Source of the DNA: an uncultured Anaerolineaceae bacterium | GTDB taxonomy: Bacteria; Chloroflexota; Limnocylindria; Limnocylindrales; CSP1-4 | Length of the DNA: 64,000 bases | Assembly (NCBI GenBank): GCA_964427285.1 | Contig: CAYRTS010000005.1 | Location: 3,646 to 67,645 of the forward strand | Reading direction: 5' to 3' | Notes under the pieces: generated by a model | Databases searched by the model: none | What the model was told of the DNA's origin: nothing | What the model saw: the letters and a program-made list of their open reading frames with translations, nothing else | Made by a program: the position numbers and the translations under genes | In this document: positions 1 through 64,000 of the stretch, piece after piece | How the letters are laid out: each line of letters begins with the position of its first letter | Position numbering within the stretch: position 1 is the stretch's first letter

Positions 1-1171
1 GCCCGGAACTGGTCTTGAGGTCGAATCGGCCGGCGTGGTGATCGATCAGGTATTCGACGAGCGGCTTCGCCCTCGCGACGTCGGCCTCCCAGCTGGCCGG
101 CGACTCCCGAACGACATCGTCCGGGTCCTTGCCGTCCGGCAGCCGCACGACGCGGACGTCTTCGAGCTTCACGCCCGAGGTATCACCCTGGAGCTGTCCG
201 ATGAGTCCGGCCAGCGCTGTCACTCCGAGCGTGCCGGCCTTTTCGCCAGCGGCATCCACGTCGTACGCCAGCGCGATCCGGCTGGTATAGCGGGTGAGCA
301 GGGCGACATGACCCGGTGTCAGGGCCGTTCCGAGGCTGGCCACGACATTGTCAAAGCCCGCCTGGTGCGCCATCAGGGCGTCGGTGTAGCCCTCGACGAT
401 CACCGCCTGGCCGTGCCTCCGGATCGGACCCTTGGCTTTGTCGATGAGATAGAGCGTCCGACTCTTGTCGAACAGCAGCGTCGCCGGCGAGTTGAGGTAC
501 TTTGGCCCTTCGCCTTCGAGCAGCCGGCCGCCCAGCCCGACGGCGTGACCGTTCTGGTCACGAATCGGGAACAGCACGCGCGACCGGAACTTGTCGTAGA
601 CACCGCCACGCCCGCCCTGACGCGGCACGGCCAGGCCCACCTCCACCAGCTCGTCTGGCCGGACGTCGCGCTTCGAGCCGAGCGCGCGGGTCATCTGGTC
701 CCAGCCGCCGGGCGCCCAGCCAAGCTGGTGGTTGGCGATCGTCTCGTCGGTGAACCCCCGGCCGTGGAGATAGTCCAGGGCGTTGGCGCCGGCCTTCGAC
801 TGCGTCAGCACGGCGTGATAGAACGCGATCGCGTGATCCAGGACCTGGCGCAAGCGAGCCTTGTGCACATCGTCGCGCTTGGTTCGTTCGTCGATCTCGA
901 CCCCGGCACGCGCGGCCAGCGTCCGGAGCGCCTCCGGGAAGGTGACGCTGTCACGCTGCATCACGAAGCTGAAAATGTCGCCCCCCAACCCGCATCCGAA
1001 GCAGTGCCAGTTGTCTCGGCCGGGCGTCACCACAAACGACGGCGTCTTTTCACCGTGAAATGGGCAGAGGCCCTTCCAGGTGGTGCCCGCCTTCTTCAGG
1101 CTGACCGAGTCGCCGACCACATCGACGACCGCCAGCCGGCTCTTGACCTCGGCTGCAACACCGACCGCCAA
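1..1171 (-). CDS. dnaG: DNA primase (3' end runs off the window)
   Basis: Not in the ORF track; translated by hand from TTG at 1171 after a GGAGG RBS: MAVGVAAEVKSRLAVVDVV..KGLCPFHGEKTPSF..WHCFGCG (CHC2 zinc finger), KYLNSP, and TOPRIM motifs VEGYTD and AYDVDAAG, plus KDPDD. Confidence 0.97.
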   Translation of the reverse strand, partial: MAVGVAAEVKSRLAVVDVVGDSVSLKKAGTTWKGLCPFHGEKTPSFVVTPGRDNWHCFGCGLGGDIFSFVMQRDSVTFPEALRTLAARAGVEIDERTKRDDVHKARLRQVLDHAIAFYHAVLTQSKAGANALDYLHGRGFTDETIANHQLGWAPGGWDQMTRALGSKRDVRPDELVEVGLAVPRQGGRGGVYDKFRSRVLFPIRDQNGHAVGLGGRLLEGEGPKYLNSPATLLFDKSRTLYLIDKAKGPIRRHGQAVIVEGYTDALMAHQAGFDNVVASLGTALTPGHVALLTRYTSRIALAYDVDAAGEKAGTLGVTALAGLIGQLQGDTSGVKLEDVRVVRLPDGKDPDDVVRESPASWEADVARAKPLVEYLIDHHAGRFDLKTSSG

Positions 1172-1202
1172 ACGGCGCCTCCAACCCCCTGAACGTGCCT
1201 GT

Positions 1203-1227
1203 GGGCCTGTCAAGTCTTGACAAGCCC
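1203..1227. promoter_or_regulatory. Inverted repeat GGGC-C-TGTCAAG-T-CTTGACA-A-GCCC upstream of dnaG (candidate operator or 5'UTR hairpin)
   Basis: Perfect 7-1-7 palindrome at 1208-1222 with complementary GGGC/GCCC flanks. Confidence 0.45.
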
Positions 1228-1238
1228 AATCAGGTTGA

Positions 1239-1268
1239 GCATGCGCTTCCCGGCGTCGATTTGTCAAC
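1239..1268 (-). promoter_or_regulatory. Candidate sigma70-type promoter for dnaG (TTGACA-N18-CATGCT)
   Basis: Minus strand reads ttgacaaatcgacgccgggaagcgcatgct. The -35 is consensus; the -10 is imperfect. Confidence 0.35.
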
Positions 1269-1277
1269 CCCTTGTCA

Positions 1278-1294
1278 ATACTCCATAGGAGTAT
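1278..1294. promoter_or_regulatory. Palindrome ATACTCC-ATA-GGAGTAT (ATAC-N9-GTAT type operator candidate)
   Basis: Perfect 7-3-7 inverted repeat read directly from the sequence. Confidence 0.4.
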
Positions 1295-1414
1295 CACGTC
1301 CCATCGAGACGCACGCACCGAAGCGCGGTCCTACGTGTGCGGGATCCATCGAGATGTCACGGGATTGCGCATCGAAATGTCGCACTTCGTGACTGCAGAT
1401 GGACGCGGGCTCGC

Positions 1415-3274
1415 TCAGTGCTTGCGTGGCGAGCGTTCCCGGCGGACGGGCAGCTTCTGGCCACGGATCGTTGCGTTGCGCAGGGCGTGCTCAACTGCGT
1501 CGGCGACCTGAGCCTGCACGTCGACCAGGGCGAAGTCATCGAAGAGCTGGATCGCCCCGACCACAGAGCCGGGCACGCCCGCCTCGTTGGTGATCGCACC
1601 CACGAGATCGCCGGGCCGCAGGCCGGCCTGACGGCCCCCGCCGATCCAGAGCTGCTCCCAGCCGTCGGCTTCGGCCGCGCGGGGGACGCGAGGTTCCGTT
1701 CCGCCGCGGGTGACAGGTCCGCCTCGGCCGCCTGGCCCACCCGGCCCGTGGGCCAGCCTCGGTCCGCGACGCGGGTCCTCAGCCCGAGGTCCCGCCACGT
1801 CGGTGAACTGCGGTGGGACGCCGCGTCGCGGCCCACCCGGCCGGGCGCCGGCACCACCGGGCCCGGGACCGGCGCCTGGCTGCTGGAGGAAGGCCTGGGC
1901 GAGCTCGACCTCATCCTCGTCGCGGGTCTCGGCCCCCTCGATCAGGCTGACGGCTGCGAGGGCGATATCGACCAGGTCGAACTCGTCGGTCAGCGGCTCG
2001 ACCACCCCCCGCAATCGATCGTGACCGCCGGTCTCAAGGGCATCGCGCAGGTTGGCGCGGAGCAGTTCGAGCCGTCGTTCGCGCAGGTCGGCGACGGTCG
2101 GCAGGCGCGCGATCTGCAGCTTTGACCTCGTCGACGTCTCGATATTTCGCAGCAGTCGATGCTCGCGCGGCTCGACCAGGGTGATCGCCACGCCTTCGCG
2201 TCCAGCCCGACCGGTCCGGCCAATACGATGCACGTAGGCGTCCGGGTCGGACGGCACGTCGTAGTTGACGACATGACTGACGTGCTCGATATCCAGGCCG
2301 CGGGCCGCGACATCCGTCGCGACAAGCAGGTCCAGGGATCCTTCGCGGAAGCGGCCCATGATCCGGTCCCGCGCTTCCTGGGCGAGACCGCCATGGAGGG
2401 CGCCGGCGTCGTGGCCGCGACTGCTGAGTGCCTCGGCCAGGTCGTCCACCTCGCCGCGAGTCCGGGCGAAGATCAGCGCCGAGGTCGGATCCTCAACGTC
2501 GAGGATCCGACACAGGGCAGCAAGCTTGTCCACTCGGCGCACGACGTACGCGGTCTGGCGAACCCGTGGGGCACCGTCGCCGGTCGGCCGCTCGGCCTTG
2601 ACGGCGATCCTCGCGGGCTCCCGAAGGTGGCGCCTGGCGATCCGGGTGATGGTCGGCGAAATCGTCGCCGAGAAGAGAGCCGTCTGACGAGCCTCCGGCG
2701 TGGCCGACAGGATCGTATCGAGATCCTCGGCAAACCCCATGTCGAGCATCTCGTCCGCCTCGTCGAGGACGACGATATCGACCTCATCGAAGGAGAGACT
2801 GCCGCGCTTGAGATGGTCGACGGCACGACCCGGGGTCGCGACGACGACGTCGACGCCATTGCGCAAGCCGCGCAGCTGCTGCCCGATCGGCTGACCGCCA
2901 TACACCGGCACGACCCGGGCGCCGAGCCCCTTGCCGTAGGAGTGAAAGGCTTCGGCGACCTGCATGGCGAGCTCGCGGGTTGGGACGACAACGAGTGCCC
3001 GGGTCCGGCCGGGTCCGGCCGCGCCGATCGCGATGCGCTGGAGGATCGGCAGGGCGAAGGCCGCCGTCTTGCCGGTGCCGGTTGGCGCCTCCGCGAGGAG
3101 GTCGCGGCCCTCGAGCAGCAGGGGGATCGCCTCACGCTGGATCGGGGTCGGTTCCTCGTAGCCAAGACCGGCGATCGCCTCGAGCAGGCGCTGGTCGAGA
3201 TCGAAGGCAAGGAACCCGTCCGAGGCTGAGGCGGGATTCTGGGGCTGGACGGTTGTCGCATCGTTGGTTGCCAT
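1415..3274 (-). CDS. deaD: DEAD-box RNA helicase with C-terminal DbpA RNA-binding domain (DeaD/CsdA-like)
   Basis: Q motif PTPIQ, GTGKT, PTRELA, TPGR, DEAD, SAT, ARGLD, HRIGRTGR, and a C-terminal DbpA-type GDLVGAI..F..VDV segment. Start uncertain (3274 or 3307). Confidence 0.92.
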   Translation of the reverse strand: MATNDATTVQPQNPASASDGFLAFDLDQRLLEAIAGLGYEEPTPIQREAIPLLLEGRDLLAEAPTGTGKTAAFALPILQRIAIGAAGPGRTRALVVVPTRELAMQVAEAFHSYGKGLGARVVPVYGGQPIGQQLRGLRNGVDVVVATPGRAVDHLKRGSLSFDEVDIVVLDEADEMLDMGFAEDLDTILSATPEARQTALFSATISPTITRIARRHLREPARIAVKAERPTGDGAPRVRQTAYVVRRVDKLAALCRILDVEDPTSALIFARTRGEVDDLAEALSSRGHDAGALHGGLAQEARDRIMGRFREGSLDLLVATDVAARGLDIEHVSHVVNYDVPSDPDAYVHRIGRTGRAGREGVAITLVEPREHRLLRNIETSTRSKLQIARLPTVADLRERRLELLRANLRDALETGGHDRLRGVVEPLTDEFDLVDIALAAVSLIEGAETRDEDEVELAQAFLQQPGAGPGPGGAGARPGGPRRGVPPQFTDVAGPRAEDPRRGPRLAHGPGGPGGRGGPVTRGGTEPRVPRAAEADGWEQLWIGGGRQAGLRPGDLVGAITNEAGVPGSVVGAIQLFDDFALVDVQAQVADAVEHALRNATIRGQKLPVRRERSPRKH

Positions 3275-3407
3275 TGGTCGATTGTCCGTCCTTCCTCGCT
3301 TGGCCATGGTCGGCCGCCTATCGCGCCTCATCTTCGGAACCGCTGGACGCCGTCGTGCGTCGATCCGCCGACCGACCCACTCACCAACCGAATCAGGTGC
3401 TGCACCA

Positions 3408-4316
3408 ATGTCTTCACGCCGCCCCCTCGTCTCCATCACGCTCGTGGCACTCGTCGCAGCCGCCTGCAGCGTTGCGCCGGGCGCGTCCAGCGCGAGCCCC
3501 TCCCCTTCTCCCACCGCGCCCGGGATCGTCCACCCGACCGGCCCGCGGGATCTCGTCCTTCGGCTCCGTTACGTTGGTGGATTCGCCCCTCCCTCCGTCC
3601 ACTTGCAGTCTCTTCCGGTCAATACCGTGTATGGCGACGGGACCGTGATGATGCCCGGAGCCCAGTTCGAGATCTACCCCGGGCCGGCGCTCCCCAACCT
3701 CCAGCGCGCGACGATCACTCCGGCCGGGGTGCAGATTCTGCTGGAGGCGGCTCGTGATGCCGGGTTGCTGGGGCCCGACGCGTTCTACGACCTCGGCGGG
3801 ATCGCGGACGCCAGCACGGCCGAGTTCACCGTCAATGCCGACGGTCGCGTTCACGTGATCAAGGCCTACGCCCTGATGGAGGGCGGCGAAACGGTGCAGC
3901 CGGGGACGGATCCCGCCGTCGTCGAGGCGCGGGCGAAGCTCGCCGCCTTCCGCGCAAAGCTCGGGAATCTGGAAGCCCTGCTCGGTCCGGAACTCGGGCC
4001 ATGGGCCCAGTACGAACCGGATGCCGTTCAATTGCTGGTGCGCGGCGGTGCCCCGGATGACGGCCAGGGCGTCGCCCAGGAGCCGATCGCCTGGCCGCTC
4101 GCCACGCCGCTGGCCGGCTTTGGCACGACCCACCCGACCCTGTTTCAGGGGGAGCGCTGCGGCGTGGTCAGGGATGGGGACCTCGATCTGCTGATGCCGC
4201 TGATCCAGAAGGCCAACGCACTCACGCCCTGGACGGACCGTGGCGACTCGTACGGCATCACCGTTCGACCGCTCCTTCCCGACGAGGCCGGGTGCGCATT
4301 CGACGCGCTTGGGTAG
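3408..4316 (+). CDS. Hypothetical lipoprotein
   Basis: Basic N-terminus, hydrophobic stretch and lipobox VAAAC, then a Ser/Pro linker and a globular domain. ATG at 3408. Confidence 0.7.
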   Translation: MSSRRPLVSITLVALVAAACSVAPGASSASPSPSPTAPGIVHPTGPRDLVLRLRYVGGFAPPSVHLQSLPVNTVYGDGTVMMPGAQFEIYPGPALPNLQRATITPAGVQILLEAARDAGLLGPDAFYDLGGIADASTAEFTVNADGRVHVIKAYALMEGGETVQPGTDPAVVEARAKLAAFRAKLGNLEALLGPELGPWAQYEPDAVQLLVRGGAPDDGQGVAQEPIAWPLATPLAGFGTTHPTLFQGERCGVVRDGDLDLLMPLIQKANALTPWTDRGDSYGITVRPLLPDEAGCAFDALG

Positions 4317-4412
4317 TCGCGTCGGCCGCCCGCTCCGGACTACTCGGATAGACTGCCCCGGCTTCGCACGGGTCCGGCGCGGGCGCAGTCAGTACGAGGA
4401 GCCGTCGTCCCA

Positions 4413-6785
4413 ATGTCTTCAACACAAGCCGCCGCTTCATTGAGCCGCGAGCCCGCCACGGTGCGTGTCGCGATGTGGAGCGCACGTCATCGCTGGTCCG
4501 TGGTGGTCCTCTGGCTTGCCGCGACGATCGGGCTGTTCGCGCTCAGCCTGACGATGGGCGGGATCAACGCCGACGACGCTGGCGGCAATCCGAGTGATCA
4601 GCAGCTCGAGGCGAGCGAAGCCTACGACGTCTTCAACGCCGGCGGCAGCAACGACCCGTTCGAGAGCTTTGTCGTGGTCATTGCTGGCGGACCGGGGGCG
4701 ACCACCGATCCCGAATATCAGCGAGCGATCGGCGACCTCGTCGCCAATCTCCGCGCGGCTGGCGTGGCCATCGATGGGCAGCACACGCCGACCTTCGAGG
4801 GGATCCCGAACCCCTTTGAGGTTCCACCAACGGCTGGATTGCTGTCGGCCGATGGGACGACGGCACGGATCGTCACGAGGATTGCCGGTGATGACGAGCG
4901 GGTCAGCGTGCTGCTCGAGCCCATCCTGCCGATCATCCATGCGGCCCGGGCCGCCCATCCCGAACTGACCATCCACGTTGTCAGCGGCACGTTCATCAAC
5001 GACGACATCAACGAGCTGATCTCGTCCGGCCTGGACGATTCGCTGAAACTGACGCTCCCGCTCACATTCTTCATTCTGCTGCTGGCGTTCGGGGCGATCG
5101 TGGCATCGGTCGTGCCACTGATCCTGGCCGTGACGTCCCTCGTGGCCGCGTTCGGGATCATGGGCATCTACAGCCAGCTGATCGGCCCGGTCAGCCCAAA
5201 CGCCACACAACTCATCGTCCTGATCGGGCTGGCCGTGGCGGTCGACTACAGCTTGTTCATGATCACCCGCTTCCGGGTGGAGCGGCGGGCCGGCCGCTCC
5301 AGATCGAAGGCGATCGAGATCTCCAGCAGCACCGCGGGACGCGCCGTCTTTTTCTCCGGGCTCGCGGTGATGATCTCGTTGGCGGGCCTGGTCACGCTCG
5401 GCGTCTCGTTGTTCACGTCCATGGCGATCGGGACCATCGCGGTGGTGCTCGTGTCGGTCATCGGCAGCCTGACGTTCCTGCCGGCCTCGCTGGCGATCCT
5501 CGGCGACCGGGTGAACCTCGGCAGACCGTCGACCTGGGTCCCTCGCCTCGTCGTCGCCCTTCCGCTCGGATCGGCCAGCCGCTGGGGGCGCTCGGCGCTC
5601 AATTGGCTCGACCACCGCTCGGACCGGCATGAGGGCGCGGGCTTCTGGGGAGGCCTCGTGTCGGCGGTGATGGCTCGCCCGATCCGGCTGACGGTGCTGT
5701 CCGCCGTCCTCCTGCTGGTCGTGGCCGCGCCGGTCCTGAACCTGCGCACCGGGACTACGGACATCACCGCTTTTCCGGACTCGATCGATGGCGTCGCCGG
5801 GATCAAACTGCTTGATGAGAAGTGGCCGGAGGGCACCGACCTTCAGCTGGCCGTCGTGGTGACGAAGGCCGACGACGCCGCTACGCAGGCCGCGATTGAG
5901 CGCTTGAAGGTCGAGGGCCTCAAGCTCGACGGCCTGCACGAGCCGGTGCAAGTGACGCTGTCACGGGACGGCAAGGCCGCCCTCGTCTCGTTCACCATGG
6001 CCGGTGGGCAGAACGATGATGTGAACCGGAACCTGGTCCGGCTGGTTCGGCGCGATTTGAATCCGTCGGTCTTCGGTGCGCTGGCCGAGGTCCGGACGTA
6101 TGTGACCGGGGGCGCGGCGTTTTCGGTCGATGTGACCAAGGTCTATGCCGACGGCGTGCCGACGATCTTCGGGTTCGTTCTCGGGCTGTCGTTCCTGCTG
6201 ATGCTGGTAGCGTTCCACTCGATCGTGATCCCGATCAAGGCGATCCTGCTCAATCTGCTGTCGACCGCCGCCGCCTACGGGATCCTCGTCCTGGTCTTCC
6301 AGGATGGCTGGTTGGCCGAGCCGCTGGGGATCACACCGAGCGGGGTGATCGAAAGCTGGGTGCCGCTGTTCATCTTCACGATCCTGTTCGGCCTATCGAT
6401 GGACTACCACCTGTTCATCCTCACGCGGATCAAGGAGGCCCGCGACCGCGGGCTCGAATCGCGCGCGGCGGTCGCGACGGGAATCTCCGTCACGTCGGGG
6501 ACGATCACCAGCGCCGCCTCGATCATGGTTGTCGTCTTTGCCGTGTTCGTGACTCTCAAGTTCGTGTTCATTCAGCAGCTCGGTCTGGGGCTGGCCGTGG
6601 CCGTGTTCATTGACGCGACGGTGATCCGGAGCGTGCTGCTACCGGCCTCGATGACGCTGCTGGGCGACTGGAACTGGTGGATGCCACGTTGGCTGGACTG
6701 GATCCCGCAGGTCACGATCGAAGGGGACCCAGAGGAGCCGGCGGAGGGCGTTCAGGGGGTCGAGGGGGCCACGACGCCCGCGTAA
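4413..6785 (+). CDS. MMPL family (RND superfamily) transporter
   Basis: 790 aa with two membrane repeats and MMPL motifs GLAVAVDYSLFMITRFR, GRAVFFSG, FGLSMDYHLF and DATVIRSVLLPA. GAGGAG RBS. Confidence 0.93.
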   Translation: MSSTQAAASLSREPATVRVAMWSARHRWSVVVLWLAATIGLFALSLTMGGINADDAGGNPSDQQLEASEAYDVFNAGGSNDPFESFVVVIAGGPGATTDPEYQRAIGDLVANLRAAGVAIDGQHTPTFEGIPNPFEVPPTAGLLSADGTTARIVTRIAGDDERVSVLLEPILPIIHAARAAHPELTIHVVSGTFINDDINELISSGLDDSLKLTLPLTFFILLLAFGAIVASVVPLILAVTSLVAAFGIMGIYSQLIGPVSPNATQLIVLIGLAVAVDYSLFMITRFRVERRAGRSRSKAIEISSSTAGRAVFFSGLAVMISLAGLVTLGVSLFTSMAIGTIAVVLVSVIGSLTFLPASLAILGDRVNLGRPSTWVPRLVVALPLGSASRWGRSALNWLDHRSDRHEGAGFWGGLVSAVMARPIRLTVLSAVLLLVVAAPVLNLRTGTTDITAFPDSIDGVAGIKLLDEKWPEGTDLQLAVVVTKADDAATQAAIERLKVEGLKLDGLHEPVQVTLSRDGKAALVSFTMAGGQNDDVNRNLVRLVRRDLNPSVFGALAEVRTYVTGGAAFSVDVTKVYADGVPTIFGFVLGLSFLLMLVAFHSIVIPIKAILLNLLSTAAAYGILVLVFQDGWLAEPLGITPSGVIESWVPLFIFTILFGLSMDYHLFILTRIKEARDRGLESRAAVATGISVTSGTITSAASIMVVVFAVFVTLKFVFIQQLGLGLAVAVFIDATVIRSVLLPASMTLLGDWNWWMPRWLDWIPQVTIEGDPEEPAEGVQGVEGATTPA

Positions 6786-6804
6786 GGCGGGAACGGCCGA
6801 TCGA

Positions 6805-7122
6805 CTACCCCTCGCGGGCGATGGGTTCCAGATCGATGGTGCGCACCTGGCGGGTCCGGCCGGCTTCGGTCCGGACGAGCGCGGCCGGGATGACCCCGGA
6901 AGCCATCTTCTCGATCACCGCCGCTTCACCGGCATACAGGCCGCCGCCGGTGATCCTGACCCGATCCCCCACTGAGAGCCCGGCCCTGCCGCTCCCGGCG
7001 GTCACGTCAATCGTGGCCACGGTTGGCCGAATGTACGTCTCCGGGCCCGCTCCCGGACGCTGCGCCGGCTTGTTGTCCGTTCGGGCCGGGGGATAGATCG
7101 TCTTGCGTTTGCGTGTCGCCAC
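6805..7122 (-). CDS. Small basic protein with a KOW-like motif
   Basis: AGGAGG RBS before GTG. LSVGDRVRITGGGLYAGEAAVIEK fits the KOW pattern. Confidence 0.7.
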   Translation of the reverse strand: MATRKRKTIYPPARTDNKPAQRPGAGPETYIRPTVATIDVTAGSGRAGLSVGDRVRITGGGLYAGEAAVIEKMASGVIPAALVRTEAGRTRQVRTIDLEPIAREG

Positions 7123-7223
7123 AGTGGCTGGAACCCTCCTGCAGCCGCGTCATGAATGCGCGGCACGCCCGCGATGCTACATCGGCAGGTCAACGAGGGT
7201 CGGGGGACGCTGCTGGGCGGTGC

Positions 7224-8669
7224 GTGTCGTATCGTGACGAGGTGGTTGATCCCCCACCTCCGGAAGCGTTCGAGCCGACCTCCGATGCCATCGCTGGCGA
7301 GCACCGACCTGCGAGGCGACTCCAGATTGCCCTGACCCTGACGATCGTCGTGGCACTCGTCCTGGGGACGATCGGGGGTACGGGGTTGATCACTCCGTCC
7401 GCTCCCATCGTGGGAACGGACATGTTCGAAGGCGCGTCCCCGACGGAGCCCCGCCTCGTCGCCGTTGATGCCGCGGGCGGCGTGAGTACGATCGATCAGC
7501 ATGGTGGCTCCGTGGTGGCCTATCCCGTCCCGAGCGTCGCATTCCAGTTTCCGGCCTGGTCTCCGGACGGGACGTCCTTCGCCGCCATCGGCCGGGACGC
7601 CGAGGGGGCCGGTGTCTATGTCTTCGAGGCTCGCGCCCTCGGCCAGCCGCCAACGGATCCGGTCATCGTCTACGAGAGCGCCGACCATCCGCCCTTCTAC
7701 CTGTACTGGGCGCCGGACAGCCAACAGGTAACGTTCCTGACCAGCGAGGTCCAGCAATTGGCGTTGCGAATCGCGCCCGCTGACGGGCGGGCGGCGGCCG
7801 TCACCATCCGCGCCGGCGCACCCATCTACTGGGACTTCATCGATGCCGGACGGCTGCTGGTCCATGAGGGCGCGGCTGGGCCGGATGGCTTTTTCGGAGA
7901 AGTCACGGTGGCCGGTTCCGTGACCGGCACCCTGGGCGGACCGCCGGGCTTCTATCGGGCCCCGGCCACCGCGCTCGGTGGTCAAGTCCGGGCGTCTGTC
8001 GAGATCGGCGTCGGTCAGGATGGCGATGGACCGACCGGTGACCTGGTGGTCGAGCAACTCGACGGCAGCGACGCCAGCCGGATCCAGATCTTTGGGCCAG
8101 CCGCGCTCACGTTCTCAGCGCACGGTGACCAGCTGGCGTTCATCGCCGCGGACCGCGCTGGTCAGGGCGATCTCCCGTTGCCGGTCGGCCCGCTCCGGGT
8201 GCTGGACGTGGCCAGCGGGCAGGTAAGGACGCTCGTGGACGGCCGCGTCGTCGCGTTCTTCTGGTCCCCGAACGGCAAGACGATCGCTGCCCTCGGGGTT
8301 GATGGCACGAACGACGGCGTCATGGAGGCACGCTACGGCCCGGGGGGCCCGGGCGGAACCGTCACCCTCGCGCGCGCCAGCGGCGTGGAGGCTGCAGCCG
8401 GTGTCACGCTTCGACTGACCTTCGTGAACACCATCACGGGCTCGATCGTCTCGCAGGGCCTCGTGCGACTGTCCGACCTGTTCGTCAACCAGGTGCTCCC
8501 GTTCTTCGACCAGTACGCGCTCAGCCATCGGGTCTGGTCGCCCGATCTGTCTGCCGTCGTCCTGCCGATCGTGGGACAGGATGACGTCACACAGTTGTTC
8601 GTGATCCCGGCAGACGGCTCCGAGCCCCAGGCGGTGGCGACGGGCGAGATGGGATTCTGGAATCGATGA
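7224..8669 (+). CDS. Membrane-anchored TolB-like (PD40/WD40) beta-propeller protein
   Basis: One N-terminal TM helix (IALTLTIVVALVLGTIGG) and repeated FPAWSPDG, LYWAPDS, FFWSPNG, VWSPD motifs. Start estimated at GTG 7224. Confidence 0.8.
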   Translation: MSYRDEVVDPPPPEAFEPTSDAIAGEHRPARRLQIALTLTIVVALVLGTIGGTGLITPSAPIVGTDMFEGASPTEPRLVAVDAAGGVSTIDQHGGSVVAYPVPSVAFQFPAWSPDGTSFAAIGRDAEGAGVYVFEARALGQPPTDPVIVYESADHPPFYLYWAPDSQQVTFLTSEVQQLALRIAPADGRAAAVTIRAGAPIYWDFIDAGRLLVHEGAAGPDGFFGEVTVAGSVTGTLGGPPGFYRAPATALGGQVRASVEIGVGQDGDGPTGDLVVEQLDGSDASRIQIFGPAALTFSAHGDQLAFIAADRAGQGDLPLPVGPLRVLDVASGQVRTLVDGRVVAFFWSPNGKTIAALGVDGTNDGVMEARYGPGGPGGTVTLARASGVEAAAGVTLRLTFVNTITGSIVSQGLVRLSDLFVNQVLPFFDQYALSHRVWSPDLSAVVLPIVGQDDVTQLFVIPADGSEPQAVATGEMGFWNR

Positions 8670-8745
8670 GTATTCCTTTGGGCACATTGATCCGCGACGA
8701 TCGCTGCAGCCTGGCTGGGTTTGTCTCGATGGGCACCTGAGCGAA

Positions 8746-9317
8746 ATGAGGCGATGGGCAGATCGCCGAGCTCAAATCGGACGTCTCGATCAACGATATT
8801 CGAGCACGGGCCCTGACGCCCTTGCCGAGGGTCTCGACTCTACCGACCTTCTGGGCGAACTCGCACGGGCGATGCATGACGCCGCCGACGCGCAGTTTGC
8901 GCGGATCACGCCGGAGCTCGAACGCCAGCGGCTGCGCCTGGTCGAGTCCATCGTGGCGCGTGCCACCGTCGACACCGATGATCTCAAGGCCGAACTCGAG
9001 GCGGAGGCGGAAGAGATCAAGCTCGAGCGGATGCGTCGGATCGATGGTCGGCGCGGCGAGCATGCGGCGATCATCAGCCGCTCCCCGCCCCTACCACGGT
9101 CGATGAGCGGCGCGGGATGGCTCTCATGCAGCCCGCCCAGCCGGGGATCGCCACCCCGGATCCTGCCCGAACCTGGGGATCAGCGGATGCACAGCCATGG
9201 AGAGCCGAGGCCGCCAGACCGTGGGAACCCGCGACCCTGGCCGAGGTTCAACCGCCTGAGGTCCCCTCCCCGTCGTCACCAGGTGCATCAGCTGGACCAG
9301 CGAGAGAGGAGAACTGA
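8746..9317 (+). pseudogene. Putative frameshifted or degraded hypothetical gene (coiled-coil N-part, Pro-rich C-part)
   Basis: The 8746 frame gives a charged helical segment (LLGELARAMHDAADAQFARITPELERQRLRL..EIKLERMRRIDGRR) up to about 9070. A different frame (9117..9317) continues to a stop 7 nt from the convergent hydrolase stop. Confidence 0.4.
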
Positions 9318-9324
9318 CCGGGCG

Positions 9325-10272
9325 CTACGTCGCCAGTGTCCGGCCCAGGATCTCCATCAGCATGGCGATGAACCTGGGTTCATCCGCGTTCATGGCGAAG
9401 TCGACATTGGGCGCCTTGCGACTTCTGCCACGAAAATCGCACACCGTCCGACCCTGCGACAGTTCGCCGCCGGTCTCAACGTCCACGTGGATCAGGTGCG
9501 TGGTGATCACGGTCGGATCAATCACCGCGCAAACCGCCAGTGCGTCGTGGACCGGCGCCGCGCCGAGTCGGTGCATCGGCTGGGTCGCGTCGTAGCCCTC
9601 GATCCGCTTCTCGACGAAGATCGCGGTAGCCACCGCGGCCGGCGTGCCAAGGGCGCGGAGGCGGACGCAATCCTCACGCGACACCAGCGCCTGGTGGGTG
9701 GCGTCGAGCGGCACCATCCGGATCGGACGCCCGCAGTTGACCACGATCCGCGCCGCTTCCGGGTCCAGGAAGATGTTGAATTCGGCCGAGGCGGTGGCAT
9801 TGCCGTGGTCGTGGGCGCCGCCCATGATCACGATCTCGGGGATCCGCTCGATCATTCGCGGTTCCTTGCGCATCGCGGCGGCGACATTGGTCAGCGGGCC
9901 AACCGGGACCAGCGTGATATCGCCGTCCGATGCGAGGTAGGTATCGATCAGCCAGTCGACGGCGTGCTGGGAGCCCTTGCGCGAGCGCGCCGGTGGCAGG
10001 TCGAGGAAGTCGCCGTGGATCCGGGAGGCCGGGTTGAGTTGATGGGCATTGGGTCGCACGAGGGGCTGCGACATGCCTTCGTGAACCGGGACTCCGGTCA
10101 ACCCGATGTGGTCGAACACGCGGAGGGTGTTCTCGGTGCAGTTCGTGAGGGCCGTGTTGCCGTTTACCGTCGTCGCGCCGACCAGTTCGATGTCGGGCGA
10201 CAGCGCGGCCACCATCAGGGCCACGGCGTCATCGGTGCCGGTATCGACGTCCAGGATGATTCGTGTGGTCAT
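9325..10272 (-). CDS. Nucleoside hydrolase (IU-NH / Rih family)
   Basis: N-terminal DVDTGTDD, VGPLTN, AEFNIFLDPEAA and VHDALAV motifs. AAGGAGG RBS. Confidence 0.93.
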   Translation of the reverse strand: MTTRIILDVDTGTDDAVALMVAALSPDIELVGATTVNGNTALTNCTENTLRVFDHIGLTGVPVHEGMSQPLVRPNAHQLNPASRIHGDFLDLPPARSRKGSQHAVDWLIDTYLASDGDITLVPVGPLTNVAAAMRKEPRMIERIPEIVIMGGAHDHGNATASAEFNIFLDPEAARIVVNCGRPIRMVPLDATHQALVSREDCVRLRALGTPAAVATAIFVEKRIEGYDATQPMHRLGAAPVHDALAVCAVIDPTVITTHLIHVDVETGGELSQGRTVCDFRGRSRKAPNVDFAMNADEPRFIAMLMEILGRTLAT

Positions 10273-10361
10273 CGTCGTCGCTGACGCATCGGTCCCTCCT
10301 TGCTTGGCATTATGGCGCGGTCCCCGCGGCCCGGACAGCGGGGCGGAACGAGGTGCGCGAA

Positions 10362-11126
10362 ATGAACCGACGATCCGACGAGAGCTGGACGATGCCATTC
10401 GGCCATCCCTACTACCCGCCGCTGCCGGCGACCTATCGCGATGTCCGCATCCAGTCCGTCTTCTTCGAGACCGACCCCGAGGCGGTCAGCGCATTCCTCC
10501 CGGAGCCGCTGGTGGCCAGCCCGGACGGCCTGTGCGTCGCCATGGGAATCCTGGTTCCGTTCTGCACGGCGTACGGGGCGTTCAATGAAGCACTCCTGAT
10601 GCTGAAGGCGCGGTTCCGTGGCGAAGACGGCTGGTACATCCCGATCATCTGGCACGATGGGCCGGCCGGGATCGCTGCGGGCCGCGAGATCTACGGTGCC
10701 CCGAAAGTCTATGCGTCACTCGATATCCGGTTCGATGGGCCGACGATGCGGACGGTCGCCTCGATGGGCGGTGTCCCGGTCCTGACGATCGGCTCGACGC
10801 TGGACGAGCCGGTCTCGCCGGACCTGGTCCCGACCACGGCGCCCGATTGGCGGCTCAAGGTCATCCCGCGCGCCGACGGCCCTGGACCGGCGCTCAAGCA
10901 GCTGATCGACGCCTCCGGGGCCAACGCGGATGTGACCGTCGCAGCGGCGTTCCGGGGTCGCGGGACCGTATCACTCGGGGCGGCGCCGCTGGCCGACTTC
11001 ACGACACTTGCACCGCGAGCGTATCGCGACGCCTGGTTCGTCGAGTCCAGCTTTCGCGAAGGGTATGGCCGGATCGTCTACGACTATCTGGCCGACTCGC
11101 CGACCGACGCTGTGCCGCCCCGCTGA
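10362..11126 (+). CDS. Acetoacetate decarboxylase-like superfamily protein
   Basis: FETDPEAVSAFLPEPL and GREIYGAPK (conserved Schiff-base Lys position). GAGGTG RBS. Confidence 0.85.
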   Translation: MNRRSDESWTMPFGHPYYPPLPATYRDVRIQSVFFETDPEAVSAFLPEPLVASPDGLCVAMGILVPFCTAYGAFNEALLMLKARFRGEDGWYIPIIWHDGPAGIAAGREIYGAPKVYASLDIRFDGPTMRTVASMGGVPVLTIGSTLDEPVSPDLVPTTAPDWRLKVIPRADGPGPALKQLIDASGANADVTVAAAFRGRGTVSLGAAPLADFTTLAPRAYRDAWFVESSFREGYGRIVYDYLADSPTDAVPPR

Positions 11127-11241
11127 GGCTCGGGGGCCTGTCGATTCGGCGATCATGCGTTCGTCGTAGGAGCAGGTGGGCTCGAATACCACCCGCGGTG
11201 CCGCTGGCACCGCGGCATACCCGTCAGGGAGGGTTGATCAA

Positions 11242-11556
11242 ATGGCCAACTATCTACTCGTCTATCACGGTGGCGGGATGCCCGAAACCCCCGAAGAAGG
11301 CGCCAAGGTCATGAAGGCGTGGACCGACTGGTTCGGCACCCTCGGTGCCGCCGTGGTCGATGGCGGGAACCCCGTCTCGCAGGTCCGGACGATCGCCGCC
11401 GATGGCTCTGTCAGCGACGGTGGCGTCAACCCATCCACCGGCTATAGCGTGCTCAAGGCCGACAGCCTCGACGCGGCCGTCGCCATGGCGAAGGGATGCC
11501 CGGTCCTCTCCGGCGGCGCGAGCGTCGAGGTCGCCGAGACCTTCGAGGCGATGTAA
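11242..11556 (+). CDS. YciI/YCII-related protein
   Basis: YLLVYHGG..WTDWF..VVDGGNP..TGYSVLKADSLDAAVAMAKGCP pattern. GGGAGG RBS. Confidence 0.8.
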   Translation: MANYLLVYHGGGMPETPEEGAKVMKAWTDWFGTLGAAVVDGGNPVSQVRTIAADGSVSDGGVNPSTGYSVLKADSLDAAVAMAKGCPVLSGGASVEVAETFEAM

Positions 11557-11567
11557 CCGGGTCCTCA

Positions 11568-11599
11568 TGCGGCCGGGTCCCATTCGGGAGCCGGCCGCA
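11568..11599. terminator. GC-rich hairpin between convergent yciI-like gene and glpK remnant
   Basis: tgcggccgg-g-tccc-attc-ggga-g-ccggccgca: 13 bp stem with one mismatch, 11 nt after the yciI-like stop. No U-tract. Confidence 0.5.
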
Positions 11600-11797
11600 G
11601 GTCATGCCCGACGGCGAGGGCACAGGATGGCCCGTCACCCCGGGCCAGATGGACAGTGTGGTTCGGCGCGGTCCCGAGGTGCGGCGCCATTCGGCCCACA
11701 GGAACGTGCCGAATGTCATTTGTTGGGCGGGGTGGCGGCGTTGCTCGCCTGAGCGCACGGGCAGGCCGTCCGGCCTGACGACGTGGACCGCCCGAGA

Positions 11798-12322
11798 CTA
11801 CAGATCGACCCACCCGAGGCTACGGTCGACGCCCTTGTGCCAGCGAGCGATGCCGGCGGCCCGGGTCGACGCGTCCATCGCCGGCTCCCAACGCCGATCG
11901 ACACGATCCATGGCTCGAAGCTGGTCAAGGCCACTCCAGAACCCCACCGCCAGCCCAGCCGCATAGGCGGCGCCAAGCGCCGTGGTCTCGGCAATCGGCG
12001 GCGCCGCGAGAGGACGGTCGAGGATGTCCGCCTGGAACTGCATCAGCAGGTCGTTGGCGATCATCCCGCCATCGACACGCAGGTCGCCCGAAAGCGAGCT
12101 GCCCAGATCGGCGGCCATGGCCTCGCACAGATCGGACACCTGGTAGGCGGTCGCCTCCAGGGCAGCGCGCGCGATGTGACCGCGGGTCGCGAATGCCGTC
12201 AGGCCGGCAATCACCCCGCGCGCGTCGCTGCGCCAATGCGGCGCGAACAGCCCGGAAAACGCCGGAACGAAGACGACCCGGCCACTGTCGGGCACCGTGC
12301 GCGCCAGCGCCTCGATCTCGGA
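11798..12322 (-). pseudogene. glpK: Glycerol kinase C-terminal remnant (about 175 codons, 5' part missing)
   Basis: [49 protein letters not shown] are FGGY_C motifs. No N-domain, RBS or plausible start. Confidence 0.88.
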
Positions 12323-12728
12323 CTTCGCGCCCGCTGCGGTCGCGGCGGGCGTGACGCTCGTGATCGAGACCGAGGGCGATCTGCCGATCCTCGACCTCGA
12401 CCCGGTGCGGATGCGTGAGGTGCTCTCCAACCTCGTCGCGAATGCGTTGCGACATACGCCCGGGGGCGGCACCGTGTCGGTGGGTGGGTCGGCCAGGCGG
12501 CGGCTGGTCTGGCTGACGGTGCACGACACGGGGCCGGGCATCGACCGGGCGCTCCTGCCCCATATCTTCGACCGCTTCGTCAAGGGATCGGGGTCGCGAG
12601 GCTCGGGGCTGGGCCTGGCCATTGCGCGCGGCCTGGTCGAAGCGCACGGCGGGACGATCTCGGTGGCGTCGGCAGCCGGCGACAGGACCACCTTCCGCGT
12701 AGAGTTGCCGCGAACCCCAAACGACTGA
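12321..12728 (+). pseudogene. Sensor histidine kinase C-terminal remnant (HATPase_c only)
   Basis: N box [13 protein letters not shown]1 DTGPGI, F box IFDRF and G2 GSGLGL are present. No H-box, RBS or plausible start. Confidence 0.88.
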
Positions 12729-12792
12729 CGTCGAAGCCTGTGGGGCGCAGGACTCATGGTCCGGGGCGCACACCGCAGGGTTCAGCGGCGAG

Positions 12793-13176
12793 TCAGGCTC
12801 CAGCCTCGCGCGTCGACCAGTACTCCCGCCAGCCACCGAACCCGGTGATCTCACGGTGGATGCCTTCGGCCATCTCGCGCGGGAACAGGATGCCCGGCAC
12901 GACGCGACCGTCGGCCAGCTCCACTGGCCCGCGATAGAGACCCGGCGGCTCCCCGGCCTCCACGCTGGCCCAAACCTTGTCGGGCACGTCGTACAGCTCG
13001 CCCGGGACGGAGATCCCGCCCTCCGCCGCCTCGAACATGCCCGGGTGGACGTCTCCGATGGAATAGATCCGATAGCGCGGCGCGGTCATGAACTCGCCCA
13101 GAAATGTTGCGCCATCGAGGTTGGCGTTGAGCTTGAGGCCGCGCATGAGCGTGCCATTCACGAAGAGTTGCGCCAC
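12793..13176 (-). CDS. Stand-alone gamma-glutamylcyclotransferase-fold protein resembling the allophanate hydrolase C-terminal domain
   Basis: LFVNGTLMRG..TAPRYRIYS..GELYDVP..VELADG..EITGFGGWREY. AAGGAGG RBS before GTG. Confidence 0.8.
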   Translation of the reverse strand: MAQLFVNGTLMRGLKLNANLDGATFLGEFMTAPRYRIYSIGDVHPGMFEAAEGGISVPGELYDVPDKVWASVEAGEPPGLYRGPVELADGRVVPGILFPREMAEGIHREITGFGGWREYWSTREAGA

Positions 13177-13202
13177 GAAACCTCCTTCGTCACTGGAAGG
13201 GG

Positions 13203-13237
13203 GAGGCGCGGACGGCCTGAGGTTCCGTCCGCGCCTC
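13203..13237. terminator. Strong intercistronic stem-loop between permease and AH-C gene
   Basis: gaggcgcggacgg-N9-ccgtccgcgcctc, a perfect 13 bp stem. Confidence 0.5.
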
Positions 13238-13262
13238 GATCCCCCGAAACACTGATGCTTGG

Positions 13263-14885
13263 TCAGGCCATTTCGGACTCCGCTTCGGGCGGCGTGGTGA
13301 GCGCGGTCCGGAAGTCTGCCGACGTGGCGCGGCCCTCACGCCAGGCGACCACCCAGAAGACGATGGCCGCGAACGCGTAACCGAGGAAGACCGCGTTCGG
13401 TTGACCGAACACGATCGCCCCATCCACCACGGACACGATGAGCTGCGTGGCGTGGATGAAGCCGGTGACCGCGAGGATGGCGCCGACGACCGCGTAGACG
13501 ATCGCCCGGCTGTACTCGCGGTCGATGATGAACACCGCGATCGCGCCAAGGACCAGCCCGGCAACAACGGCGCCGCCACCGAAGATGGCCATCCCGTCGT
13601 AGATCACGCCCGCCCCGTTGAGCGGTCCAGAGCCAACCTCCGCGGCGCTGGTGCCGGCAGCCCCGAGCGCGCCATCGATCTGACCCTGGGCCCACGCGGC
13701 GATGTTCGGCAGCATTGCCAGGACGACCGCCGGGGCGTGTCGGGCGGGCGTCGTGGTGAACGCCTGTGCCCCGATCACGAGACCGATGAACAGCAGGATC
13801 GGGACGAGGGCCTGGATCGGGATGACGGCCAGGAACAGGCCGACCAACCCGAAGAGGCAGATCACTGCGACGACGACGCCGGTCGCCAGCGAGTAGCCGA
13901 TCCGGCCGCCGACGGCCTTCCAGCCGGGGTGGCCGATGTAGACGGCCGGCGGGAAGGGGCTGCCCAGGAATGAGCCGATCACGGCCCCGCCGCCGTCGGC
14001 CAGCAGGATGTGGCGGAGGTTGTAGTCGTCGCCGGCCGCCGAGGCGCTTTCGACGTTGTTCATCGCCTCGGTGAAGTTGTAGATGCCGAGCGGGATGGCT
14101 GTCACGAGCAACGGCAAAATCTGGCTCAAGCCGCTGATGACCTCGGTTCCTGGAATGGGCAGGTGGATGCCGAACTGGGCGAAGGAATCGCCGACGGCCT
14201 TGGGATCCATGCCGGTCCACGCGCCGCTCAGGTAGGCGATCCAACCGATCGCGGTACCGACCACGACCGCGAGCAATCCGCCGGGCACGCCGCCGGGCAT
14301 CCGGACGCCGGCCGTCCAGCTGAGCAGGATGATGGCCAGGACCGGCAACGCGATCCAGGGCACCTCGAACATCTGGAAGGCGGGCCGCATGGAGATGAAC
14401 GCGATCGAGATCCCGGCCAGCGTCCCGAGCATCGCCGCGCGGGGGGTGAAGCGCCGGATCGTCGGGCCGACGAAGGCTCCGATGAGGATGATCACGCCGA
14501 CGATGAACGCCCAGGCCAGGCCAGCCATCCAGGCCTCGAGCGGGGTCCCGCCGCGCAGGACGATCGGCAGCATGATCACGAAGGTGACGAAGAAGTAGTG
14601 CGGAACGCTCGGCCCGTACGGCATCGCCGTGACGTTCTCGCGACCCGTCTGCTTCGCTAACCGATAGGCCAGGAAGGCGTAGAACAGGTTGCCCAGCGGC
14701 AGCGCGATCGCCAACGCGGGCAGGATCCGTCCATAGACCGTGCCGGTGTCCAGGCCCACCACGAACAGGGCGAGGCCGGACAGCACGAGCACGTTGAGCA
14801 GGACGTTCGTTCCGAGGCCGAAGAATGCGTTCCAGTCACCCGGCACCCAGAGCTTCGGCTTGAATGCGCTGGAATTCGTGGTCAC
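13263..14885 (-). CDS. NCS2-like (xanthine/uracil/vitamin C permease-type) transporter
   Basis: 540 aa, many TM helices, with PGDWNAFFG, TAMPYGPSVPH and PFPPAVYIGHPGWKAVGGRIGYS motifs. GGAGAGG RBS. Confidence 0.85.
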   Translation of the reverse strand: MTTNSSAFKPKLWVPGDWNAFFGLGTNVLLNVLVLSGLALFVVGLDTGTVYGRILPALAIALPLGNLFYAFLAYRLAKQTGRENVTAMPYGPSVPHYFFVTFVIMLPIVLRGGTPLEAWMAGLAWAFIVGVIILIGAFVGPTIRRFTPRAAMLGTLAGISIAFISMRPAFQMFEVPWIALPVLAIILLSWTAGVRMPGGVPGGLLAVVVGTAIGWIAYLSGAWTGMDPKAVGDSFAQFGIHLPIPGTEVISGLSQILPLLVTAIPLGIYNFTEAMNNVESASAAGDDYNLRHILLADGGGAVIGSFLGSPFPPAVYIGHPGWKAVGGRIGYSLATGVVVAVICLFGLVGLFLAVIPIQALVPILLFIGLVIGAQAFTTTPARHAPAVVLAMLPNIAAWAQGQIDGALGAAGTSAAEVGSGPLNGAGVIYDGMAIFGGGAVVAGLVLGAIAVFIIDREYSRAIVYAVVGAILAVTGFIHATQLIVSVVDGAIVFGQPNAVFLGYAFAAIVFWVVAWREGRATSADFRTALTTPPEAESEMA

Positions 14886-14973
14886 GTCTTGGTATCTCCC
14901 TCTCCTGCGAAGCCAACGCGGGCCCCGCGTACGCTCCCTCCGTGAACTCCTCGCGGCGATCAGTCGATAGGCA

Positions 14974-15684
14974 TCACGCCGTCGCGGCGGCGGGGGCTGC
15001 CGCGACGGCGTCCGGGAACTGCTGGCCCAGGGCCTCGAGGAAGTCCGCCGACTTCCCGACGAAGCCGAAGATGCCGCCCTGGGCCTTGATCATGTCCAGC
15101 GCCACCCGCTGGAACTCCGGGAAGTACGAGGCCACGGCGTCCTCGAGGACGAGGGCGTCGTAGCCCCGGTCGTTCGCCTCGCGCACGCTCGTCTGGACGC
15201 ACACTTCCGTGGTCACGCCGCACACGATGAGCTGCCGGATGCCGCGGTTCTTGAGGATGGTGTCCGTGTCCGTGGCGTAGAACGCGCCCTTCCCCGGCTT
15301 GTCGATGATCGGCTCACCGGCGATCGGATAGACCTCCTCGACGATGTCGTGTCCATGCTCACCGCGAACCAGCAATCGCCCCATCGGGCCCTGGTCACCG
15401 ATGTGGATCTTGGGCCTGCCGCGCTCGTACTTCGCGGCCGGGAGGTCTGACAGGTCCGCTCGGTGGCCCTCCCGCGTGTGCATGATGAACAAGCCGGCTG
15501 CCCGGCACGCCTTGAGTACGCGCTCGGCCGCAGGAAGGGCCTTCAGCAGGAAGGAGGTGTCGTTGCCGAGCGATTCCCCGAAACCGCCTGGGTAGACGAA
15601 GTCCCGCTGGAAATCGATCATGACCAGGGCGGTGGTTTTTGGATCGAACTCGAACTCGTACGGTTCCGCCTTGGCTGACAGCAT
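14974..15684 (-). CDS. Isochorismatase-family cysteine hydrolase, triuret hydrolase (TrtA)/biuret hydrolase clade
   Basis: Triad context IDFQRDF, IDKPGKGAFYATD and GVTTEVCVQT, plus HTREGH, REANDRGY and QGGIFG. GAAGGAGG RBS. Confidence 0.85.
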   Translation of the reverse strand: MLSAKAEPYEFEFDPKTTALVMIDFQRDFVYPGGFGESLGNDTSFLLKALPAAERVLKACRAAGLFIMHTREGHRADLSDLPAAKYERGRPKIHIGDQGPMGRLLVRGEHGHDIVEEVYPIAGEPIIDKPGKGAFYATDTDTILKNRGIRQLIVCGVTTEVCVQTSVREANDRGYDALVLEDAVASYFPEFQRVALDMIKAQGGIFGFVGKSADFLEALGQQFPDAVAAAPAAATA

Positions 15685-15707
15685 CTCGTCGCCTCCTTCG
15701 TTCCTGG

Positions 15708-16694
15708 CTATGCGCCCGCCTGCACCGGATTGGGCAGGATGCGCGTTCCGGTTTCCCCGGCGATCGCCCGTTCGAGCGCCGCCGGGGTGGTGATGAGGAC
15801 TTCCTGGCCGCCGCGCTCGAGGAAGCGGATCGCCGCCTCGATCTTGGGCCCCATCGATCCCTTTGGGAACTCCCCCGCCTCCAGGTACTGCCTGGCCTCG
15901 TCGATCGCCATCCGATCGACCCACCGTTCGTCCGGTTGGCGGAAGTGGATCGCCACTCGCTCCACGCCGGTCGACAACACGAGCAGCGGGATGTCCAGGC
16001 TCGCGGCGAGCAGCGCCGAGGCGCGATCCTTGTCGATCACCGCCTCAACGCCTCGGTAGTGGCCTCGGCTCGTCTCGACCACGGCGACGCCACCGCCGCC
16101 GACGGCAATCACGATGAAGCCGGCCTCGACGAGCGCGCGGATCTGGTCGCCCTCCACAATCCGCAACGGCTCCGGCGACGCGACCACCCGGCGATAGCCA
16201 CGACCGGAATCCTCGATCATCGTCCAGCCGTTGCGCGCGGATTTCTGGTCGGCCTCCTCCTTCGAATAGAACGGGCCGATCGGTTTCGTTGGACGGCCGA
16301 ATGCCGGATCGTCCGAATCGACGACGACGTGGGTGAGCACGCACACGACGCGATCCGGCAGGCCGCGGGCCGCCAATTCGTTCAACAGGGCCTGGCCCAG
16401 GATGTGGCCAATTCCGCCCTGCGAGTCGGCCACCGACATCTCCAGGCTCAGCCGCGGCACCGGCGCATCGTCGGGCACCAGCTCCGAGCGAAGGAGGATG
16501 AAGCCGACCTGCGGGCCGTTGCCATGGGTGACGACAACGCCCCAGCCGGTCGCCACCAGGGCGGCGATGTGCTGCGAGGTCTCGCGGGCATTCTCGTACT
16601 GCTCCTCGATCGTGCCGCGCTGGCCGTCCAGGATCAGCGCGTTCCCACCGATCGCGATGACCGCCCGATGATCCACGGTCAGGCTTCCGTCCAC
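15708..16694 (-). CDS. arcC: Carbamate kinase (ArcC/YahI family)
   Basis: AIGGNAL, THGNGPQVG, PTKPIGPFY, YRRVVASP, EAVIDKD and GSMGPK. Confidence 0.95.
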   Translation of the reverse strand: MDGSLTVDHRAVIAIGGNALILDGQRGTIEEQYENARETSQHIAALVATGWGVVVTHGNGPQVGFILLRSELVPDDAPVPRLSLEMSVADSQGGIGHILGQALLNELAARGLPDRVVCVLTHVVVDSDDPAFGRPTKPIGPFYSKEEADQKSARNGWTMIEDSGRGYRRVVASPEPLRIVEGDQIRALVEAGFIVIAVGGGGVAVVETSRGHYRGVEAVIDKDRASALLAASLDIPLLVLSTGVERVAIHFRQPDERWVDRMAIDEARQYLEAGEFPKGSMGPKIEAAIRFLERGGQEVLITTPAALERAIAGETGTRILPNPVQAGA

Positions 16695-18136
16695 GAACGG
16701 TTCGCAACCCCGAGGGCAGCGGCGAGACCGCCAATGGCTGCGGCGAAGCAGGCCAGCGGCGCGCGGGCGATCCCCGCACCGATCTGGCCGACACCTGCCT
16801 GACGGTGGGCGATTCCCGTGTTAATGACCGGGGCGATCCCGGAGTCCACCACCCGGCGAGCATCGATCCCCGTCGGCGTCCCGATGAATCCCAGTGGCGG
16901 GAGCGCGTACGACGGGTTTCGGGCGAGCGTGATCCGTCCCATCAAGCGAGTGAACTCCAGTGCATCGGCCGGGCTCCCACCTACGAACCGGACGATGGCC
17001 GGCGCCGCCGCCATCGCAAACCCGCCGATTCCGAACGTCTCGGTGATCGCGCTGTCGCCGAGGTCCGGGTTGGCATCGTCGGGGCCGTAGCCCGGGAAGT
17101 AGAGCCCATCCGGCACCCCGACCGGCGTCGTGAACCAGGCGTCCCCGGTGCCGGACATCCGGATCCCGAAGTCAACGCCGTTGCGCGCCATCGCCGTCAC
17201 GACCGTCGACGCGTCGATTCCGTGCGCCGCATCCAGGGCGGACTTGCAGGCGGCCATCGACAGGTTCAGGAAGAAGTGGTCGTTACTGCGCAGGAAGTCG
17301 AGGACGGCCGCCGCGGTCGCCCGGTCGGCCGTGCGGACCAGGGCCGGAGCGATCGCCCGCGCAAAGAGCGAGGTCGCGGCGATATTGCGGTTGTGCCCTT
17401 CATCGCCCATCTGCAGCGCCTGGCCGGTCAGGCTGCGCAGGTCGAGCGGCCCGCCGGCTCGCAATGCACCCGACAGCGCCGGGCCGAGCGTATCGACGAA
17501 CCAGCGCAGGCGCTGCAGGACGGACGCGTCGTAGGCACCGAAGCGGAGGACCTTGCCAAGGCCCTCATTGAGGGTCGCGTGGGCGCGCGTCCCCGCGCTG
17601 ACATTCTCGACCACGACCACCGGCATGGACGGGCTGATCACGCCGGCCATCGGCCCGACGGCCGCATGGTGATGGCAGGGCGAGAGGCTGACCCGGCCGG
17701 ATTCGACGAGCGCGGTCGCCTCCTCCGGCGTGCCGGCCCATCCCTCGAACAGGGTCGCGCCGATGATGGCGCCCCTGACCGGCCCGCACATTCGATCCCA
17801 CTCGATCGGCGGGCCGGCGTGGAGAATCTGCCGATCCCCGAGTCCGAGAGCCACCCGCGCAGGCTGGACGTCGAGGAGCATTGGCTGGGCGGCCAGCAGG
17901 CGTTCAACCGCCGTGGCATTGGCCGCCGCGACCCTCCGACCGATCGGATCGTCCGGATCGTCCTCCAGGCGCGCAAGCAGCAAGCCGAGCTCTCGGTCGC
18001 CCTCGGCCGGCGGCCGCCAGTCGAGGTTGGCGACGGTGGCACCGTTGGCGACGAGCGGGGGGGCGAACATATCAAGCCCTACGTTCACTGCGCGCACGCC
18101 CTCGGGGAAAAGCACGGACGTTCCGGTCTGGCTCAT
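16679..18136 (-). CDS. DUF1116 protein, YahG-type (AllG/YlbE family)
   Basis: YahG-like N-terminus VNVGLDMF..LDWRPP, then ILHAGPP, PCHHHAAVGPMAG, LQMGDEGHNRN, NPDLGDSAITE and INTGIAH. Confidence 0.9.
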   Translation of the reverse strand: MSQTGTSVLFPEGVRAVNVGLDMFAPPLVANGATVANLDWRPPAEGDRELGLLLARLEDDPDDPIGRRVAAANATAVERLLAAQPMLLDVQPARVALGLGDRQILHAGPPIEWDRMCGPVRGAIIGATLFEGWAGTPEEATALVESGRVSLSPCHHHAAVGPMAGVISPSMPVVVVENVSAGTRAHATLNEGLGKVLRFGAYDASVLQRLRWFVDTLGPALSGALRAGGPLDLRSLTGQALQMGDEGHNRNIAATSLFARAIAPALVRTADRATAAAVLDFLRSNDHFFLNLSMAACKSALDAAHGIDASTVVTAMARNGVDFGIRMSGTGDAWFTTPVGVPDGLYFPGYGPDDANPDLGDSAITETFGIGGFAMAAAPAIVRFVGGSPADALEFTRLMGRITLARNPSYALPPLGFIGTPTGIDARRVVDSGIAPVINTGIAHRQAGVGQIGAGIARAPLACFAAAIGGLAAALGVANRSWTEA

Positions 18137-19764
18137 CGTTGAACTCCGGCCGCGACCGTCGCGGGCGCGACGATCCGGGCGGCCAGCCGGGCGGCCCGGG
18201 CGTTGCTCGGGGCGAGGATGACGCCGGCCTGGGCAAGGCGAGCCTCCTGGGCAGCGAGGCCCTGCGGGTCACCACTCGTCCCGCACACCGAGGCGATAAC
18301 GGCAAATCGGCGCCCCTGCCGGGCGGCTTCCGCCCGGGCAGCGTCGATCGCGCCCGCGAGATCGCCGGCGGGGTCCGGGTTGGAGCCATAGCCGATGACG
18401 ACGTCGAGCAGGATGACCGCGGTGGATGGATCGCTGGCCGCGGCCGCGAGGTGTTCGTTCCGAAGGCGCGGATCGATCATCGGGTGCGGTCGACCGACGG
18501 TGTACTCGTCGTCGCCGAGGTCGACGACCTCGTGGCGCTTGGCCGCGTCCGCCCCCAGCGAGGCGCGCAGGACGAGCTTTGCCTCCCCGGCCAGCGAGCC
18601 GCCGCTGTACAGGCCGCGAATTCGCCACTGCCCGGGATCCAGGGCGGCCTTCGCCTGGCGAACGGCGAATGACCCGGCCCCATGCTGCCCGGCGTCGGCT
18701 GCGTCGGCTGCGTCGTCCGACGCATGGGGCGCGGCCGCGTCTGGCGCCTCGGGCGTGTCCGCGCCGGGGCCATCGTCCGCGCCCAGGCTGTCATCAACGG
18801 GCACCGGGCGTCCCAGCGCCATCGCGCTGGCGATCGCGGCGGCCGCCTCAAAGGTCGCGGCGGGAATTGATCCGGCAGCGGTCACGATCGCCGGGTCGCC
18901 GCCCAGGAAGTTCACAATGACCGGCTTGGCGATGCTGCCTGCCGCGGCCAGGACCCGCTCCGCGACGGCCGCCGCCGGTGGCTTCGAGATGAGGACGATC
19001 AGATCCGTGGCCGGATCGGCCGCCAGCCGCTCCAGGGCGGCCAGCATCATCACGCCACCGACCCGCTCATCGAGGTCGCGCCCGCCGACACCGATCGCCT
19101 GGGACACGCCGGCGCCAAAGCGGTCGATCAGGCAACTCACCTGTTGCAGGCCGGTGCCCGACGCGCCGATCAACCCGATCGAGCCCCGCCGCACGGCGTT
19201 GGCGAACCCGAGCGGAACCCCGTCGACGATCGCCGTGCCGCAGTCCGGGCCCATGACGAGCAGGCCCCTGGCGCGAGCGAGCGCCTTCAATTCGATCTCG
19301 TCCTCGATCGGGACGTTGTCGCTGAACAGGAAGACATGGAGACCTCGCTTGAGAGCCTTGAGCGCCTCCGCAGTGGCATAGGTCCCCGGCGTGGAGATGA
19401 GGGCGAGATTGGCCGTGCCAAGCTCGACCGTGGCCTCGGCGATCGTCCGGACCGTCGTGCCCACCGCCTCGTTTGGGCCTTCGGAGCCCGATCCGGCCAA
19501 TCGCGCCGCAGCCCGATCCAGCGCCTGGGCGACCACGTCCTCGTCGCTTGCCGAGAGCGCCACCACGAGGTCATTCGGCCCGGCTCCGGCAACCGCCTCC
19601 GACAAGAGGCCCGCGGCAGCCAACACCTCCAGATTGGCGGGCGTGGCCATGACCAGGCCCGCCCGATCGACGCCGGCCATCGCCTCGAGTTCGGCGGCGA
19701 TCTGCATCAACTCGACCGAGTCCCGGTAGCTGTTGCGAAACACGCGGGCGTGAACGGTCGCCAT
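18133..19764 (-). CDS. fdrA: FdrA/YahF (AllF-family) acyl-CoA-synthetase-fold protein
   Basis: YRDSVELM, FLFSDNV, MGPDCGT, GASGTGLQ, GVGGRDL, ISKPP, YSGGSL and DLGDDEYTVGRPHPMIDP. The start overlaps the upstream stop (TGATG). Confidence 0.92.
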   Translation of the reverse strand: MATVHARVFRNSYRDSVELMQIAAELEAMAGVDRAGLVMATPANLEVLAAAGLLSEAVAGAGPNDLVVALSASDEDVVAQALDRAAARLAGSGSEGPNEAVGTTVRTIAEATVELGTANLALISTPGTYATAEALKALKRGLHVFLFSDNVPIEDEIELKALARARGLLVMGPDCGTAIVDGVPLGFANAVRRGSIGLIGASGTGLQQVSCLIDRFGAGVSQAIGVGGRDLDERVGGVMMLAALERLAADPATDLIVLISKPPAAAVAERVLAAAGSIAKPVIVNFLGGDPAIVTAAGSIPAATFEAAAAIASAMALGRPVPVDDSLGADDGPGADTPEAPDAAAPHASDDAADAADAGQHGAGSFAVRQAKAALDPGQWRIRGLYSGGSLAGEAKLVLRASLGADAAKRHEVVDLGDDEYTVGRPHPMIDPRLRNEHLAAAASDPSTAVILLDVVIGYGSNPDPAGDLAGAIDAARAEAARQGRRFAVIASVCGTSGDPQGLAAQEARLAQAGVILAPSNARAARLAARIVAPATVAAGVQR

Positions 19765-20687
19765 CAGCCGGCCCATCGTCCGGGCTCGCTGGCGACGTCC
19801 AGTCCGAGCAGGACTCCCAGCAGGCAGTCCGTACCGGACGTTGCCCCCCAAGCGATGGCCCGTTGAATGGCGGCGGGGACTGCCTCATCTGCATGACCGA
19901 GGAGCGCCGCCAGCAATGCCTGGATCCGCTCCGCGAACTCGCCTGCCGCGGCATGGCGCAGCAGCGTGGCCGCGATGACGGTCGTCCGATCGTCAACGTC
20001 GTGGATCGCACCGCCAACGAAGCCCGCCAGCGGGCCGTCCAAAGCACGAAGAGCCGCTTCGACGCCTACCAGGACGTCATCCCCCGACGGGGTGAGGCCC
20101 GGTCCCAGGCCGATCAGCCCTCGTGCGGCACGATGGGCTGCCGGGCGATTGCCCGCCAACAGGGACGCTCGCAACGCGTCGACGCTGGCGCCGGCCCGTC
20201 GGACAACGCCAGGGTCATCTGCGCTGGGCGAACCCGCCCCGAGCAGCGCGCCCAGACCGCCCGGGACGGCCCGAGCGCGAGCCTCCGCCCAGGCGACTCC
20301 CCGCCGACCGCGCCACCGGTCGGCGGCCCGGGACAGCCCCCCGTCGGGACATGCCAGCCGCGCTGACCAGCGGGCGGCCGCCATGAGGTCAATCTCAAGC
20401 CCGATGGCCGGGACGCCGACCGACATGTCCGTCGCGACGACCCCCATCCCGCGCCTCAGGCCGAGCGCCCGGAAATCCGGCCCGAGGTCGACCAGAATCC
20501 CGTTGGGCAGACCACCGAGCCACGGCGCGGCAAGGCACAGCAGCCCGTCCGGGATCGAGACATTGACCACCGACCGGTAGACGCTGTGGATCCTGGCGGC
20601 GGGCGGAACGCCCGCGGCGATGCGGCGCGCAACGGCATCGCTGAGGCCCGTGGCGGCATGGGTGCGGGTCGGCCAGGTTGCCAGCAT
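19764..20687 (-). CDS. DUF2877 protein (YahE/YlbF/AllH family)
   Basis: IHSVYRSVVN, LIGLGPGLTPSGDDVLVG and WGATSGTDCLLG. Confidence 0.88.
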   Translation of the reverse strand: MLATWPTRTHAATGLSDAVARRIAAGVPPAARIHSVYRSVVNVSIPDGLLCLAAPWLGGLPNGILVDLGPDFRALGLRRGMGVVATDMSVGVPAIGLEIDLMAAARWSARLACPDGGLSRAADRWRGRRGVAWAEARARAVPGGLGALLGAGSPSADDPGVVRRAGASVDALRASLLAGNRPAAHRAARGLIGLGPGLTPSGDDVLVGVEAALRALDGPLAGFVGGAIHDVDDRTTVIAATLLRHAAAGEFAERIQALLAALLGHADEAVPAAIQRAIAWGATSGTDCLLGVLLGLDVASEPGRWAG

Positions 20688-20696
20688 CTGCCGGAC

Positions 20697-20725
20697 ATCG
20701 TACGAACAGTGTTGCGCCCCGTCAC
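20697..20725 (-). promoter_or_regulatory. Promoter of the DUF2877-fdrA operon: GTGACG-N17-TACGAT
   Basis: -10 TACGAT at 20697-20702 and -35 GTGACG at 20720-20725. ATG lies 9 nt downstream with no RBS. Confidence 0.55.
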
Positions 20726-20741
20726 TGTCCGATATCCACAT
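20725..20741. promoter_or_regulatory. Candidate PucR-family operator CTGTCC-N5-CCACAT
   Basis: TGT-N9-ACA geometry like the B. subtilis PutR box TTGTGG-N5-CCACAA. It lies between the two divergent -35 boxes. Confidence 0.45.
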
Positions 20742-20770
20742 TGACACAGCGCACGACTGTCGAGTATCCA
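20741..20770 (+). promoter_or_regulatory. Candidate promoter of the PucR-family regulator: TTGACA-N18-TATCCA
   Basis: Consensus -35 and imperfect -10. ATG lies 7 nt downstream. Confidence 0.4.
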
Positions 20771-20777
20771 TAGGGCA

Positions 20778-22373
20778 ATGCTCGATGGCGTACTGCTCGG
20801 CGACGTCCTGCGCCTTCCGACGTTGGCGCGGGCCAACGTCGTTGGCGGCAACGCCGGCCTACGACGACCCGTTCGCGGCGTCAACGTCATGGAGGTGCCG
20901 GACATCCTCGAATGGGTGAAACCGGACGAGCTGCTGCTGACCACGGCCTACCCGCTGCGAGATGATCCCGTGGCGCTCGCCGCGCTCATCCCCCACCTCG
21001 CCGAACGGGGCCTGGCCGGCATCGCGCTCAAGCCCGGCCGGTACATCAAGACCATTCCCGCGTCCATGGTCGAGGCGGCCGATCGCCACGACTTTGCGCT
21101 CATTGAGCTTCCCCCCGAAGCGTCGTTCAACGAGATCATCAAGTCCGTCCTCACGGTCATCCTCGATGCCCAGGCGGTCCGGTTGCAGCGGTCGGCTGCG
21201 ATCCACGACCGGTTCACCAGCATCGCCCTGTCGGGCGGTGGCCTCCGGCAGATCGCCGAGGCACTGGCCGAGCTCATCGCGCGACCGGTCGCGATCGTCG
21301 ATGCCCAGGGGATCGTGCAATGGCGTACCTCGGATGAAGCGCCGATGTCGGGTGGCGCGGACGGCCCTGGGCCGCGAGCCATCGTCCAGCCGATCCAGGT
21401 CGGCATTGAGCGATACGGCGCCATCCTCGTTCCCAGCGGCGAGGCGGATCTCGGGCCGGACCGTTTGGAAGCGATCGAATACGCCGCCACCGTCGCGGCC
21501 CTTCGCCAGGTCCAGACCCGCGCTGTCGCGGAGGCCGATCGCCGATTCCAGGCGGTGTGTCTCGAGGAGCTGATCACCGGGCATGTCACGGATCGCAGCG
21601 TCCTGATGGAGCGGGCCGCTGCATTCGCCTGGGACCTGGCCACACCGCGGGCGGTCCTCCTGGCGGAAATCGAGGTGATCGCGGGGCGGCCGTTCTCGGC
21701 CCTGGCCGGCACCCCCGAGGAGGCCGCGTTTCGCCATCGGCTGGCCGAGGCCGCGCGGGCCAGTCTCGGACCGACGGCGATCATCTGGGAGCGGAGTCGC
21801 GAGATCGGGGCGCTGATTTCGGCCGGCACACCGACCGGAACGGGCGGTCACGACCAGCGCTGGCGCGCCGGACCCGCCCAGTTGCGCGAGATTGGTGCGG
21901 CACTCCAAACCGAGGCCGGCCGGCGCCTACCCGGTGCGGTCGTCAGCGTCGGGATCGGCCGGCCGGCCCCCGACCCGCTCGACCTCCACGGATCGTTCAG
22001 TCAGGCTCGACGGGCATTGACCATCGGCCGCTGGGGAAGCGGACCCGGCGTCGTGACTGCGTTCGACGATCTCGGGCTGGACCGGCTCCTGGTGGCCGTT
22101 CCGGATCCGGAAGCCGCCGCCTTCTGCGCCGCGGTCCTGGGGCCGCTTGAGGTCTACGATGCGGCTCGCGGGACCAGCCTCGTGGCGACTCTGGAGACAT
22201 TCCTGGCGACGCGCAATGCGGCCCTCGCCGCGCGCAGCCTGTACCTCCACTACAACACGCTCAAGAACCGCCTGGCCAGGATCGAGGAGATCATCGGGCC
22301 ATACCTCGACGACCCGGACCGGTGCCTCAGCCTCGCGCTGGCGCTGCGCCTCCGACGGCTGCCGGCCTCGTAG
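20778..22373 (+). CDS. PucR-family transcriptional regulator
   Basis: N-terminal purine-catabolism sensing domain ([36 protein letters not shown]), a GGDEF-like middle, and C-terminal [21 protein letters not shown]. Confidence 0.93.
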
Positions 22374-22902
22374 GGGCACCAAGCTCCACCTCGTCGACGC
22401 CGTCGATCTCCGTGACGTGCACGTTCACCCGCTCGGCCGGGGCGGTGGGCAGGTTGCGGCCAACGTGGTCGGCCCGGATCGGAAGCTCGCGATGGCCGCG
22501 ATCGACGAGCACCGCCAGCCGGATCGCCAGTGGGCGCCCAAAATCGGTCAATGCGTCCATCGCCGCCCGGATCGTACGACCCGTAAACAGGACGTCATCG
22601 ACCAGGACGACCGTGCGCTCGTTGATGTCAAACGGCAGCTCTGTCGAGCGCACGATGGGGTAGGTCGCGACCTCCGAGAGATCGTCCCGATAGAGCGCGA
22701 TGTCGAGCGCACCTACCGGCAATCGGACACGGTCGGATTTCTCGATCGCGTCGGCCATGCGCCTGGCCAGCACGACACCACGTCGCTGGATCCCGATCAG
22801 GACCAGACCGTCCGGGCCGCCGTGGCGCTCGACGATTTCGTGGCCGAGTCGCACCACCGCGCGGTGGATCTGGTCCGCATCCATCACCGACCGTGCTGAC
22901 AT
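22327..22902 (-). CDS. pyrR: Bifunctional pyr attenuation regulator / uracil phosphoribosyltransferase
   Basis: [19 protein letters not shown] motif [17 protein letters not shown] and [24 protein letters not shown]. Confidence 0.95.
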
Positions 22903-23081
22903 CGGGCCGCCTCCAATGCGCGAAGCGCGGAGCGTAGTCGTGAATAGCGGCCGGGGCAAGGAGAAGCCCGGCTGACCGATGTGGGGCCCTGCCACCGACA
23001 GGGAACATGCGCCGCGCCTCCGGAGTCTCTCCGCACACGGACCGACCCATCCTGCGTCGGCCGACCACAGGAGGATCGACG

Positions 23082-24152
23082 ATGACCCGATCGATCAGCC
23101 GAACCGGTGCCGCGATGATCCGAGCCGCCGGTGTCGCCCTTGTCGCAATTGCCCTCTCGGCGGCTCCAGCCCTCGCCTGCGGAGGACTCATCGGGCCAAA
23201 CGGCGCGGTCAACCTGATCCGCACGACGACACTGGCGGGCTACCACAACGGCGAAGAGCATTACATCACCGCATTCCAGTTTGCCGGGGGCGGGGGCTCA
23301 TTTGGCTCCCTGACGCCACTTCCAGGGATCCCGTCGAAGGTCGAGAAGGGCGGTGACTGGACCCTCCAGCGTCTGATCCAGGAAACCGAGCCGCAATTCG
23401 ATCGCGCCTTTCTCGCGGCCGAAGCCGCGCCACCCGCCGGTTCGGCCGAGGAGCTGATGAAGGTCCGGATCGACGCCCTCGACATCACGGTGCTGCGCGG
23501 CGGTCCCGCCGAGGTTGGCCGGTGGGCCACCGATCATGGCTTCCGCCTCCCGCCGGACTCGCCCGAAGTGCTCGACTTCTACGCTGCGCGCTCCCCGATC
23601 TTCCTGGCTGCGGTCTTCGACGCCGATGTGGCGGCCGAGCGAGGCCAGGGTATCGGTGATGGCACCCCTGTCCACATCACGATCCCGACGGACAACCCGT
23701 GGGTTCCGCTCCGCATCCTGGCGCTCGGCAAGGGCGAAGCCGAGCGCGTCGAAGCGGATGTCTACCTGCTGACGGACCGCGTCCCGGCGCTGCTGCCAAC
23801 TCCGACCGGTGACAACGGTCTGCAGCTGGGCCACAGCGCCTCCGCCACCGAATCGCTCCTGGCCGACCTACGCTCGGATCGGGGCATGGAATGGGTACCC
23901 GAGTCGGCCTGGCTGACCAAGGTCCGGATCGATGCCGCCGCGCCACAGCTGGCCTTTGACCTCGCGATCGACGCGTCTGGCGCCCGACAACCGTCGCGGG
24001 TCATGGCCGGGCTCGACCTTCCGGGGTCGGTGACTGTCCCGGACCGGTCGACGGATTTCGCGCGGATCTTCATCGCCTTGATGTTCATGGTCGTCGGGAT
24101 CGGCGGAATTGCGTACCTGCTGACCCGCCGCCCACCATGGACGACGGCCTGA
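23082..24152 (+). CDS. DUF2330-like exported protein with a C-terminal TM anchor
   Basis: Signal peptide ending ALA-CGG, and [11 protein letters not shown] pattern. AGGAGG RBS. Confidence 0.65.
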
Positions 24153-24176
24153 ATCGGACGCCTTGAGAGTCGGGGC

Positions 24177-24626
24177 ATGAGCGCGCATCGCCGGCCAGGA
24201 CGGCTTGCCCTGGTCGGTGGCCTGGCCCTTGCGCTTGGGTTGACCGGGATAGCCATCGCCTGGGCCGACGGGCCGGGGCGCGGGCCGGGTCGTGACCCGA
24301 TCATCGTTGAGATCCCCATCCGCTACTCCCGGTTCGAGCGTGTCGAGGTGACCGTGCCGGTAGGCACGCCCGTGACCATCGTGCTGCGCAACGGCGACCC
24401 GATCGACCACGAGTGGATCGTTGGTGACGCGGCTGTCCACGAGCGGCACCGCAGCGGGACCGAACCCGTTCACGCCTCGCGACCGACGGAGCTGACGGTC
24501 GGGGCAGGCTCGACCGCCGTGACGACGATCACGTTCACCAAGCCCGGCACGTATCAGTTCATCTGTCACCTGCCCGGACACGAGGCCTATGGCATGGTCG
24601 GCACGCTTCGAGTCACGGGCGGCTAG
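24177..24626 (+). CDS. Cupredoxin (plastocyanin/azurin-type) copper-binding protein
   Basis: Signal peptide, IDHEW, and type-1 Cu loop CHLPGHEAYGM. Confidence 0.88.
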   Translation: MSAHRRPGRLALVGGLALALGLTGIAIAWADGPGRGPGRDPIIVEIPIRYSRFERVEVTVPVGTPVTIVLRNGDPIDHEWIVGDAAVHERHRSGTEPVHASRPTELTVGAGSTAVTTITFTKPGTYQFICHLPGHEAYGMVGTLRVTGG

Positions 24627-24712
24627 AGCCAGCTGCGCCCGCCCTGACGCTCGGTCGGCTTAATCGCCCGGAACGTGACACCAGGACGTGATCCGCCGCT
24701 ATCCTCGACGCG

Positions 24713-26464
24713 ATGCGGCCACTCCCCTCCCCGTACGACGAGATCGCCGCCGGTCGAGCGGCCCACGTCGCCCTGACCGGTCCCGCCCTGCTGGGCAACC
24801 GGTTGCTGACCAAGGACCTGGCATTCCCACCAGACGAGCGCGACACGTTCCGGTTGCGCGGGCTGCTGCCGGATCGTGTTCTCACGATCGACCAACAGGT
24901 CGAGCTCGAGCTGGAGCATCTCCGGCGCAAGGAGGACGCCCTTGAGCGCTACATCGGGCTGGCCGCACTCCAGGATCGCAACGCCACGCTGTTCTATCGA
25001 CTCCTTGCGGAACACCTCGGCGAATTCATGCCCATCGTGTACACGCCCACGGTCGGACGCGCGTGCCAGGAATTCAGCCACATCATCCGGCGAACCCGCG
25101 GCGTCTGGATCACCCCGGCCGACTGCGACCGGATCCCGGTTTTGCTGCGCCAGGGACCGTACGAGGACGTCCGCCTGATCGTGGTCACCGACAACGAACG
25201 GATCCTCGGCCTGGGCGATCTCGGTGCCGGCGGCATGGCCATTCCGATTGGCAAGTTGGCGCTCTATACCGCGGCGTGCGGGATCCACCCGGCGCTGACG
25301 CTCCCGATCTCGCTCGACGTCGGGACGGACAACGAGGCCCTCCTGGCGGACCCGCTCTACCTGGGCTATCGAGCGCCTCGCCTCCGTGGGCCAGCCTACG
25401 ACGCGCTCGTGGAGGCGTTCGTGGACGCGGTGGCCGAGGTCTGGCCTGGTTGCGTGATCCAGTGGGAGGACTTCAAACAGAACAACGCCCTGCGCATTCT
25501 CGATCGCTACGAGTCGCGCGTTCCGTCCTTCAACGACGACGTCCAGGGGACGGCCGCGGTCGTCGTCGCGGGAATTCTGGCCGCAGTCCGGGCATCGCAG
25601 ACCACACTGGGCGAGACGCGGATCGTCCTGGCCGGAGCGGGCGCCGCCGGGGTCGGGATCGCGCGGCTGATCCGCCTGGCGATGCTCGAAGCGAACGTGG
25701 ACGACCAGACCATTCGGCGAGCGATGGTGGCCGTCGATTCGCGAGGGCTGGTCGGTGCGTGGCGGTCTGACCTCGACGAGACAAAGCGCGAACTCGCGCT
25801 GCCCACCGAGGCCGCGCTGACGGTTGGGTTCACCCCAGGTGAGGGGACGGCCCTCCCAGGGCTGGTCGAGACGATCGAGCGCGTCCGCCCGGCGATGCTC
25901 GTGGGCACGACCGGCGTGGGCGGCGCCTTCGACCAAGCGGTCATTCGCGCGATGGCCGCGAGCTCTGCCAGGCCGGTGATCCTGCCGCTGTCCAATCCCA
26001 CGTCCAATGCAGAGGCCGTTCCCGTCGATATCCTGGCCTGGAGTGACGGGCGTGCGTTGGTCGCGACCGGGTCTCCATTCGATGCGGTCGAGGTCGACGG
26101 TCGCCGACACGAAATCGGCCAGGCCAACAACGTGTTCATCTTCCCGGGTCTGGGCCTGGGCGCGATCACCGCTGAGGCACGAGCCATCACGCCGCGGATG
26201 TTCCTTCTGGCGGCACAGACGCTCGCCGGCTTCGTGACCGATGAGCGCCTGGCCAGCGGCGCGCTCTATCCGCCGGTCGACGATCTGCGGGTCGTCTCCC
26301 GGGCGATCGCGGTTGCGGTGGCTCGCGAGGCAGTGGATGCGGGCCTGGCCGGGATCGACTCGGCAACCGACATCGAGGCCCTGGTGGACAGCGCGATGTG
26401 GTGGCCCGAATACGTGCCGTATCTGCCGGCCCGAACCGCTGAGCGTCGACGAAGGAGCGAGTGA
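24713..26464 (+). CDS. maeA: NAD-dependent malic enzyme (MaeA/SfcA type)
   Basis: PIVYTPTVG, VTDNERILGLGD, IQWEDF, FNDDVQGT, GAGAAG, PLSNPT and GQANN. Confidence 0.93.
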   Translation: MRPLPSPYDEIAAGRAAHVALTGPALLGNRLLTKDLAFPPDERDTFRLRGLLPDRVLTIDQQVELELEHLRRKEDALERYIGLAALQDRNATLFYRLLAEHLGEFMPIVYTPTVGRACQEFSHIIRRTRGVWITPADCDRIPVLLRQGPYEDVRLIVVTDNERILGLGDLGAGGMAIPIGKLALYTAACGIHPALTLPISLDVGTDNEALLADPLYLGYRAPRLRGPAYDALVEAFVDAVAEVWPGCVIQWEDFKQNNALRILDRYESRVPSFNDDVQGTAAVVVAGILAAVRASQTTLGETRIVLAGAGAAGVGIARLIRLAMLEANVDDQTIRRAMVAVDSRGLVGAWRSDLDETKRELALPTEAALTVGFTPGEGTALPGLVETIERVRPAMLVGTTGVGGAFDQAVIRAMAASSARPVILPLSNPTSNAEAVPVDILAWSDGRALVATGSPFDAVEVDGRRHEIGQANNVFIFPGLGLGAITAEARAITPRMFLLAAQTLAGFVTDERLASGALYPPVDDLRVVSRAIAVAVAREAVDAGLAGIDSATDIEALVDSAMWWPEYVPYLPARTAERRRRSE

Positions 26465-27573
26465 CGACCACGATCCGGGCGGCAGTCCTGCGAAGAGCCG
26501 GCGACCCATCCGTCATCCAGGATCTCAGCCTGGCCCAGCCTCGCGCGGGGGAGGTGCGGGTGCGAATCCTCGCCTCGGGCGTGTGTCACTCAGACCTGCA
26601 CGTCCGGGATGGCGATTGGCCGCGTCCGCTGCCGATGGCCATGGGCCACGAGGGCGCGGGCGTGGTCGAGGCCGTGGGCCCAGGCGTTCGCTCGCTCGCG
26701 GTCGGGCAACCGGTGGCGCTGTCCTGGCTGGTTTCCTGCGGGGTCTGCCGATCGTGTCGCGGCGGGCGGCCGTGGGCGTGCCTGGATTCGCCCTCCTACC
26801 TCCATCGATTGCCGGACGGCGCCACCGCCCTCACGGGCGCCGATGGCGAACCCGTTCCGTCCTACTGCGGGATCGGCACGATGGCCGAAGCGACCGTCGT
26901 GCCGGAGGCCGCGGCCATCGTCCTGCCCGACGGCGTGGACCCGGCGGTCGCGGCGCTCATCGGCTGCTGCGTGACCACCGGGGTCGGGGCGGTGCTCAAG
27001 ACGGCGGACGTGCCGGCCGGCGCCAGCGTTGCGGTCATCGGGCTCGGCGGTGTCGGGCTGTCCTGCGTGATGGGTGCGGTCATCGCGGGCGCCGCCCGCA
27101 TCGTGGCCATCGACCGGGTCCCGGCCAAGCTGGACACGGCGCGAGCGGTGGGCGCGACGGACGGGCTCGTGGCCACCGACGATGGGCCAGCCACGATCGA
27201 AGCGCTGCGCGAGCTGACCGATGGCGGCCCCGACTTCGTGTTCGAGGCGATCGGTCGCGCAGCGACGATCGAGCTCGCGATCGACTGCCTGCCGCTCGGG
27301 GGGACGGCCGTGCTGGTCGGGCTGACGCCGTTCGACACCCGAACCTCGTTCGGCGCCTATGGGCTGGTCGACGGAAGCCGCCGAATCCTTGGCTCGAACT
27401 ACGGGTTTGCCGATCCGGCCGTGGACTTCCCGCGCTACGCGGCCATGCACCTCGCCGGTCAGCTCCCCGTCGAGCAACTGATCGACCGGCGAATCGGGCT
27501 CGACGACCTCGAAGGGGCCTTCGATCGATTACGCGCCGGGATCGGCCTCCGTCAGGTCGTCGTCTTCGAGTAG
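26461..27573 (+). CDS. Zinc-dependent alcohol dehydrogenase (MDR family)
   Basis: GVCHSD, GHEGAG, structural Zn CGVCRSC..C, and Rossmann GLGGVG. Confidence 0.92.
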   Translation: MTTTIRAAVLRRAGDPSVIQDLSLAQPRAGEVRVRILASGVCHSDLHVRDGDWPRPLPMAMGHEGAGVVEAVGPGVRSLAVGQPVALSWLVSCGVCRSCRGGRPWACLDSPSYLHRLPDGATALTGADGEPVPSYCGIGTMAEATVVPEAAAIVLPDGVDPAVAALIGCCVTTGVGAVLKTADVPAGASVAVIGLGGVGLSCVMGAVIAGAARIVAIDRVPAKLDTARAVGATDGLVATDDGPATIEALRELTDGGPDFVFEAIGRAATIELAIDCLPLGGTAVLVGLTPFDTRTSFGAYGLVDGSRRILGSNYGFADPAVDFPRYAAMHLAGQLPVEQLIDRRIGLDDLEGAFDRLRAGIGLRQVVVFE

Positions 27574-27638
27574 CTCGCGTCGCGCCGTTCCCGTTGTCGC
27601 CCGACGCAGGTCCATCGCGCCACCCGTCGCCGACGTGC

Positions 27639-28193
27639 CTAGCGGCGTGCGGGACGCCGCCGTCGAGCTCCACCGGCCGGCAGGAGGTCCCCACCGGCAT
27701 TATTCGAAGCGGCGCTCAGGGTCAGCGCTTCGATGGGCGCTGGCGCGACCTCGATGGAGCGCCCTGGTCCAACGGCGATCGAGTCGCGCACGAGGACCGG
27801 GACGGCCATGACGGGCCGACCCGGAGCCTGTGCCGGATGCGGATTGGCCGTCGCGGCGAGCGCCGCGAATGGCGAGCCCGCCGGCACCGGGGCCGTGATT
27901 GGCCGGCCAGCTGGCTGCTCGACGACGACCTCGATCTCATCGGTCGAATCCCGCTCAATGGCACACCGGTAACAGCGTGACAGTCGCAGTTCGTTGACGG
28001 ACCGGCACGATTGGCAGACCCAGAAGGCGGCCGCCTCAGCGCGAGTCGACGTCGTCGAGCGGTGGGCCGCGACGATCAGCCGATAGCCGATCAGGGCCGC
28101 CGTGGGACCGGCGAGCAGCATGAGCGCATATGCGATTGGTGGGATCCCTGTGAGGCCGCGCTGCAGGGATTCGACCATCCCGTTGAGATCCAT
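27639..28193 (-). CDS. Hypothetical membrane protein with a RanBP2-type zinc finger
   Basis: N-terminal TM helix, then WVCQSCRSVNELRLSRCYRC. GAGGAG RBS. Confidence 0.7.
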   Translation of the reverse strand: MDLNGMVESLQRGLTGIPPIAYALMLLAGPTAALIGYRLIVAAHRSTTSTRAEAAAFWVCQSCRSVNELRLSRCYRCAIERDSTDEIEVVVEQPAGRPITAPVPAGSPFAALAATANPHPAQAPGRPVMAVPVLVRDSIAVGPGRSIEVAPAPIEALTLSAASNNAGGDLLPAGGARRRRPARR

Positions 28194-28291
28194 TGGCTCC
28201 TCAACCTCTCCCCGGCTCTGGAGTACTGATCACTCGATCACGACGAATGGTACGGCAGCGGGCGCACGATGGCGCACCAGAAATCGAGCCC

Positions 28292-31069
28292 CTATTTGTC
28301 TCGGTCCACGGCGGCCAGGACGGCTTGCGCCGCGGCCAGCCGGGCAACCGGAACGCGAAACGGCGAGCACGACACGTAGTCAAGTCCGATCCGCTCGCAT
28401 TTGTGGATGGACTCCGGATCGCCGCCGTGCTCGCCGCAGATCCCGAGCTCGATGTCCGGCCGCGTCGCCCGACCCTTCTCGACCGCGGTGCGCATCAGCC
28501 CGACAACAGCGTCGTCAAGCGTCTGGAACGGATTGAACGGCAGGATCCCGGTCTCCACGTACTTGAGCAGGAAGCCGCCCTCGGCATCGTCACGGCTGTA
28601 GCCGAAGGTCATCTGGGTGAGATCGTTCGTGCCAAAGCTGAAGAAGGCCGCGTGCTTGGCAATCTCATCCGCCGTCAGGGCGCCGCGGGGCACCTCGATC
28701 ATCGTTCCGAAGACGTATTCGGCATCGACGCCGGCTTTGGCCTCGACGGCCTTCGCCTCCTTCTCGAGGATCGCCTTGGTAACGGCGAGTTCGTTCACGT
28801 GGCCCACGAGCGGGATCATGATCTTCGCCTTTGGATGACCGCCGGTTCGCTGGACCGCGATCAGGGCGTTGAGGATCGCCCGGGTCTGGACCTTGACGAA
28901 ATCCGGGATCATCAGACCCAGACGGCAGCCGCGCAGCCCGAGCATCGGGTTCTGCTCGTGCATGGACTTGATCGTAGCGAGCAGCTCGCGATCCTCGTCG
29001 GTCGCGGCGTCCCCGGCGCGGGTCACCTTGACCAGCTGCTCCTCGAGATTGGGCAGGAATTCGTGCAGTGGCGGGTCGATCAGACGGATCACGACGGGCA
29101 GCCCGTCCATCGCCCGGAAGATCCCCTCGAAGTCGCCCTGCTGGAGCACCTCGAGCTTGGCCATCGCCTGGTCAAACTCGCGAACCGTCCCGGATTCGTC
29201 GGCGCTGAGTTCGGATCCCGCAGCCGCCCGCTCCTTGGCGCGGGTCGCGGCATTCGCCACCAGGATCGCACCCCGGACGATCTCGAGGCGCTCCCCCTCA
29301 CGGAACATGTGCTCCGTGCGGCACAGGCCGATCCCCTGCGCCCCGTAGCTCCGTGCCAGCGCGGCCTCCTCGGGCTTGTCGGCGTTGGTCCAGACCTCCA
29401 TCCGACGGACCTCATCGGCCCAGCCCAGGATTCTCTGGAGCTCCGGCTGATCCTCGAACCGGGCGTCGACGGTTGGCAATGCGCCGACGTACAGCGCACC
29501 GCTCGTCCCATCGAGACTGACCCAGTCACCCTCCTTGAACTCCGTCCCGGTGACGTTGCAATGGGCCTGAGCGCGAGCGTAGTCCACCATCAGGTCTGCC
29601 GAGCCTGCCACGCACGGCTTGCCGATCTGGCGCGCCACGACGGCCGCGTGGGAGGTTGCGCCGCCTCGGGCCGTGATGATCCCCTCGGCCACGGCCATGC
29701 CATGGAAGTCGTCTGGTGATGTCTCGATTCGGACCAGGATCACCTTCTCACCGCGGTTAACCCATTCGACGGCGGTATCGGCGTCGAACACAGCGCGCCC
29801 GACGGCAGCCCCAGGCGACGCGTTCAAGCCGTTGACGATCTTGGCCGCCTTGGCGAGTGCCCCAGGGTCAAACGTGGCGCGGAGCAGCTGGTCAACGTGC
29901 GCGGGCTCGACTCGGCCGATGGCCTCCACCGGTGTGATGAGGCCTTCTTCGACCATGTCCACTGCGATCTTCACCGCGGCTGCGGCGGTTCGCTTCGCCG
30001 ATCGGGTCTGGAGCATGAACAGCTTTCCGCGCTCGATCGTGAACTCGAGGTCCTGGACATCGCGATAGTGCTTCTCGAGCTGCTTGCCGATCCGCAGGAA
30101 TTCCGCGTACACCGCGGGCATCTCGGTCTGCATCTGGCTGATCCGCGGCGCGGTCCGGATCCCGGCCACGACGTCCTCACCCTGGGCGTTGGTCAGGTAC
30201 TCGCCGAAAAGCACCTTCTCGCCCGTGTTCGGGTCACGCGTGAACGCAACGCCGGTGCCTGAATCGTCACCCATGTTGCCAAAGACCATCGTGACCACGT
30301 TCACCGCGGTGCCCAGATCGTGGGCGATCTTCTGGTTGTTGCGGTAATCCACGGCGCGCTTGCCAAACCAGCTGGCGAACACGGCCTTGATCGCCAGGTC
30401 GAGCTGCTCGTAGGGGTCGCTCGGGAAGTCACGACCGGTGTCGTCGCGCACGATTCGCCGGAACTCGTCGACCAGGCTGCGCAGGTCCGCCGCCGTCAGG
30501 TCCGTGTCCTGGTGAACGCCACGGGTGTGCTTGGCGGTCTCGAGCGCCGTGTCGAAACGCTCGCCCTTCACGTCCATCACGATCCGCCCGAACATCCCGA
30601 TGAAGCGCCGGTAGGCATCCCAGCCAAACCGCTCGTTGCCGGTGAGCTTGATCATCCCCTGGAGCGTCTGCTCGTTCAGGCCAAGGTTGAGCACGGTGTC
30701 CATCATTCCAGGCATGGAAAACCTGGCCCCGGATCGAACCGAGACGAGGAGCGGGTCCGCCGCATGGCCAAACCCTTTGCCGGTCAGGGCCTCGACCTCG
30801 TTGACCGCCCCGAGGACGTCCTGCCAGAGGCCATCGGGGAGCGTCCCGCCGGCCGTGAAATAGTCATTGCAGGCTTCGGTCGTGATCGTGAAGCCCGGGG
30901 GGACCGGGAGACCGGCCTTGGTCATCTCGGCGAGCCCGGCTCCCTTGCCGCCGAGCAGGTCGCGCATCGTTGCGTCGCCCTCGGCTTGCCCTCCGCCCCA
31001 GGTGTAGATGTAGCGCTTGGCCGCGTCGTGGGCACGGTCATCATTCGTTGGAGGGGGTGTCGACATCAC
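28292..31069 (-). CDS. ppdK: Pyruvate, phosphate dikinase
   Basis: LLGGKGAGLAEM, LLVSVRSGA, GGATSHAAVVAR (phospho-His), IGLCRTEHMF, SFGTNDLTQ and GICGEHGG. Confidence 0.97.
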   Translation of the reverse strand: MMSTPPPTNDDRAHDAAKRYIYTWGGGQAEGDATMRDLLGGKGAGLAEMTKAGLPVPPGFTITTEACNDYFTAGGTLPDGLWQDVLGAVNEVEALTGKGFGHAADPLLVSVRSGARFSMPGMMDTVLNLGLNEQTLQGMIKLTGNERFGWDAYRRFIGMFGRIVMDVKGERFDTALETAKHTRGVHQDTDLTAADLRSLVDEFRRIVRDDTGRDFPSDPYEQLDLAIKAVFASWFGKRAVDYRNNQKIAHDLGTAVNVVTMVFGNMGDDSGTGVAFTRDPNTGEKVLFGEYLTNAQGEDVVAGIRTAPRISQMQTEMPAVYAEFLRIGKQLEKHYRDVQDLEFTIERGKLFMLQTRSAKRTAAAAVKIAVDMVEEGLITPVEAIGRVEPAHVDQLLRATFDPGALAKAAKIVNGLNASPGAAVGRAVFDADTAVEWVNRGEKVILVRIETSPDDFHGMAVAEGIITARGGATSHAAVVARQIGKPCVAGSADLMVDYARAQAHCNVTGTEFKEGDWVSLDGTSGALYVGALPTVDARFEDQPELQRILGWADEVRRMEVWTNADKPEEAALARSYGAQGIGLCRTEHMFREGERLEIVRGAILVANAATRAKERAAAGSELSADESGTVREFDQAMAKLEVLQQGDFEGIFRAMDGLPVVIRLIDPPLHEFLPNLEEQLVKVTRAGDAATDEDRELLATIKSMHEQNPMLGLRGCRLGLMIPDFVKVQTRAILNALIAVQRTGGHPKAKIMIPLVGHVNELAVTKAILEKEAKAVEAKAGVDAEYVFGTMIEVPRGALTADEIAKHAAFFSFGTNDLTQMTFGYSRDDAEGGFLLKYVETGILPFNPFQTLDDAVVGLMRTAVEKGRATRPDIELGICGEHGGDPESIHKCERIGLDYVSCSPFRVPVARLAAAQAVLAAVDRDK

Positions 31070-31234
31070 GGGTAGGACCTCCGGGAAGGAACGCCCGGCA
31101 ACAGGTTGGCAGGCCGCGGCGACGGGGTGTTCAGCGTGGGGTGGATTGTAGCGTCGCCAGAGCCCCTTCCCGGATTCTCGTCATGTGGGCCAATGCGCCC
31201 CGGTCCGCGCTGGCGGCCGGGTACCATGGCAGAC

Positions 31235-32062
31235 ATGACCGAGCTAGCCCCCGACCCCGCGGCTACGCGCGTCATCGAACCCGACGCGCCGCAGTACAAC
31301 GCCAGCCTCGTCCGTCGCGAGGACCAGCACGCGAGCCTGGCGTATTTCTGGGTCCGCTTCGACGGCGACCCCACCCCGTTCGCACCCGGGCAGTACATGA
31401 CGATCGGCGTCATGGTCGACGGGCGGATCGTGCAGCGGCCCTACTCCGTGGCATCGGCGCCCAGCACTGCCGGGGTGGACGGGTACGAGTTATACGTCCG
31501 CCTCGTCCAGGGCGGTACATTCACGCCGCTGCTCTGGCGCCTGCCCGTCGGCGGCCGCATGCGGATGATCGGTCCGAAAGGCAAGTTCGTCCTGGAGCCC
31601 GATGACGAGCGGATCCACCTGTTCATCTCGTCCGGAACGGGCAACGCGCCGTTCGTGGCGATGATGCGCCAGGCATTGCTGGACGGACACCCACGGCGGG
31701 CCGTCTTTCTCAATGGCGTCTCGTACGAAGCAGACCTGGGGTATCGGTCGCTGCTGGAAGCCTGGCAGGCGTCAGGCTCGTACCCGGTCACGTACGTTCC
31801 AACGGTGTCCCGGCCACGGGATCCAGCAAACGCAGGCTGGACCGGGCGCGTTGGCCGTGTTGAGTCGATCGTCGGCCGGGTGTGCGAAGAGCTGGGGCTC
31901 TCGGCGAACAACTCGATCGCCTACCTGTGCGGCAATCCAGACATGATCCTGTCGACCGAGGCGACCCTGCTGGCGCGTGGCTTCCCCGAAGTGTCGGTCA
32001 AGAAGGAGCTCTACTGGCCACAGGGCAAGGAACCCAGGGGGACCGGTTCAGCGGCGGAGTGA
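31235..32062 (+). CDS. fpr: Ferredoxin/flavodoxin-NADP+ reductase (Fpr-like)
   Basis: FAPGQY, RPYSVAS, SGTGNAPF and YLCGNPDM..KELYW. Start at 31235 (31226 is an alternative). Confidence 0.8.
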   Translation: MTELAPDPAATRVIEPDAPQYNASLVRREDQHASLAYFWVRFDGDPTPFAPGQYMTIGVMVDGRIVQRPYSVASAPSTAGVDGYELYVRLVQGGTFTPLLWRLPVGGRMRMIGPKGKFVLEPDDERIHLFISSGTGNAPFVAMMRQALLDGHPRRAVFLNGVSYEADLGYRSLLEAWQASGSYPVTYVPTVSRPRDPANAGWTGRVGRVESIVGRVCEELGLSANNSIAYLCGNPDMILSTEATLLARGFPEVSVKKELYWPQGKEPRGTGSAAE

Positions 32063-32130
32063 GCGGCCCGGCGCGCAGGGACCGGTCCAGCCGCGGCGAG
32101 TCGCGGCGGGCGACACGGCCTAGACCTAGC

Positions 32131-32229
32131 CTAGCCGGGCCCGGCGACTGCGCTGAATAACCAGATCGCGGCCACAATCCCTGCCGCCGCGGCAGCCACA
32201 ATCGCCATCGGCAGCCAGCGCGGACTCAT
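32131..32229 (-). CDS. 32-aa single-TM small protein
   Basis: MSPRWLPMAIVAAAAAGIVAAIWLFSAVAGPG*. The ATG overlaps the upstream TGA (ATGA). Confidence 0.5.
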   Translation of the reverse strand: MSPRWLPMAIVAAAAAGIVAAIWLFSAVAGPG

Positions 32230-32957
32230 CTGCCGGGCTCCGGTCCGTCGCTGGGCGACCCGAGCACGTGGCGCTTCGCCAGCTCGAATTCCTCGCTCGT
32301 TAGGTCGCCGCGCCGGCGAAGATCCGCGAGCCGTTCGATGCGGTCGACGACATCTGCGGGGGGCACCGGGGCACCATCGGGTCGAGGCAACGGTTCCCGC
32401 TCCTGTGCGGGCCCGGCGGGCGGCGCTGACAACCGCGCCGACCCGAAGAGCGGCGTACCTTGTCGGGCCCCCAGCTGCGCTCGCCCGGAGCGGACCACGC
32501 CCGGCGCTCTCCAGGCGACCACCAGCGGCAGGCCACCCATGACCACGAACATCACGCCCGGGATCAGCCACCCAAGCTCGGGTCCCTCGCCGAGGCCAGC
32601 GGGCGGCGTCGCGCCCAGCTCCAGGAAGTTCCAACCGAGGCTGAGGAAGAGGCCGGGCCAGGCCAGCAGCGGGAGAAACATCCAGCTGCCACCGATCAAC
32701 GCGCCGGCCCACAGCCCGAGACCACCGAACCCGAACAGGCCGAAGATCCCGAGCATCATCGACATCGCCACCCCGTCCGGGCAAGGCTGGACGGAGACAT
32801 ATGGCCCGCCGTCGGCGCACGCACCGCCGACTGCCATGACCGCCCGCATCCCCAGCCACAGGAGCGTGACGCACGCGGCGAGCCCGAACGCCGAGACGAG
32901 CAACCCGAGAATCGCTCGACGCGACGGGGCACTCAGAGCCGATGCGCCGAAGGTCAT
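32226..32957 (-). CDS. Membrane protein with a C-terminal SHOCT domain
   Basis: About four TM helices and C-terminal VVDRIERLADLRRRGDLTSEEFELAKRHVLG. Confidence 0.8.
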   Translation of the reverse strand: MTFGASALSAPSRRAILGLLVSAFGLAACVTLLWLGMRAVMAVGGACADGGPYVSVQPCPDGVAMSMMLGIFGLFGFGGLGLWAGALIGGSWMFLPLLAWPGLFLSLGWNFLELGATPPAGLGEGPELGWLIPGVMFVVMGGLPLVVAWRAPGVVRSGRAQLGARQGTPLFGSARLSAPPAGPAQEREPLPRPDGAPVPPADVVDRIERLADLRRRGDLTSEEFELAKRHVLGSPSDGPEPGR

Positions 32958-32958
32958 G

Positions 32959-34371
32959 TCAGGAGCGAGCCGCGTCCAGTCGATCGAGGATGAGCCGGGT
33001 CACGCCTTCGACCGGCACACGCTCCTGGATCATCGAATCGCGATCGCGGACCGTGACCGCGCCGTCCTCCAGTGAGTCCACATCGACGGTCACGCACCAC
33101 GGCGTCCCGATTTCGTCCTGGCGCCGGTACAGTTTGCCGATCGCCGCGGTGTCGTCGTAAACCGCCATCGTGTGCCGCTGCAGGTCCGCCTTGATCCGGT
33201 GGCAGAGCTCAACGATCTCGGGACGCTTCTTGAGCAGCGGCAGCACGGCGACCTTGTACGGCGCGAGGTCCGGATGGAGGGCCAACGAGACCCGCGTCTC
33301 GCCGCGGACCTCCTCCTCGCGGTAGGCGTCGATCAGGAACGTGAACGCTGCCCGATCCGCGCCGGCGGCGGTCTCGATCACCCACGGAACCACGTGCTCA
33401 TTGGTCGCCTGGTCGAAGTACTCGAGGGTCTCGCCGCTCGCCTCGGCATGGCGCGACAGGTCGAAGTCGCCCCGGTTGTGGACCCCTTCGAGCTCCTTCC
33501 AGCCGAACGGGAAGCGGTATTCGACATCGATCGCCTTCTTCGCATAGTGGGCAAGCTCATCCGGAGCGTGTTCGCGGAGGCGCAGCCGGGATGGCGTCAC
33601 GCCGTAGCGCTCGTACCAGGCGAGGCGTTTCGGGAGCCATTCTTCGAACGCGGCCGCCGCGTCGGCTTCTGGACGGACGAAGTACTGCATCTCCATCTGC
33701 TCGAACTCGCGCATCCGGAAGACGAAGTTGCCTGGCGAGATCTCGTTGCGAAATGACTTGCCAATCTGGGCGATCCCGAACGGGAGCTTCTTGCGCGATG
33801 ACTGCTGGACATTCTTGAAGTTCACGTAGGAGCCCTGCGCCGTCTCCGGGCGCAGGTAGATCACCGCAGCGTCCTCCTCGACCGGGCCCATGAACGTCTT
33901 GAACATGAGATTGAAGCGGCGCGGCGCCGAGAGCGGTCCGCCATCATTGGGGCAGCGCAGGCCAAGGCGTTCCACGATCCCCTCGTCGCGGAGGTCCGTG
34001 GCGCTCAGGTCCTCCGCCCCTGATAGCTCATCGAGCCGATAACGCCGCCGGCAAGTCGCGCACTCGACCAGTGGGTCGCTGAAGCTCCCGACGTGGCCGG
34101 ATGTCACCCAGACCTGGGGGTGCATCAGGATCCCCGCGTCCAGCCCGACGATGTCGTCGCGCTCCTGGACCATCGCCCGCCACCACGCCCGCTTGACATT
34201 GTTCTTGAGCTCCACGCCCAAGGGTCCGTAGTCCCACACGGCATTGATCCCGCCGTAGATCTCGGACGACGGGAAGATGAACCCGCGTCGCTTGGACAGG
34301 GATACGATCGTGTCGAGATTGGCCACGGCAGGAGCTATGTCGTTCGCGTCGGTGGTCGGGACGTCGGTCAC
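32959..34371 (-). CDS. glyQS: Glycine--tRNA ligase, alpha2 (homodimeric) type
   Basis: KRRGFIFPSSEIYGG, YLRPETAQG, FRNEISP..FRMREFEQME, ELEGVHNRGDFDL, and anticodon domain IGKLYRRQDEIGTP. Confidence 0.96.
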   Translation of the reverse strand: MTDVPTTDANDIAPAVANLDTIVSLSKRRGFIFPSSEIYGGINAVWDYGPLGVELKNNVKRAWWRAMVQERDDIVGLDAGILMHPQVWVTSGHVGSFSDPLVECATCRRRYRLDELSGAEDLSATDLRDEGIVERLGLRCPNDGGPLSAPRRFNLMFKTFMGPVEEDAAVIYLRPETAQGSYVNFKNVQQSSRKKLPFGIAQIGKSFRNEISPGNFVFRMREFEQMEMQYFVRPEADAAAAFEEWLPKRLAWYERYGVTPSRLRLREHAPDELAHYAKKAIDVEYRFPFGWKELEGVHNRGDFDLSRHAEASGETLEYFDQATNEHVVPWVIETAAGADRAAFTFLIDAYREEEVRGETRVSLALHPDLAPYKVAVLPLLKKRPEIVELCHRIKADLQRHTMAVYDDTAAIGKLYRRQDEIGTPWCVTVDVDSLEDGAVTVRDRDSMIQERVPVEGVTRLILDRLDAARS

Positions 34372-34423
34372 AGGGGTCTCCGGGCGATCTGAGTGGGCCG
34401 CCCGATGCTACCAGAGGCGCTGC

Positions 34424-34849
34424 TCAGCCCAGCCGCCAGCGCGTCGGGGTCACACGAATGGCCAGCGGGTACTCGGCGGCAAACCACTCGGGCGTCCAAC
34501 CATACCCCGCGATCATGTCGGCGTACTTCGCCCGGTACGCCGGGTGCTGGTCGGCGCGCGGACCAACCGTGTCGATGCGGGCCGCTCCCTCCATCGACAC
34601 GTGGTCGCCACCGGCCACATCGGTGTGCAGGTTGAATGCGACCCGCGGGTTGTCCTCGAGGTTGCCGTTACGCGGCGCGCGTCTGTGCGAGTAGACCAGA
34701 ACCTTGCCGGACTCCCACAGGAACCAGATCGCGGATGCCTGGGGCTGACCATCCGGGTTGACGCTCGTCAGCCAGCCGATCTTTTCCGTCGCCAGACGTT
34801 CCAGGGCACGCCTGCCGAGCTCCGTCGTCGGATCGAGGGTCGTGCTCAT
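34424..34849 (-). CDS. PPOX-class (probably F420-dependent) split-barrel oxidoreductase
   Basis: GWLTSVNPDGQPQASAIWF..NLEDNPRVA pattern. Confidence 0.8.
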   Translation of the reverse strand: MSTTLDPTTELGRRALERLATEKIGWLTSVNPDGQPQASAIWFLWESGKVLVYSHRRAPRNGNLEDNPRVAFNLHTDVAGGDHVSMEGAARIDTVGPRADQHPAYRAKYADMIAGYGWTPEWFAAEYPLAIRVTPTRWRLG

Positions 34850-35622
34850 CAGCGTGCCACGGGAACGTGCCGAACCTCATCGAGAAAGGCGAGCGAGCGC
34901 GCCTCGCGCTCGAGGGCGCCGCGAACGAAGTCACGCAGGGCCACCTCCGTCTCGCGCTCCACGGACTGAGCCAGGCGGAGCGCGGCGATCGCCTCGATAT
35001 CCAGGCGCTGGTAGGCCTTGAGGAGCTTGAGCGCGTCCAGCGTCAGGCCAGTTCGGTCGTGGCCGGGCCCCGGGCAGCGCTCGCACAACACGCCGCCGAG
35101 CGGCGGCACCCAGCGGAATCGTTCGCTCGACTCAAGCATGCGGTCGCACTCCACGCATCGATCCACCTCAGGACGCTGCCCGAGCTCGTCGAGCAGGTGC
35201 ATCTCGAACCAGCGGGCCACCCGGCCCGGGGCCATCCCGGCATCCAGCAATTCGTAGGCGCGCCGGAGCAGCGCGTACAGGGGCGCGGCGGGATGGCGCT
35301 CCTCGAGTGAGCGGTCGGCCAGCTCGGCGAGATACCAGGCCGTGGCGGTGGCTTCGAGCGAGTCGCGCAGCTTGAGCCAGGCATGATCCACGCTGACCTG
35401 GGTGACGACATCGAACGTTCGTCCGCGGGCGAGGGCAACGGTCAGCTCGGCAAACGGTTCGAGGCTGCCGCCCAGGCGCGACGTGGGCCGTCGAATCCCC
35501 TTGGCGATCGCCTTGAGCTTGCCGACGGTCGGGGTGATCAGGGTGAGGACCCGATCCGCCTCCCCGAGGTTGAACCGCGACAGGACGATCGCCTCGGTCG
35601 TGTAGCGGCGCGGGATGGGCAT
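34849..35622 (-). CDS. recO: DNA repair protein RecO
   Basis: MPIPRRYTTEAIVL..GEADRVLTL..KAIAKGIR, C4 zinc site CVEC..LCERC. Confidence 0.95.
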   Translation of the reverse strand: MPIPRRYTTEAIVLSRFNLGEADRVLTLITPTVGKLKAIAKGIRRPTSRLGGSLEPFAELTVALARGRTFDVVTQVSVDHAWLKLRDSLEATATAWYLAELADRSLEERHPAAPLYALLRRAYELLDAGMAPGRVARWFEMHLLDELGQRPEVDRCVECDRMLESSERFRWVPPLGGVLCERCPGPGHDRTGLTLDALKLLKAYQRLDIEAIAALRLAQSVERETEVALRDFVRGALEREARSLAFLDEVRHVPVAR

Positions 35623-35709
35623 GGGCGCGACGGTAGCACCGCTTGCGTCGACGCGGACTGCGACCAACAGGCTACCTGCGCAGTACACGTTTCAGGTACA
35701 CTCGCGGCG

Positions 35710-36735
35710 ATGGCGACCACATCGAGCGACCTTGACCTGGGCCGGCTCATCGCCGATACCGAAGCAGAAATCGGTCGTCTTGTCGGCGACCAGGATCCGT
35801 CGACGCGCGGCCTCTACGAGATGGTCCGCTACCACCTGGCACTCGACGGCTCCGGGGCGTCGGGCGGCAAGCGGATTCGGCCGCTCCTGGGCCTGCTCGC
35901 CTTCGCCAGCATCACCGGCGACCACCAACTGGCGCTGCCGGGCGCCGCGGCCGTGGAACTTGGCCACAATTTCTCGCTGGTCCACGATGACATCGAGGAC
36001 GGTGACACGGAACGGCGCCATCGGGCCACCCTGTGGACGGTCTACGGGGTTCCGCAGGCGATCAATACCGGCGACGCGCTGTTCAGCCTGTCCCGGATCG
36101 CGCTGCATCGCCTGACGGACCTCGGATTTCCGGACGCCAAGGTCCTGCGCCTGATGCGGCTGTTTGACCAGACCTGCATGCGGTTGTGCGAGGGCCAGTA
36201 CCTCGACATCGCGATGAGCGGGTCCGATGACCTGATGACCGTCGAGCTCTACTTCGACATGATCGGGCGCAAGACGGCCGCGCTCATCGCCGCATCCATC
36301 GAGTCGGGCGCCCTGCTGGCCACCGACGACGAGGCCGTGATCGGCCGCTATCGCGAGTTCGGCTGGTCGCTCGGCATTGCGTTCCAGCTCAATGACGACC
36401 TGCTGGGGATCTGGGGCCACGAGGAGGCGACGGGCAAGGAACCGTCAGACGTGGCGCACAAGAAGAAGACCCTGCCGGTGATCTACGCCTATGAGCACGC
36501 GGGCGCGGACGACCGCGCCCGGCTCGCCGCCCTGTACGCGAGTCCCGACCTGGATGGGCCGGAAGTCGCCGAGATCATCGCGATCCTCGAGCGCAGTGGC
36601 GCGCGCGAATACACCCGCGACCAGGCCCGCCAGTACCGCGACGCCGCGCTGACTGCCCTCGATGCCGCCGGAGTCGTCGAGCCGGGCGCGCGCAGACATC
36701 TCGAGGAGATCATCGTCTCGGTGATCAGCGCGTAG
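35710..36735 (+). CDS. Short-chain polyprenyl diphosphate synthase (IdsA/GGPP-synthase type)
   Basis: GGKRIRP, NFSLVHDDIED (Phe five residues before the first Asp-rich motif), GQYLD, KTAAL and FQLNDDLLG. Confidence 0.9.
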   Translation: MATTSSDLDLGRLIADTEAEIGRLVGDQDPSTRGLYEMVRYHLALDGSGASGGKRIRPLLGLLAFASITGDHQLALPGAAAVELGHNFSLVHDDIEDGDTERRHRATLWTVYGVPQAINTGDALFSLSRIALHRLTDLGFPDAKVLRLMRLFDQTCMRLCEGQYLDIAMSGSDDLMTVELYFDMIGRKTAALIAASIESGALLATDDEAVIGRYREFGWSLGIAFQLNDDLLGIWGHEEATGKEPSDVAHKKKTLPVIYAYEHAGADDRARLAALYASPDLDGPEVAEIIAILERSGAREYTRDQARQYRDAALTALDAAGVVEPGARRHLEEIIVSVISA

Positions 36736-36745
36736 CTCGCACGCT

Positions 36746-38083
36746 CTACCGGTCCGCCTCGTCATCGAGGGGCCGGGCGATGTCGCGATCGCGGACCGCC
36801 AGCACCTTGCCGACCCGCCGCCCGTCGGTCGTCTCGACCGTCAGGGTGAGGCCCTCGACCATCACCTGGTCGCCAGGAGTCGGCACGCCACCGATCCGGT
36901 GATAGATCAGGCCGCCCACGGTGTCGTATTCGTCCGCATCCTCGAGACTCAGCGTGATGTGGAACAACTCGGCCAGGTCGTCGACATCGGCACGTCCATC
37001 GATCCGCGCCTCGTCATCGGAGAGCTTGACGATCAGGGGTTCCTCCTCGTCGTACTCGTCCTGGATCTCCCCGACGATCTCCTCAAGCAGGTCTTCGATG
37101 GTGACCATGCCGGCCGTCCCGCCGTATTCGTCGAGCACGATCGCGATGTGGACCTTGCTCCGTTGGAATTGATGGAGCAGGTCATCCACGCTCATCGACT
37201 CGGGCACAAAGGCCGGCGTCCGCAACATGGTCCGCAGCGGCGGCGGGTCGCCCGCTGCATCCTTGAGGAACGGCAGCAGGTCCTTGGCGTACAGGATGCC
37301 CAGGATCTTGTCGATGGACTCACCGTAGACCGGGATCCGGCTGTGACCCTCGTCAACGACGGTATCAATCGCCTGCGCGATGGTCGCGTCCGCCGCCAGG
37401 GTCACCATGGCGATCCGCGGGACCATCACCTCGTGGAGACGCTGGCTCCCAAGCTCGATGACCGCGTGGATCATCTGCTCTTCCTCGGCCTCCAGGACAC
37501 CCTGCTGGCCCCCCTGCTGGATGATGAGGCGGATCTCCTCGGCACTGATCCGCTCGTCCGCGGCCACATCCGCACGGAACAGCCGGCTGATCCGCCGCGT
37601 GGTCCAGGTCAGGAACCCGACCAGCGGGCCCAGGACGACGCCGAGGACTTCGATGAACCGGCTGGTCGACATGGCCACCCGTTCGGCATGGGCCAATCCA
37701 ATCTGCTTGGGCACCAGCTCGCCAAAGATGATCGTGAAGATCGTCAGGAGCCCGGTCACGACGATCAGGGCGATCCCGCCCGCGACACTCGCCAGCGGCC
37801 CGAACGCGGCCAGCCATAGCTCCAGTCCGCCAACGAGGCTGACCGCGGCAAACGCGGAGGCAAGGAACCCGAGGAAGTTGATCCCGATCTGGATGACCGC
37901 CAGGAACCGGCCCGGGTTCTCCTTTAGCCGCTGGACGCGGCGGGCGTCACGACGGCCCTCGTCGATGAGCTGCTGGATCCGGCTGCGCCGGATGGTGACC
38001 AGCGCGATCTCCGTCGCCGAGAAGATCCCGTTGAGCAGGACGAGGACGACGATGATGCCGAGCTCGACGAACGACCCGTTCAT
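36746..38083 (-). CDS. Hemolysin-family CNNM/CBS/CorC protein
   Basis: DUF21 (GELVPK), CBS pair ([17 protein letters not shown]) and CorC_HlyC (YDTVGG). Confidence 0.92.
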
Positions 38084-39483
38084 GCCGGTGGGTCACCCGC
38101 CCCGGCGCGTGGTTCGCGGATCCGCGCCGGCACGCCGAACGCCAGTTTGCCCGGAGGCACGTCGCGAGTCACCACCGCCCCGGCGCCGGTCCGGGCGCCC
38201 GCGCCGATGTCGCGCGGCGCCACGATCATCGTGTCGACCCCGATGAAGGCCCCATCCCCGATCGTGGTCGGATGCTTGGTCGTGCCGTCGTAGTTGGCCG
38301 TGATCGTCCCCGCCCCGACGTTGACCCGCTCACCGACCCGCGCGTCACCGAGATAGCTGACGTGATGCTGTTTCGACCCCGGGCCGAGCCGGGTGTTCTT
38401 GAGCTCGGCAAAGTTGCCGACCTCGGCGCCGCGACCCACGACGCTGCCCGGCCGCAGGTGGCTGTACGGCCCGACGATCGCCTCATCCTCGATGGTCGAG
38501 GCCTCGACGACGCTGGCCCAGACGCGCGCGCGGCGCCCGACGACGGCATCGATCAGCTGGCTCCCGGCCCCGATGACGCTGCCCTCACCGACCGTGGTGG
38601 TGCCCTTCAGGATCACGTTGGGCTCGATGGTCACGTCGGCGGCCAGCTCGACGGACCAGTCGAGGTAGACCGTGGAGGGGTCGCGCATGGTGACGCCATT
38701 GGCCATGTGGGCTTCGTTGAGCCGGACCCGCATCGTCCACTCGGCGGCGGCGAGTTGCGATCGGTCGTTGATCCCGTCAAACCGTCCGTCGTCCTCGAAG
38801 CCGACGGCGCTGACGATCCGGCCATCCTCGCGGGCGAGGCGGACCAGGTCGGTCAGGTACACCTCGCCGGTCACCGCGGACGACCTGAGCGTGCCGATCC
38901 TCCGGCGCAACCAGGCAGCATCGAAGGCATACAGGCCGGCGTTGGTCTCGTTGCCGGCAAGCTCCTCGGGCGTCGCATCACGGGCCTCGACGATCCGCTC
39001 CACGGTTCCAAACTCGCCGCGGATGACCCGTCCGAGCCGGGCGGGATCTGCGGCAAAGACACTGGCCAGGGCGATCGCCGCGTCATCGGCCCGGCGTGCC
39101 TCGACGATGGCGTCGAGATCGGCACCGGTCACCAGCGGGACATCGCCACTGAGCACGACGATCTCTCCCGCGTCGTCGGGGACCGCCACCATGGCCGCGC
39201 GAACGGCATCGCCGGAACCGCGCGGCTCCGCCTGCAGCGCGAATGTGGCGCGCTCGGCAACGACCCCGATGATCGTCTCAACCGCCGGCGAGTAGACCAC
39301 GATCGGGCGCGATGCCATACCGCTGGCCGTGCTCGCCCAGGCGTCGATGACGTACGCGAGCATCGCCCGACCGCACAGTTGGTGGAGCACCTTGGGGGTG
39401 CTCGAGCGCATTCGCGTCCCGAGGCCGGCCGCGAGGACGACCGCGACCGTACGGGTCGACTGGCCTGCTTCGGGGGGGTTCAC
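38080..39483 (-). CDS. glmU: Bifunctional GlcNAc-1-P uridyltransferase / GlcN-1-P acetyltransferase
   Basis: LAAGLGTRMRS..PKVLH, LSGDVPL, hexapeptide repeats, HVSYLGDA and ITANYDG. Confidence 0.96.
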   Translation of the reverse strand: MNPPEAGQSTRTVAVVLAAGLGTRMRSSTPKVLHQLCGRAMLAYVIDAWASTASGMASRPIVVYSPAVETIIGVVAERATFALQAEPRGSGDAVRAAMVAVPDDAGEIVVLSGDVPLVTGADLDAIVEARRADDAAIALASVFAADPARLGRVIRGEFGTVERIVEARDATPEELAGNETNAGLYAFDAAWLRRRIGTLRSSAVTGEVYLTDLVRLAREDGRIVSAVGFEDDGRFDGINDRSQLAAAEWTMRVRLNEAHMANGVTMRDPSTVYLDWSVELAADVTIEPNVILKGTTTVGEGSVIGAGSQLIDAVVGRRARVWASVVEASTIEDEAIVGPYSHLRPGSVVGRGAEVGNFAELKNTRLGPGSKQHHVSYLGDARVGERVNVGAGTITANYDGTTKHPTTIGDGAFIGVDTMIVAPRDIGAGARTGAGAVVTRDVPPGKLAFGVPARIREPRAGAGDPPA

Positions 39484-39583
39484 GAGGCGGGACGCCGACG
39501 CGGCCCGGCCTGGGAGCGATCGTCGTTCCCGATCCGGTCCGGATCCGGTGCCGTTGGGTCAACTGTCATCAGTGGGTCGAGGC

Positions 39584-39613
39584 ATCGTAGGGGTGGCCTC
39601 GGAGCGGTGTCAA
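39584..39613 (-). promoter_or_regulatory. glmU promoter TTGACA-N18-TACGAT
   Basis: -35 at 39608-39613 and -10 at 39584-39589, read directly. Confidence 0.7.
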
Positions 39614-39616
39614 CCG

Positions 39617-39674
39617 ACGGTCCGATCACTCACGGTCCGATCACTCACGGTCCGATCACTCACGGTCCGATCAC
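39617..39674. repeat. 15-bp tandem repeat ACGGTCCGATCACTC x about 3.9
   Basis: Three exact units (39617, 39632, 39647) plus a 13-bp fourth unit (39662). Confidence 0.95.
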
Positions 39675-39712
39675 GCGACCGCCGGACCGCCGGACCCCGG
39701 GGCGCCCGCGGT

Positions 39713-40099
39713 TCAGGCATGCAACCGGGCGATGACCTCGACCTCGATCCGCGCGCCCTTTGGCAACGCGGCTACCGCGACCGTCGAGCGGGCCGGGGGC
39801 GGATCCGCCATGAACCGCCCGTAGATCGCATTGACCGTCGCGAATTCGGACATGTCCACGAGGAAGATCGTGGTCTTGAGCACATCGCCCCAGCTGCTCC
39901 CGGCGGCCTTCAGGACCGCGGTCACGTTGGCCATCACCCGTTCCGTCTCGGGTTCGATGCCGCCCTCCACCAGCACGCCGGTGGCCGGATCGAGGGCCAC
40001 CTGGCCGGCCGTGAACAGGAGGTTTTCGATCGCGATCGCCTGGCTGTACGGGCCGATGGCGACCGGTGCACCGGTGGTGGAGATGGCTCGACGGGTCAT
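39713..40099 (-). CDS. ridA: RidA (YjgF/YER057c/UK114) enamine/imine deaminase
   Basis: GPYSQA, LFTAGQ, KTTIFL, PARSTV..LPKGARIEVE. Confidence 0.93.
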   Translation of the reverse strand: MTRRAISTTGAPVAIGPYSQAIAIENLLFTAGQVALDPATGVLVEGGIEPETERVMANVTAVLKAAGSSWGDVLKTTIFLVDMSEFATVNAIYGRFMADPPPARSTVAVAALPKGARIEVEVIARLHA

Positions 40100-41118
40100 G
40101 ACTGGCTCCCATGCTGGTGGCCGCCCGTGATGGTCGTGGCGGTGACGAACGGATGGATGGCTCCCGGCGCCGCGAGTTGCCCGCCACGGAGCGCAGCGGT
40201 GACGACCTCTGCGGCCTCGGCGGCCATGGCCACCGAAGCATAGAGCGCCCAGAGTGTTGGGCCCGAGCCGGACAGACCGATTGGCCGGACGAGCAGTCGA
40301 CTCAGCGCCCGCCGAAAGGGCACGAGGGCCGGGACCAGCAGCGCGGTTGCGCGCAGCAGGTCGTTGGCCACGGTCAGGGCACCGGCGCGCGCCACCAGGT
40401 CAGCCGTCGACAGGTTCGCCCGTAGCTCTTCGGCCAGGTGGGTCGACGTCATGCGCACGGCGGGGTCGCCATGGGTCGCCGTCGCGTCGAATGCCGCGAA
40501 GACGTCGGCTGTCGAGACTCGGATGGCGGGTGTGACCAGCAGAACGCCGGGCGCGCCGTGGAGCCCCGGAAGCGGCGTCACCTGCTCGCCGCGTCCCTCC
40601 ACGAGGGCGGGGGCCATGGCCAGGAAGAACGGCACGTCCGATCCGATCCGGGCGGCCAGCCGGGTGCGGGCGTCGGGTTCGAGCGTGGTGCCCCACGCTT
40701 CGAGAGCGCCGTCAACCGCCGCAGCCGCGTCCGATGAGCCACCGCCCAGACCGGCTGCGACCGGGATCCGCTTCTCCAGCCGGGCCGCGAGGGCCGGCGC
40801 GGGGCCGGGACCGCCGACCCAGGCCCCCCCAACGGCTGCGCGGGCCGCCGCGATGGCTCGCAGGACCAGGTTCTGTCCCGGCGGCCCGGCGTCGAACCCG
40901 GCGACGTAGAGCGTGTCGTCGGTGCTGCCGGAAGGCGCGAGGCTGAGCCGATCCGCCAGGTCCAGGGGGACGAAGACGGAGTGCAGGCTGTGGTAGCCGT
41001 CGTCGCGTCGCCCGGTCACCGCCAGGGTCAGGTTCAGCTTGGCCGGCGCGAGGCGGACGACCGGGGCGAGACGACGCGACGGATCCGCCGCCGCCGGGCC
41101 GCCGGGTTCCCGGGTCAT
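40096..41118 (-). CDS. ispE: 4-diphosphocytidyl-2-C-methyl-D-erythritol kinase
   Basis: APAKLNLTL, KRIPVAAGLGGGSSDA, GSDVPFF and LSGSGPT. Confidence 0.93.
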   Translation of the reverse strand: MTREPGGPAAADPSRRLAPVVRLAPAKLNLTLAVTGRRDDGYHSLHSVFVPLDLADRLSLAPSGSTDDTLYVAGFDAGPPGQNLVLRAIAAARAAVGGAWVGGPGPAPALAARLEKRIPVAAGLGGGSSDAAAAVDGALEAWGTTLEPDARTRLAARIGSDVPFFLAMAPALVEGRGEQVTPLPGLHGAPGVLLVTPAIRVSTADVFAAFDATATHGDPAVRMTSTHLAEELRANLSTADLVARAGALTVANDLLRATALLVPALVPFRRALSRLLVRPIGLSGSGPTLWALYASVAMAAEAAEVVTAALRGGQLAAPGAIHPFVTATTITGGHQHGSQS

Positions 41119-42002
41119 GAGCTCCCCCGCCGGCCGCGCACATCCGCGCCGAGCGGGCCGAGGACCCTGAGCAGGACCAGCCATTCCCCGACGGCGAGCG
41201 TCTGTGGACGCCGTTCGGGATGAATCCCCGCGGCCTCCAGGGCCGCCGACACACGCTCGGCATCGATCGGGAGCTGTCGTGACAGGACGTTATGGATCAT
41301 CTTGCGTCGCTCACGGAACGCCGCCTGGACGAGGCGCCACAGCTGATCCTCGGCGGCCGCATCCAGGCGATCGTCGGCGTCGTACGGATCGATCACGATC
41401 ACGGCGGATTCGACGGCGGGCTCCGGCTCGAAGGCCGCGGCCGGAACGTTGAACGCGATCCGGACCCGGGCGTGGTACTGCACGAAGACGGATAGGTAGC
41501 TCATCCTGCCGGGCGGGGCCGCGATCCGCTCGGCAACCTCGCGCTGGACCATCAGGACGGCCCGCCGCGGCCGTGGCGTGGCACCGAGGAGCGCGTGGAG
41601 GATCGGGCTCGTGATGTGATACGGCAGGTTGGCGACCACGTCATAGGGCGGCTGGACGAGCCGCGCGAGATCCTGGTCGAGCGCGTCGCCTTCGATCAGG
41701 CGGAGATGGCCCCCCGCGACGGGCACCGCGAATCGGTCGCGCAGCAACGCCGCGAGGCCACGGTCCAGTTCCACCGCGGTGATCGTCGCGCCGGTGTCCA
41801 GCATCCCGCCGGTCAGCAGTCCGAGCCCCGGGCCGATCTCGAGGATTCGTCGAGTCGGCCCAGGATCCGCCTCCGCCAGGATGGCCTCGAGCACGTCCGG
41901 GTCGGCCAGGAAGTTCTGGGACAGGCCGTGGCGTGCACGCAGCCCGGCCGCGCGGAGCGTCGCCCGGACCGCCGCAGGATCAACGCGCGTGGCAGGCGCC
42001 AC
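41115..42002 (-). CDS. rsmA: 16S rRNA m6,6A dimethyltransferase
   Basis: SQNFL, LEIGPGLG, VANLPYHIT, MVQREVA and RERRKM. Confidence 0.95.
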   Translation of the reverse strand: MAPATRVDPAAVRATLRAAGLRARHGLSQNFLADPDVLEAILAEADPGPTRRILEIGPGLGLLTGGMLDTGATITAVELDRGLAALLRDRFAVPVAGGHLRLIEGDALDQDLARLVQPPYDVVANLPYHITSPILHALLGATPRPRRAVLMVQREVAERIAAPPGRMSYLSVFVQYHARVRIAFNVPAAAFEPEPAVESAVIVIDPYDADDRLDAAAEDQLWRLVQAAFRERRKMIHNVLSRQLPIDAERVSAALEAAGIHPERRPQTLAVGEWLVLLRVLGPLGADVRGRRGSS

Positions 42003-43088
42003 TCAGCGAGCAGCCAGCGGCAGCGACGGACGGGCATCCAGGTCCATTCCGGCGCGTTCCCCCGCTGCGAACCGCCGGGCACCGGCCGCCCCGATCATCG
42101 CCCCGTTGTCTGTGCACAAGGCGGGCCGCGGCACGAACAGCGGAACCCCCAGCGCCTCCGCCTCATTGGCCAGTCGGGCGCGCAGGGCGCCGTTGGCCGC
42201 CACACCCCCACCGAGCACGATGGATTTCGCGCCGACGGCCCGCGCGGCCCGGATCGTCTTGGTCGCGAGCACGTCGACGACGGCATCCTGGAACCCCCAG
42301 GCGAGTTCCGCGGTCACCGCGGCGGGCAACGCCGTCTCCGGTTCGCCGGTGAGGCCTGTTTCGGCACGCGCATCGGTCACGACCCGGCGGGCCGCCGTCT
42401 TGAGCCCGGAGAAACTGAAGTCGAACGAGCGACCGAGCCAGGCCCGCGGAAAGACCCGATCGCGCGACGTCGCTTCATCGGCCGCCCGACCGATGGCCGG
42501 GCCACCGGGATAGCCCAGTCCCAGGAGCCGGCCCACCTTGTCGAATGCCTCGCCCGCGGCATCGTCCACGGTCGAACCCAGCAGGCGATACGTCAGGTGG
42601 TCCGCCATCTCGGTCAGGAAGGTATGCCCGCCGGACACGACCAGGGCCACCAGCGGGAAGATCGGATCGTCGCGCTCCGCCTCGCCGGGATCGCGAAGCC
42701 AGGCCGCGTAGACATGGCCTTCGAGGTGGTTGACCCCGATCAGGGGTAGGTCGTGCACCCATGCCAGGGCCTTGGCGAAGTTAATCCCGACCAGCAGCGA
42801 GCCTGCCAGACCAGGCCCCCGCGTGACCGCGACCGCGTCGATGGCGGACCACTCGACGGCGGCATCGGCCAGCGCCTGGTCGAGGACCGGGACGATCCAG
42901 CGCAGGTGGGCACGGGCGGCGACTTCGGGAACAATCCCGCCGGTCGGCGCATGCAGCGCAACCTGCGACGCGACGACATTCGAGCGGATCGCCCGCCCGG
43001 CTTCGATCACGGCGATGCCGGTCTCGTCGCAGGACGACTCCACGGCCAGGATCAACGACCCACTCACGCGCGTGTCATCGCGTGACAT
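42003..43088 (-). CDS. tsaD: tRNA threonylcarbamoyltransferase TsaD
   Basis: ESSCDETG, HLEGH, VSGGHT, DDAAGEAFDK, FSFSGLKT and CTDNGAMI. Confidence 0.96.
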   Translation of the reverse strand: MSRDDTRVSGSLILAVESSCDETGIAVIEAGRAIRSNVVASQVALHAPTGGIVPEVAARAHLRWIVPVLDQALADAAVEWSAIDAVAVTRGPGLAGSLLVGINFAKALAWVHDLPLIGVNHLEGHVYAAWLRDPGEAERDDPIFPLVALVVSGGHTFLTEMADHLTYRLLGSTVDDAAGEAFDKVGRLLGLGYPGGPAIGRAADEATSRDRVFPRAWLGRSFDFSFSGLKTAARRVVTDARAETGLTGEPETALPAAVTAELAWGFQDAVVDVLATKTIRAARAVGAKSIVLGGGVAANGALRARLANEAEALGVPLFVPRPALCTDNGAMIGAAGARRFAAGERAGMDLDARPSLPLAAR

Positions 43089-43677
43089 CCCGCAGTGGAT
43101 CGCCCACTTGATCGCCCACTTGATCCGCCGCTCGCTCCGCCGAGGGCGACGGGTGCGGCGCCGCGTCGATCGCCGCGCGAAGCCGGACGATCCGCTGGCG
43201 CATCGGTGAGTCGGGCAGCGGATCGGTGGTCATGATCAGGGCGTCCTCGCCGTTGTCGTTGTAGTAGCGCGGCCGCAGCCCGACCGGCCGAAAGCCGAAT
43301 TTCTCGTAGAGCCGCCGAGCTGGCAAGTTCGACAGGCGAACCTCGAGCGTCGCCTCGCGGGCGCCGGCGTCCAGCGCGATATCGAGCATGGCCAGGAGGA
43401 GCCGACCGCCGATCTGCTGGCGACGCCAGGCCGGGTGGACGGCGAACGTGATGATGTGGGCCTCATCGACCATCAGCCACATGCCGCCATAGGCCACGAT
43501 CTCATCACCGGCCCGCATCACCAGGTACTGGGCCAGCCGGTTCGTTGCGAGCTCGCTCCGGTACGCATCCGGCGGCCACGGGGAATCGAAGCTGGCGCGC
43601 TCGATGGCGGCGATCGCGTCGAGGTCGCCGGCCAGCATCGGCACGATCTGCAGCTTCAGCGGGGGTCGCGCGACCAT
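43075..43677 (-). CDS. rimI: Ribosomal-protein alanine N-acetyltransferase
   Basis: GNAT with EAHIITFAVHP..RRQQIG, LEVRLSN..LYEKFGF..YY..DNGEDA. Confidence 0.92.
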   Translation of the reverse strand: MVARPPLKLQIVPMLAGDLDAIAAIERASFDSPWPPDAYRSELATNRLAQYLVMRAGDEIVAYGGMWLMVDEAHIITFAVHPAWRRQQIGGRLLLAMLDIALDAGAREATLEVRLSNLPARRLYEKFGFRPVGLRPRYYNDNGEDALIMTTDPLPDSPMRQRIVRLRAAIDAAPHPSPSAERAADQVGDQVGDPLRDVTR

Positions 43678-44372
43678 GCCACCTCCCCCGCCTGGCTGGT
43701 GATCCCGCGCGGGAGCGTCACATATTCCGGCACCAACCCGGCCAGGTCGTCCACATCGTCGACCCGAAGGCGCGCGGCGCCCAACGACAGTAGCGCTGCC
43801 CCGAGCCGGCCGCGGGCCGCCTCGCCAAGCTCGATGGCGTCCTCCGGGGCCCGACCGGCCAGGTCGACCGCGATCAAGTGCTCATCGGCGGCGAGCGCGG
43901 GCTCATCGCCACCGGCCAGCAATTTGGGGCGGCCGCCGCGACGGACCAGGATTCGGTCGGATGGTCCGGCGGGCAGGAGCAGCACGGGTCGTCCGTCGCC
44001 GTCGCTGTCGCCGTCGGGAGAGCTGGCCAGCAGCGCCTCGGCCGTGGAGATTCCGACGATCGGCAGACCGAGTCCATGCGCCAGCCCCTTGGCGGTCGCC
44101 ATCCCGACGCGCAGCCCGGTGAAGGCGCCGGGTCCGATGCCGACCACGATCGCGGTCAGCCTTGAACGCCGGACGTTCAGCTCGGCGAGGAACCGACTGG
44201 TCGTGGCCAGCAGCGTTTCGCCATGGCGGTAGCCGGCCTCCCAGCTGGCGATTCCCTCGACCTGCCCATCCGCTGACCCGATCGCCACGACGATCCGGGT
44301 CGTCGCGGTGTCCATCGCCAGGATCGCCCGCCGGCGGCCCTCGCGAGCCGAGCTGGTGCGCCCGCCCGTCAT
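43656..44372 (-). CDS. tsaB: tRNA threonylcarbamoyladenosine biosynthesis protein TsaB
   Basis: LAMDTAT and GIGPGAFTGLRVG. Confidence 0.93.
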   Translation of the reverse strand: MTGGRTSSAREGRRRAILAMDTATTRIVVAIGSADGQVEGIASWEAGYRHGETLLATTSRFLAELNVRRSRLTAIVVGIGPGAFTGLRVGMATAKGLAHGLGLPIVGISTAEALLASSPDGDSDGDGRPVLLLPAGPSDRILVRRGGRPKLLAGGDEPALAADEHLIAVDLAGRAPEDAIELGEAARGRLGAALLSLGAARLRVDDVDDLAGLVPEYVTLPRGITSQAGEVAWSRDPR

Positions 44373-44845
44373 GGGATCGCGTCCAGGTAGCGTCGGAGTG
44401 CCGGCGTACCCGCGCGGACCGTGATGACCCGTCGCTCGTCAGCGGCGCCGTCGATCCGGACGTCGAGGCGATTGACGGGCAACGCCGCACGCATCCTGTC
44501 TGGCCACTCCACGACCGTGACCCCGACGCTCTGCCGATCATCGATCAGGCCGCCGGCCAGGGCATCGGTCGCCTCGGCGAGCCGGTACAGATCGAGGTGG
44601 AAGAGCGGCAGGCGACCGACATACTCGGCCATCAGGATGTAGCTCGGTGACACGATCGTGTCGGTCACGCCAAGTCCGGCCCCAAAGGCCTTGGCCAGGT
44701 GCGTCTTGCCCGCGCCCAGGTCGCCCCACAGGCAGATCAGGTCACCCGGCTGGGCCGCAGCCGCCAGCGCCAGGCCGAGCGCAGCAGTGGCCGCCGGATC
44801 GACAGCCTCGATGCGACGCTCGGGGACCGTGCCCGCTGCCTTCAA
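44369..44845 (-). CDS. tsaE: tRNA threonylcarbamoyladenosine biosynthesis ATPase TsaE
   Basis: GDLGAGKT, SPSY, HLDLYRL and VVEWP. Start estimated at TTG 44845, 1 nt after the upstream stop. Confidence 0.92.
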   Translation of the reverse strand: MKAAGTVPERRIEAVDPAATAALGLALAAAAQPGDLICLWGDLGAGKTHLAKAFGAGLGVTDTIVSPSYILMAEYVGRLPLFHLDLYRLAEATDALAGGLIDDRQSVGVTVVEWPDRMRAALPVNRLDVRIDGAADERRVITVRAGTPALRRYLDAIP

Positions 44846-44846
44846 T

Positions 44847-45839
44847 TCAAGCGAACCGTTCGAGGTCACCGAGTGGAACGGCGACCACGCTTCCATCGGC
44901 CAACCGGACGAGACACGCCTCGAGGTCCGTGCCTCCGCCAAATCGACGCGGCCCGATGGCCTCGACAAACCGGCCCTCGCGACCGGCGTGTACACCTGCT
45001 CGAACACGGACGAGATCGACCGGCGGCGTGGGGACGATGAGCCCGGGGACGTCGAAGACCAGCATCGGCGGATCCGCGACGATCGCGACCTCGTGCCCGG
45101 ACAGGGCGCCGAGCAGGGCCAGCACGGCTCCGGCCAGGGGCCGCCGGACGGCACCGTCGAGGACCAGAACAGCGAACGATGGCAGGCGATGGAGGGCGGA
45201 GCGCTGACGAGCCTCCGAGGCTAGGAAATCACGCCGTTCCTTGCTCGACAGGGCGTTGACGACGACACCGCGCACGCCCATCGCCCGGGCCCGGGTCAGC
45301 GTCTCAGCATCCACCCTCGATCCAACCACCAGGATCGTCCCGGCGGCGTTGACGTCGAGGCCACCGGCGCGCAACTCCCGTTCCGTGCCTCCGCGCAGCC
45401 GGCCGCGGGTTGGCCCGCCGAGCGCCACGATCCCGGGCAGGCCCCGGCCAGCCGCCCGCACCGTAATCGAGGAGCCCGCGCGCACGTCGCGCACAATCCC
45501 GGCGCACGGCGTTTCCAGCGGGTCACTGAGCGCTCCTCCGGCCACCCGCCAGCGACCCCGCCAGGCAAACAGGAACTCGCCACCTTCAAACCGTCCGTCA
45601 CGTCGATTGGCCAGTCCCGGCCAGCGCCCGCCGGGCTCGGGATCGAGCCGGTTGGAAACGTTGATCTCCTCAAGACCGGGGTCGCGCAGCCGCTCGGCGA
45701 TCGGCGCCCCCACGACCACCGTTTCGCCCGCTGCGACCAGCGCATGATCCCCCGGCGTGAGGCGAAACCTGACGTCGACGGGCTCCACGATCAGCGATCG
45801 CGCGGGCACAAGTCCGACGTTGGAGGCGGCACTCGTCAT
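44847..45839 (-). CDS. Hypothetical protein, partner of the GlmL-like gene
   Basis: Translationally coupled (TGATG). Hybrid-barrel-like N-terminus (VAAGETVVVG..ETPCAGIV), alpha/beta middle, SH3/KOW-like C-terminus. Confidence 0.7.
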   Translation of the reverse strand: MTSAASNVGLVPARSLIVEPVDVRFRLTPGDHALVAAGETVVVGAPIAERLRDPGLEEINVSNRLDPEPGGRWPGLANRRDGRFEGGEFLFAWRGRWRVAGGALSDPLETPCAGIVRDVRAGSSITVRAAGRGLPGIVALGGPTRGRLRGGTERELRAGGLDVNAAGTILVVGSRVDAETLTRARAMGVRGVVVNALSSKERRDFLASEARQRSALHRLPSFAVLVLDGAVRRPLAGAVLALLGALSGHEVAIVADPPMLVFDVPGLIVPTPPVDLVRVRAGVHAGREGRFVEAIGPRRFGGGTDLEACLVRLADGSVVAVPLGDLERFA

Positions 45840-47473
45840 CAAGCGGCCCCCACACGGACCGCAGTTCCCCACGTCTCGAGGAGATCGTGGCGCAGGTCAG
45901 CCCGATCCGGGAGCTTGAGTGGCACGCCGCGCAGGTCCACGACCAGGCCGACCAGGCCGCCGGTGACGTCAATCGCGAAATGTCGACCGCGACCGCCCAG
46001 CCGAACCGCGTCATGAAACCGGAATTCCGCAACTGAGGACGCGCCGGGGGCCAGCCAGATCGACGCGAGGCCCCCCGGCTCCAGGTTGACCAGGTCCACC
46101 TTGCCGTCGCGGGCGCGGTCACCTTCGTCGCCAGTGTGGTTGCCGTGGAGCACGAGCGTGCCCGGGTTTCGGTCTTGACGCTGTCCGGCGGGCATGACCA
46201 CCGTCCCGAGCGGCAGCAGCACGTCGTCGAGGAGGTCGGCCACGATCGCGCGGCGCTCCCGCAGGTCCGCGATGGATCCAAGTGGAGCGAGCAGCCGAGC
46301 ATGGTCCATTCCTATCTGGACCACCCCGTGGCGTCGCAGCACGTCGATGATGGCCAACAAGGCCGAAGCCGGCGATGCCCCCGACCAGACGCCACCGGTC
46401 GCGATCAGCAGATCGGCAGCGGGTCGCTCGATCCATTCCGGCGTTGCCTGGTCGAGGAGGCTCAGAGCCGAGCGCACGGCCGCCAACCGCAGCCGAACCC
46501 CGTCGCCGGCAGCATCCGCCCACGGCGCGATCCTGAGCTCACGAAGTCGATCGCGCAGTCGGTGTCGGTCGGTCGTCCCGGGGGACCAATCGGCCACACG
46601 ATCGACGACCTCGTCATCGGGTTCGGCCGGAGCCAGCCCGGCGGTCGGCACGACTGCCAGATCCATCCCGGTCGCGACGGACGAATCGGTCGGCCAGGCC
46701 GCCGCCCGGGTCGCCCCGTCGAAGCCGATGTCGACGATGTCAATGCGCCGATCGAGGAGGTCGGACAGCGCGTTCGCAGCTCCGCCGAGCGTGCGGCGCG
46801 CGTCGTCACGAGGCAGGGCGAGATCGGTGAGTACCTCGCGCAGAGCGCCGCCCCGCGGGCCGCCTGACGCCGCCGATGCGAGCAGCAGCGGCGCCGGCCG
46901 ACGACCTGACTCACCGAAGGCACCCAGCTGGATCGCCATGCCGCCTGCCAGAACAACCGGTATGTCCGGTCGGCGTGCCGCCGCGGCGGCCACCAGCGCA
47001 CCGAGTTCACCCAGCGCGCGCCGCTCGTCCGCCGCGGGCGGCTCGCCCGCACCGGCGAGGATCCCGTCCACGCCGGGGTCCAGCAGGATCGTGGACATTT
47101 GCAATGGATCGACGGCTTCGGCACTGGCAGCCGAGGTTCGCCAGCCGCTGCGGGCGGCGGCTGCGACGAGTGGAGCGAGCGCTCGTTCTGATCCGGCGAT
47201 CACCGCCAGACGCGGGGCCGGGTGACTCGTGACTTCGACCTTCGGGATTTCGTCCGGGGGCGTGCGATCGAGACCCAGTGCAACCGCGATGGATGGGTCC
47301 GCTGCGATAACCCGCTCAACGAGGAGCGCGACGAGGGCGGCCGGGTCACTGCCGATCGGCAGGCAGAGGGAGCCGATCAGCCGCCAGCGGCTCCCGACTC
47401 GGCCCACCAGGGCGGTCGCGATCGTGGCGGCACCGGTGTCCTGGGTGAAGAACGCTCTGGGCGCGGTTGTCAC
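45839..47473 (-). CDS. Divergent GlmL/MutL (glutamate mutase L)-like ASKHA-fold protein
   Basis: FFTQDTGAATIATAL..RWRLIG, RIDIVDIGFDG, DLLIATGGV..LLAIIDVL and LGTVV resemble the GlmL family layout. GTG start follows a TACGAT box. Family call is from memory, not a search. Confidence 0.55.
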   Translation of the reverse strand: MTTAPRAFFTQDTGAATIATALVGRVGSRWRLIGSLCLPIGSDPAALVALLVERVIAADPSIAVALGLDRTPPDEIPKVEVTSHPAPRLAVIAGSERALAPLVAAAARSGWRTSAASAEAVDPLQMSTILLDPGVDGILAGAGEPPAADERRALGELGALVAAAAARRPDIPVVLAGGMAIQLGAFGESGRRPAPLLLASAASGGPRGGALREVLTDLALPRDDARRTLGGAANALSDLLDRRIDIVDIGFDGATRAAAWPTDSSVATGMDLAVVPTAGLAPAEPDDEVVDRVADWSPGTTDRHRLRDRLRELRIAPWADAAGDGVRLRLAAVRSALSLLDQATPEWIERPAADLLIATGGVWSGASPASALLAIIDVLRRHGVVQIGMDHARLLAPLGSIADLRERRAIVADLLDDVLLPLGTVVMPAGQRQDRNPGTLVLHGNHTGDEGDRARDGKVDLVNLEPGGLASIWLAPGASSVAEFRFHDAVRLGGRGRHFAIDVTGGLVGLVVDLRGVPLKLPDRADLRHDLLETWGTAVRVGAA

Positions 47474-47560
47474 GCCCCCATCGTAGCGGTGGTTTCGCCA
47501 GTGGGGCGCGCGGTCCACGCATCCGCGGGTCCTGCGCGCCACGGGCTCGTGGCCCGAACG

Positions 47561-47857
47561 TCAGGCGTCCCAGCTGACCTCGTCGTCGGTCTGCTCCTCG
47601 AGGCGGGCGATCAGCAGCTCGATGCCGGTGTCGTCGGCCAGGATCTCGCTGACCGAGCTGAGTTCGCCGCCGAACATGCTGCGCAACATGGGATCGAAGA
47701 GCAGCATCGCGTTGGCGCCGAGGGCGCGATACGGGCGGCTCGCCTCCAGGAAGTGGACCGCAGGTCCGCTCATCCCCCGCAGTTCGATCTCGCGGGCGAC
47801 CTGCTCGACCAGCTCGTCGCGCTGCTCTTCGCTCGGTTCGTACGGGCCTCTGTTCAT
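47561..47857 (-). CDS. Hypothetical 98-aa acidic helical protein
   Basis: Coupled (ATGA) to the macrodomain gene. Coding-like composition. Confidence 0.7.
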   Translation of the reverse strand: MNRGPYEPSEEQRDELVEQVAREIELRGMSGPAVHFLEASRPYRALGANAMLLFDPMLRSMFGGELSSVSEILADDTGIELLIARLEEQTDDEVSWDA

Positions 47858-48384
47858 GAACCCAGCCCGCGCGGGACGGCGCTGACCGCCTGGAGCGCCC
47901 GACTGAAGGCGGCATACGTTGTGGCACCGCGCAGGGCGAAGACCACGTGCGCGACGGTCGGACTGTTGGCCAACTCGTCGCGGACGGTCGTCACCGTGAT
48001 CCGGGCGCCCTCATCGAGTTCGAAGCCGCCAACGCCGGAGCCGAGCGCGGGGAACGCGATGCTGGTCGCCTTGATCTCGCGGGCTCTCGCCATCGCACTG
48101 CGAACCGCCGCTTCCAGCGTGGCTGCCGTGGTCCGTCGGTCGCGATCGAGGGTGACCGCGTGGATGACAGCCTGCACGGCGAGCGTCCCGGCGGGCGTGA
48201 TCACCGCGCCGCCGGGCTCGACGGGCCCCTGGCGGATCGCGGCGAATTCAATCGAGTCGCCGCCGGCTCGCTTGATTGCACCGGCGACCCCGGTCGACAT
48301 CCAGAGCGACCCATTGGCGGGCGCGACGATCGCGTCAATCTCAAGCTCGCAGATATCGCCATTCCAGATCTCGATCCGCGCCAC
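47854..48384 (-). CDS. Macrodomain (Appr-1''-p processing / ADP-ribose-binding) protein
   Basis: GDI..DAIVAPAN..GVAGAIK..AVITPAG..VIHAV..SIAFPALGSGVGG. Confidence 0.9.
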   Translation of the reverse strand: MARIEIWNGDICELEIDAIVAPANGSLWMSTGVAGAIKRAGGDSIEFAAIRQGPVEPGGAVITPAGTLAVQAVIHAVTLDRDRRTTAATLEAAVRSAMARAREIKATSIAFPALGSGVGGFELDEGARITVTTVRDELANSPTVAHVVFALRGATTYAAFSRALQAVSAVPRGLGS

Positions 48385-49608
48385 CTAGATGCTCCGCTGG
48401 CTGAGAACTCGCAGACCGACCGGTCCGGCCGCGGCATGGTACACCCGGGGTAACCGGCGAGCCATCCCGGTCATGACCTCCCACTGGTTTGTGGTGCGCT
48501 CGCGCGCCAGGTCAGCAACGGTGATCCGCTCAGCTCCACCGGTCCCGATGAGCACGAACTCGTCGTTGCAGCTCACCGGCGGCCCAGGTACGGCACTGAC
48601 ATCGGCCATCACCGCATCCATCGCCACGTTGCCCACGAGCGGTACGCGCGTCCCCCGGACCAGGGCCGCCGCCCGGTTGGACAGGTGACGGGACCAGCCA
48701 TCGCCATAGCCGATCGGCAGCGTGGCGATCCGGCTGGGGCCGGTCGTGGTGAACGTTGGCCCGTAACTGATCCCCCAGCCCCCGGGCAGGTCCTCGACTC
48801 GGACGGGCCGAGCGTAGAGCGCCATGACCGGACGAAGCGCAGCGCTGACGCCGGTCAGCATTTCCACGCCGCCCAGTTCATCGGGCACCAACCCGTAGAT
48901 GGCGAGCCCGGGACGAACCCCGTCATAGGTTCCGGCTCCGCCGGAGATCAGTGCCGCGCTGGCCACCACGTGACGAGCCGGCAGTGCCAGCCCGGCAACC
49001 GTCAGGCTCGCCACGACCGCCTCGTATCGAGCGACCTGGAGGGCGGTCAACGCCGCGTCCTCGACCGCCTGGAGGTGGGTCCACAGCCCGGCCAGGGCCA
49101 GACCGGGCGTCCCCACGATCAACTGGGCCGCGGCAACCACCCGCGCGCCGGCGAGTCCGCCCCGACCAAGGCCCGTCTCAACCTCGAGTTCCACTTCGAG
49201 CGGCTTCGCCGGCTCAATCGCGGCGGCGGCGCCCGTGAGTTCCGCCAGCAGGTCGGCATCCCCAACGGTAACCGCGATCTGCCGGCGCGCTGCCTCGCCG
49301 ATCCATGCCACCGGAACCGGATAGAGGACCAGGATCGGCGCGGCGATGCCGGCGTCGCGCAACTCGACCGCCTCATCGAATGCAGCCACGCAGAAGCCAT
49401 CGACGCCCGCCGCCTCGAGCGCCCGAGCCACCGGGACCGCCCCATGCCCGTAGGCGTCGGCCTTCACGACGGGTCGCACCCGGACACCCGGACCGGCTGC
49501 CTCCCTGAGCACGACCAGGTTGCTCTGAACGGCGTCCAGGTCGATCTCGAGCCACGCCGTGCGGGGCAGCGCCGGGAGCCCCGCCGCTGCCAGGCGCTCC
49601 TCGATCAT
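48385..49608 (-). CDS. alr: Alanine racemase
   Basis: VVKADAYGHG (PLP Lys), VETGLGRGG, VRPGLAIYG, ISYG, IGYGDG and GNVAMD. Confidence 0.95.
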   Translation of the reverse strand: MIEERLAAAGLPALPRTAWLEIDLDAVQSNLVVLREAAGPGVRVRPVVKADAYGHGAVPVARALEAAGVDGFCVAAFDEAVELRDAGIAAPILVLYPVPVAWIGEAARRQIAVTVGDADLLAELTGAAAAIEPAKPLEVELEVETGLGRGGLAGARVVAAAQLIVGTPGLALAGLWTHLQAVEDAALTALQVARYEAVVASLTVAGLALPARHVVASAALISGGAGTYDGVRPGLAIYGLVPDELGGVEMLTGVSAALRPVMALYARPVRVEDLPGGWGISYGPTFTTTGPSRIATLPIGYGDGWSRHLSNRAAALVRGTRVPLVGNVAMDAVMADVSAVPGPPVSCNDEFVLIGTGGAERITVADLARERTTNQWEVMTGMARRLPRVYHAAAGPVGLRVLSQRSI

Positions 49609-49651
49609 GGATCGCCGCCAGACGGGGGTCGCGGGCACGATGCTCACCCGG

Positions 49652-50734
49652 TCACGGACCGGGATCAGGTCCTGCCTGAATCTCGCGAGCCACGCGAGCC
49701 ACGAAACCGAGGCGTTTGCCGCTCCCCCGGCGCTCCGCCAGGGCGGCCAGGCGCTTGCGGGCGATGGCCATCCCGTCGGGCAGGTCAGATGCCAGGAGGC
49801 CCGCGTCGCCAAGGCGTTCGCGGACACTGTCACCGGCCACCCCGTGCACATAGACGCCCAGCCGCGCAGCCGCAAAGGGGTCCACGCCCTGCGCCACGAG
49901 CGATCCGATCGCCCCCGCCAGCACGTCGCCGGTTCCGCCCGATGCGAGGGCCGGGTTCTCAAAGGGCGCGACGGCGACGGCTCCATAGGGTGCGGCGATG
50001 ACCGTCCGGGCACCCTTGAGGACGACGACGGTGTTCCAGGCACCGGCAGCGTCCCGGGCGGCGGCGACTCGAGCGTCGTCGTCGCCGGTCAGGTCGCCAT
50101 CCCCTGCCGGATCGAGCCCGCTGCCGGCGCGCAGCCGGGCGAACTCGCCGGCGTGCGGGGTCAGGACGACGGGCCGACGCACCGCCTCCCACCAGCGGTC
50201 AAGGGTGGCCAGGGAACGGAGCGCTTCGGCATCGAGCACGATCGGGGCGGGATCGGCTTCCGATGGCACCGACAGCAGGATCCGGACCAGCTCTGTCGTG
50301 GCCAGGCCGGGTCGCAACCCGGGGCCAACGACGATGGCGTCGTGCTGGTGATCGAGAATGCGGGCGAGCGCCGGCTCCGGATCCACCTCCTCCACGTCGT
50401 CCTCGGGGAGGCTCATCGTCACCGCCTCGACGACCTTGGCCGCAAAGAGCGGCTGCAGGGACTCGGGCACCGCAAGGGTCACCAGACCGGCCCCGGCCCG
50501 CCCTGCCGCTCGACAGACCAGCAGGGCCGCACCAGCGTAATCGAGCGAACCGGCGATCACCAGGAGCTTGCCGAAGGTCCCCTTGTGGCCCCGCGCCGCA
50601 CGCACCGGCAGGAGCCCCGCCACGATCTCGTCATCCAGCTTGACCGCCCCGGCCGGGAACGGCGTTTCTCCCTTTGCCTGGGAGCCAACCGGCCCGTCGT
50701 GGTGCCCGAAGCCGACCGGCCGCCGTTCAGGCAC
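49652..50734 (-). CDS. nnrD: ADP/ATP-dependent NAD(P)HX dehydratase (YjeF C-domain only)
   Basis: HKGTFG, GAGLV, VGPGL, LDAEAL, LTPHAGEFARL, LKGA and LASGGTGDVLAG. Confidence 0.92.
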   Translation of the reverse strand: MPERRPVGFGHHDGPVGSQAKGETPFPAGAVKLDDEIVAGLLPVRAARGHKGTFGKLLVIAGSLDYAGAALLVCRAAGRAGAGLVTLAVPESLQPLFAAKVVEAVTMSLPEDDVEEVDPEPALARILDHQHDAIVVGPGLRPGLATTELVRILLSVPSEADPAPIVLDAEALRSLATLDRWWEAVRRPVVLTPHAGEFARLRAGSGLDPAGDGDLTGDDDARVAAARDAAGAWNTVVVLKGARTVIAAPYGAVAVAPFENPALASGGTGDVLAGAIGSLVAQGVDPFAAARLGVYVHGVAGDSVRERLGDAGLLASDLPDGMAIARKRLAALAERRGSGKRLGFVARVAREIQAGPDPGP

Positions 50735-51356
50735 CCGATTCCTCGCACGTGGGCGTTTCGCGCGGCATCGGCTCGCCCGCGCCCGCGCCCGAGACCGCCA
50801 CGCCAGTCATCACGCCCGGCGCCGCAACGCCCCCGGCCGCGAGCGTCCCGAGGCGGTCGATACGGGCCAGGATCTGCCGTTCGCGATCGTCGAGTCGGGC
50901 CTCGATGTCGGGCGGAAAGACGTACCGGCCAGGGGCGGTCCGGATGCCAAACGCGATGGCGACCGCGTAGTCCGATTCGTGGGTGATCGAGACCGCGATG
51001 CGACCCATCCCCAGCTGTTCAGCCCGGACGGCCGCCCTGCCGTGGAGCCGCACGGCGGGTTGGCCCGTGGGCAACCGCTCGATCTCGATGTCGCGCCAGC
51101 CGATGCCCCGGACGCCCAGCCCGAGGACCTTGGAAACGGCCTCCTTGGCTGCCCATCGACCGGCCATCGTCTCGGGACGATCGCGCACGTGGCGGCGCTC
51201 GGCGTCGGTCAGGACGCGCCGTGAGAAGCGCGGGCCGAAGCGCTCGAGGGCCGCCCGAATGCGCCCGACCGAGATGATGTCAATCCCGAGTTCGGTGGTC
51301 CCCGGCGGCACGAGTCCGGGTGGGATCCTGACCTCGTCAGCGTGGTCCGTGGGCAT
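50727..51356 (-). CDS. acpS: Holo-[acyl-carrier-protein] synthase with N- and C-terminal extensions
   Basis: GIDII, AGRWAAKEAVSKVLG, WRDIEI..GQP and VSITHE. Confidence 0.93.
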   Translation of the reverse strand: MPTDHADEVRIPPGLVPPGTTELGIDIISVGRIRAALERFGPRFSRRVLTDAERRHVRDRPETMAGRWAAKEAVSKVLGLGVRGIGWRDIEIERLPTGQPAVRLHGRAAVRAEQLGMGRIAVSITHESDYAVAIAFGIRTAPGRYVFPPDIEARLDDRERQILARIDRLGTLAAGGVAAPGVMTGVAVSGAGAGEPMPRETPTCEESGA

Positions 51357-51362
51357 CGAGCG

Positions 51363-53195
<1,833 letters not shown>

Positions 53196-53270
53196 GGGGT
53201 CAGGCCCTCCGAGGGTCCCGACGGTCGTGGCTCGCCGGGTCGTGGTGACGCCGCTTGACAGGCACCGGGG

Positions 53271-54605
53271 CTAGTTTAGTCGCTCCCCGGCGAGAGCCGC
53301 CAGCGAGTCGGCCAGCTCGGCCACCAGGACTTCATCGCTCCCTTCGACCATGACCCTGAGCGCTGGCTCCGTCCCGGATGGCCGAACCAGGATCCGCCCG
53401 TCGCCGTCAAGTCGCGCCGTCGCCCGGGCAATGGCGCGCTGGAGCTCCGGATCGCCTTCCCACTGATCCTTGTGACGAGCGCTCACGGCACGCTGCTGCT
53501 GGGGCAACAGCGGGATCATGGCGGCCAGGTCGGCGAGACCACGGTGCTCGCGGCACATCACTCGCAACACTTCAAGGGCCGTGACGATCCCGTCGCCCGA
53601 GGTGGTGTGCTCGCGAACGATCACGTGGCCGCTCTTCTCGCCACCGAGACCCGCGCCCGAGACCTGCATCCCCTCGAGGATGTATTTGTCCCCTACGGGG
53701 GTGCGCACGATGTGCCCACCGGCAGCCTCGATCGCCCGCTGCAGGCCGCCGTTGGACAGCACAGACACGATCAGGGCTCCACCCGGGAGTTCGCCGCGGG
53801 CCAGCCGAGCGAGCGCCAGGATCCCCAGGACCTGATCACCATCGACCGTCCGGCCGGTCCCATCCACCGCGATCAGGCGGTCCGCATCGCCGTCGAGCGC
53901 GAACCCGACATCGGCGCCGGCCTCGAGCACCGCCGCGGCCAGCGACGCCGGGGATGTCGCGCCACAGCGAACGTTGATGTTGACCCCATCCGGGGCCGCA
54001 TGGATGACCGTGACCTCGGCGTCGGTTGCGGCCAGGATCTCGGCCCCGAGCGGACAGCCGGAGCCATTGGCGCAGTCGAGGACGACCCGGAGGCCACGAG
54101 CCTGGATCGTCCTGGCCAACCCCAGGCGGTGCCGGGTGTAGTCGATCACCCTGTGGCGATCGTCGACAACCCGGCCTATCTGCGCATTGGTCACCCCACC
54201 CAGCTCCTCGGTCCGCCAGATCAGTCTCTCGAGGTCCTCTTCGACGCTGTCGTCCAGCTTGAGACCCGCGCGGTCGAGCACCTTGAGTCCATTGTCCTCG
54301 GCTGGGTTGTGCGATGCGGAGACCATGATTCCGGCCGCAAAGGGCCCGTCGCCGGCCAGGAACGCGAGCGCTGGCGTCGGGACAACCCCGACGACGTGGG
54401 TATCGACGCCCAGGCTGGTTGCCCCGGCGGCGAGCGCTGCCACGAACATGTCACCCGAGCGTCGGGTGTCCTGGCCGACCACGATCGCGCCTCGACGGGC
54501 GGCCAGCTGGTGGGCCACGGCCCGACCCAGGGCATAGGCGGTCGTCGGCTTGAGGTCGACATTGGCGACCCCCCGAATGCCATCGGTCCCGAACAAGCGT
54601 CCCAT
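53271..54605 (-). CDS. glmM: Phosphoglucosamine mutase
   Basis: LFGTDGIRG, SASHNP, DGDADR, GGEKSGH and RPSGTEP. Confidence 0.97.
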   Translation of the reverse strand: MGRLFGTDGIRGVANVDLKPTTAYALGRAVAHQLAARRGAIVVGQDTRRSGDMFVAALAAGATSLGVDTHVVGVVPTPALAFLAGDGPFAAGIMVSASHNPAEDNGLKVLDRAGLKLDDSVEEDLERLIWRTEELGGVTNAQIGRVVDDRHRVIDYTRHRLGLARTIQARGLRVVLDCANGSGCPLGAEILAATDAEVTVIHAAPDGVNINVRCGATSPASLAAAVLEAGADVGFALDGDADRLIAVDGTGRTVDGDQVLGILALARLARGELPGGALIVSVLSNGGLQRAIEAAGGHIVRTPVGDKYILEGMQVSGAGLGGEKSGHVIVREHTTSGDGIVTALEVLRVMCREHRGLADLAAMIPLLPQQQRAVSARHKDQWEGDPELQRAIARATARLDGDGRILVRPSGTEPALRVMVEGSDEVLVAELADSLAALAGERLN

Positions 54606-54610
54606 GCCGA

Positions 54611-55873
54611 TCAACCGCTGGGCGATGGAGCCACGGTCGGGGACGCCGCCGGCGATGCTGAAGGCGACGGCGGCGGACCGACGATGGTCACCAGGACATT
54701 TGGCGGGCTGGCCGACACAAGCGTCAGGCCCGCGGGCAGGTCAAGGGTGACGGGCACAAGCTGCGAACCCGGCTCGAGTCCGGTCACGTCAAGCTCAACC
54801 ACCAGCGTCCTCCCGCTGAGTCGATCGAGGTCCGCCACGGATCCGCCGACCGTGACCAGGATCTCGTCCGCATCCGGCGTGTAGTTGAAACCCGGCACAA
54901 ACCCGACGAGTCTAAGGCCGGACGAGAAGTTCCGGGTCGCGGTCACCGGCCGGAGCGTGATCACAACGGTGGCCCTGACGTCCCCCACCGGCAGGACTCC
55001 GTCCGGCAAGTCCAGACCAACGATCAGGGTCAATTCGGCCGAGATCCCGGTCACTGCAATCTGCACCGTGTCGACCCTGACCAGGTCGGCCAGCTGGTCG
55101 GCATCGCCCTCGACCAGGGCGACCATGGGTTCGACCGCGATCGCGGCGATCTCGAACCCTGCGGCTGGATCACCGGTCACGACCGGATTGATCGGCAACG
55201 TCCGCGTCTCTCGATCGGAGAAGACCGGGATCGCGATCCGGGCGGCCCGCGGCTCGACGTCGACCTGACCGACCGCATCGCCGAACTCGTCGATCGGCAC
55301 GAGATCGGTGTCCTGGTCGATATCGATACCCGTCGGCTGGATGAAGATGCTGGCCCGGACAGCCACGACACGCTCGATGACCGACGCCGGGCCAGACACC
55401 TGGGCCTGGATCGGGCTGATGCTCGCCTCGCCGAGCTGGAGACCGCCCGGGATCGGACCGCGATCGACCACGACATCGACGAGCTTGCGCTCGAGCCGGT
55501 CGAGATCGACGGTGACGGCGGCCGGCTGGACGCTGACGACCGTGATCCGGTCGTCGATCGAGGTCACCAGGACGGGGACCCGCTGGGGGCCGCCCCCGGG
55601 GACGATGGCACTGAGGTCAATGCTCGCCTCGAAATCCGACGACAGGGGCCGCGTCCCGGCCGGTGAGAAGTAGCGGATCTCGGTGACCGGATCGATCAAG
55701 GTGAGCAGGAAGGAGTCGTCCGGCAGACCGTGTGGGTCGATCCGGATGGCCACACCGGTGAGGGTCTGCGTGCTCTGGGTGACAATCAGGCCGCCATACA
55801 GCAGCGTGGCCAGCCCCACCGCGGCGAGCTTGAGCGGCCAGTTGTGCGCGATGCGGTCGAGGATCCTGTTCAC
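54611..55873 (-). CDS. cdaR: CdaR/YbbR-like diadenylate cyclase regulator
   Basis: N-terminal TM (NWPLKLAAVGLATLLY), repeated YbbR-type beta domains, and position between cdaA and glmM. Confidence 0.88.
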   Translation of the reverse strand: MNRILDRIAHNWPLKLAAVGLATLLYGGLIVTQSTQTLTGVAIRIDPHGLPDDSFLLTLIDPVTEIRYFSPAGTRPLSSDFEASIDLSAIVPGGGPQRVPVLVTSIDDRITVVSVQPAAVTVDLDRLERKLVDVVVDRGPIPGGLQLGEASISPIQAQVSGPASVIERVVAVRASIFIQPTGIDIDQDTDLVPIDEFGDAVGQVDVEPRAARIAIPVFSDRETRTLPINPVVTGDPAAGFEIAAIAVEPMVALVEGDADQLADLVRVDTVQIAVTGISAELTLIVGLDLPDGVLPVGDVRATVVITLRPVTATRNFSSGLRLVGFVPGFNYTPDADEILVTVGGSVADLDRLSGRTLVVELDVTGLEPGSQLVPVTLDLPAGLTLVSASPPNVLVTIVGPPPSPSASPAASPTVAPSPSG

Positions 55874-56928
55874 GCTGACGCCTGATCAGTCGCCGATCGG
55901 CCCGGATCCACATCGGATTCGAGGGGAGTCATCGGGGGCGGCGCGACGCGAATCTCCGCACCGGTCCCGGGTTCCGCCGCCGCGACAACGGTCGGGCTCA
56001 TGCTGACGGCCGTGCTGGCAGGGACCACGGGACCGCCCGCCAGCCGCGAGCGGCCCATGAGGCGCCCAAACGCCCCGAGGCGATTCGAACCGCCGGTCGC
56101 TGCCCCTCTCGTCCGGACGGCCCGCCAGCCAAGCGTTCCGCGGCGCCCACCGGCCGGGTCAAGGAATACCTGGATGGCGCGGGCAAGACCGGCTTCCGTC
56201 AGGTTCCTGACGATCCGGGCGCGCTCGACCAGGCTGATCTGCCCATTCTCCTCCGACACGACCACCACCACTGCGTCGGTCTGCTCGGTGATTCCGAGGG
56301 CGGCACGATGCCGGGTCCCGAACCGTTCAGAGTGGATCGATGTCTCTGCCAGCGGCAGCACGGCTCCGGCAGCGACGATCCGGTCTTCGCGGATGATCAC
56401 CGCGCCGTCGTGCAGGGCTGAGCGGGGCATGAAGATCGTCTGGAGCAGATCCGCCGACAGGTCACCGTGGATCATCACGCCGGTCTCTGCCACTTCCTGG
56501 AGCCCGGTCTCCCGCTCGAGCACGATCAAGGCCCCATGACCCTCCGCCGACAGCTCGGCACTGGCGCGGGCCACCTCGGTGGCGACCAGTTCGGCCGTTC
56601 GAGTAACCGCCGGGGAGAGCAACCAGCCTAGTGAACCGACCCGTCCGATGCGCTCAAGGGCACGACGCAACTCCGGCTGAAACACGACGACCAGGGCAAA
56701 CAGCCCGACGAACGCCCCGGCCTGGAGGATCTGGGTCAGGAGCCGCAGGTCAAGGGCGACGGCCAGGGCATAAACCACGAGGAGTACGCTGACGCCGATG
56801 ACGAGACGGACGGCGCGCGTGCCGCGGATCAGGCTGAACAGCCAATAGATGAGGAGGGCCGTGATGCCGATGTCGAGGATCGTCGTCAGGCGAACCTGGT
56901 CGAGGACCGATCGAAGGAGCTCCGGCAT
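55870..56928 (-). CDS. cdaA: Diadenylate cyclase CdaA (DacA)
   Basis: Three TM helices, FQPELRRALE, LHDGA, GTRHRAA and VSEE. Confidence 0.96.
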   Translation of the reverse strand: MPELLRSVLDQVRLTTILDIGITALLIYWLFSLIRGTRAVRLVIGVSVLLVVYALAVALDLRLLTQILQAGAFVGLFALVVVFQPELRRALERIGRVGSLGWLLSPAVTRTAELVATEVARASAELSAEGHGALIVLERETGLQEVAETGVMIHGDLSADLLQTIFMPRSALHDGAVIIREDRIVAAGAVLPLAETSIHSERFGTRHRAALGITEQTDAVVVVVSEENGQISLVERARIVRNLTEAGLARAIQVFLDPAGGRRGTLGWRAVRTRGAATGGSNRLGAFGRLMGRSRLAGGPVVPASTAVSMSPTVVAAAEPGTGAEIRVAPPPMTPLESDVDPGRSATDQASA

Positions 56929-57094
56929 CGTCGCCCGAGTGTAGCATCGCCCTCCGGTCGGTCGACCGGCGCGATCGAACGCGACCGGAACGCGGCCGAT
57001 TCGAAGCGAGCGCGCAGCCCAGGTCGAGGCCGTTCAGGGGTGCCGTCCGAATTAGGCCCGCCGCGGTGCTGGACCGGCGGCCACCAGGTGTCGG

Positions 57095-58084
57095 TCAAGT
57101 TTCGGTCAGGCACATCGCGCTGAGTCGTGCGTCGTCGGGGAACCGCCGGGCTGCCAGGTCGCACAGGCGCGCTTGGGTCGCGCGGTCCCCGGACATCTCG
57201 GCGAGCCGCCCGATCAGCACCAGTTTGTCGGCAGCCACGGTGCGCCAGCCGCGGTCCAGGTAGAGCTGGGTCAGGGCGAAATGGATGGCGGGATCCCCGG
57301 GGGCGACGGCCAAGGCCTCATAACAGGCATCGATCGAGGCGTTGAACTCACCGACCGCGCGATGAGCGCTTGCCGCGGCGACGGCCTCGCGCCGCGCCGC
57401 CTCGAGGTTGCCCGCATCGATCGCTGCCTCAAACGCGAGGCGATGTCGCAGCGGATCGACTGGAGCGGGCCGAGCGGAACCCGGAGCCGGGTCGGAATCG
57501 ATGACGGCCCCCGGTGCTTGTGCATCGTCGGCGGGCGTCGCATCCGCCGCGCCGGGGTCCGAGGGAGTGACAGGGGTTGCGCCTGGATGGACCTCGATGA
57601 TCCGCCGCGCTCGTTCAAGCACGCTGGCCGCCGCCGGGTCCACGCTCATGGTACTGAGCCTGGCGACGAGGGCCTCGACGAGTCGGCGACGACCGCGCGA
57701 TTCCGCGAGCTCCAGCGCGCGCCTGGCCGCGTCACAGGCATCGGCCACGCGGTCCCCTCGCTCCAGCACGTCGGCCAGCCGATCGAGGGTTGCCGCCGCC
57801 TCCGCGGGACGGTCTGTGGCCGCCAGGAGATCGGCTCGCCCCAGCAGCGCCTTCTCGTCATCGGGCGCACGGTCAAGCGCCGCCCGAAAAGCTGCCAGCG
57901 CCTCATCGACACGCTCGAGCCGGGCCAGTGCCGTTCCCAGCCCCACGTACGCCAGCGATCGATCCGGCGCGAGCCGCGCTGCCTCGCGATACGCGCCGAC
58001 GGCGGTCTCGAAGCGTCCACGAGCCGTCGCCACATGGCCGCGGCGCAGCGCATCCTTGTAGCCCTCGTACAGCGAGTCGGTCAT
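57095..58084 (-). CDS. Tetratricopeptide-repeat protein
   Basis: Repeated A..AY..A..LAPD..AY..LG patterns at both ends around a Pro/Ala linker. Coupled (ATGA) to argF. Confidence 0.85.
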   Translation of the reverse strand: MTDSLYEGYKDALRRGHVATARGRFETAVGAYREAARLAPDRSLAYVGLGTALARLERVDEALAAFRAALDRAPDDEKALLGRADLLAATDRPAEAAATLDRLADVLERGDRVADACDAARRALELAESRGRRRLVEALVARLSTMSVDPAAASVLERARRIIEVHPGATPVTPSDPGAADATPADDAQAPGAVIDSDPAPGSARPAPVDPLRHRLAFEAAIDAGNLEAARREAVAAASAHRAVGEFNASIDACYEALAVAPGDPAIHFALTQLYLDRGWRTVAADKLVLIGRLAEMSGDRATQARLCDLAARRFPDDARLSAMCLTET

Positions 58085-59043
58085 GAGAGGGCGGGCCCCG
58101 CGAGCAGCTCCACGAGCAGCCCCTTCTGCACGTGCAGCCGGTTCTCGGATTGCTCCCAGATCAGGCTGCGCGGTCCATCCATCACCGCGGACGTGATCTC
58201 CTCGCCACGGTGCGCAGGCAGACAGTGCATGGCGAGGGCGTCGGTCCCGGCGGCTTCGAGCAGCACGTCATCCACGCGATAGGCGGCGAAGGCGTCCCGG
58301 CGCGCTTCGGTTTCGGCCTCCTGGCCCATGGAGGTCCAGGCGTCCGTATAGACCACGGCCGCCCCGCGTACCGCCGCGATGGGGTCGTGTCCAAAGCGCA
58401 GGCGGGCGCCGGATCCGGCGGCCAGCTCCTCTGCCCGTTGCACCACACGTGGGTCGGGAGCATACCCAGGCGGATGCGCCAGGCGAATCTCCATCCCGAG
58501 GGCCGCTCCGAGCAGGGCCAGCGAATGAAAGACGTTGTTGCCGTCACCCACAAAGGCCACGACAAGGCCGTCGAGGCGCCCGAAGCGCTCCCTGATCGTG
58601 AACATATCGGCAAGGGCCTGGCAGGGATGCTCGCGCAGAGTCAGGCCATTGATGACCGGAATGTCCGCCTGGACCGCAATTTCCTGGACGACTTCGTGCG
58701 AACCCGCCCGGACCACGATCGCATCCACCATCCGGTCGAGATTGCGCGCTACATCACGGACACTCTCGCGTGCTCCGAGCACCACATCGTTGGTCAGGTA
58801 GATCGCGTGGCCGCCGAGTTGGGCCATCCCCGCCTCGAAGCTCACCCGCGTTCGAAGGCTGGGTTTCTGGAACAGCATCGCCAGGGTACGCCCCGGCAGC
58901 GGCGGTGCAGCATGGCCGCGCTTCACCCGGAACTCGCGCTTCAGTTCAGTCGCGGTCTCGAACACCCGCCCAACCTCGGCGGCCGTCAGGTCCGCCGCGC
59001 TCAATAGGTCCCGCCCATGCAGCGACGACATCGGCATCCTCAT
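58081..59043 (-). CDS. argF: Ornithine carbamoyltransferase
   Basis: FQKPSLRTRVSF, HPCQALAD, GDGNN, YTDAWTSMGQE, HCLPAHRG and ENRLH. Confidence 0.9.
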   Translation of the reverse strand: MRMPMSSLHGRDLLSAADLTAAEVGRVFETATELKREFRVKRGHAAPPLPGRTLAMLFQKPSLRTRVSFEAGMAQLGGHAIYLTNDVVLGARESVRDVARNLDRMVDAIVVRAGSHEVVQEIAVQADIPVINGLTLREHPCQALADMFTIRERFGRLDGLVVAFVGDGNNVFHSLALLGAALGMEIRLAHPPGYAPDPRVVQRAEELAAGSGARLRFGHDPIAAVRGAAVVYTDAWTSMGQEAETEARRDAFAAYRVDDVLLEAAGTDALAMHCLPAHRGEEITSAVMDGPRSLIWEQSENRLHVQKGLLVELLAGPALS

Positions 59044-59206
59044 GCCATCACTCTAGCGGCGTCGGCGCGGAACGTTGGGCTCGGACCCGTAGCGGGCGAT
59101 CCGGGCGTTCAGGGCAAGGCGCGACCGACCACCGGAGCGAGCGCACGTCGGAGTGGGTCAGCGAGGAGCGCAGGATGCAACGCGGCCATGGACGCTCGGG
59201 CGATCG

Positions 59207-59605
59207 CTACCGCTTGGTGTACTGCGGCGCCTTTCGGGCACGCTTCAAGCCGTACTTCTTGCGCTCCTTCATCCGCGGATCGCGCGTGAGGAGGCCAGCC
59301 TGACGAAGCGGCAGGCGATGCCCCTCCGGGTCGACTTCGAGGAGCGCCCGCGCGATGCCGTGGCGAATGGCGCCGGCCTGGCCGGTCACACCGCCACCCT
59401 CGACCTTGATCATGACGTTGAACCGGCCCTCGGTCCCGGTCACGCGGAACGGCATGCGGACCTCGGTCGCGTTCACGGCATTCCCGAAGTGCTCCTCCAT
59501 GGACCGGCCGTTGATCACGATCTCGCCCTCGCCGGGCAGGAGTCGTACGCGTGCGACGGCCGTCTTGCGGCGACCGGTCCCGGAGAAGAATGAGGCGACG
59601 GGCAT
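59207..59605 (-). CDS. rpsI: 30S ribosomal protein S9
   Basis: [20 protein letters not shown] and [19 protein letters not shown]. Confidence 0.99.
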
Positions 59606-59622
59606 GGCGGATGAACTCCTCG

Positions 59623-60054
59623 TCAGGCGAGCGGCTCAGGCCGCTGGGCCTGATGGGGATGATCGGATCCGGCGTAACACTTCAGCTTGCGAAGCTGCTG
59701 CGTGCCGAGACGATTGTGGGGAAGCATCCCCTTGACCGCTCGGCGGATGACCTCTTCGGGGCGCCGCGCCAGGAGATGCCCCAGTGTCTCCTGCTTGAAG
59801 CCCTGCGGGAAGCCGCTGTGGCGGCTATAGAGCTTGCTCTCGAGCTTGTTCCGGGTCACGGTGATGTGCGAGGCGTTGAGGACGATGACGTGATCGCCCG
59901 AATCAAGGTTGGGCTGCCAGGTGGGCTTGTGTTTGCCCTCGAGGACATGCGCGATCCGGGACGCGAGCCGGCCAAGGGTCTGGTCCTTCGCATCCACGAC
60001 AAACCAGTTTCGCACGATTTCGCTCTCGCGTGCCGAGTAGGTCTTCGCGTTCAT
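59623..60054 (-). CDS. rplM: 50S ribosomal protein L13
   Basis: [36 protein letters not shown]. Confidence 0.99.
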
Positions 60055-60815
60055 CGTTCCTCGTGTTCTCCCTGCATTGTGCCTGGCCGTCGCCCGATGG
60101 CCACGTGCCTGAGGCACAGCCCCTTTGCGGGTGCTGCTGCCCCGTCGAAGGCCGGTCCAGGTCCGGCCAGTGCCGCCAGGACCGCGGTTTCATCTGCCTT
60201 GCCGAGTCCGACCTCCAGAAGGACAGCCACCATGCGGCGGACCATTCCCCGCAGGAACGAGTCGGCCCGGACGTCGATCGTCACGAGTCTACCCTCCCGA
60301 CGGATCCGGACCAGGCTGACGGTCCGGATCGGCGAGCGATCCGACGCCCCGAAGGCACTGAAGTCGTGTCGGCCGATGAAGGTCGACCCGGCTCGTGCCA
60401 TCGCGGTGATGTCGAGCGGGGCCCGCACCCCGAGCGCGATTCGCTCGAATAGCGGACTGCGCGGCCCGTTCCAGACGGTGTAGCGGTACTCCCGATACCG
60501 CGCCGCATAGCGAGGATTGAACTCGGCCCGGGCTCGTCGTACACCGGTCACGGCGACGTCCCGAGGGAGGATCGCATCAAGCGCCCGACCCAGTTCCGCC
60601 TCCGCGAGTCGCCCGGTATAGGTGAACCCAATCACCTGCATCCGTGCGTGGACTCCGGCGTCCGTGCGACCGGCCCCGTCGACCCGCTGGTCCGTCCCGT
60701 TGCCGAGTCGGGCGAGCGAAGCCTCCAGGACCCCCTGGACCGTCCGCCTGCCAGGCTGCACCTGGAAACCGGCAAAGTCCGTTCCGTCATATTCGACCGT
60801 TGCGCGGTAGCGCAT
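60051..60815 (-). CDS. truA: tRNA pseudouridine(38-40) synthase
   Basis: YDGTDFAGFQ, GAGRTDAGVHA, HDFSAF and SFLRGMVR. Confidence 0.97.
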   Translation of the reverse strand: MRYRATVEYDGTDFAGFQVQPGRRTVQGVLEASLARLGNGTDQRVDGAGRTDAGVHARMQVIGFTYTGRLAEAELGRALDAILPRDVAVTGVRRARAEFNPRYAARYREYRYTVWNGPRSPLFERIALGVRAPLDITAMARAGSTFIGRHDFSAFGASDRSPIRTVSLVRIRREGRLVTIDVRADSFLRGMVRRMVAVLLEVGLGKADETAVLAALAGPGPAFDGAAAPAKGLCLRHVAIGRRPGTMQGEHEER

Positions 60816-60835
60816 CGGCGCGCCCTCTCGAGCGC

Positions 60836-61189
60836 CTACACCAATTCGATCTGGACGATCTCGGCCGCATCCCCGCGGCGTTGACCCATGCGGATGATCC
60901 GGGTGAACCCCGACGTTCGATCCGCGTACTTCGGGGCGATCTCGTCGAACAGCTTGGCAACCACCAGCGGCTCGTTTGGAAATTGGGCAACGACCGTGCG
61001 CCGTGCCGAGATGTCACCGCGCTTGGCCAGGGTGATCATCTTCTCCACCCGCCCGCTGATCTCCTTGGCCTTCGCTTCGGTCGTCTTGACCCGCTCATAG
61101 CGAATCACCGATACAGTCAGGTTCTTGAACAGGCTGATCCGCGGACCCTGCTTGCGGCTGAGTTTACGGCCCCCGATCCGGTGCGCCAT
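60836..61189 (-). CDS. rplQ: 50S ribosomal protein L17
   Basis: RKLSR..TTEAKAKE..GFTRI..RRGDAA. Confidence 0.98.
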   Translation of the reverse strand: MAHRIGGRKLSRKQGPRISLFKNLTVSVIRYERVKTTEAKAKEISGRVEKMITLAKRGDISARRTVVAQFPNEPLVVAKLFDEIAPKYADRTSGFTRIIRMGQRRGDAAEIVQIELV

Positions 61190-61192
61190 CGC

Positions 61193-62188
61193 TCAGCCCT
61201 CCGCCTCGTCGTCGAAGCTATCTTCCTCGTCGACGTCGGCCTCGGCCAGACCGTCAGATTCAGTCTCCGGGATGATGAAGCCGCGCATCCGCAGCCGCTC
61301 CTTCATCTCGTCAAGCGACTTCTTGCCAAAGTTGCGCATCCGCAGCAGATCATCGTCCTTGAGTTGGAGCAACTGGCCAACCTTGACGATGTTGTTGCGC
61401 TTGAGCGAGTTGTAGGCCCGCATCGGGAGGTCGAGTTCCTCGATGGGCATGTCCAGCATGTTTGCCGGCAGGACGGCTCCGACCCCAGCCGACGCGGTCG
61501 GAACGGCAGCGAGGCCGACCGTCACGAAGGGGCGGAACTGGTTGACCAGGATCTCGGCGGAGCGACTGAGGGCCTCCTCCGGTCCGATCGTGCCATCGGT
61601 CTCGATCTCGATGGTGAGCTTGTCGTAGTTGGTCACCTGGCCGACGCGCATGCTCTCGACGGCGTAGTTGACCTTGCGGACCGGCGTGAAGATGGCGTCC
61701 ACCGCGATGACCCCGATCGGCAGCGCCTCCGCGCGCTCGGCCCCGAGGTACCCGACGCCACGTTCGACGGTCAGGTCGAGTTCGATCGTCACGTCATCGG
61801 TGTCGAGGGTCATCAGGATCAGGTCACCATTGATGATCTCGACATCGGCCGATTCGGCGATGTCAGCAGCCATGACCGAGCCTGCACCACTCTTGATCAG
61901 GCGCAACTGGACCGGATGATCGGCGTAGCTCTTGAGCCGCAACTTCTTGATGTTCAGGACGATCTGGGTGACGTCTTCTTTGACCCCGGGGATCGTGGAA
62001 AACTCCTGGTAGACGTCACGGATCTGGATGCTGGTTACCGCAGCGCCTTCGAGCGATGACAGCAGCACCCGTCGGAGCGCGTTGCCGATGGTGACGCCGT
62101 AACCGGCCTGAAGGGGCCCGGCTTCGTACTTGGCATACGTGCCGGCTTCCTCGATAGGCTCGATCTGCGGAGTCTCGAGTTCGATCAT
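61193..62188 (-). CDS. rpoA: RNA polymerase alpha subunit
   Basis: GYGVTIGNALRRVLLSSL and alpha-CTD IEELDL..RAYNSLKR..RNFGKKSLDE. Confidence 0.99.
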   Translation of the reverse strand: MIELETPQIEPIEEAGTYAKYEAGPLQAGYGVTIGNALRRVLLSSLEGAAVTSIQIRDVYQEFSTIPGVKEDVTQIVLNIKKLRLKSYADHPVQLRLIKSGAGSVMAADIAESADVEIINGDLILMTLDTDDVTIELDLTVERGVGYLGAERAEALPIGVIAVDAIFTPVRKVNYAVESMRVGQVTNYDKLTIEIETDGTIGPEEALSRSAEILVNQFRPFVTVGLAAVPTASAGVGAVLPANMLDMPIEELDLPMRAYNSLKRNNIVKVGQLLQLKDDDLLRMRNFGKKSLDEMKERLRMRGFIIPETESDGLAEADVDEEDSFDDEAEG

Positions 62189-62198
62189 CAGGGTTCAG

Positions 62199-62825
62199 TT
62201 ACCTCGAGTAGTACTCGACCACAAGCTGCTCGTTGAGGTCGAGCGGCATCTGGTCGCGGGTTGGCGGGGCGACGATCGAGCCACTGAGGCTCTGCGGATC
62301 AACGGTCAGCCACTCCGGCGCCTGATGTGACCGCAGGGTCTCGCGGGCGATCTTGAACGGCTCACGAACGCGATGCGACTCGCGGACCTCGACCCGATCG
62401 CCGGGCTTGAGCTGGTAGGACGAAATGTTCGTGGGTCGACCGTTGACGCTGAAATGGCCGTGGCCGACGAACTGGCGAGCCTGGGCCCGGGAGGCTGCGA
62501 TCCCCATCCGGTAGACGACGTTGTCCAGCCGCAGCTCCAGTGACCGGAGCAGGCTCTCGCCGGTCACGCCCGGCCGGTTCTCGGCGTCGACGAAATAATT
62601 CCGGAACTGGCGCTCCAGCACGCCGTAGGTTCGGCGGACCTTCTGCTTCTCGCGCAACTGGAGCCCGTACTCGCCGACCTTGCGGCGACGCACGCCGTGC
62701 TGGCCGGGCGGCGTGGGCCGGCGCTCGAACGCGCACTTCTTGGAGTAGCAGCGCAGCCCCTTGAGGAAGAGCTTGGCGCCCTCCCGTCGGCAAAGACGGC
62801 AGACAGATTCGGTGTAACGGGCCAT
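62199..62825 (-). CDS. rpsD: 30S ribosomal protein S4 (Zn-binding C+ form)
   Basis: [22 protein letters not shown] and LELRLDN. Confidence 0.99.
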
Positions 62826-62840
62826 GGGTCCTTCTGGGCT

Positions 62841-63236
62841 CTAGACGCGGCGGCGCTTGGGGGGGCGGCAGCCGTTGTGTGGGATGGGCGTGACGTCCGT
62901 GATGGCGTTGACCTCGAGCCCCGCGGCCTGAAGCGATCGCACGGCTTGCTCGCGTCCAGCGCCTGGTCCCTTCACGTAGACCTCGACCTGGCGCATGCCG
63001 TGCTCCATCGCCCGCTTGGCGGCACCTTCAGCGGAGAGCGCCGCCGCATATGGCGTGCTCTTGCGGGAGCCCTTGAAGCCGGCCACGCCGGCGGAGCCCC
63101 AGCTGATGACTGCACCATTGAGGTCCGTGATGGTGATGATCGTGTTATTGAACGTGGCCTGAATGTGCACATGCCCCTGTGGCACGTTCTTCTTCTCGCG
63201 GCGACGTACCTTGACCGCGCGCTTGCGTTCCGCCAT
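62841..63236 (-). CDS. rpsK: 30S ribosomal protein S11
   Basis: [19 protein letters not shown] and [18 protein letters not shown]. Confidence 0.99.
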
Positions 63237-63253
63237 GCCTGGTCAGTCCCTCG

Positions 63254-63625
63254 TCATTTCTTGCGCCTGACGCCGACCGTCTTCTTCGGTCCGCGACGCT
63301 GGCGAGCGTTGGTCTTGGTTCGCTGGCCGCGGACCGGCAGGTTGCGCCGATGCCGCAGCCCCCGGTACGAGCCGATTTCGATGAGTCGCTTGACGTTGAG
63401 GGCCACCTCGCGGCGGAGATCGCCTTCGACCTTGTAGCGGCGGTCGATCAACTCCCGGAGGCGGTTGACCTGTTCCTCCGTGAGGTCGCGGACTCGGGTG
63501 TCAGGATTGATGTTCGTCTGGGCGAGGATCTTCTGACTGGTCGGAAGACCGATCCCGAACACGTAGGTGAGGGCCACCTCCACGCGCTTCTCGCGCGGGA
63601 CGTCGACGCCGGCGATACGGGCCAT
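63254..63625 (-). CDS. rpsM: 30S ribosomal protein S13
   Basis: MARIAGV and [22 protein letters not shown]. Confidence 0.99.
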
Positions 63626-63628
63626 CGC

Positions 63629-63742
63629 TTACCCCTGCCGCTGCTTGTGCTTCGGATTGGTGCAGATGACCATCACAGTGCCGTGGCGACGAATGACCTT
63701 GCAGTGGTCACAGCGGGCCTTGACGGAGGCTCTGACTTTCAA
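63629..63742 (-). CDS. rpmJ: 50S ribosomal protein L36 (C+ form)
   Basis: Not in the ORF track. TTG start, [37 protein letters not shown]. Confidence 0.98.
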
Positions 63743-63773
63743 CGGTTCCTCGATCGTCTGCTTGGTGGCTGGG

Positions 63774-63992
63774 TTACTTGAGTCGGTAGGTGATCCGGCC
63801 GCGGGTCAGGTCGTACGGCGACAGCTCGACGCGGACACGATCCCCTGGCAGGATCCGGATGAAATTCATCCGCAACTTGCCGCTGATGTGGGCGAGCACC
63901 TTGTGGCCGTTCTCCAGCTCGACCGCGAACATGGTGTTGGGAAGGGGTTCAACTACGGTTCCCTCCACTTCGATCGCATCGCGCTTGGCCAC
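63774..63992 (-). CDS. infA: Translation initiation factor IF-1
   Basis: [33 protein letters not shown]. Confidence 0.99.
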
Positions 63993-64000
63993 AGGCTGTG

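Follow-up and report, generated by a model that had tools for sequence, protein, structure and literature searches.

A PucR-linked operon joining a TrtA-type hydrolase to a DUF2877/FdrA/DUF1116 module and carbamate kinase: a candidate ATP-yielding route for triuret-like compounds

Gene content and organization of the locus

The window, i.e. the whole 64-kb stretch of DNA that was analysed, carries at positions 12793-22373 seven co-directional genes on the minus strand and one divergent PucR gene. The eight genes of the first-pass annotation, and the overlap of the first four that it reported, were all recovered at the same positions:

12793-13176, minus strand: stand-alone AH_C protein, 127 aa (PF21986, E 8.7e-31; allophanate-hydrolase C-terminal / GGACT-like fold)
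13263-14885, minus strand: polytopic permease, 540 aa, of a divergent AzgA-like (NCS2-superfamily) group
14974-15684, minus strand: TrtA-type isochorismatase-family cysteine hydrolase, 236 aa (PF00857, E 7.5e-42)
15708-16694, minus strand: carbamate kinase, 328 aa (PRK12352, 386 bits, cut-off 266)
16679-18136, minus strand: DUF1116 / AllG-type carbamoyltransferase subunit, 485 aa (PF06545, E 2.5e-95)
18133-19776, minus strand: FdrA / AllF-type subunit, succinyl-CoA-synthetase-alpha-like, 547 aa (PRK06091, 492 bits, cut-off 433)
19764 to about 20741, minus strand: DUF2877 / AllH-type subunit (PF11392, E 2.5e-26)
20688-20777: divergent intergenic region, presumed control region (sequence read directly)
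20778-22373, plus strand: PucR-family transcription regulator, 531 aa (PucR, GGDEF_2 and HTH_30 domains)

The DUF2877, FdrA, DUF1116 and carbamate kinase genes overlap successively by 13, 4 and 16 bp; downstream of the carbamate kinase gene, the gaps are 23, 88 and then 86 bp. The start codon of the DUF2877/AllH gene is ambiguous (20687, 20741 or 20771). The protein has 325 aa as called on an identical public contig. The part conserved in homologues starts around residues 33-60 of the longest open reading frame, which favours the start at 20687. A TTGACA-N18-TATCCA motif was read in the intergenic region and ends 7 nt upstream of the pucR ATG; it was kept as a lead only, since a scan for consensus promoters gave nothing passing its rules. 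The divergent PucR arrangement recurs in Chloroflexota relatives and in Cellulomonas, and LysR or GntR regulators replace PucR in other lineages.

The flanks are unrelated (DnaG, DeaD, MMPL, ADC, an FGGY fragment, PRTase, DUF2330, cupredoxin, malic enzyme and PPDK). A tblastn search of the 64-kb window (E<1e-8, coverage of 50% or more) gave no homologue of E. coli AllA-E, BiuH or AtzF; for AllA-E, this bears out the earlier remark that allantoin-pathway genes are missing from the window.

Identity of the hydrolase

Among solved structures, the best match of the hydrolase was TrtA (6XIX, 263 bits); Rhodococcus BiuH (233 bits), Rhizobium BiuH (216 bits) and RutB (100 bits) were also matched. On equivalog models, it reached 262 bits for BiuH, under the cut-off of 370, and 111 bits for RutB (cut-off 378). 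The catalytic residues D24, K129 and C162 are all present, as are 6/6 of the residues that distinguish TrtA from BiuH (F35, N41, A134, E160, Y187 and I205; PMC7948467). This signature was found in 41/41 DUF1116-adjacent hydrolases with the region aligned, bar conservative non-catalytic changes in seven of them (A134S, F35V + A134S, or I205L). The structure match and the full signature uphold the first description of the enzyme as triuret-hydrolase-like. It is classed here as TrtA-type, with a predicted specificity taken from residues that were defined on one enzyme. TrtA has been reported in just 1-2% of genomes (PMC7948467).

The carbamoyltransferase module and carbamate kinase

CoA_binding and Ligase_CoA domains are present in the FdrA protein, which is 39-40% identical to both YahF and AllF; HMA_AllF_N is recorded for a protein identical to it. 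The DUF1116 protein shares 53% identity with E. coli AllG, 48% with YahG and 55% with its counterpart in a third E. coli cluster. That counterpart is closer to the window protein (55%) than to YahG (46.5%) or AllG (48%). The carbamate kinase shares 49% identity with E. coli YahI and 39% with AllK, and scores 345 bits on the arcC model TIGR00746, just below the cut-off of 358. Residues 12-57 of the DUF1116 protein (VNVGLDMF...LDWRPP) align with the C-terminal end of the FdrA model and of AllF, both from E. coli, so the domain boundary noted earlier is real.

The module had been called yah-type from its gene order and this boundary. Both features are present, but they are the common state of the family and do not mark a yah type, and the DUF1116 protein is nearer to AllG than to YahG. 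Judged by these identities, the window module is a third paralogue set, distinct from yah. The substrate clue once expected for the orphan yah module survives only indirectly, via the cyanuric acid hydrolase links of the nearest sampled relatives of YahG.

The permease and the AH_C protein

The permease gave no match in Pfam, NCBIfam or the PDB. Its close relatives are named AGZA family or adenine/guanine/hypoxanthine permease by JGI, and a single weak local match to residues 282-332 of E. coli AdeP was obtained (E 0.002); the label 'NCS2-like' is kept, tentatively, from these names and this match. The permease gene directly adjoins TrtA in about 67/80 window-like TrtA loci (best 80 of >550), and its product is likely the importer of the TrtA substrate.

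The AH_C protein has no amidase domain, and the solved structure that it matches best is 5C5Z (91 bits), likewise a stand-alone protein, of 137 aa. A permease gene adjoins AH_C relatives in 28/32 loci, in Cellulomonas AH_C and permease form one fusion protein, and across the surveyed loci AH_C tracks TrtA and the permease. Stand-alone AH_C was absent from 26/26 loci holding cyanuric acid hydrolase and DUF1116. TrtB, the decarboxylase known to act on carboxybiuret, is AtzH-like (PF11533) and belongs to a different family. The proposal that AH_C assists decarboxylation is not supported on these grounds; AH_C is an accessory of the permease/TrtA step and was given no step in the scheme below.

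Recurrence of the association and substitution for BiuH

A TrtA-type gene lies within 10 kb in 40 of the 80 closest DUF1116 loci (each locus survey covered the best 80 of >550 matches, in which related genomes are not independent). These 40 loci span six phyla: Chloroflexota, Verrucomicrobiota, Methylomirabilota, Actinomycetota, Spirochaetota and Alpha-/Beta-/Gammaproteobacteria. Lack of recurrence had been named beforehand as one finding that would speak against hydrolase-module coupling; the coupling clearly recurs across phyla. Homologues of AllA, AllC, AllD and AllE were found near none of the 80 closest modules (best 80 of >550).

Among 80 window-like TrtA loci (best 80 of >550), FdrA/DUF1116 occurs in 27, BiuH in 14 and both in 0 (Fisher p=0.0018). 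The 80 closest relatives of Herbaspirillum TrtA (best 80 of >550) have BiuH, often AtzF, and FdrA/DUF1116/carbamate kinase in 0/80. AtzH-like TrtB was never found together with the module in the surveyed TrtA loci. These data support substitution of the module and the BiuH route for one another beside TrtA. Roughly half of the TrtA-permease pairs of window-like type (best 80 of >550) lack both BiuH and the module in their neighbourhood, so neither is strictly needed in cis.

1-Carboxybiuret is also the product of cyanuric acid hydrolase, an enzyme unrelated to TrtA (PMC7948467). FdrA/DUF1116 was joined to cyanuric acid hydrolase in 23/59 genome loci, in genera including Moorella, Enterococcus, Carnobacterium and Paenibacillus; on conjugative plasmids, the enzyme is joined to DUF2877-FdrA-DUF1116-carbamate kinase. 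These hydrolases score 551-580 bits on the AtzD equivalog model (cut-off 360), where barbiturase reaches only 327. The minimal clusters consist solely of cyanuric acid hydrolase, permease, DUF2877, FdrA and DUF1116 (H-F-G), carbamate kinase and a regulator, and in Amphibacillus one module is flanked by both TrtA and cyanuric acid hydrolase. With an association that recurs across phyla, substitutes for BiuH and has its mirror in cyanuric acid hydrolase, the functional coupling of the hydrolase to an FdrA-type complex and carbamate kinase put forward in the first-pass annotation was sustained.

An orthologous TrtA cluster was found in 1556/5426 complete E. coli genomes (~29%), and strains that already have allFGH hold it as an additional paralogue set. 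E. coli normally has neither urease nor an allophanate route; with the cluster so frequent, a route ending in carbamate rather than urea is favoured. Gene identities, operon structure and comparative-genomic coupling are established by the above observations.

Proposed pathway and alternatives

Recurrence beside TrtA, exclusion of BiuH and linkage to cyanuric acid hydrolase support a serial pathway. In the reading to which we give about an even chance, PucR controls an operon that breaks down triuret or a very close polyureide, with nitrogen recovery and ATP formation by substrate-level phosphorylation. Which compound each enzyme acts on, and in which direction flux runs, is proposed by guilt by association. 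The AzgA-like permease would import the substrate and the TrtA-type cysteine hydrolase would deamidate it to 1-carboxybiuret and NH3. The DUF2877/FdrA/DUF1116 complex would transfer the terminal carbamoyl of carboxybiuret to phosphate, yielding carbamoyl phosphate and allophanate; in a probable second round, allophanate would give carbamoyl phosphate and carbamate. Carbamate kinase would convert carbamoyl phosphate and ADP into ATP, NH3 and CO2. Such phosphorolysis would replace the hydrolytic BiuH/AtzF route and make urease unneeded. On chemical reasoning, carboxybiuret (H2N-CO-NH-CO-NH-COO-) is oxalurate (H2N-CO-NH-CO-COO-) with one inserted NH. If this holds, bacteria including ~29% of sequenced E. 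coli would degrade triuret-like urea polymers with a gain of ATP; ATP-yielding triuret breakdown via a carbamoyltransferase is not known from earlier work.

In the version first proposed, carboxybiuret would decarboxylate to biuret, spontaneously or aided by AH_C, and H-F-G would phosphorolyse biuret to carbamoyl phosphate and urea. Carboxybiuret does decarboxylate by itself within minutes (half-life ~20 min; PMC7948467), so biuret could be the real substrate; the module and the biuret-consuming BiuH are mutually exclusive in window-like TrtA loci, and the TrtA-linked clusters have an AH_C protein and no TrtB. However, AH_C is found in 0/26 of the cyanuric acid hydrolase + DUF1116 loci, where carboxybiuret is made too, and is not of the family of the proven decarboxylase TrtB. 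E. coli, with the cluster in 29% of its genomes, would normally be unable to use the urea any further, and the one substrate known for the family is anionic and ends in a carboxylate, a group that biuret does not have. Phosphorolysis of biuret was judged possible but unlikely, carboxybiuret and allophanate being the favoured substrates.

PucR regulators govern purine catabolism, and the one at the window locus would also suit two parallel pathways, with H-F-G acting on oxalurate and TrtA on triuret. The genes would be co-located only as both compounds are purine-oxidation by-products (PMC12625717), an alternative that the first-pass annotation had offered too. Oxalurate activity is proven for E. 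coli AllFGH (PMC11326118), with whose AllG the window subunit shares 53% identity. A complete BiuH/AtzF route lies beside the module in some clusters (loci L081, L253 and L254, and comammox Nitrospira, PMC12625717), which parallel pathways fit as well. The window and most of its relatives, however, have no BiuH/AtzF for the TrtA product and no AllD for oxalurate, and E. coli strains bearing allFGH keep the TrtA cluster as an extra set. Parallel pathways also leave unexplained both the mutual exclusion of module and BiuH and the linkage of a second, unrelated carboxybiuret-forming enzyme to the module, and we consider them quite improbable.

Rut-like pyrimidine degradation, with a RutB-like hydrolase acting on the ureido-acid of an opened pyrimidine ring (GR29, PMC12928451), could draw on the distant RutB kinship of the hydrolase (111 bits on the model, 100 bits among structures) and on the NCS1 'cytosine permease' of the E. 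coli and Serratia versions, but is very hard to credit given the RutB cut-off of 378 bits, the complete TrtA signature, the absence of RutA and other rut genes, and the partnership of the module with cyanuric acid hydrolase and not with barbiturase, which indicates s-triazine and polyureide chemistry.

Comparison with known systems

E. coli AllFGH oxamate carbamoyltransferase, which acts on oxalurate, is the only characterised member of the family (PMC11326118). AllF-AllG-AllH with AllK (PMC11326118, PMC9843812) and the window have in common FdrA, DUF1116 and DUF2877, then carbamate kinase, and a presumed logic of N-acylurea phosphorolysis to carbamoyl phosphate and ATP; the argument from lack of urease was likewise made for AllFGH (PMC11326118). 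The gene order is H-F-G-K in the window and F-G-H-K in E. coli all, and some 50 residues that are C-terminal in AllF are N-terminal in the window DUF1116 protein. No allantoin genes lie near the window module, whose partner is a TrtA-type hydrolase instead of ureidoglycolate dehydrogenase.

K-12 yahE-yahF-yahG-yahI-yahJ resembles the window in its order of DUF2877, FdrA-like, DUF1116, carbamate kinase and hydrolase genes and in the domain boundary. YahG falls elsewhere in the DUF1116 tree, among Firmicutes loci with cyanuric acid hydrolase, and YahJ is a metal-dependent amidohydrolase, whereas the window enzyme is a cysteine hydrolase.

The third E. coli cluster, which is unnamed, is an orthologous module sharing six enzyme and accessory genes with the window, in the order cysteine hydrolase-DUF2877-fdrA-DUF1116-arcC-AH_C-NCS1 permease-LysR. 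Identities to the window are 63% (TrtA-type hydrolase), 55% (DUF1116), 50% (carbamate kinase) and 47% (AH_C); the NCS1 permease and LysR stand in place of the AzgA-like permease and PucR. It corresponds to GR29 of APEC BEN2908, published as pyrimidine (Rut-like) degradation (PMC12928451), and is also found on many IncF plasmids.

The first enzyme of Herbaspirillum TrtA-TrtB-BiuH-AtzF (PMC7948467) is about 60% identical to that of the window, with identical catalytic and specificity residues. BiuH, the AtzH-like TrtB, AtzF and the Bmp/ABC transporter are lacking in the window and replaced by the H-F-G module, carbamate kinase, stand-alone AH_C and the AzgA-like permease. A neighbour-joining tree split the TrtA genes into a canonical and a module-linked group.

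In comammox Nitrospira and ammonia-oxidising archaea, trtA/biuH/atzF lie beside allFGHK, and the authors read triuret/biuret and oxalurate as two separate pathways (PMC12625717). Co-location of trtA-type and all-type families was already published in 2025-26, under other readings. The PMC12625717 clusters still have BiuH plus AtzF (or a GatA-like amidase); BiuH and AtzF are lacking in the window, which is a reduced form where the module is the sole possible consumer of the TrtA product.

Operon layout and flanking genes

The window has a G+C content of about 69%, and its nearest public relatives are soil MAGs of the Chloroflexota / Candidatus Limnocylindria, whose DUF1116 protein is 98–99% identical. 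The run of minus-strand genes facing a divergent PucR gene, described in the first-pass annotation, was recovered entire:

12793 to about 20741, minus strand: operon of seven co-directional genes, including those of a 540-aa permease and a 127-aa protein with an AH_C domain only
20778 onwards, plus strand: PucR-family gene, divergent from the operon

The order of transcription is DUF2877 (AllH), FdrA (AllF), DUF1116 (AllG), carbamate kinase, isochorismatase-family cysteine hydrolase, permease and AH_C. Overlaps of 13, 4 and 16 bp join the first four genes, which suggests translational coupling of the three subunit genes and the kinase gene (together called the module below); further on, the genes are spaced by 23, 88 and 86 bp. 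The start codon of AllH is ambiguous. The regulator has the full PucR-family layout (N-terminal PucR domain, GGDEF-like middle domain and C-terminal HTH_30). Scanning the operon for promoters and terminators gave nothing above shuffled sequence. Between 20741 and 20777, TTGACA and TATCCA stand 18 nt apart, the latter ending 7 nt upstream of the pucR ATG. This candidate was not accepted by the promoter-scan rules, and would leave the pucR transcript leaderless or nearly so.

The absence of allantoin-pathway genes, noted earlier, held: no homologue of AllA–E, BiuH (biuret hydrolase) or AtzF (allophanate hydrolase) was found by tblastn in the whole 64 kb. The flanking genes are housekeeping or miscellaneous and unrelated to the operon. 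On the same strand, 36 bp downstream of the AH_C gene, a 319-aa ORF (11798–12757, minus) encodes only the C-terminal domain of an FGGY kinase (residues 149–270), most of the N-terminal domain being missing; it may be truncated or its start misplaced, and it is not kept in related loci. A PyrR-like phosphoribosyltransferase gene (22327–22995, minus; Pribosyltran and weak UPRTase match) is convergent with the PucR gene and overlaps its 3′ end by about 47 bp. On the PucR side, relatives (locus L016) carry an aspartate carbamoyltransferase and an AllB-like amidohydrolase gene. An allantoinase reading of such AllB-like genes, seen upstream of PucR in three relatives, was dropped as part of the module; they neighbour aspartate carbamoyltransferase, with which they most likely form the pyrimidine-biosynthesis pair pyrB/pyrC.

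Assignment of the cysteine hydrolase

Among solved structures, the window hydrolase matched best the Herbaspirillum triuret hydrolase TrtA (6XIX, 263 bits), followed by two biuret hydrolases (233 and 216 bits) and RutB (100 bits). Its score against the BiuH equivalog model NF050097 (262.5 bits) is under the cut-off of 370. Alignment to 6XIX placed the Asp24-Lys129-Cys162 triad and the substrate-binding residues Glu72, Lys132 and Gln202, and the TrtA residue was present at all six positions that separate TrtA from the BiuH consensus (F35, N41, A134, E160, Y187 and I205; Y, Y, S/A, D, T and V in BiuH sequences) (residue lists from PMC7948467). TrtA is defined functionally by hydrolysis of triuret to carboxybiuret, biuret being a poor substrate. 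Judged by structure match, sub-cut-off BiuH score and signature residues, the hydrolase is of the TrtA type, in agreement with the triuret-hydrolase-like gene of the first reading.

Neighbourhood surveys

Three surveys were made with 10-kb flanks, each of the best 80 of more than 550 hits. Homologues in the loci were called by tblastn with reference proteins at a query coverage of at least 50%.

The association of a TrtA-type gene with the module is recurrent. Around the closest DUF1116 genes (best 80 of >550), the hydrolase was found in 40 of the 80 loci, distributed over Chloroflexota, Verrucomicrobiota, Methylomirabilota, Actinomycetota, Spirochaetota and three classes of Pseudomonadota; homologues of AllA, AllC, AllD and AllE were found in none of the 80. 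Wherever the region is present, the DUF1116-linked hydrolases carry the TrtA signature, seven of them with conservative non-catalytic changes. Around the closest relatives of Herbaspirillum TrtA (best 80 of >550), FdrA, DUF1116 and carbamate kinase were absent from all 80 loci; BiuH lies about 2.3 kb upstream in nearly all and AtzF is present in many. The Herbaspirillum reference locus reads AtzF, ABC transporter genes, BiuH, ABC ATPase, TrtA, AtzH-like protein and GntR.

The most constant neighbour of window-like hydrolases (best 80 of >550) is an AzgA-like permease, in about 67 loci. FdrA/DUF1116 occur in 27 of these 80 loci and BiuH in 14, never together (Fisher p = 0.0018); the AtzH-like TrtB, the carboxybiuret decarboxylase of the Herbaspirillum pathway, occurs in 10, never with the module. 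The partner of a TrtA-permease pair is the hydrolytic BiuH route in some loci and the carbamoyltransferase-kinase module in others, an exclusion that is expected if the module consumes the TrtA product. The argument that AtzF with the module and without BiuH proves allophanate formation by the module was dropped: TrtA-permease-AtzF loci exist that lack both BiuH and the module. In related loci, true AtzF is composed of Amidase and AH_C.

Cyanuric acid hydrolase as a second partner

A plasmid protein search with DUF1116 returned two kinds of cluster with a 'ring-opening amidohydrolase' in or beside DUF2877-FdrA-DUF1116-carbamate kinase:

1949–9590 of locus L247: Leclercia IncX5 plasmid, cyanuric acid hydrolase embedded in the module
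7034–20846 of locus L246: Aminobacter sp. SR38 IncP plasmid pSR8, cyanuric acid hydrolase embedded in the module

Both amidohydrolases pass the AtzD equivalog model (551 and 580 bits, cut-off 360), and among structures their match to cyanuric acid hydrolase is much stronger than that to barbiturase. Identity as barbiturases, with ureidomalonate as the resulting substrate, was rejected (327 bits to barbiturase structures against 551–580 to the AtzD model). The plasmids carrying both kinds of cluster are described as conjugative. Conjugative plasmids of clinical origin from Citrobacter, Klebsiella, Enterobacter and E. coli have the same DUF1116 match as that of Leclercia (54.7% identity), this being a match of the DUF1116 protein; the neighbourhoods inspected are those of the Leclercia and Aminobacter plasmids. 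BiuH, AtzE and AtzF are not annotated near the L247 and L246 clusters, and the minimal plasmid clusters contain neither a decarboxylase nor a urea- or allophanate-consuming enzyme.

In a genome scan centred on cyanuric acid hydrolase, FdrA/DUF1116 adjoined it in 23 of 59 loci, including those of Moorella mulderi, Enterococcus aquimarinus, Carnobacterium and Paenibacillus. One module of Amphibacillus marinus (L255, 1272–11095) lies between permease-TrtA and cyanuric acid hydrolase. A Carnobacterium locus (L254, 2748–16800) combines TrtA and cyanuric acid hydrolase with a single module, and has a BiuH-like gene too.

TrtA is not related to cyanuric acid hydrolase. The two enzymes act on different substrates and share the product 1-carboxybiuret (PMC7948467). 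Because the two partners share only that product, carboxybiuret, or something directly formed from it, would be the feed of the carbamoyltransferase; this is the strongest argument for it.

AH_C protein and permease

The window AH_C protein (127 aa) is not of the AtzF type, since it has the AH_C domain only and the amidase-signature domain is absent. A part in decarboxylation, proposed for it in the first-pass annotation, was not borne out. The proven carboxybiuret decarboxylase, TrtB, is of another family: the gene after trtA in the canonical Herbaspirillum locus is AtzH-like (E = 1.5e-56), as a figure legend of PMC12625717 also has it, and a profile search found no AtzH-like domain (PF11533) in the operon genes. 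The 32 distinct stand-alone AH_C proteins resembling that of the window all lie in TrtA loci, 31 of them in module loci and none with cyanuric acid hydrolase; in 28 the gene is within 400 bp of a permease gene, AzgA-like or NCS1 alike. Since AH_C is absent from the loci with cyanuric acid hydrolase and DUF1116 (0/26), the steps beyond carboxybiuret would do without it, and it is unlikely to be a general decarboxylase. It would act with the permease/TrtA step. Two Cellulomonas genomes encode the AzgA-like permease and AH_C as a single fused reading frame:

about 13000–15031 of locus L066 and about 8030–9998 of locus L067: permease-AH_C fusion, junction ...GWKARNEKNTELDDDILFVNGTLMRGLEL...

Some clusters (L023, L024, L027, L052, L062, L064, L188 and L192) have two tandem AzgA-like permease paralogues (about 56% and 49% to that of the window) and no AH_C. 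The AH_C protein of an E. coli cluster (L248, 15558–15947) has a near-identical counterpart in PDB entry 5C5Z (137 aa); the name under which this entry was deposited, 'Glutamyl-tRNA amidotransferase', looks wrong.

A permease gene is indeed present, but the label 'NCS2-like' given to it earlier is weakly founded. Its product had no Pfam or NCBIfam match (PF00860 and NCS2 models looked for), no PDB sequence match and no match to E. coli YbbY in profile comparison. Family placement rests on the AzgA-type names given by JGI to its relatives and on a 52-residue stretch that weakly matches the corresponding part of E. coli AdeP (E = 0.002). An AlphaFold/AlphaFold2 model from a 24-sequence alignment was of poor quality (pLDDT 53.7).

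Module subunits and the E. coli sets

E. coli has two known sets of these genes, all (allFGHK) and the orphan yah set (yahE-F-G-I). A third, unnamed set was found:

9983–18161 of locus L248 (plasmid NZ_CP019909.1), 8.2 kb: orthologue of window 12793–20741

Its order is TrtA-signature cysteine hydrolase, DUF2877, fdrA, DUF1116, arcC, AH_C (129 aa), NCS1 permease and LysR. Of 5426 complete E. coli genomes, 1556 (about 29%) carry the 8.2-kb cluster, in 1502 chromosomal and 129 plasmid places, thus mostly on the chromosome. An fdrA/ylbE signal in a UPEC transcriptome (PMC7439467) was discarded as evidence for this cluster, as it belongs to the all operon.

The window module had been called yah-type. 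The gene order DUF2877-FdrA-DUF1116-carbamate kinase and the domain boundary, with an N-terminal extension on DUF1116, are real, but they are not diagnostic because most of the closest DUF1116 loci (best 80 of >550) have them, and the closest similarity is not to yah. The window DUF1116 protein is 55% identical to that of the third set, 53% to AllG and 48% to YahG; FdrA is tied between AllF and YahF, DUF2877 is nearer to AllH than to YahE, and the kinase is 49% identical to YahI against 39% to AllK. This kinase passed PRK12352 (386 bits, cut-off 266) and just missed the arcC equivalog (345 bits, cut-off 358). Since the DUF1116 protein of the third set is closer to that of the window than to YahG (46.5%) or AllG (48%), the window module is, on these identities, the orthologue of the third set and belongs neither to all nor to yah.

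Neighbour-joining trees had short deep branches without resolution; in them YahG and AllG both have loci linked to cyanuric acid hydrolase as their nearest sampled neighbours. The closest sampled YahG relatives, in Clostridiales and Flavonifractor (L036 and L049), adjoin a cyanuric-acid-hydrolase-like gene and a PucR-like regulator, L036 having a YahJ-like amidohydrolase in addition; this context may hint at the substrate of the orphan yah genes. DUF1116 loci without TrtA in Spirochaetota, Thermotogota and others (L059, L060, L075, L076, L078, L079 and L083) have recurrent neighbour families of about 817, 340, 291/272 and 175 aa, with the DUF2877 gene about 5 kb downstream and not upstream. 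They indicate yet another context of the module.

Proposed route and alternatives

From the observed gene identities, operon structure and comparative coupling, a serial route was derived, to which we give about an even chance of being the best explanation. The permease would import the substrate and the TrtA-type hydrolase would convert triuret to carboxybiuret and NH3. The three subunits would convert carboxybiuret and phosphate to carbamoyl phosphate and allophanate, and then, probably, allophanate and phosphate to carbamoyl phosphate and carbamate. From carbamoyl phosphate and ADP, the kinase would form ATP, NH3 and CO2.

The nearest alternative is that the subunits phosphorolyse biuret and not carboxybiuret. 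Three points favour anionic substrates. Oxalurate, the known substrate of the family, differs from carboxybiuret by one inserted NH; the minimal plasmid clusters lack a decarboxylase and a urea- or allophanate-consumer; and the cluster is widespread among E. coli strains, which are normally without urease, so that half the nitrogen would be wasted if urea were formed. The same urease argument was made for AllFGH, which convert oxalurate and phosphate to oxamate and carbamoyl phosphate (PMC11326118). Phosphorolysis of biuret is consequently held to be unlikely. Still less likely are two unrelated parallel pathways with the subunits acting on oxalurate, which is how the co-location of trtA/biuH with allFGHK in nitrifier genomes was read in 2025 (PMC12625717). 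A Rut-like role in pyrimidine degradation, the reading published in 2026 for the third-set cluster as region GR29 of the avian pathogenic strain BEN2908 (PMC12928451), is very improbable.

The serial carboxybiuret route can be put more generally, with confidence somewhat short of even. The three subunits would be a 1-carboxybiuret/allophanate:phosphate carbamoyltransferase that, with the kinase, allows full, urease-free mineralisation of triuret and cyanuric acid with up to 2 ATP per molecule. The main or ancestral task of the family, which includes the E. coli third set and possibly yah, would then be phosphorolysis of N-carboxy-ureides and not cleavage of oxalurate. The case is comparative throughout yet unusually consistent.

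All protein families of the operon are already known. In the searchable literature we found neither the serial energy-conserving reading, nor the mutual exclusion of BiuH and the module, nor the link of cyanuric acid hydrolase to these genes, nor that of permease to AH_C. If true, the proposal would give a function to a large and widespread group of FdrA/DUF1116/DUF2877 genes now annotated as 'acyl-CoA synthetase FdrA' and DUFs, and the same function would cover the E. coli cluster and conjugative plasmids of Enterobacteriaceae. It would also account for cyanuric acid hydrolase in anaerobes such as Moorella and Enterococcus, and it is relevant to what happens in soil, gut and urine to the triuret and cyanuric acid that derive from urea fertiliser, s-triazine herbicides, pool chemicals and oxidised purines. 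With the cluster in E. coli and a probable AH_C structure (5C5Z) already existing, the hypothesis is open to routine genetics and coupled assays.

Comparison with known systems

As in AllFGH, the window encodes the FdrA, DUF1116 and DUF2877 subunits together with a carbamate kinase; it differs from E. coli allFGH, of which it is not an orthologue, by having no allantoin/ureidoglycolate setting. It resembles yah in gene order and in the DUF1116 extension. It differs from its E. coli orthologue, the third set, in having an AzgA-like permease and PucR where that set has an NCS1 permease and LysR. Beside AtzEG and TrtB-BiuH-AtzF, the module would represent a new enzymatic reaction and a third carboxybiuret route, the first to conserve energy.

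Follow-up and report, generated by a model that had tools for sequence, protein, structure and literature searches.

A GlmL/MutL-type ASKHA protein and its partner at the alr-tsaE site of Ca. Limnocylindria: probable soluble remnant of a seven-gene membrane cassette

Two overlapping genes, A and B, in the alr-tsaE operon of a member of the Chloroflexota are, together with the small gene orf98 (M0) directly upstream of them, probably the soluble remnant of a cassette of seven genes, in which the membrane genes have been lost in the family of the host (Ca. Limnocylindria, here f1) and the ATP site of A has been altered. We put the probability of this reading at roughly 0.6. A sequence-only reading of the window, by which the whole analysed stretch of 64,000 nucleotides is meant, had described A and B as a free-standing two-gene orphan module. 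This description had to be given up, as the upstream ORF of 98 aa belongs with the pair and M0-A-B is what is left of the cassette. The family was sampled with 23 species from 11 genera, and A and B are kept in all 23 of them. The features on which the argument is built are the following.

44369..44845, minus strand: tsaE, neighbour outside the module (Pfam TsaE, E 9.6e-32)
44847-45839, minus strand: gene B, 330 aa, ATG start
45141..45167, minus strand: LVLDGAVRR, B residues 225-233, where relatives carry the conserved [ED]G[FLYI]G motif
45839-47473, minus strand: gene A, 544 aa, GTG start
45908..45961, minus strand: C-terminal signature GGLVGLVVDLRGVPLKLP, A residues 505-522
46373..46402, minus strand: adenosine-motif equivalent ATGGVWSGAS, A residues 358-367
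46706..46732, minus strand: phosphate-2 equivalent DIGFDGATR, A residues 248-256
47021..47053, minus strand: loop GAGEPPAADER, A residues 141-151, standing where relatives have GGxDG
47417..47440, minus strand: phosphate-1 equivalent DTGAATIA, A residues 12-19
47480..47485, minus strand: TACGAT, -10-like box, 6 nt before the GTG of A
47561..47857, minus strand: orf98 (M0), 98 aa, small acidic soluble protein, gene 1 of the cassette

Both A and B are real minus-strand genes, and their TGATG coupling was read correctly at the outset: one base belongs both to the stop codon of A and to the start codon of B (TGATG at 45841-45837 of the minus strand). The start of orf98 overlaps the macro-domain gene (ATGA), and the spacing between M0 and A is only 87 bp. 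For tsaE the start is either a TTG 1 nt past the B stop or an ATG at 44896 that overlaps B. The gene order glmS-acpS-nnrD-alr-macro-orf98-A-B-tsaE-tsaB-rimI-tsaD was found in the window and in one relative of 65% identity, in agreement with the insertion between alr and tsaE-tsaB-rimI-tsaD that had been proposed. Among sequencing runs the locus was matched by sediment metagenome DNA only and by none of the RNA runs.

The cassette has the order M0-M1-M2-M3-M4-A-B. Its four membrane proteins are DUF6754 (M1, PF20539), two proteins of six helices each (M2 and M4) and a larger protein with a membrane anchor (M3). In the sister family f3, which belongs to the same class, locus L043 carries the full cassette in the order alr-M0-M1-M2-M3-M4-A-B-tsaE, that is, at the chromosomal site of the trio in the window. 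Members of the M1-M4 families are also found ahead of A in L035, L037, L039 and L044. All seven f3 loci have M3-M4-A-B, whereas the f1 loci have M0-A-B, with M0 abutting A and M1-M4 missing between them. An HMM of M0 built from three distant cassettes (L043, L039 and L035) was run against all 32,219 six-frame ORFs of the genome and matched orf98 alone (E 1.2e-8), which also aligned with the M0 of L043 by BLASTP (E 1e-5). M0 was located directly upstream of A in 21 of the 23 f1 loci by HMM and in the other two by pairwise alignment. DUF6754 occurs in 0/23 f1 genomes as against 15 f3 genomes, and in 92/401 genomes across the phylum. Searches of the window's whole genome by HMM and phmmer recovered M0 and A and none of M1-M4, for a genome that is 93.6% complete and with the reservation that very divergent membrane partners could evade HMMs. 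The cassette is conserved in Chloroflexota and without any paper in full-text literature searches, in which PF13941 and DUF6754 were mentioned nowhere.

By itself A obtained no match of its own in Pfam or NCBIfam (PF13941 absent even at E<=1; NF040745 and TIGR01319 absent), and a scan of the whole genome with PF13941 left it untouched. Its family was recognized through relatives. The f1 profile of A aligned end to end with PF13941-positive Chloroflexota proteins (hhalign 99.75%, E 2.9e-27, 519 columns), and the best of the Chloroflexota relatives of A reached E 4.5e-79 on PF13941. On this model of 450 positions, which has a gathering threshold of 27 bits, seven of the eight members of the reference alignment of A relatives scored 97.8-266.8 bits, L040 scored 42.1 bits, and the A protein of the sister family scored 73.6 bits. 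By sequence comparison A is a divergent GlmL/MutL-type ASKHA protein, its homology being shown via PF13941-positive intermediates, and the GlmL/MutL-like identity first suggested for it is borne out. The equivalog models were not approached: canonical Chloroflexota relatives of A reach 27-98 bits on NF040745 (GlmL, cut-off 475 bits) and 64-66 bits on NF040744 (Or-4, cut-off 600 bits), and the A of the window matched neither. The protein is predicted to have a GlmL/MutL-type ASKHA core, which is interrupted by a flavodoxin-like insert (about residues 85-200), and to end in a beta domain. Its AF2 model is of medium confidence (pLDDT 68.6, pTM 0.58); in a Foldseek comparison with the PDB its best matches were BiP, Hsc70, DnaK, ROK kinases, Ppx/GppA and FtsA (E 4e-4 to 1e-2), at low TM-scores (0.15-0.3), and the insert resembled the CheY, flavodoxin and dehydroquinase folds. 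YeaZ was also seen among the weak Foldseek matches of A. Single-sequence PDB searches returned nothing useful.

The readings DTGAATIA and DIGFDGAT, on which the idea of eroded ATP motifs had been based, were both found in A (at residues 12-19 and within DIGFDGATR at 248-256), and the erosion is real when A is compared with its relatives. At phosphate-1, the canonical and sister-family proteins have DxGSxxT[KR], whereas all 23 f1 genomes have DxG[ATS]A[TS]x[AS], in which the Lys/Arg is lost. At phosphate-2, the canonical DxG[GA]xxTT is replaced in f1 by [DE][IV]Gxx[GA]xR, with the Thr-Thr gone, again in 23/23 genomes, and a new conserved Arg (Arg256) present. In and next to the loop that stands in the place of GGxDG, residues G141, P145, A148, D149, E150 and R152 are invariant in the f1 alignment. 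The GG of the adenosine motif is shared by f1 and the canonical proteins and reads GR in f3. Asp12, Gly14, Gly250 and this GG are retained in A, and the C-terminal GGxxGxxxDxRxxPLxLP, which lies outside the 450-position PF13941 model, is unchanged in every lineage examined. ASKHA phosphate loops contact the nucleotide largely via backbone amides. For this reason, and given the four retained elements, binding of ATP by A may survive. The motif loss is nevertheless what suggests that A could act as a pseudo-ATPase scaffold.

Like A, the B of the window matched nothing in Pfam, KOW (PF00467) included. The f1 profile of B aligned with the canonical partners (hhalign 97.2%, E 3.5e-11). Among its homologues L036 scored 22.6 bits and L042 20.2 bits on KOW (cut-off 22.3 bits), and three gave sub-threshold scores of 12-17 bits on RnfC_N (PF13375, cut-off 25.6 bits). 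The B-family profile found the Spt5/uL24 KOW domain (E 1.2e-4 to 1e-2) and the N-domain of asparaginase (E 2e-4) in the PDB. Weak profile signals of this kind point to an alpha/beta domain in the middle of B, preceded by a barrel-sandwich-like N-terminal part and followed by a KOW/SH3-like C-terminal one, and they are all that the fold of B is read from, since its AF2 model (pLDDT 41.6) was too poor for a structure search. The barrel-like start and SH3/KOW-like end that had been proposed for B can therefore be followed, weakly, at the level of the family; they found no match in the window's B itself. Alignment showed that the [ED]GFG motif is lost from B in f1: LDGAV stands in the window and in its relative L003 where the partners from canonical loci and from the sister family have TEGFG, TDGFG or LEGYG. 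The proposed coupling of B to A is substantiated across the phylum, where B is the constant partner of A, adjacent to it in most Chloroflexota genomes that have A. A occurs in 201/401 genomes and B in 228/401, mostly side by side; the two are adjacent in 7/9 distant loci and in all loci within the class.

The TACGAT box in front of A that had been noticed in the window is indeed present, 6 nt before the GTG, and its position is conserved: TA[GC][CG]AT stands 6-7 nt before the start of A in 16 of 19 evaluable f1 loci, in spacers that are otherwise poorly conserved. The box emerged solely from this comparison of loci, as a generic sigma-70 promoter/terminator scan called no site there, and Rfam gave no match in the M0-A spacer. 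It probably implies an internal promoter and a leaderless mRNA.

Put together, these data suggest that the pair with M0 is a reduced, probably ATPase-impaired derivative of an uncharacterised ASKHA-plus-membrane system. Besides four membrane proteins, the ancestral cassette would have encoded A, an ASKHA protein of the GlmL/MutL type, and B as its obligate partner. In f1, M1-M4 are gone from the alr-tsaE site and M0 abuts A; A is without its phosphate-1 Lys/Arg and its phosphate-2 Thr-Thr, B is without its [ED]GFG, and a conserved -10-like box has been gained in front of A. The motif changes in A and B are lineage-wide in f1 and in step with the loss of M1-M4, and this joint loss and rewriting marks residues that co-vary with the membrane module. 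M0, A and B may still form a soluble complex, at whose interfaces the C-terminal GGxxGxxxDxRxxPLxLP domain of A and the DGAV/EGFG loop of B would be expected. The ancestral ATP cycle of A would have ceased, either because A is now a pseudo-ATPase or because its site is much altered, and A could serve as a scaffold or regulatory remnant by which a membrane complex is no longer driven. The trio would have a promoter of its own, from which a leaderless mRNA would start and probably run on into tsaE-tsaB-rimI-tsaD. For the parent cassette an envelope-associated, ATP-driven membrane role serves as a working guess. A bolder version, which we regard as speculative and on the whole unlikely, would see in M0-A-B the self-sufficient soluble engine of an undescribed class of ASKHA-driven membrane machines, here uncoupled and deprived of ATP turnover, and kept for a second, ATP-independent role such as a regulatory complex with tsaEBD from the new leaderless promoter.

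The loss of motifs can also be understood differently. A could have remained active as an ATPase, its phosphate site being of a non-canonical kind, and the trio could perform its old job on a new client, either soluble or consisting of unrecognised membrane proteins. This is a serious possibility, if a doubtful one. The retained Asp12, Gly14, Gly250 and adenosine GG would fit it, Arg256 and the DPPxADER loop, newly invariant, might restore the site, the C-terminal signature has not changed and all three genes are found in 23/23 species; but Lys/Arg and Thr-Thr have disappeared from every f1 member in step with M1-M4, the [ED]GFG of B has gone as well, and the genome searches for a membrane partner of the M1-M4 type came up empty. 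That the genes are functionless leftovers on their way to being lost is very improbable, even though they have lost motifs and diverge more quickly than the genes next to them (A 42-56% identity vs tsaE 54-70%, in loci with an alignable tsaE), a divergence of A and B that fits relaxed constraint as well as new function. Low-complexity insertions in A, observed in genus g4, would also suit decay. Against it, the frames of M0, A and B are open in all 23 species of the 11 genera, about 130 alignment columns are invariant in A and about 120 in B, translational coupling is kept and the dedicated promoter box is conserved. NG86 dN/dS is 0.2-0.5, below 1, and is to be taken as indicative only, as dS approaches saturation (1 or more for both A and B).

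The operon itself offers another explanation, namely that the pair has been taken over to aid t6A synthesis (TsaE/B/D) or the supply of D-Ala and cell-wall precursors (alr, glmS, glmM, glmU). The tight coupling of B to tsaE (1-nt gap or overlap) speaks for it, an internal promoter would drive tsaEBD too, and the order alr...A-B-tsaE is conserved across the class Limnocylindria and on one unplaced metagenome contig, L004. In nine loci checked from other Chloroflexota families, however, the pair has unrelated neighbours and the t6A link is absent; in half of the phylum the pair is missing altogether. Of the t6A association proposed earlier only the positional link therefore stands, in Limnocylindria and L004. 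Since the sister family has its whole cassette at the one shared site, the alr-tsaE position is older than the reduction and says nothing about function; as a main reading the t6A link was rejected for this age of the position and because it is class-specific. We consider a takeover by the operon improbable. A function of A as GlmL-like reactivase or chaperone of a B12 or radical enzyme elsewhere in the cell, for instance the KamD-like protein or methylmalonyl-CoA mutase (MCM), is given hardly any credence. It would be in line with the description of GlmL/MutL as a chaperone involved in glutamate mutase reactivation (PMC4682846), with a PF09043-like gene (KamD-like TIM-barrel) in 22/23 f1 genomes and with MCM in all 21 relatives tested. 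Yet the window and operon contain no B12 enzyme, as had been stated, and glutamate mutase E (PF06368) is found in 0/21 genomes (the window's genome and 20 relatives). The lysine aminomutase marker PF09043 occurs in 35/401 genomes against 201/401 for A and does not track the pair, the sister family having A-B without PF09043, so that profiling, which had been named as a check, showed that the pair does not depend on glutamate or lysine mutases. The KamD-like gene is solitary: next to it lies a MoaD/MoaE gene, and no B12-binding subunit accompanies it. A and its canonical relatives lie far under the GlmL and Or-4 equivalog cut-offs (98 vs 475 bits), and the ATP motifs that a reactivase requires are exactly those eroded in A. 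We rejected the B12-reactivase reading on the grounds of the phylogenetic profiles and of the genes around the KamD-like one, and A-B would not be a reactivase of a B12 mutase.

The preferred reading, that M0-A-B is the remnant of a membrane cassette, bears on annotation. PF13941 proteins are routinely labelled as glutamate-mutase helpers, and the window argues against transferring the name GlmL: in about half of the sampled Chloroflexota genomes proteins of the PF13941 type belong to a cassette in which a partner of their own and four membrane proteins are also encoded. The f1 locus offers a clean natural reduction, in which at one site membrane genes were deleted and the nucleotide and partner motifs were rewritten together. 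The soluble version of three proteins (M0, A and B) should ease expression and comparison with the intact system of the sister family.

TsaB/YeaZ is an ASKHA-fold protein that works without canonical ATPase motifs and is kept as a binding partner or scaffold. It is encoded two genes downstream of the pair (tsaB) and serves as an analogy for the mode of A only, there being no specific sequence relationship. With GlmL/MutL (PF13941; NF040745, TIGR01319) A shares its superfamily branch and its domain order, in which an alpha/beta domain interrupts the ASKHA core; it differs in its extra C-terminal beta domain, its obligate partner B, its altered phosphate-1 and phosphate-2 and a genome without glutamate mutase. 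Or-4 (NF040744) is a distant relative within one Pfam family, from which A is set apart by scores far below the cut-off, with no match for the window's A, and by the absence of an ornithine or lysine aminomutase context. A further counterpart is the uncharacterised GlmL-like ASKHA cassette, whose last two genes are orthologous to A and B and whose first is orthologous to orf98. Compared with the full cassette, f1 is without the four membrane genes, shows other residues in place of the EGFG motif of B and of the motifs at the ATP site of A, and carries a new, putatively internal promoter box.

Gene A and its partner gene B lie with two associated features at the following positions.

47561-47857, minus strand: orf98 (M0), 98 aa, the sole match in the genome of an M0 HMM (E 1.2e-8)
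47485-47480, minus strand: TACGAT box, 6 nt before the GTG of gene A
47473-45839, minus strand: gene A, GTG start, 544 aa
45839-44847, minus strand: gene B, ATG start, 330 aa

The sequence-only reading had described ORFs of 544 and 330 aa coupled by TGATG. This locus is confirmed on the minus strand, where TGATG at 45841-45837 has one base common to the stop of A and the start of B; the interpretation attached to the pair is partly supported. The order on this strand is glmS, acpS, nnrD, alr, a macro-domain gene, the 98-aa ORF, A, B, tsaE, tsaB, rimI, tsaD, rsmA, ispE and ridA, with 87 bp between the 98-aa ORF and A. It recurs in a relative with 65% identity in A, and database matches are named Candidatus Limnocylindrales and Chloroflexota. 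As a TTG in the tsaE frame (44845) lies 1 nt past the stop of B, the A-B transcript probably continues into tsaE-tsaB-rimI-tsaD. The start of tsaE itself (window 44843-44896) is ambiguous, being either this TTG or an in-frame ATG at 44896 that overlaps B by 50 nt. The TACGAT box proposed for A emerged from comparison but not from a generic promoter scan, which reported nothing there: a -10-like box TA[GC][CG]AT (mostly GGTAGCAT) is kept 6-7 nt before the GTG in 16 of the 19 evaluable loci of the window's family (f1), in spacers otherwise unconserved. Rfam gave no match on the spacer between M0 and A. We infer a -10 element, from which a leaderless mRNA would start; this is read from sequence because the locus has been found in DNA metagenomes only.

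Neither Pfam nor NCBIfam matched A even at E<=1, a scan of the whole genome with PF13941 (the GlmL/MutL family) did not pick it up, and PDB sequence searches were empty. Its homologues and those of B number in the hundreds, every one annotated 'hypothetical' and lacking precomputed Pfam domains. With a profile of 29 family members 835 cluster representatives were retrieved, the most distant full-length one among the best 150 listed (P0391) reaching 23 bits on PF13941; a profile of 25 diverse representatives matched 201 of 401 Chloroflexota genomes. When ten distant relatives were compared with PF13941, eight gave clear matches (73.6-266.8 bits, best E 4.5e-79), the one from locus L040 passed more weakly (42.1 bits) and the one from L041 gave no match. 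The f1 A profile aligned end to end with eight such scanned proteins in a profile-profile comparison (99.75%, E 2.9e-27, 519 columns). Judged by sequence, A therefore belongs, as its GlmL-like layout had suggested, to the GlmL/MutL branch of the ASKHA (actin/Hsp70/sugar-kinase fold) superfamily, from whose other members it has diverged far. The AF2 model of A was of intermediate quality (pLDDT 68.6) and in the PDB most closely matched Hsp70s, ROK kinases, Ppx/GppA and FtsA, with E at least 4e-4 and low TM-scores, and residues ~85-200 gave high-probability matches to flavodoxin, CheY and dehydroquinase-type folds. In genus g4 of f1 (L024-L027) an Ala/Pro-rich low-complexity insertion after ~profile position 180-220 cuts the A profile match in two, within a single open frame of 623-663 codons.

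B itself matched no family, and its AF2 model was unusable (pLDDT 41.6). A homologue of B directly follows A in 7/9 loci from other Chloroflexota families, and the B profile matches 228 of the 401 genomes, mostly adjoining A. Alignment of the f1 B family with the partners of canonical relatives (those with standard motifs in other Chloroflexota) by hhalign gave 97.2% and E 3.5e-11. The hybrid-barrel start and KOW/SH3 end earlier sketched for B appear reasonable on weak matches: in B relatives KOW was barely above threshold (22.6 bits vs 22.3) and the RnfC_N barrel-sandwich matches were sub-threshold, and among PDB sequences the B-family profile matched Spt5 and uL24 at their KOW motifs (E 1.2e-4). 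The same profile matched the N-domain of a short asparaginase over B residues ~188-275 (E 2e-4), with the [ED]GFG region of B opposite the asparaginase HGTDTM stretch. At L037 and L044 (family f14), and in G263 and G231, A carries a C-terminal tail of ~100-200 aa and no B adjoins it; the B homologue lies megabases away (in G263 the two genes are at 0.23 Mb for A and 3.38 Mb for B).

The genes preceding A in other Chloroflexota loci fall into families that recur from locus to locus. M0 is a small soluble protein (~81 aa), M1 a two-helix DUF6754 protein, M2 a six-helix protein (~205 aa), M3 a larger protein in which an N-terminal zinc ribbon, LPxW[LM] repeats and a membrane-anchored C-terminal domain are often present, and M4 a six-helix protein (~215 aa). 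L043, a locus from f3, a sister family within the same class, reads alr, M0, M1 (DUF6754), M2, M3, M4, A, B, tsaE, so that the complete cassette occupies precisely the chromosomal position that A-B has in the window; M3-M4-A-B is found in 7/7 f3 loci. DUF6754 occurs in 92 of the 401 genomes, usually a few kb from A, and the cassette is established within Chloroflexota only. Zinc-ribbon starts upstream of A were seen at L036:5339-6826, L038:9773-11839, L042:9569-11356 and L035:9587-12205, in proteins whose long low-complexity region contains many (S/A)xxLIDxxxLPxW(L/M)R repeats; at L035 and L039 the C-terminus of the zinc-ribbon/repeat protein is a membrane-anchored alpha/beta domain (M3). A single 684-codon frame at L043:12405-14459 matches both NnrD-type dehydratase and alanine racemase, and may represent a gene fusion or two neighbouring genes joined by read-through. 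Genomes G025, G037 and G049 of family f22 have two A-profile matches each and no detectable B, with a strong DUF6754 match in G025 and G049; a partner-less cassette variant is possible there. A third arrangement is seen at L004, an unplaced 6.4-kb metagenome contig: A, still with the canonical phosphate-1 motif DRGSAWTK, directly follows alr, its start overlapping the alr stop, and is followed by B, with no macro gene, M0 or membrane genes between alr and A.

HMM and phmmer searches for M1-M4, including f3's own proteins, found nothing in the window's genome (93.6% complete), and DUF6754 occurs in 0/23 f1 genomes versus 15 f3 genomes. Of the 32,219 six-frame ORFs in the genome, an HMM from three distant M0 proteins matched just one, orf98; M0 was found directly upstream of A in 21/23 f1 loci by HMM and in the other two by pairwise alignment. 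The simplest history is that M1-M4 were deleted in the f1 ancestor, leaving M0 beside A. We interpret M0-A-B as the soluble remnant of a cassette comprising a GlmL-like ASKHA ATPase, its partner and four membrane proteins. The loss of the membrane genes coincides with a coordinated replacement of motifs in A.

Motifs of A in canonical relatives, f3 and f1
Phosphate-1: canonical DxGSxxT[KR]; f3 DxGSAWTK; f1 DxG[ATS]A[TS]x[AS] in 23/23 genomes, Lys/Arg gone
Phosphate-2: canonical DxG[GA]xxTT; f3 DxGAxxA[TS]; f1 [DE][IV]Gxx[GA]xR, new conserved Arg
Insert-domain loop: canonical GGxDG; f3 GGFD; f1 GAxDPPxADER
Adenosine motif: canonical GG; f3 GR; f1 GG

The motifs quoted earlier as eroded were found (DTGAATIA, residues 12-19; DIGFDGAT, inside DIGFDGATR, residues 248-256), and since the changes extend across f1, the erosion is a real, lineage-wide feature. 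In B, DGAV stands in place of the conserved [ED]G[FLYI]G.

The M0, A and B trio may still form a complex; A would have lost or strongly altered its ATP turnover, and would have been kept as a scaffold or as a regulatory leftover. The leading alternative is that A still works as an ATPase, its site having been rebuilt: beside the loss of the phosphate-1 Lys/Arg, Asp12, Gly14 and Gly250 are kept, so that A may still bind ATP. Simple decay is less likely. A and B evolve faster than the neighbouring genes (identity 42-56% for A vs 54-70% for tsaE, in loci with alignable tsaE, and 56-80% for the 98-aa ORF), but their frames are open in 23/23 species-level f1 genomes, and NG86 dN/dS against five f1 genomes is 0.2-0.5, an indicative range since dS is ~1 or more for A and B. 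Inside the family, alignment columns are on average 73% identical for A and 77% identical for B, and numerous residues are invariant.

MutL/GlmL has been described as a chaperone with a role in glutamate mutase reactivation (PMC4682846). A as a B12 reactivase is likewise less likely, and was rejected as a candidate: neither the window's genome nor 20 relatives contain glutamate mutase E (PF06368), and lysine 5,6-aminomutase alpha (PF09043) does not track A, matching 35/401 genomes vs 201 for A and none in f3, although A-B is present there. Methylmalonyl-CoA mutase is uninformative because it is present in all 21 genomes. A PF09043-type gene does occur in 22/23 f1 genomes, as a distant, lone TIM-barrel protein with a partial match (~100-115 bits); its gene adjoins one for MoaD/MoaE, with none for a B12-binding subunit alongside. 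Two examples (G000 C29:3-1505, L047; L048:5886-7565) score ~103-115 bits over ~model 12-369 of 508. Constant co-occurrence of A-B with such mutases, named by the sequence-only reading as counting against it, is not seen across the phylum, with the f1 co-occurrence as a caveat. The suggested link to the t6A genes is one of position. Placement between alr and tsaE is real in class Limnocylindria and at L004, but at nine loci of other families A-B has unrelated neighbours. The full cassette at the same site in f3 implies that this position is older than the reduction and tells little about function, and a t6A helper is less likely than the soluble remnant.

Literature searches found no paper mentioning PF13941 or DUF6754 and no description of the cassette. 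A and its canonical Chloroflexota relatives fall well short of the NCBIfam cut-off for true GlmL (98 bits at best against 475) and are nowhere near that for Or-4. They have a C-terminal beta-rich extension past the Pfam model, whose signature GGxxGxxxDxRxxPLxLP is the best conserved region of A-type proteins. The window carries a natural membrane-less, motif-rewritten version of the cassette.
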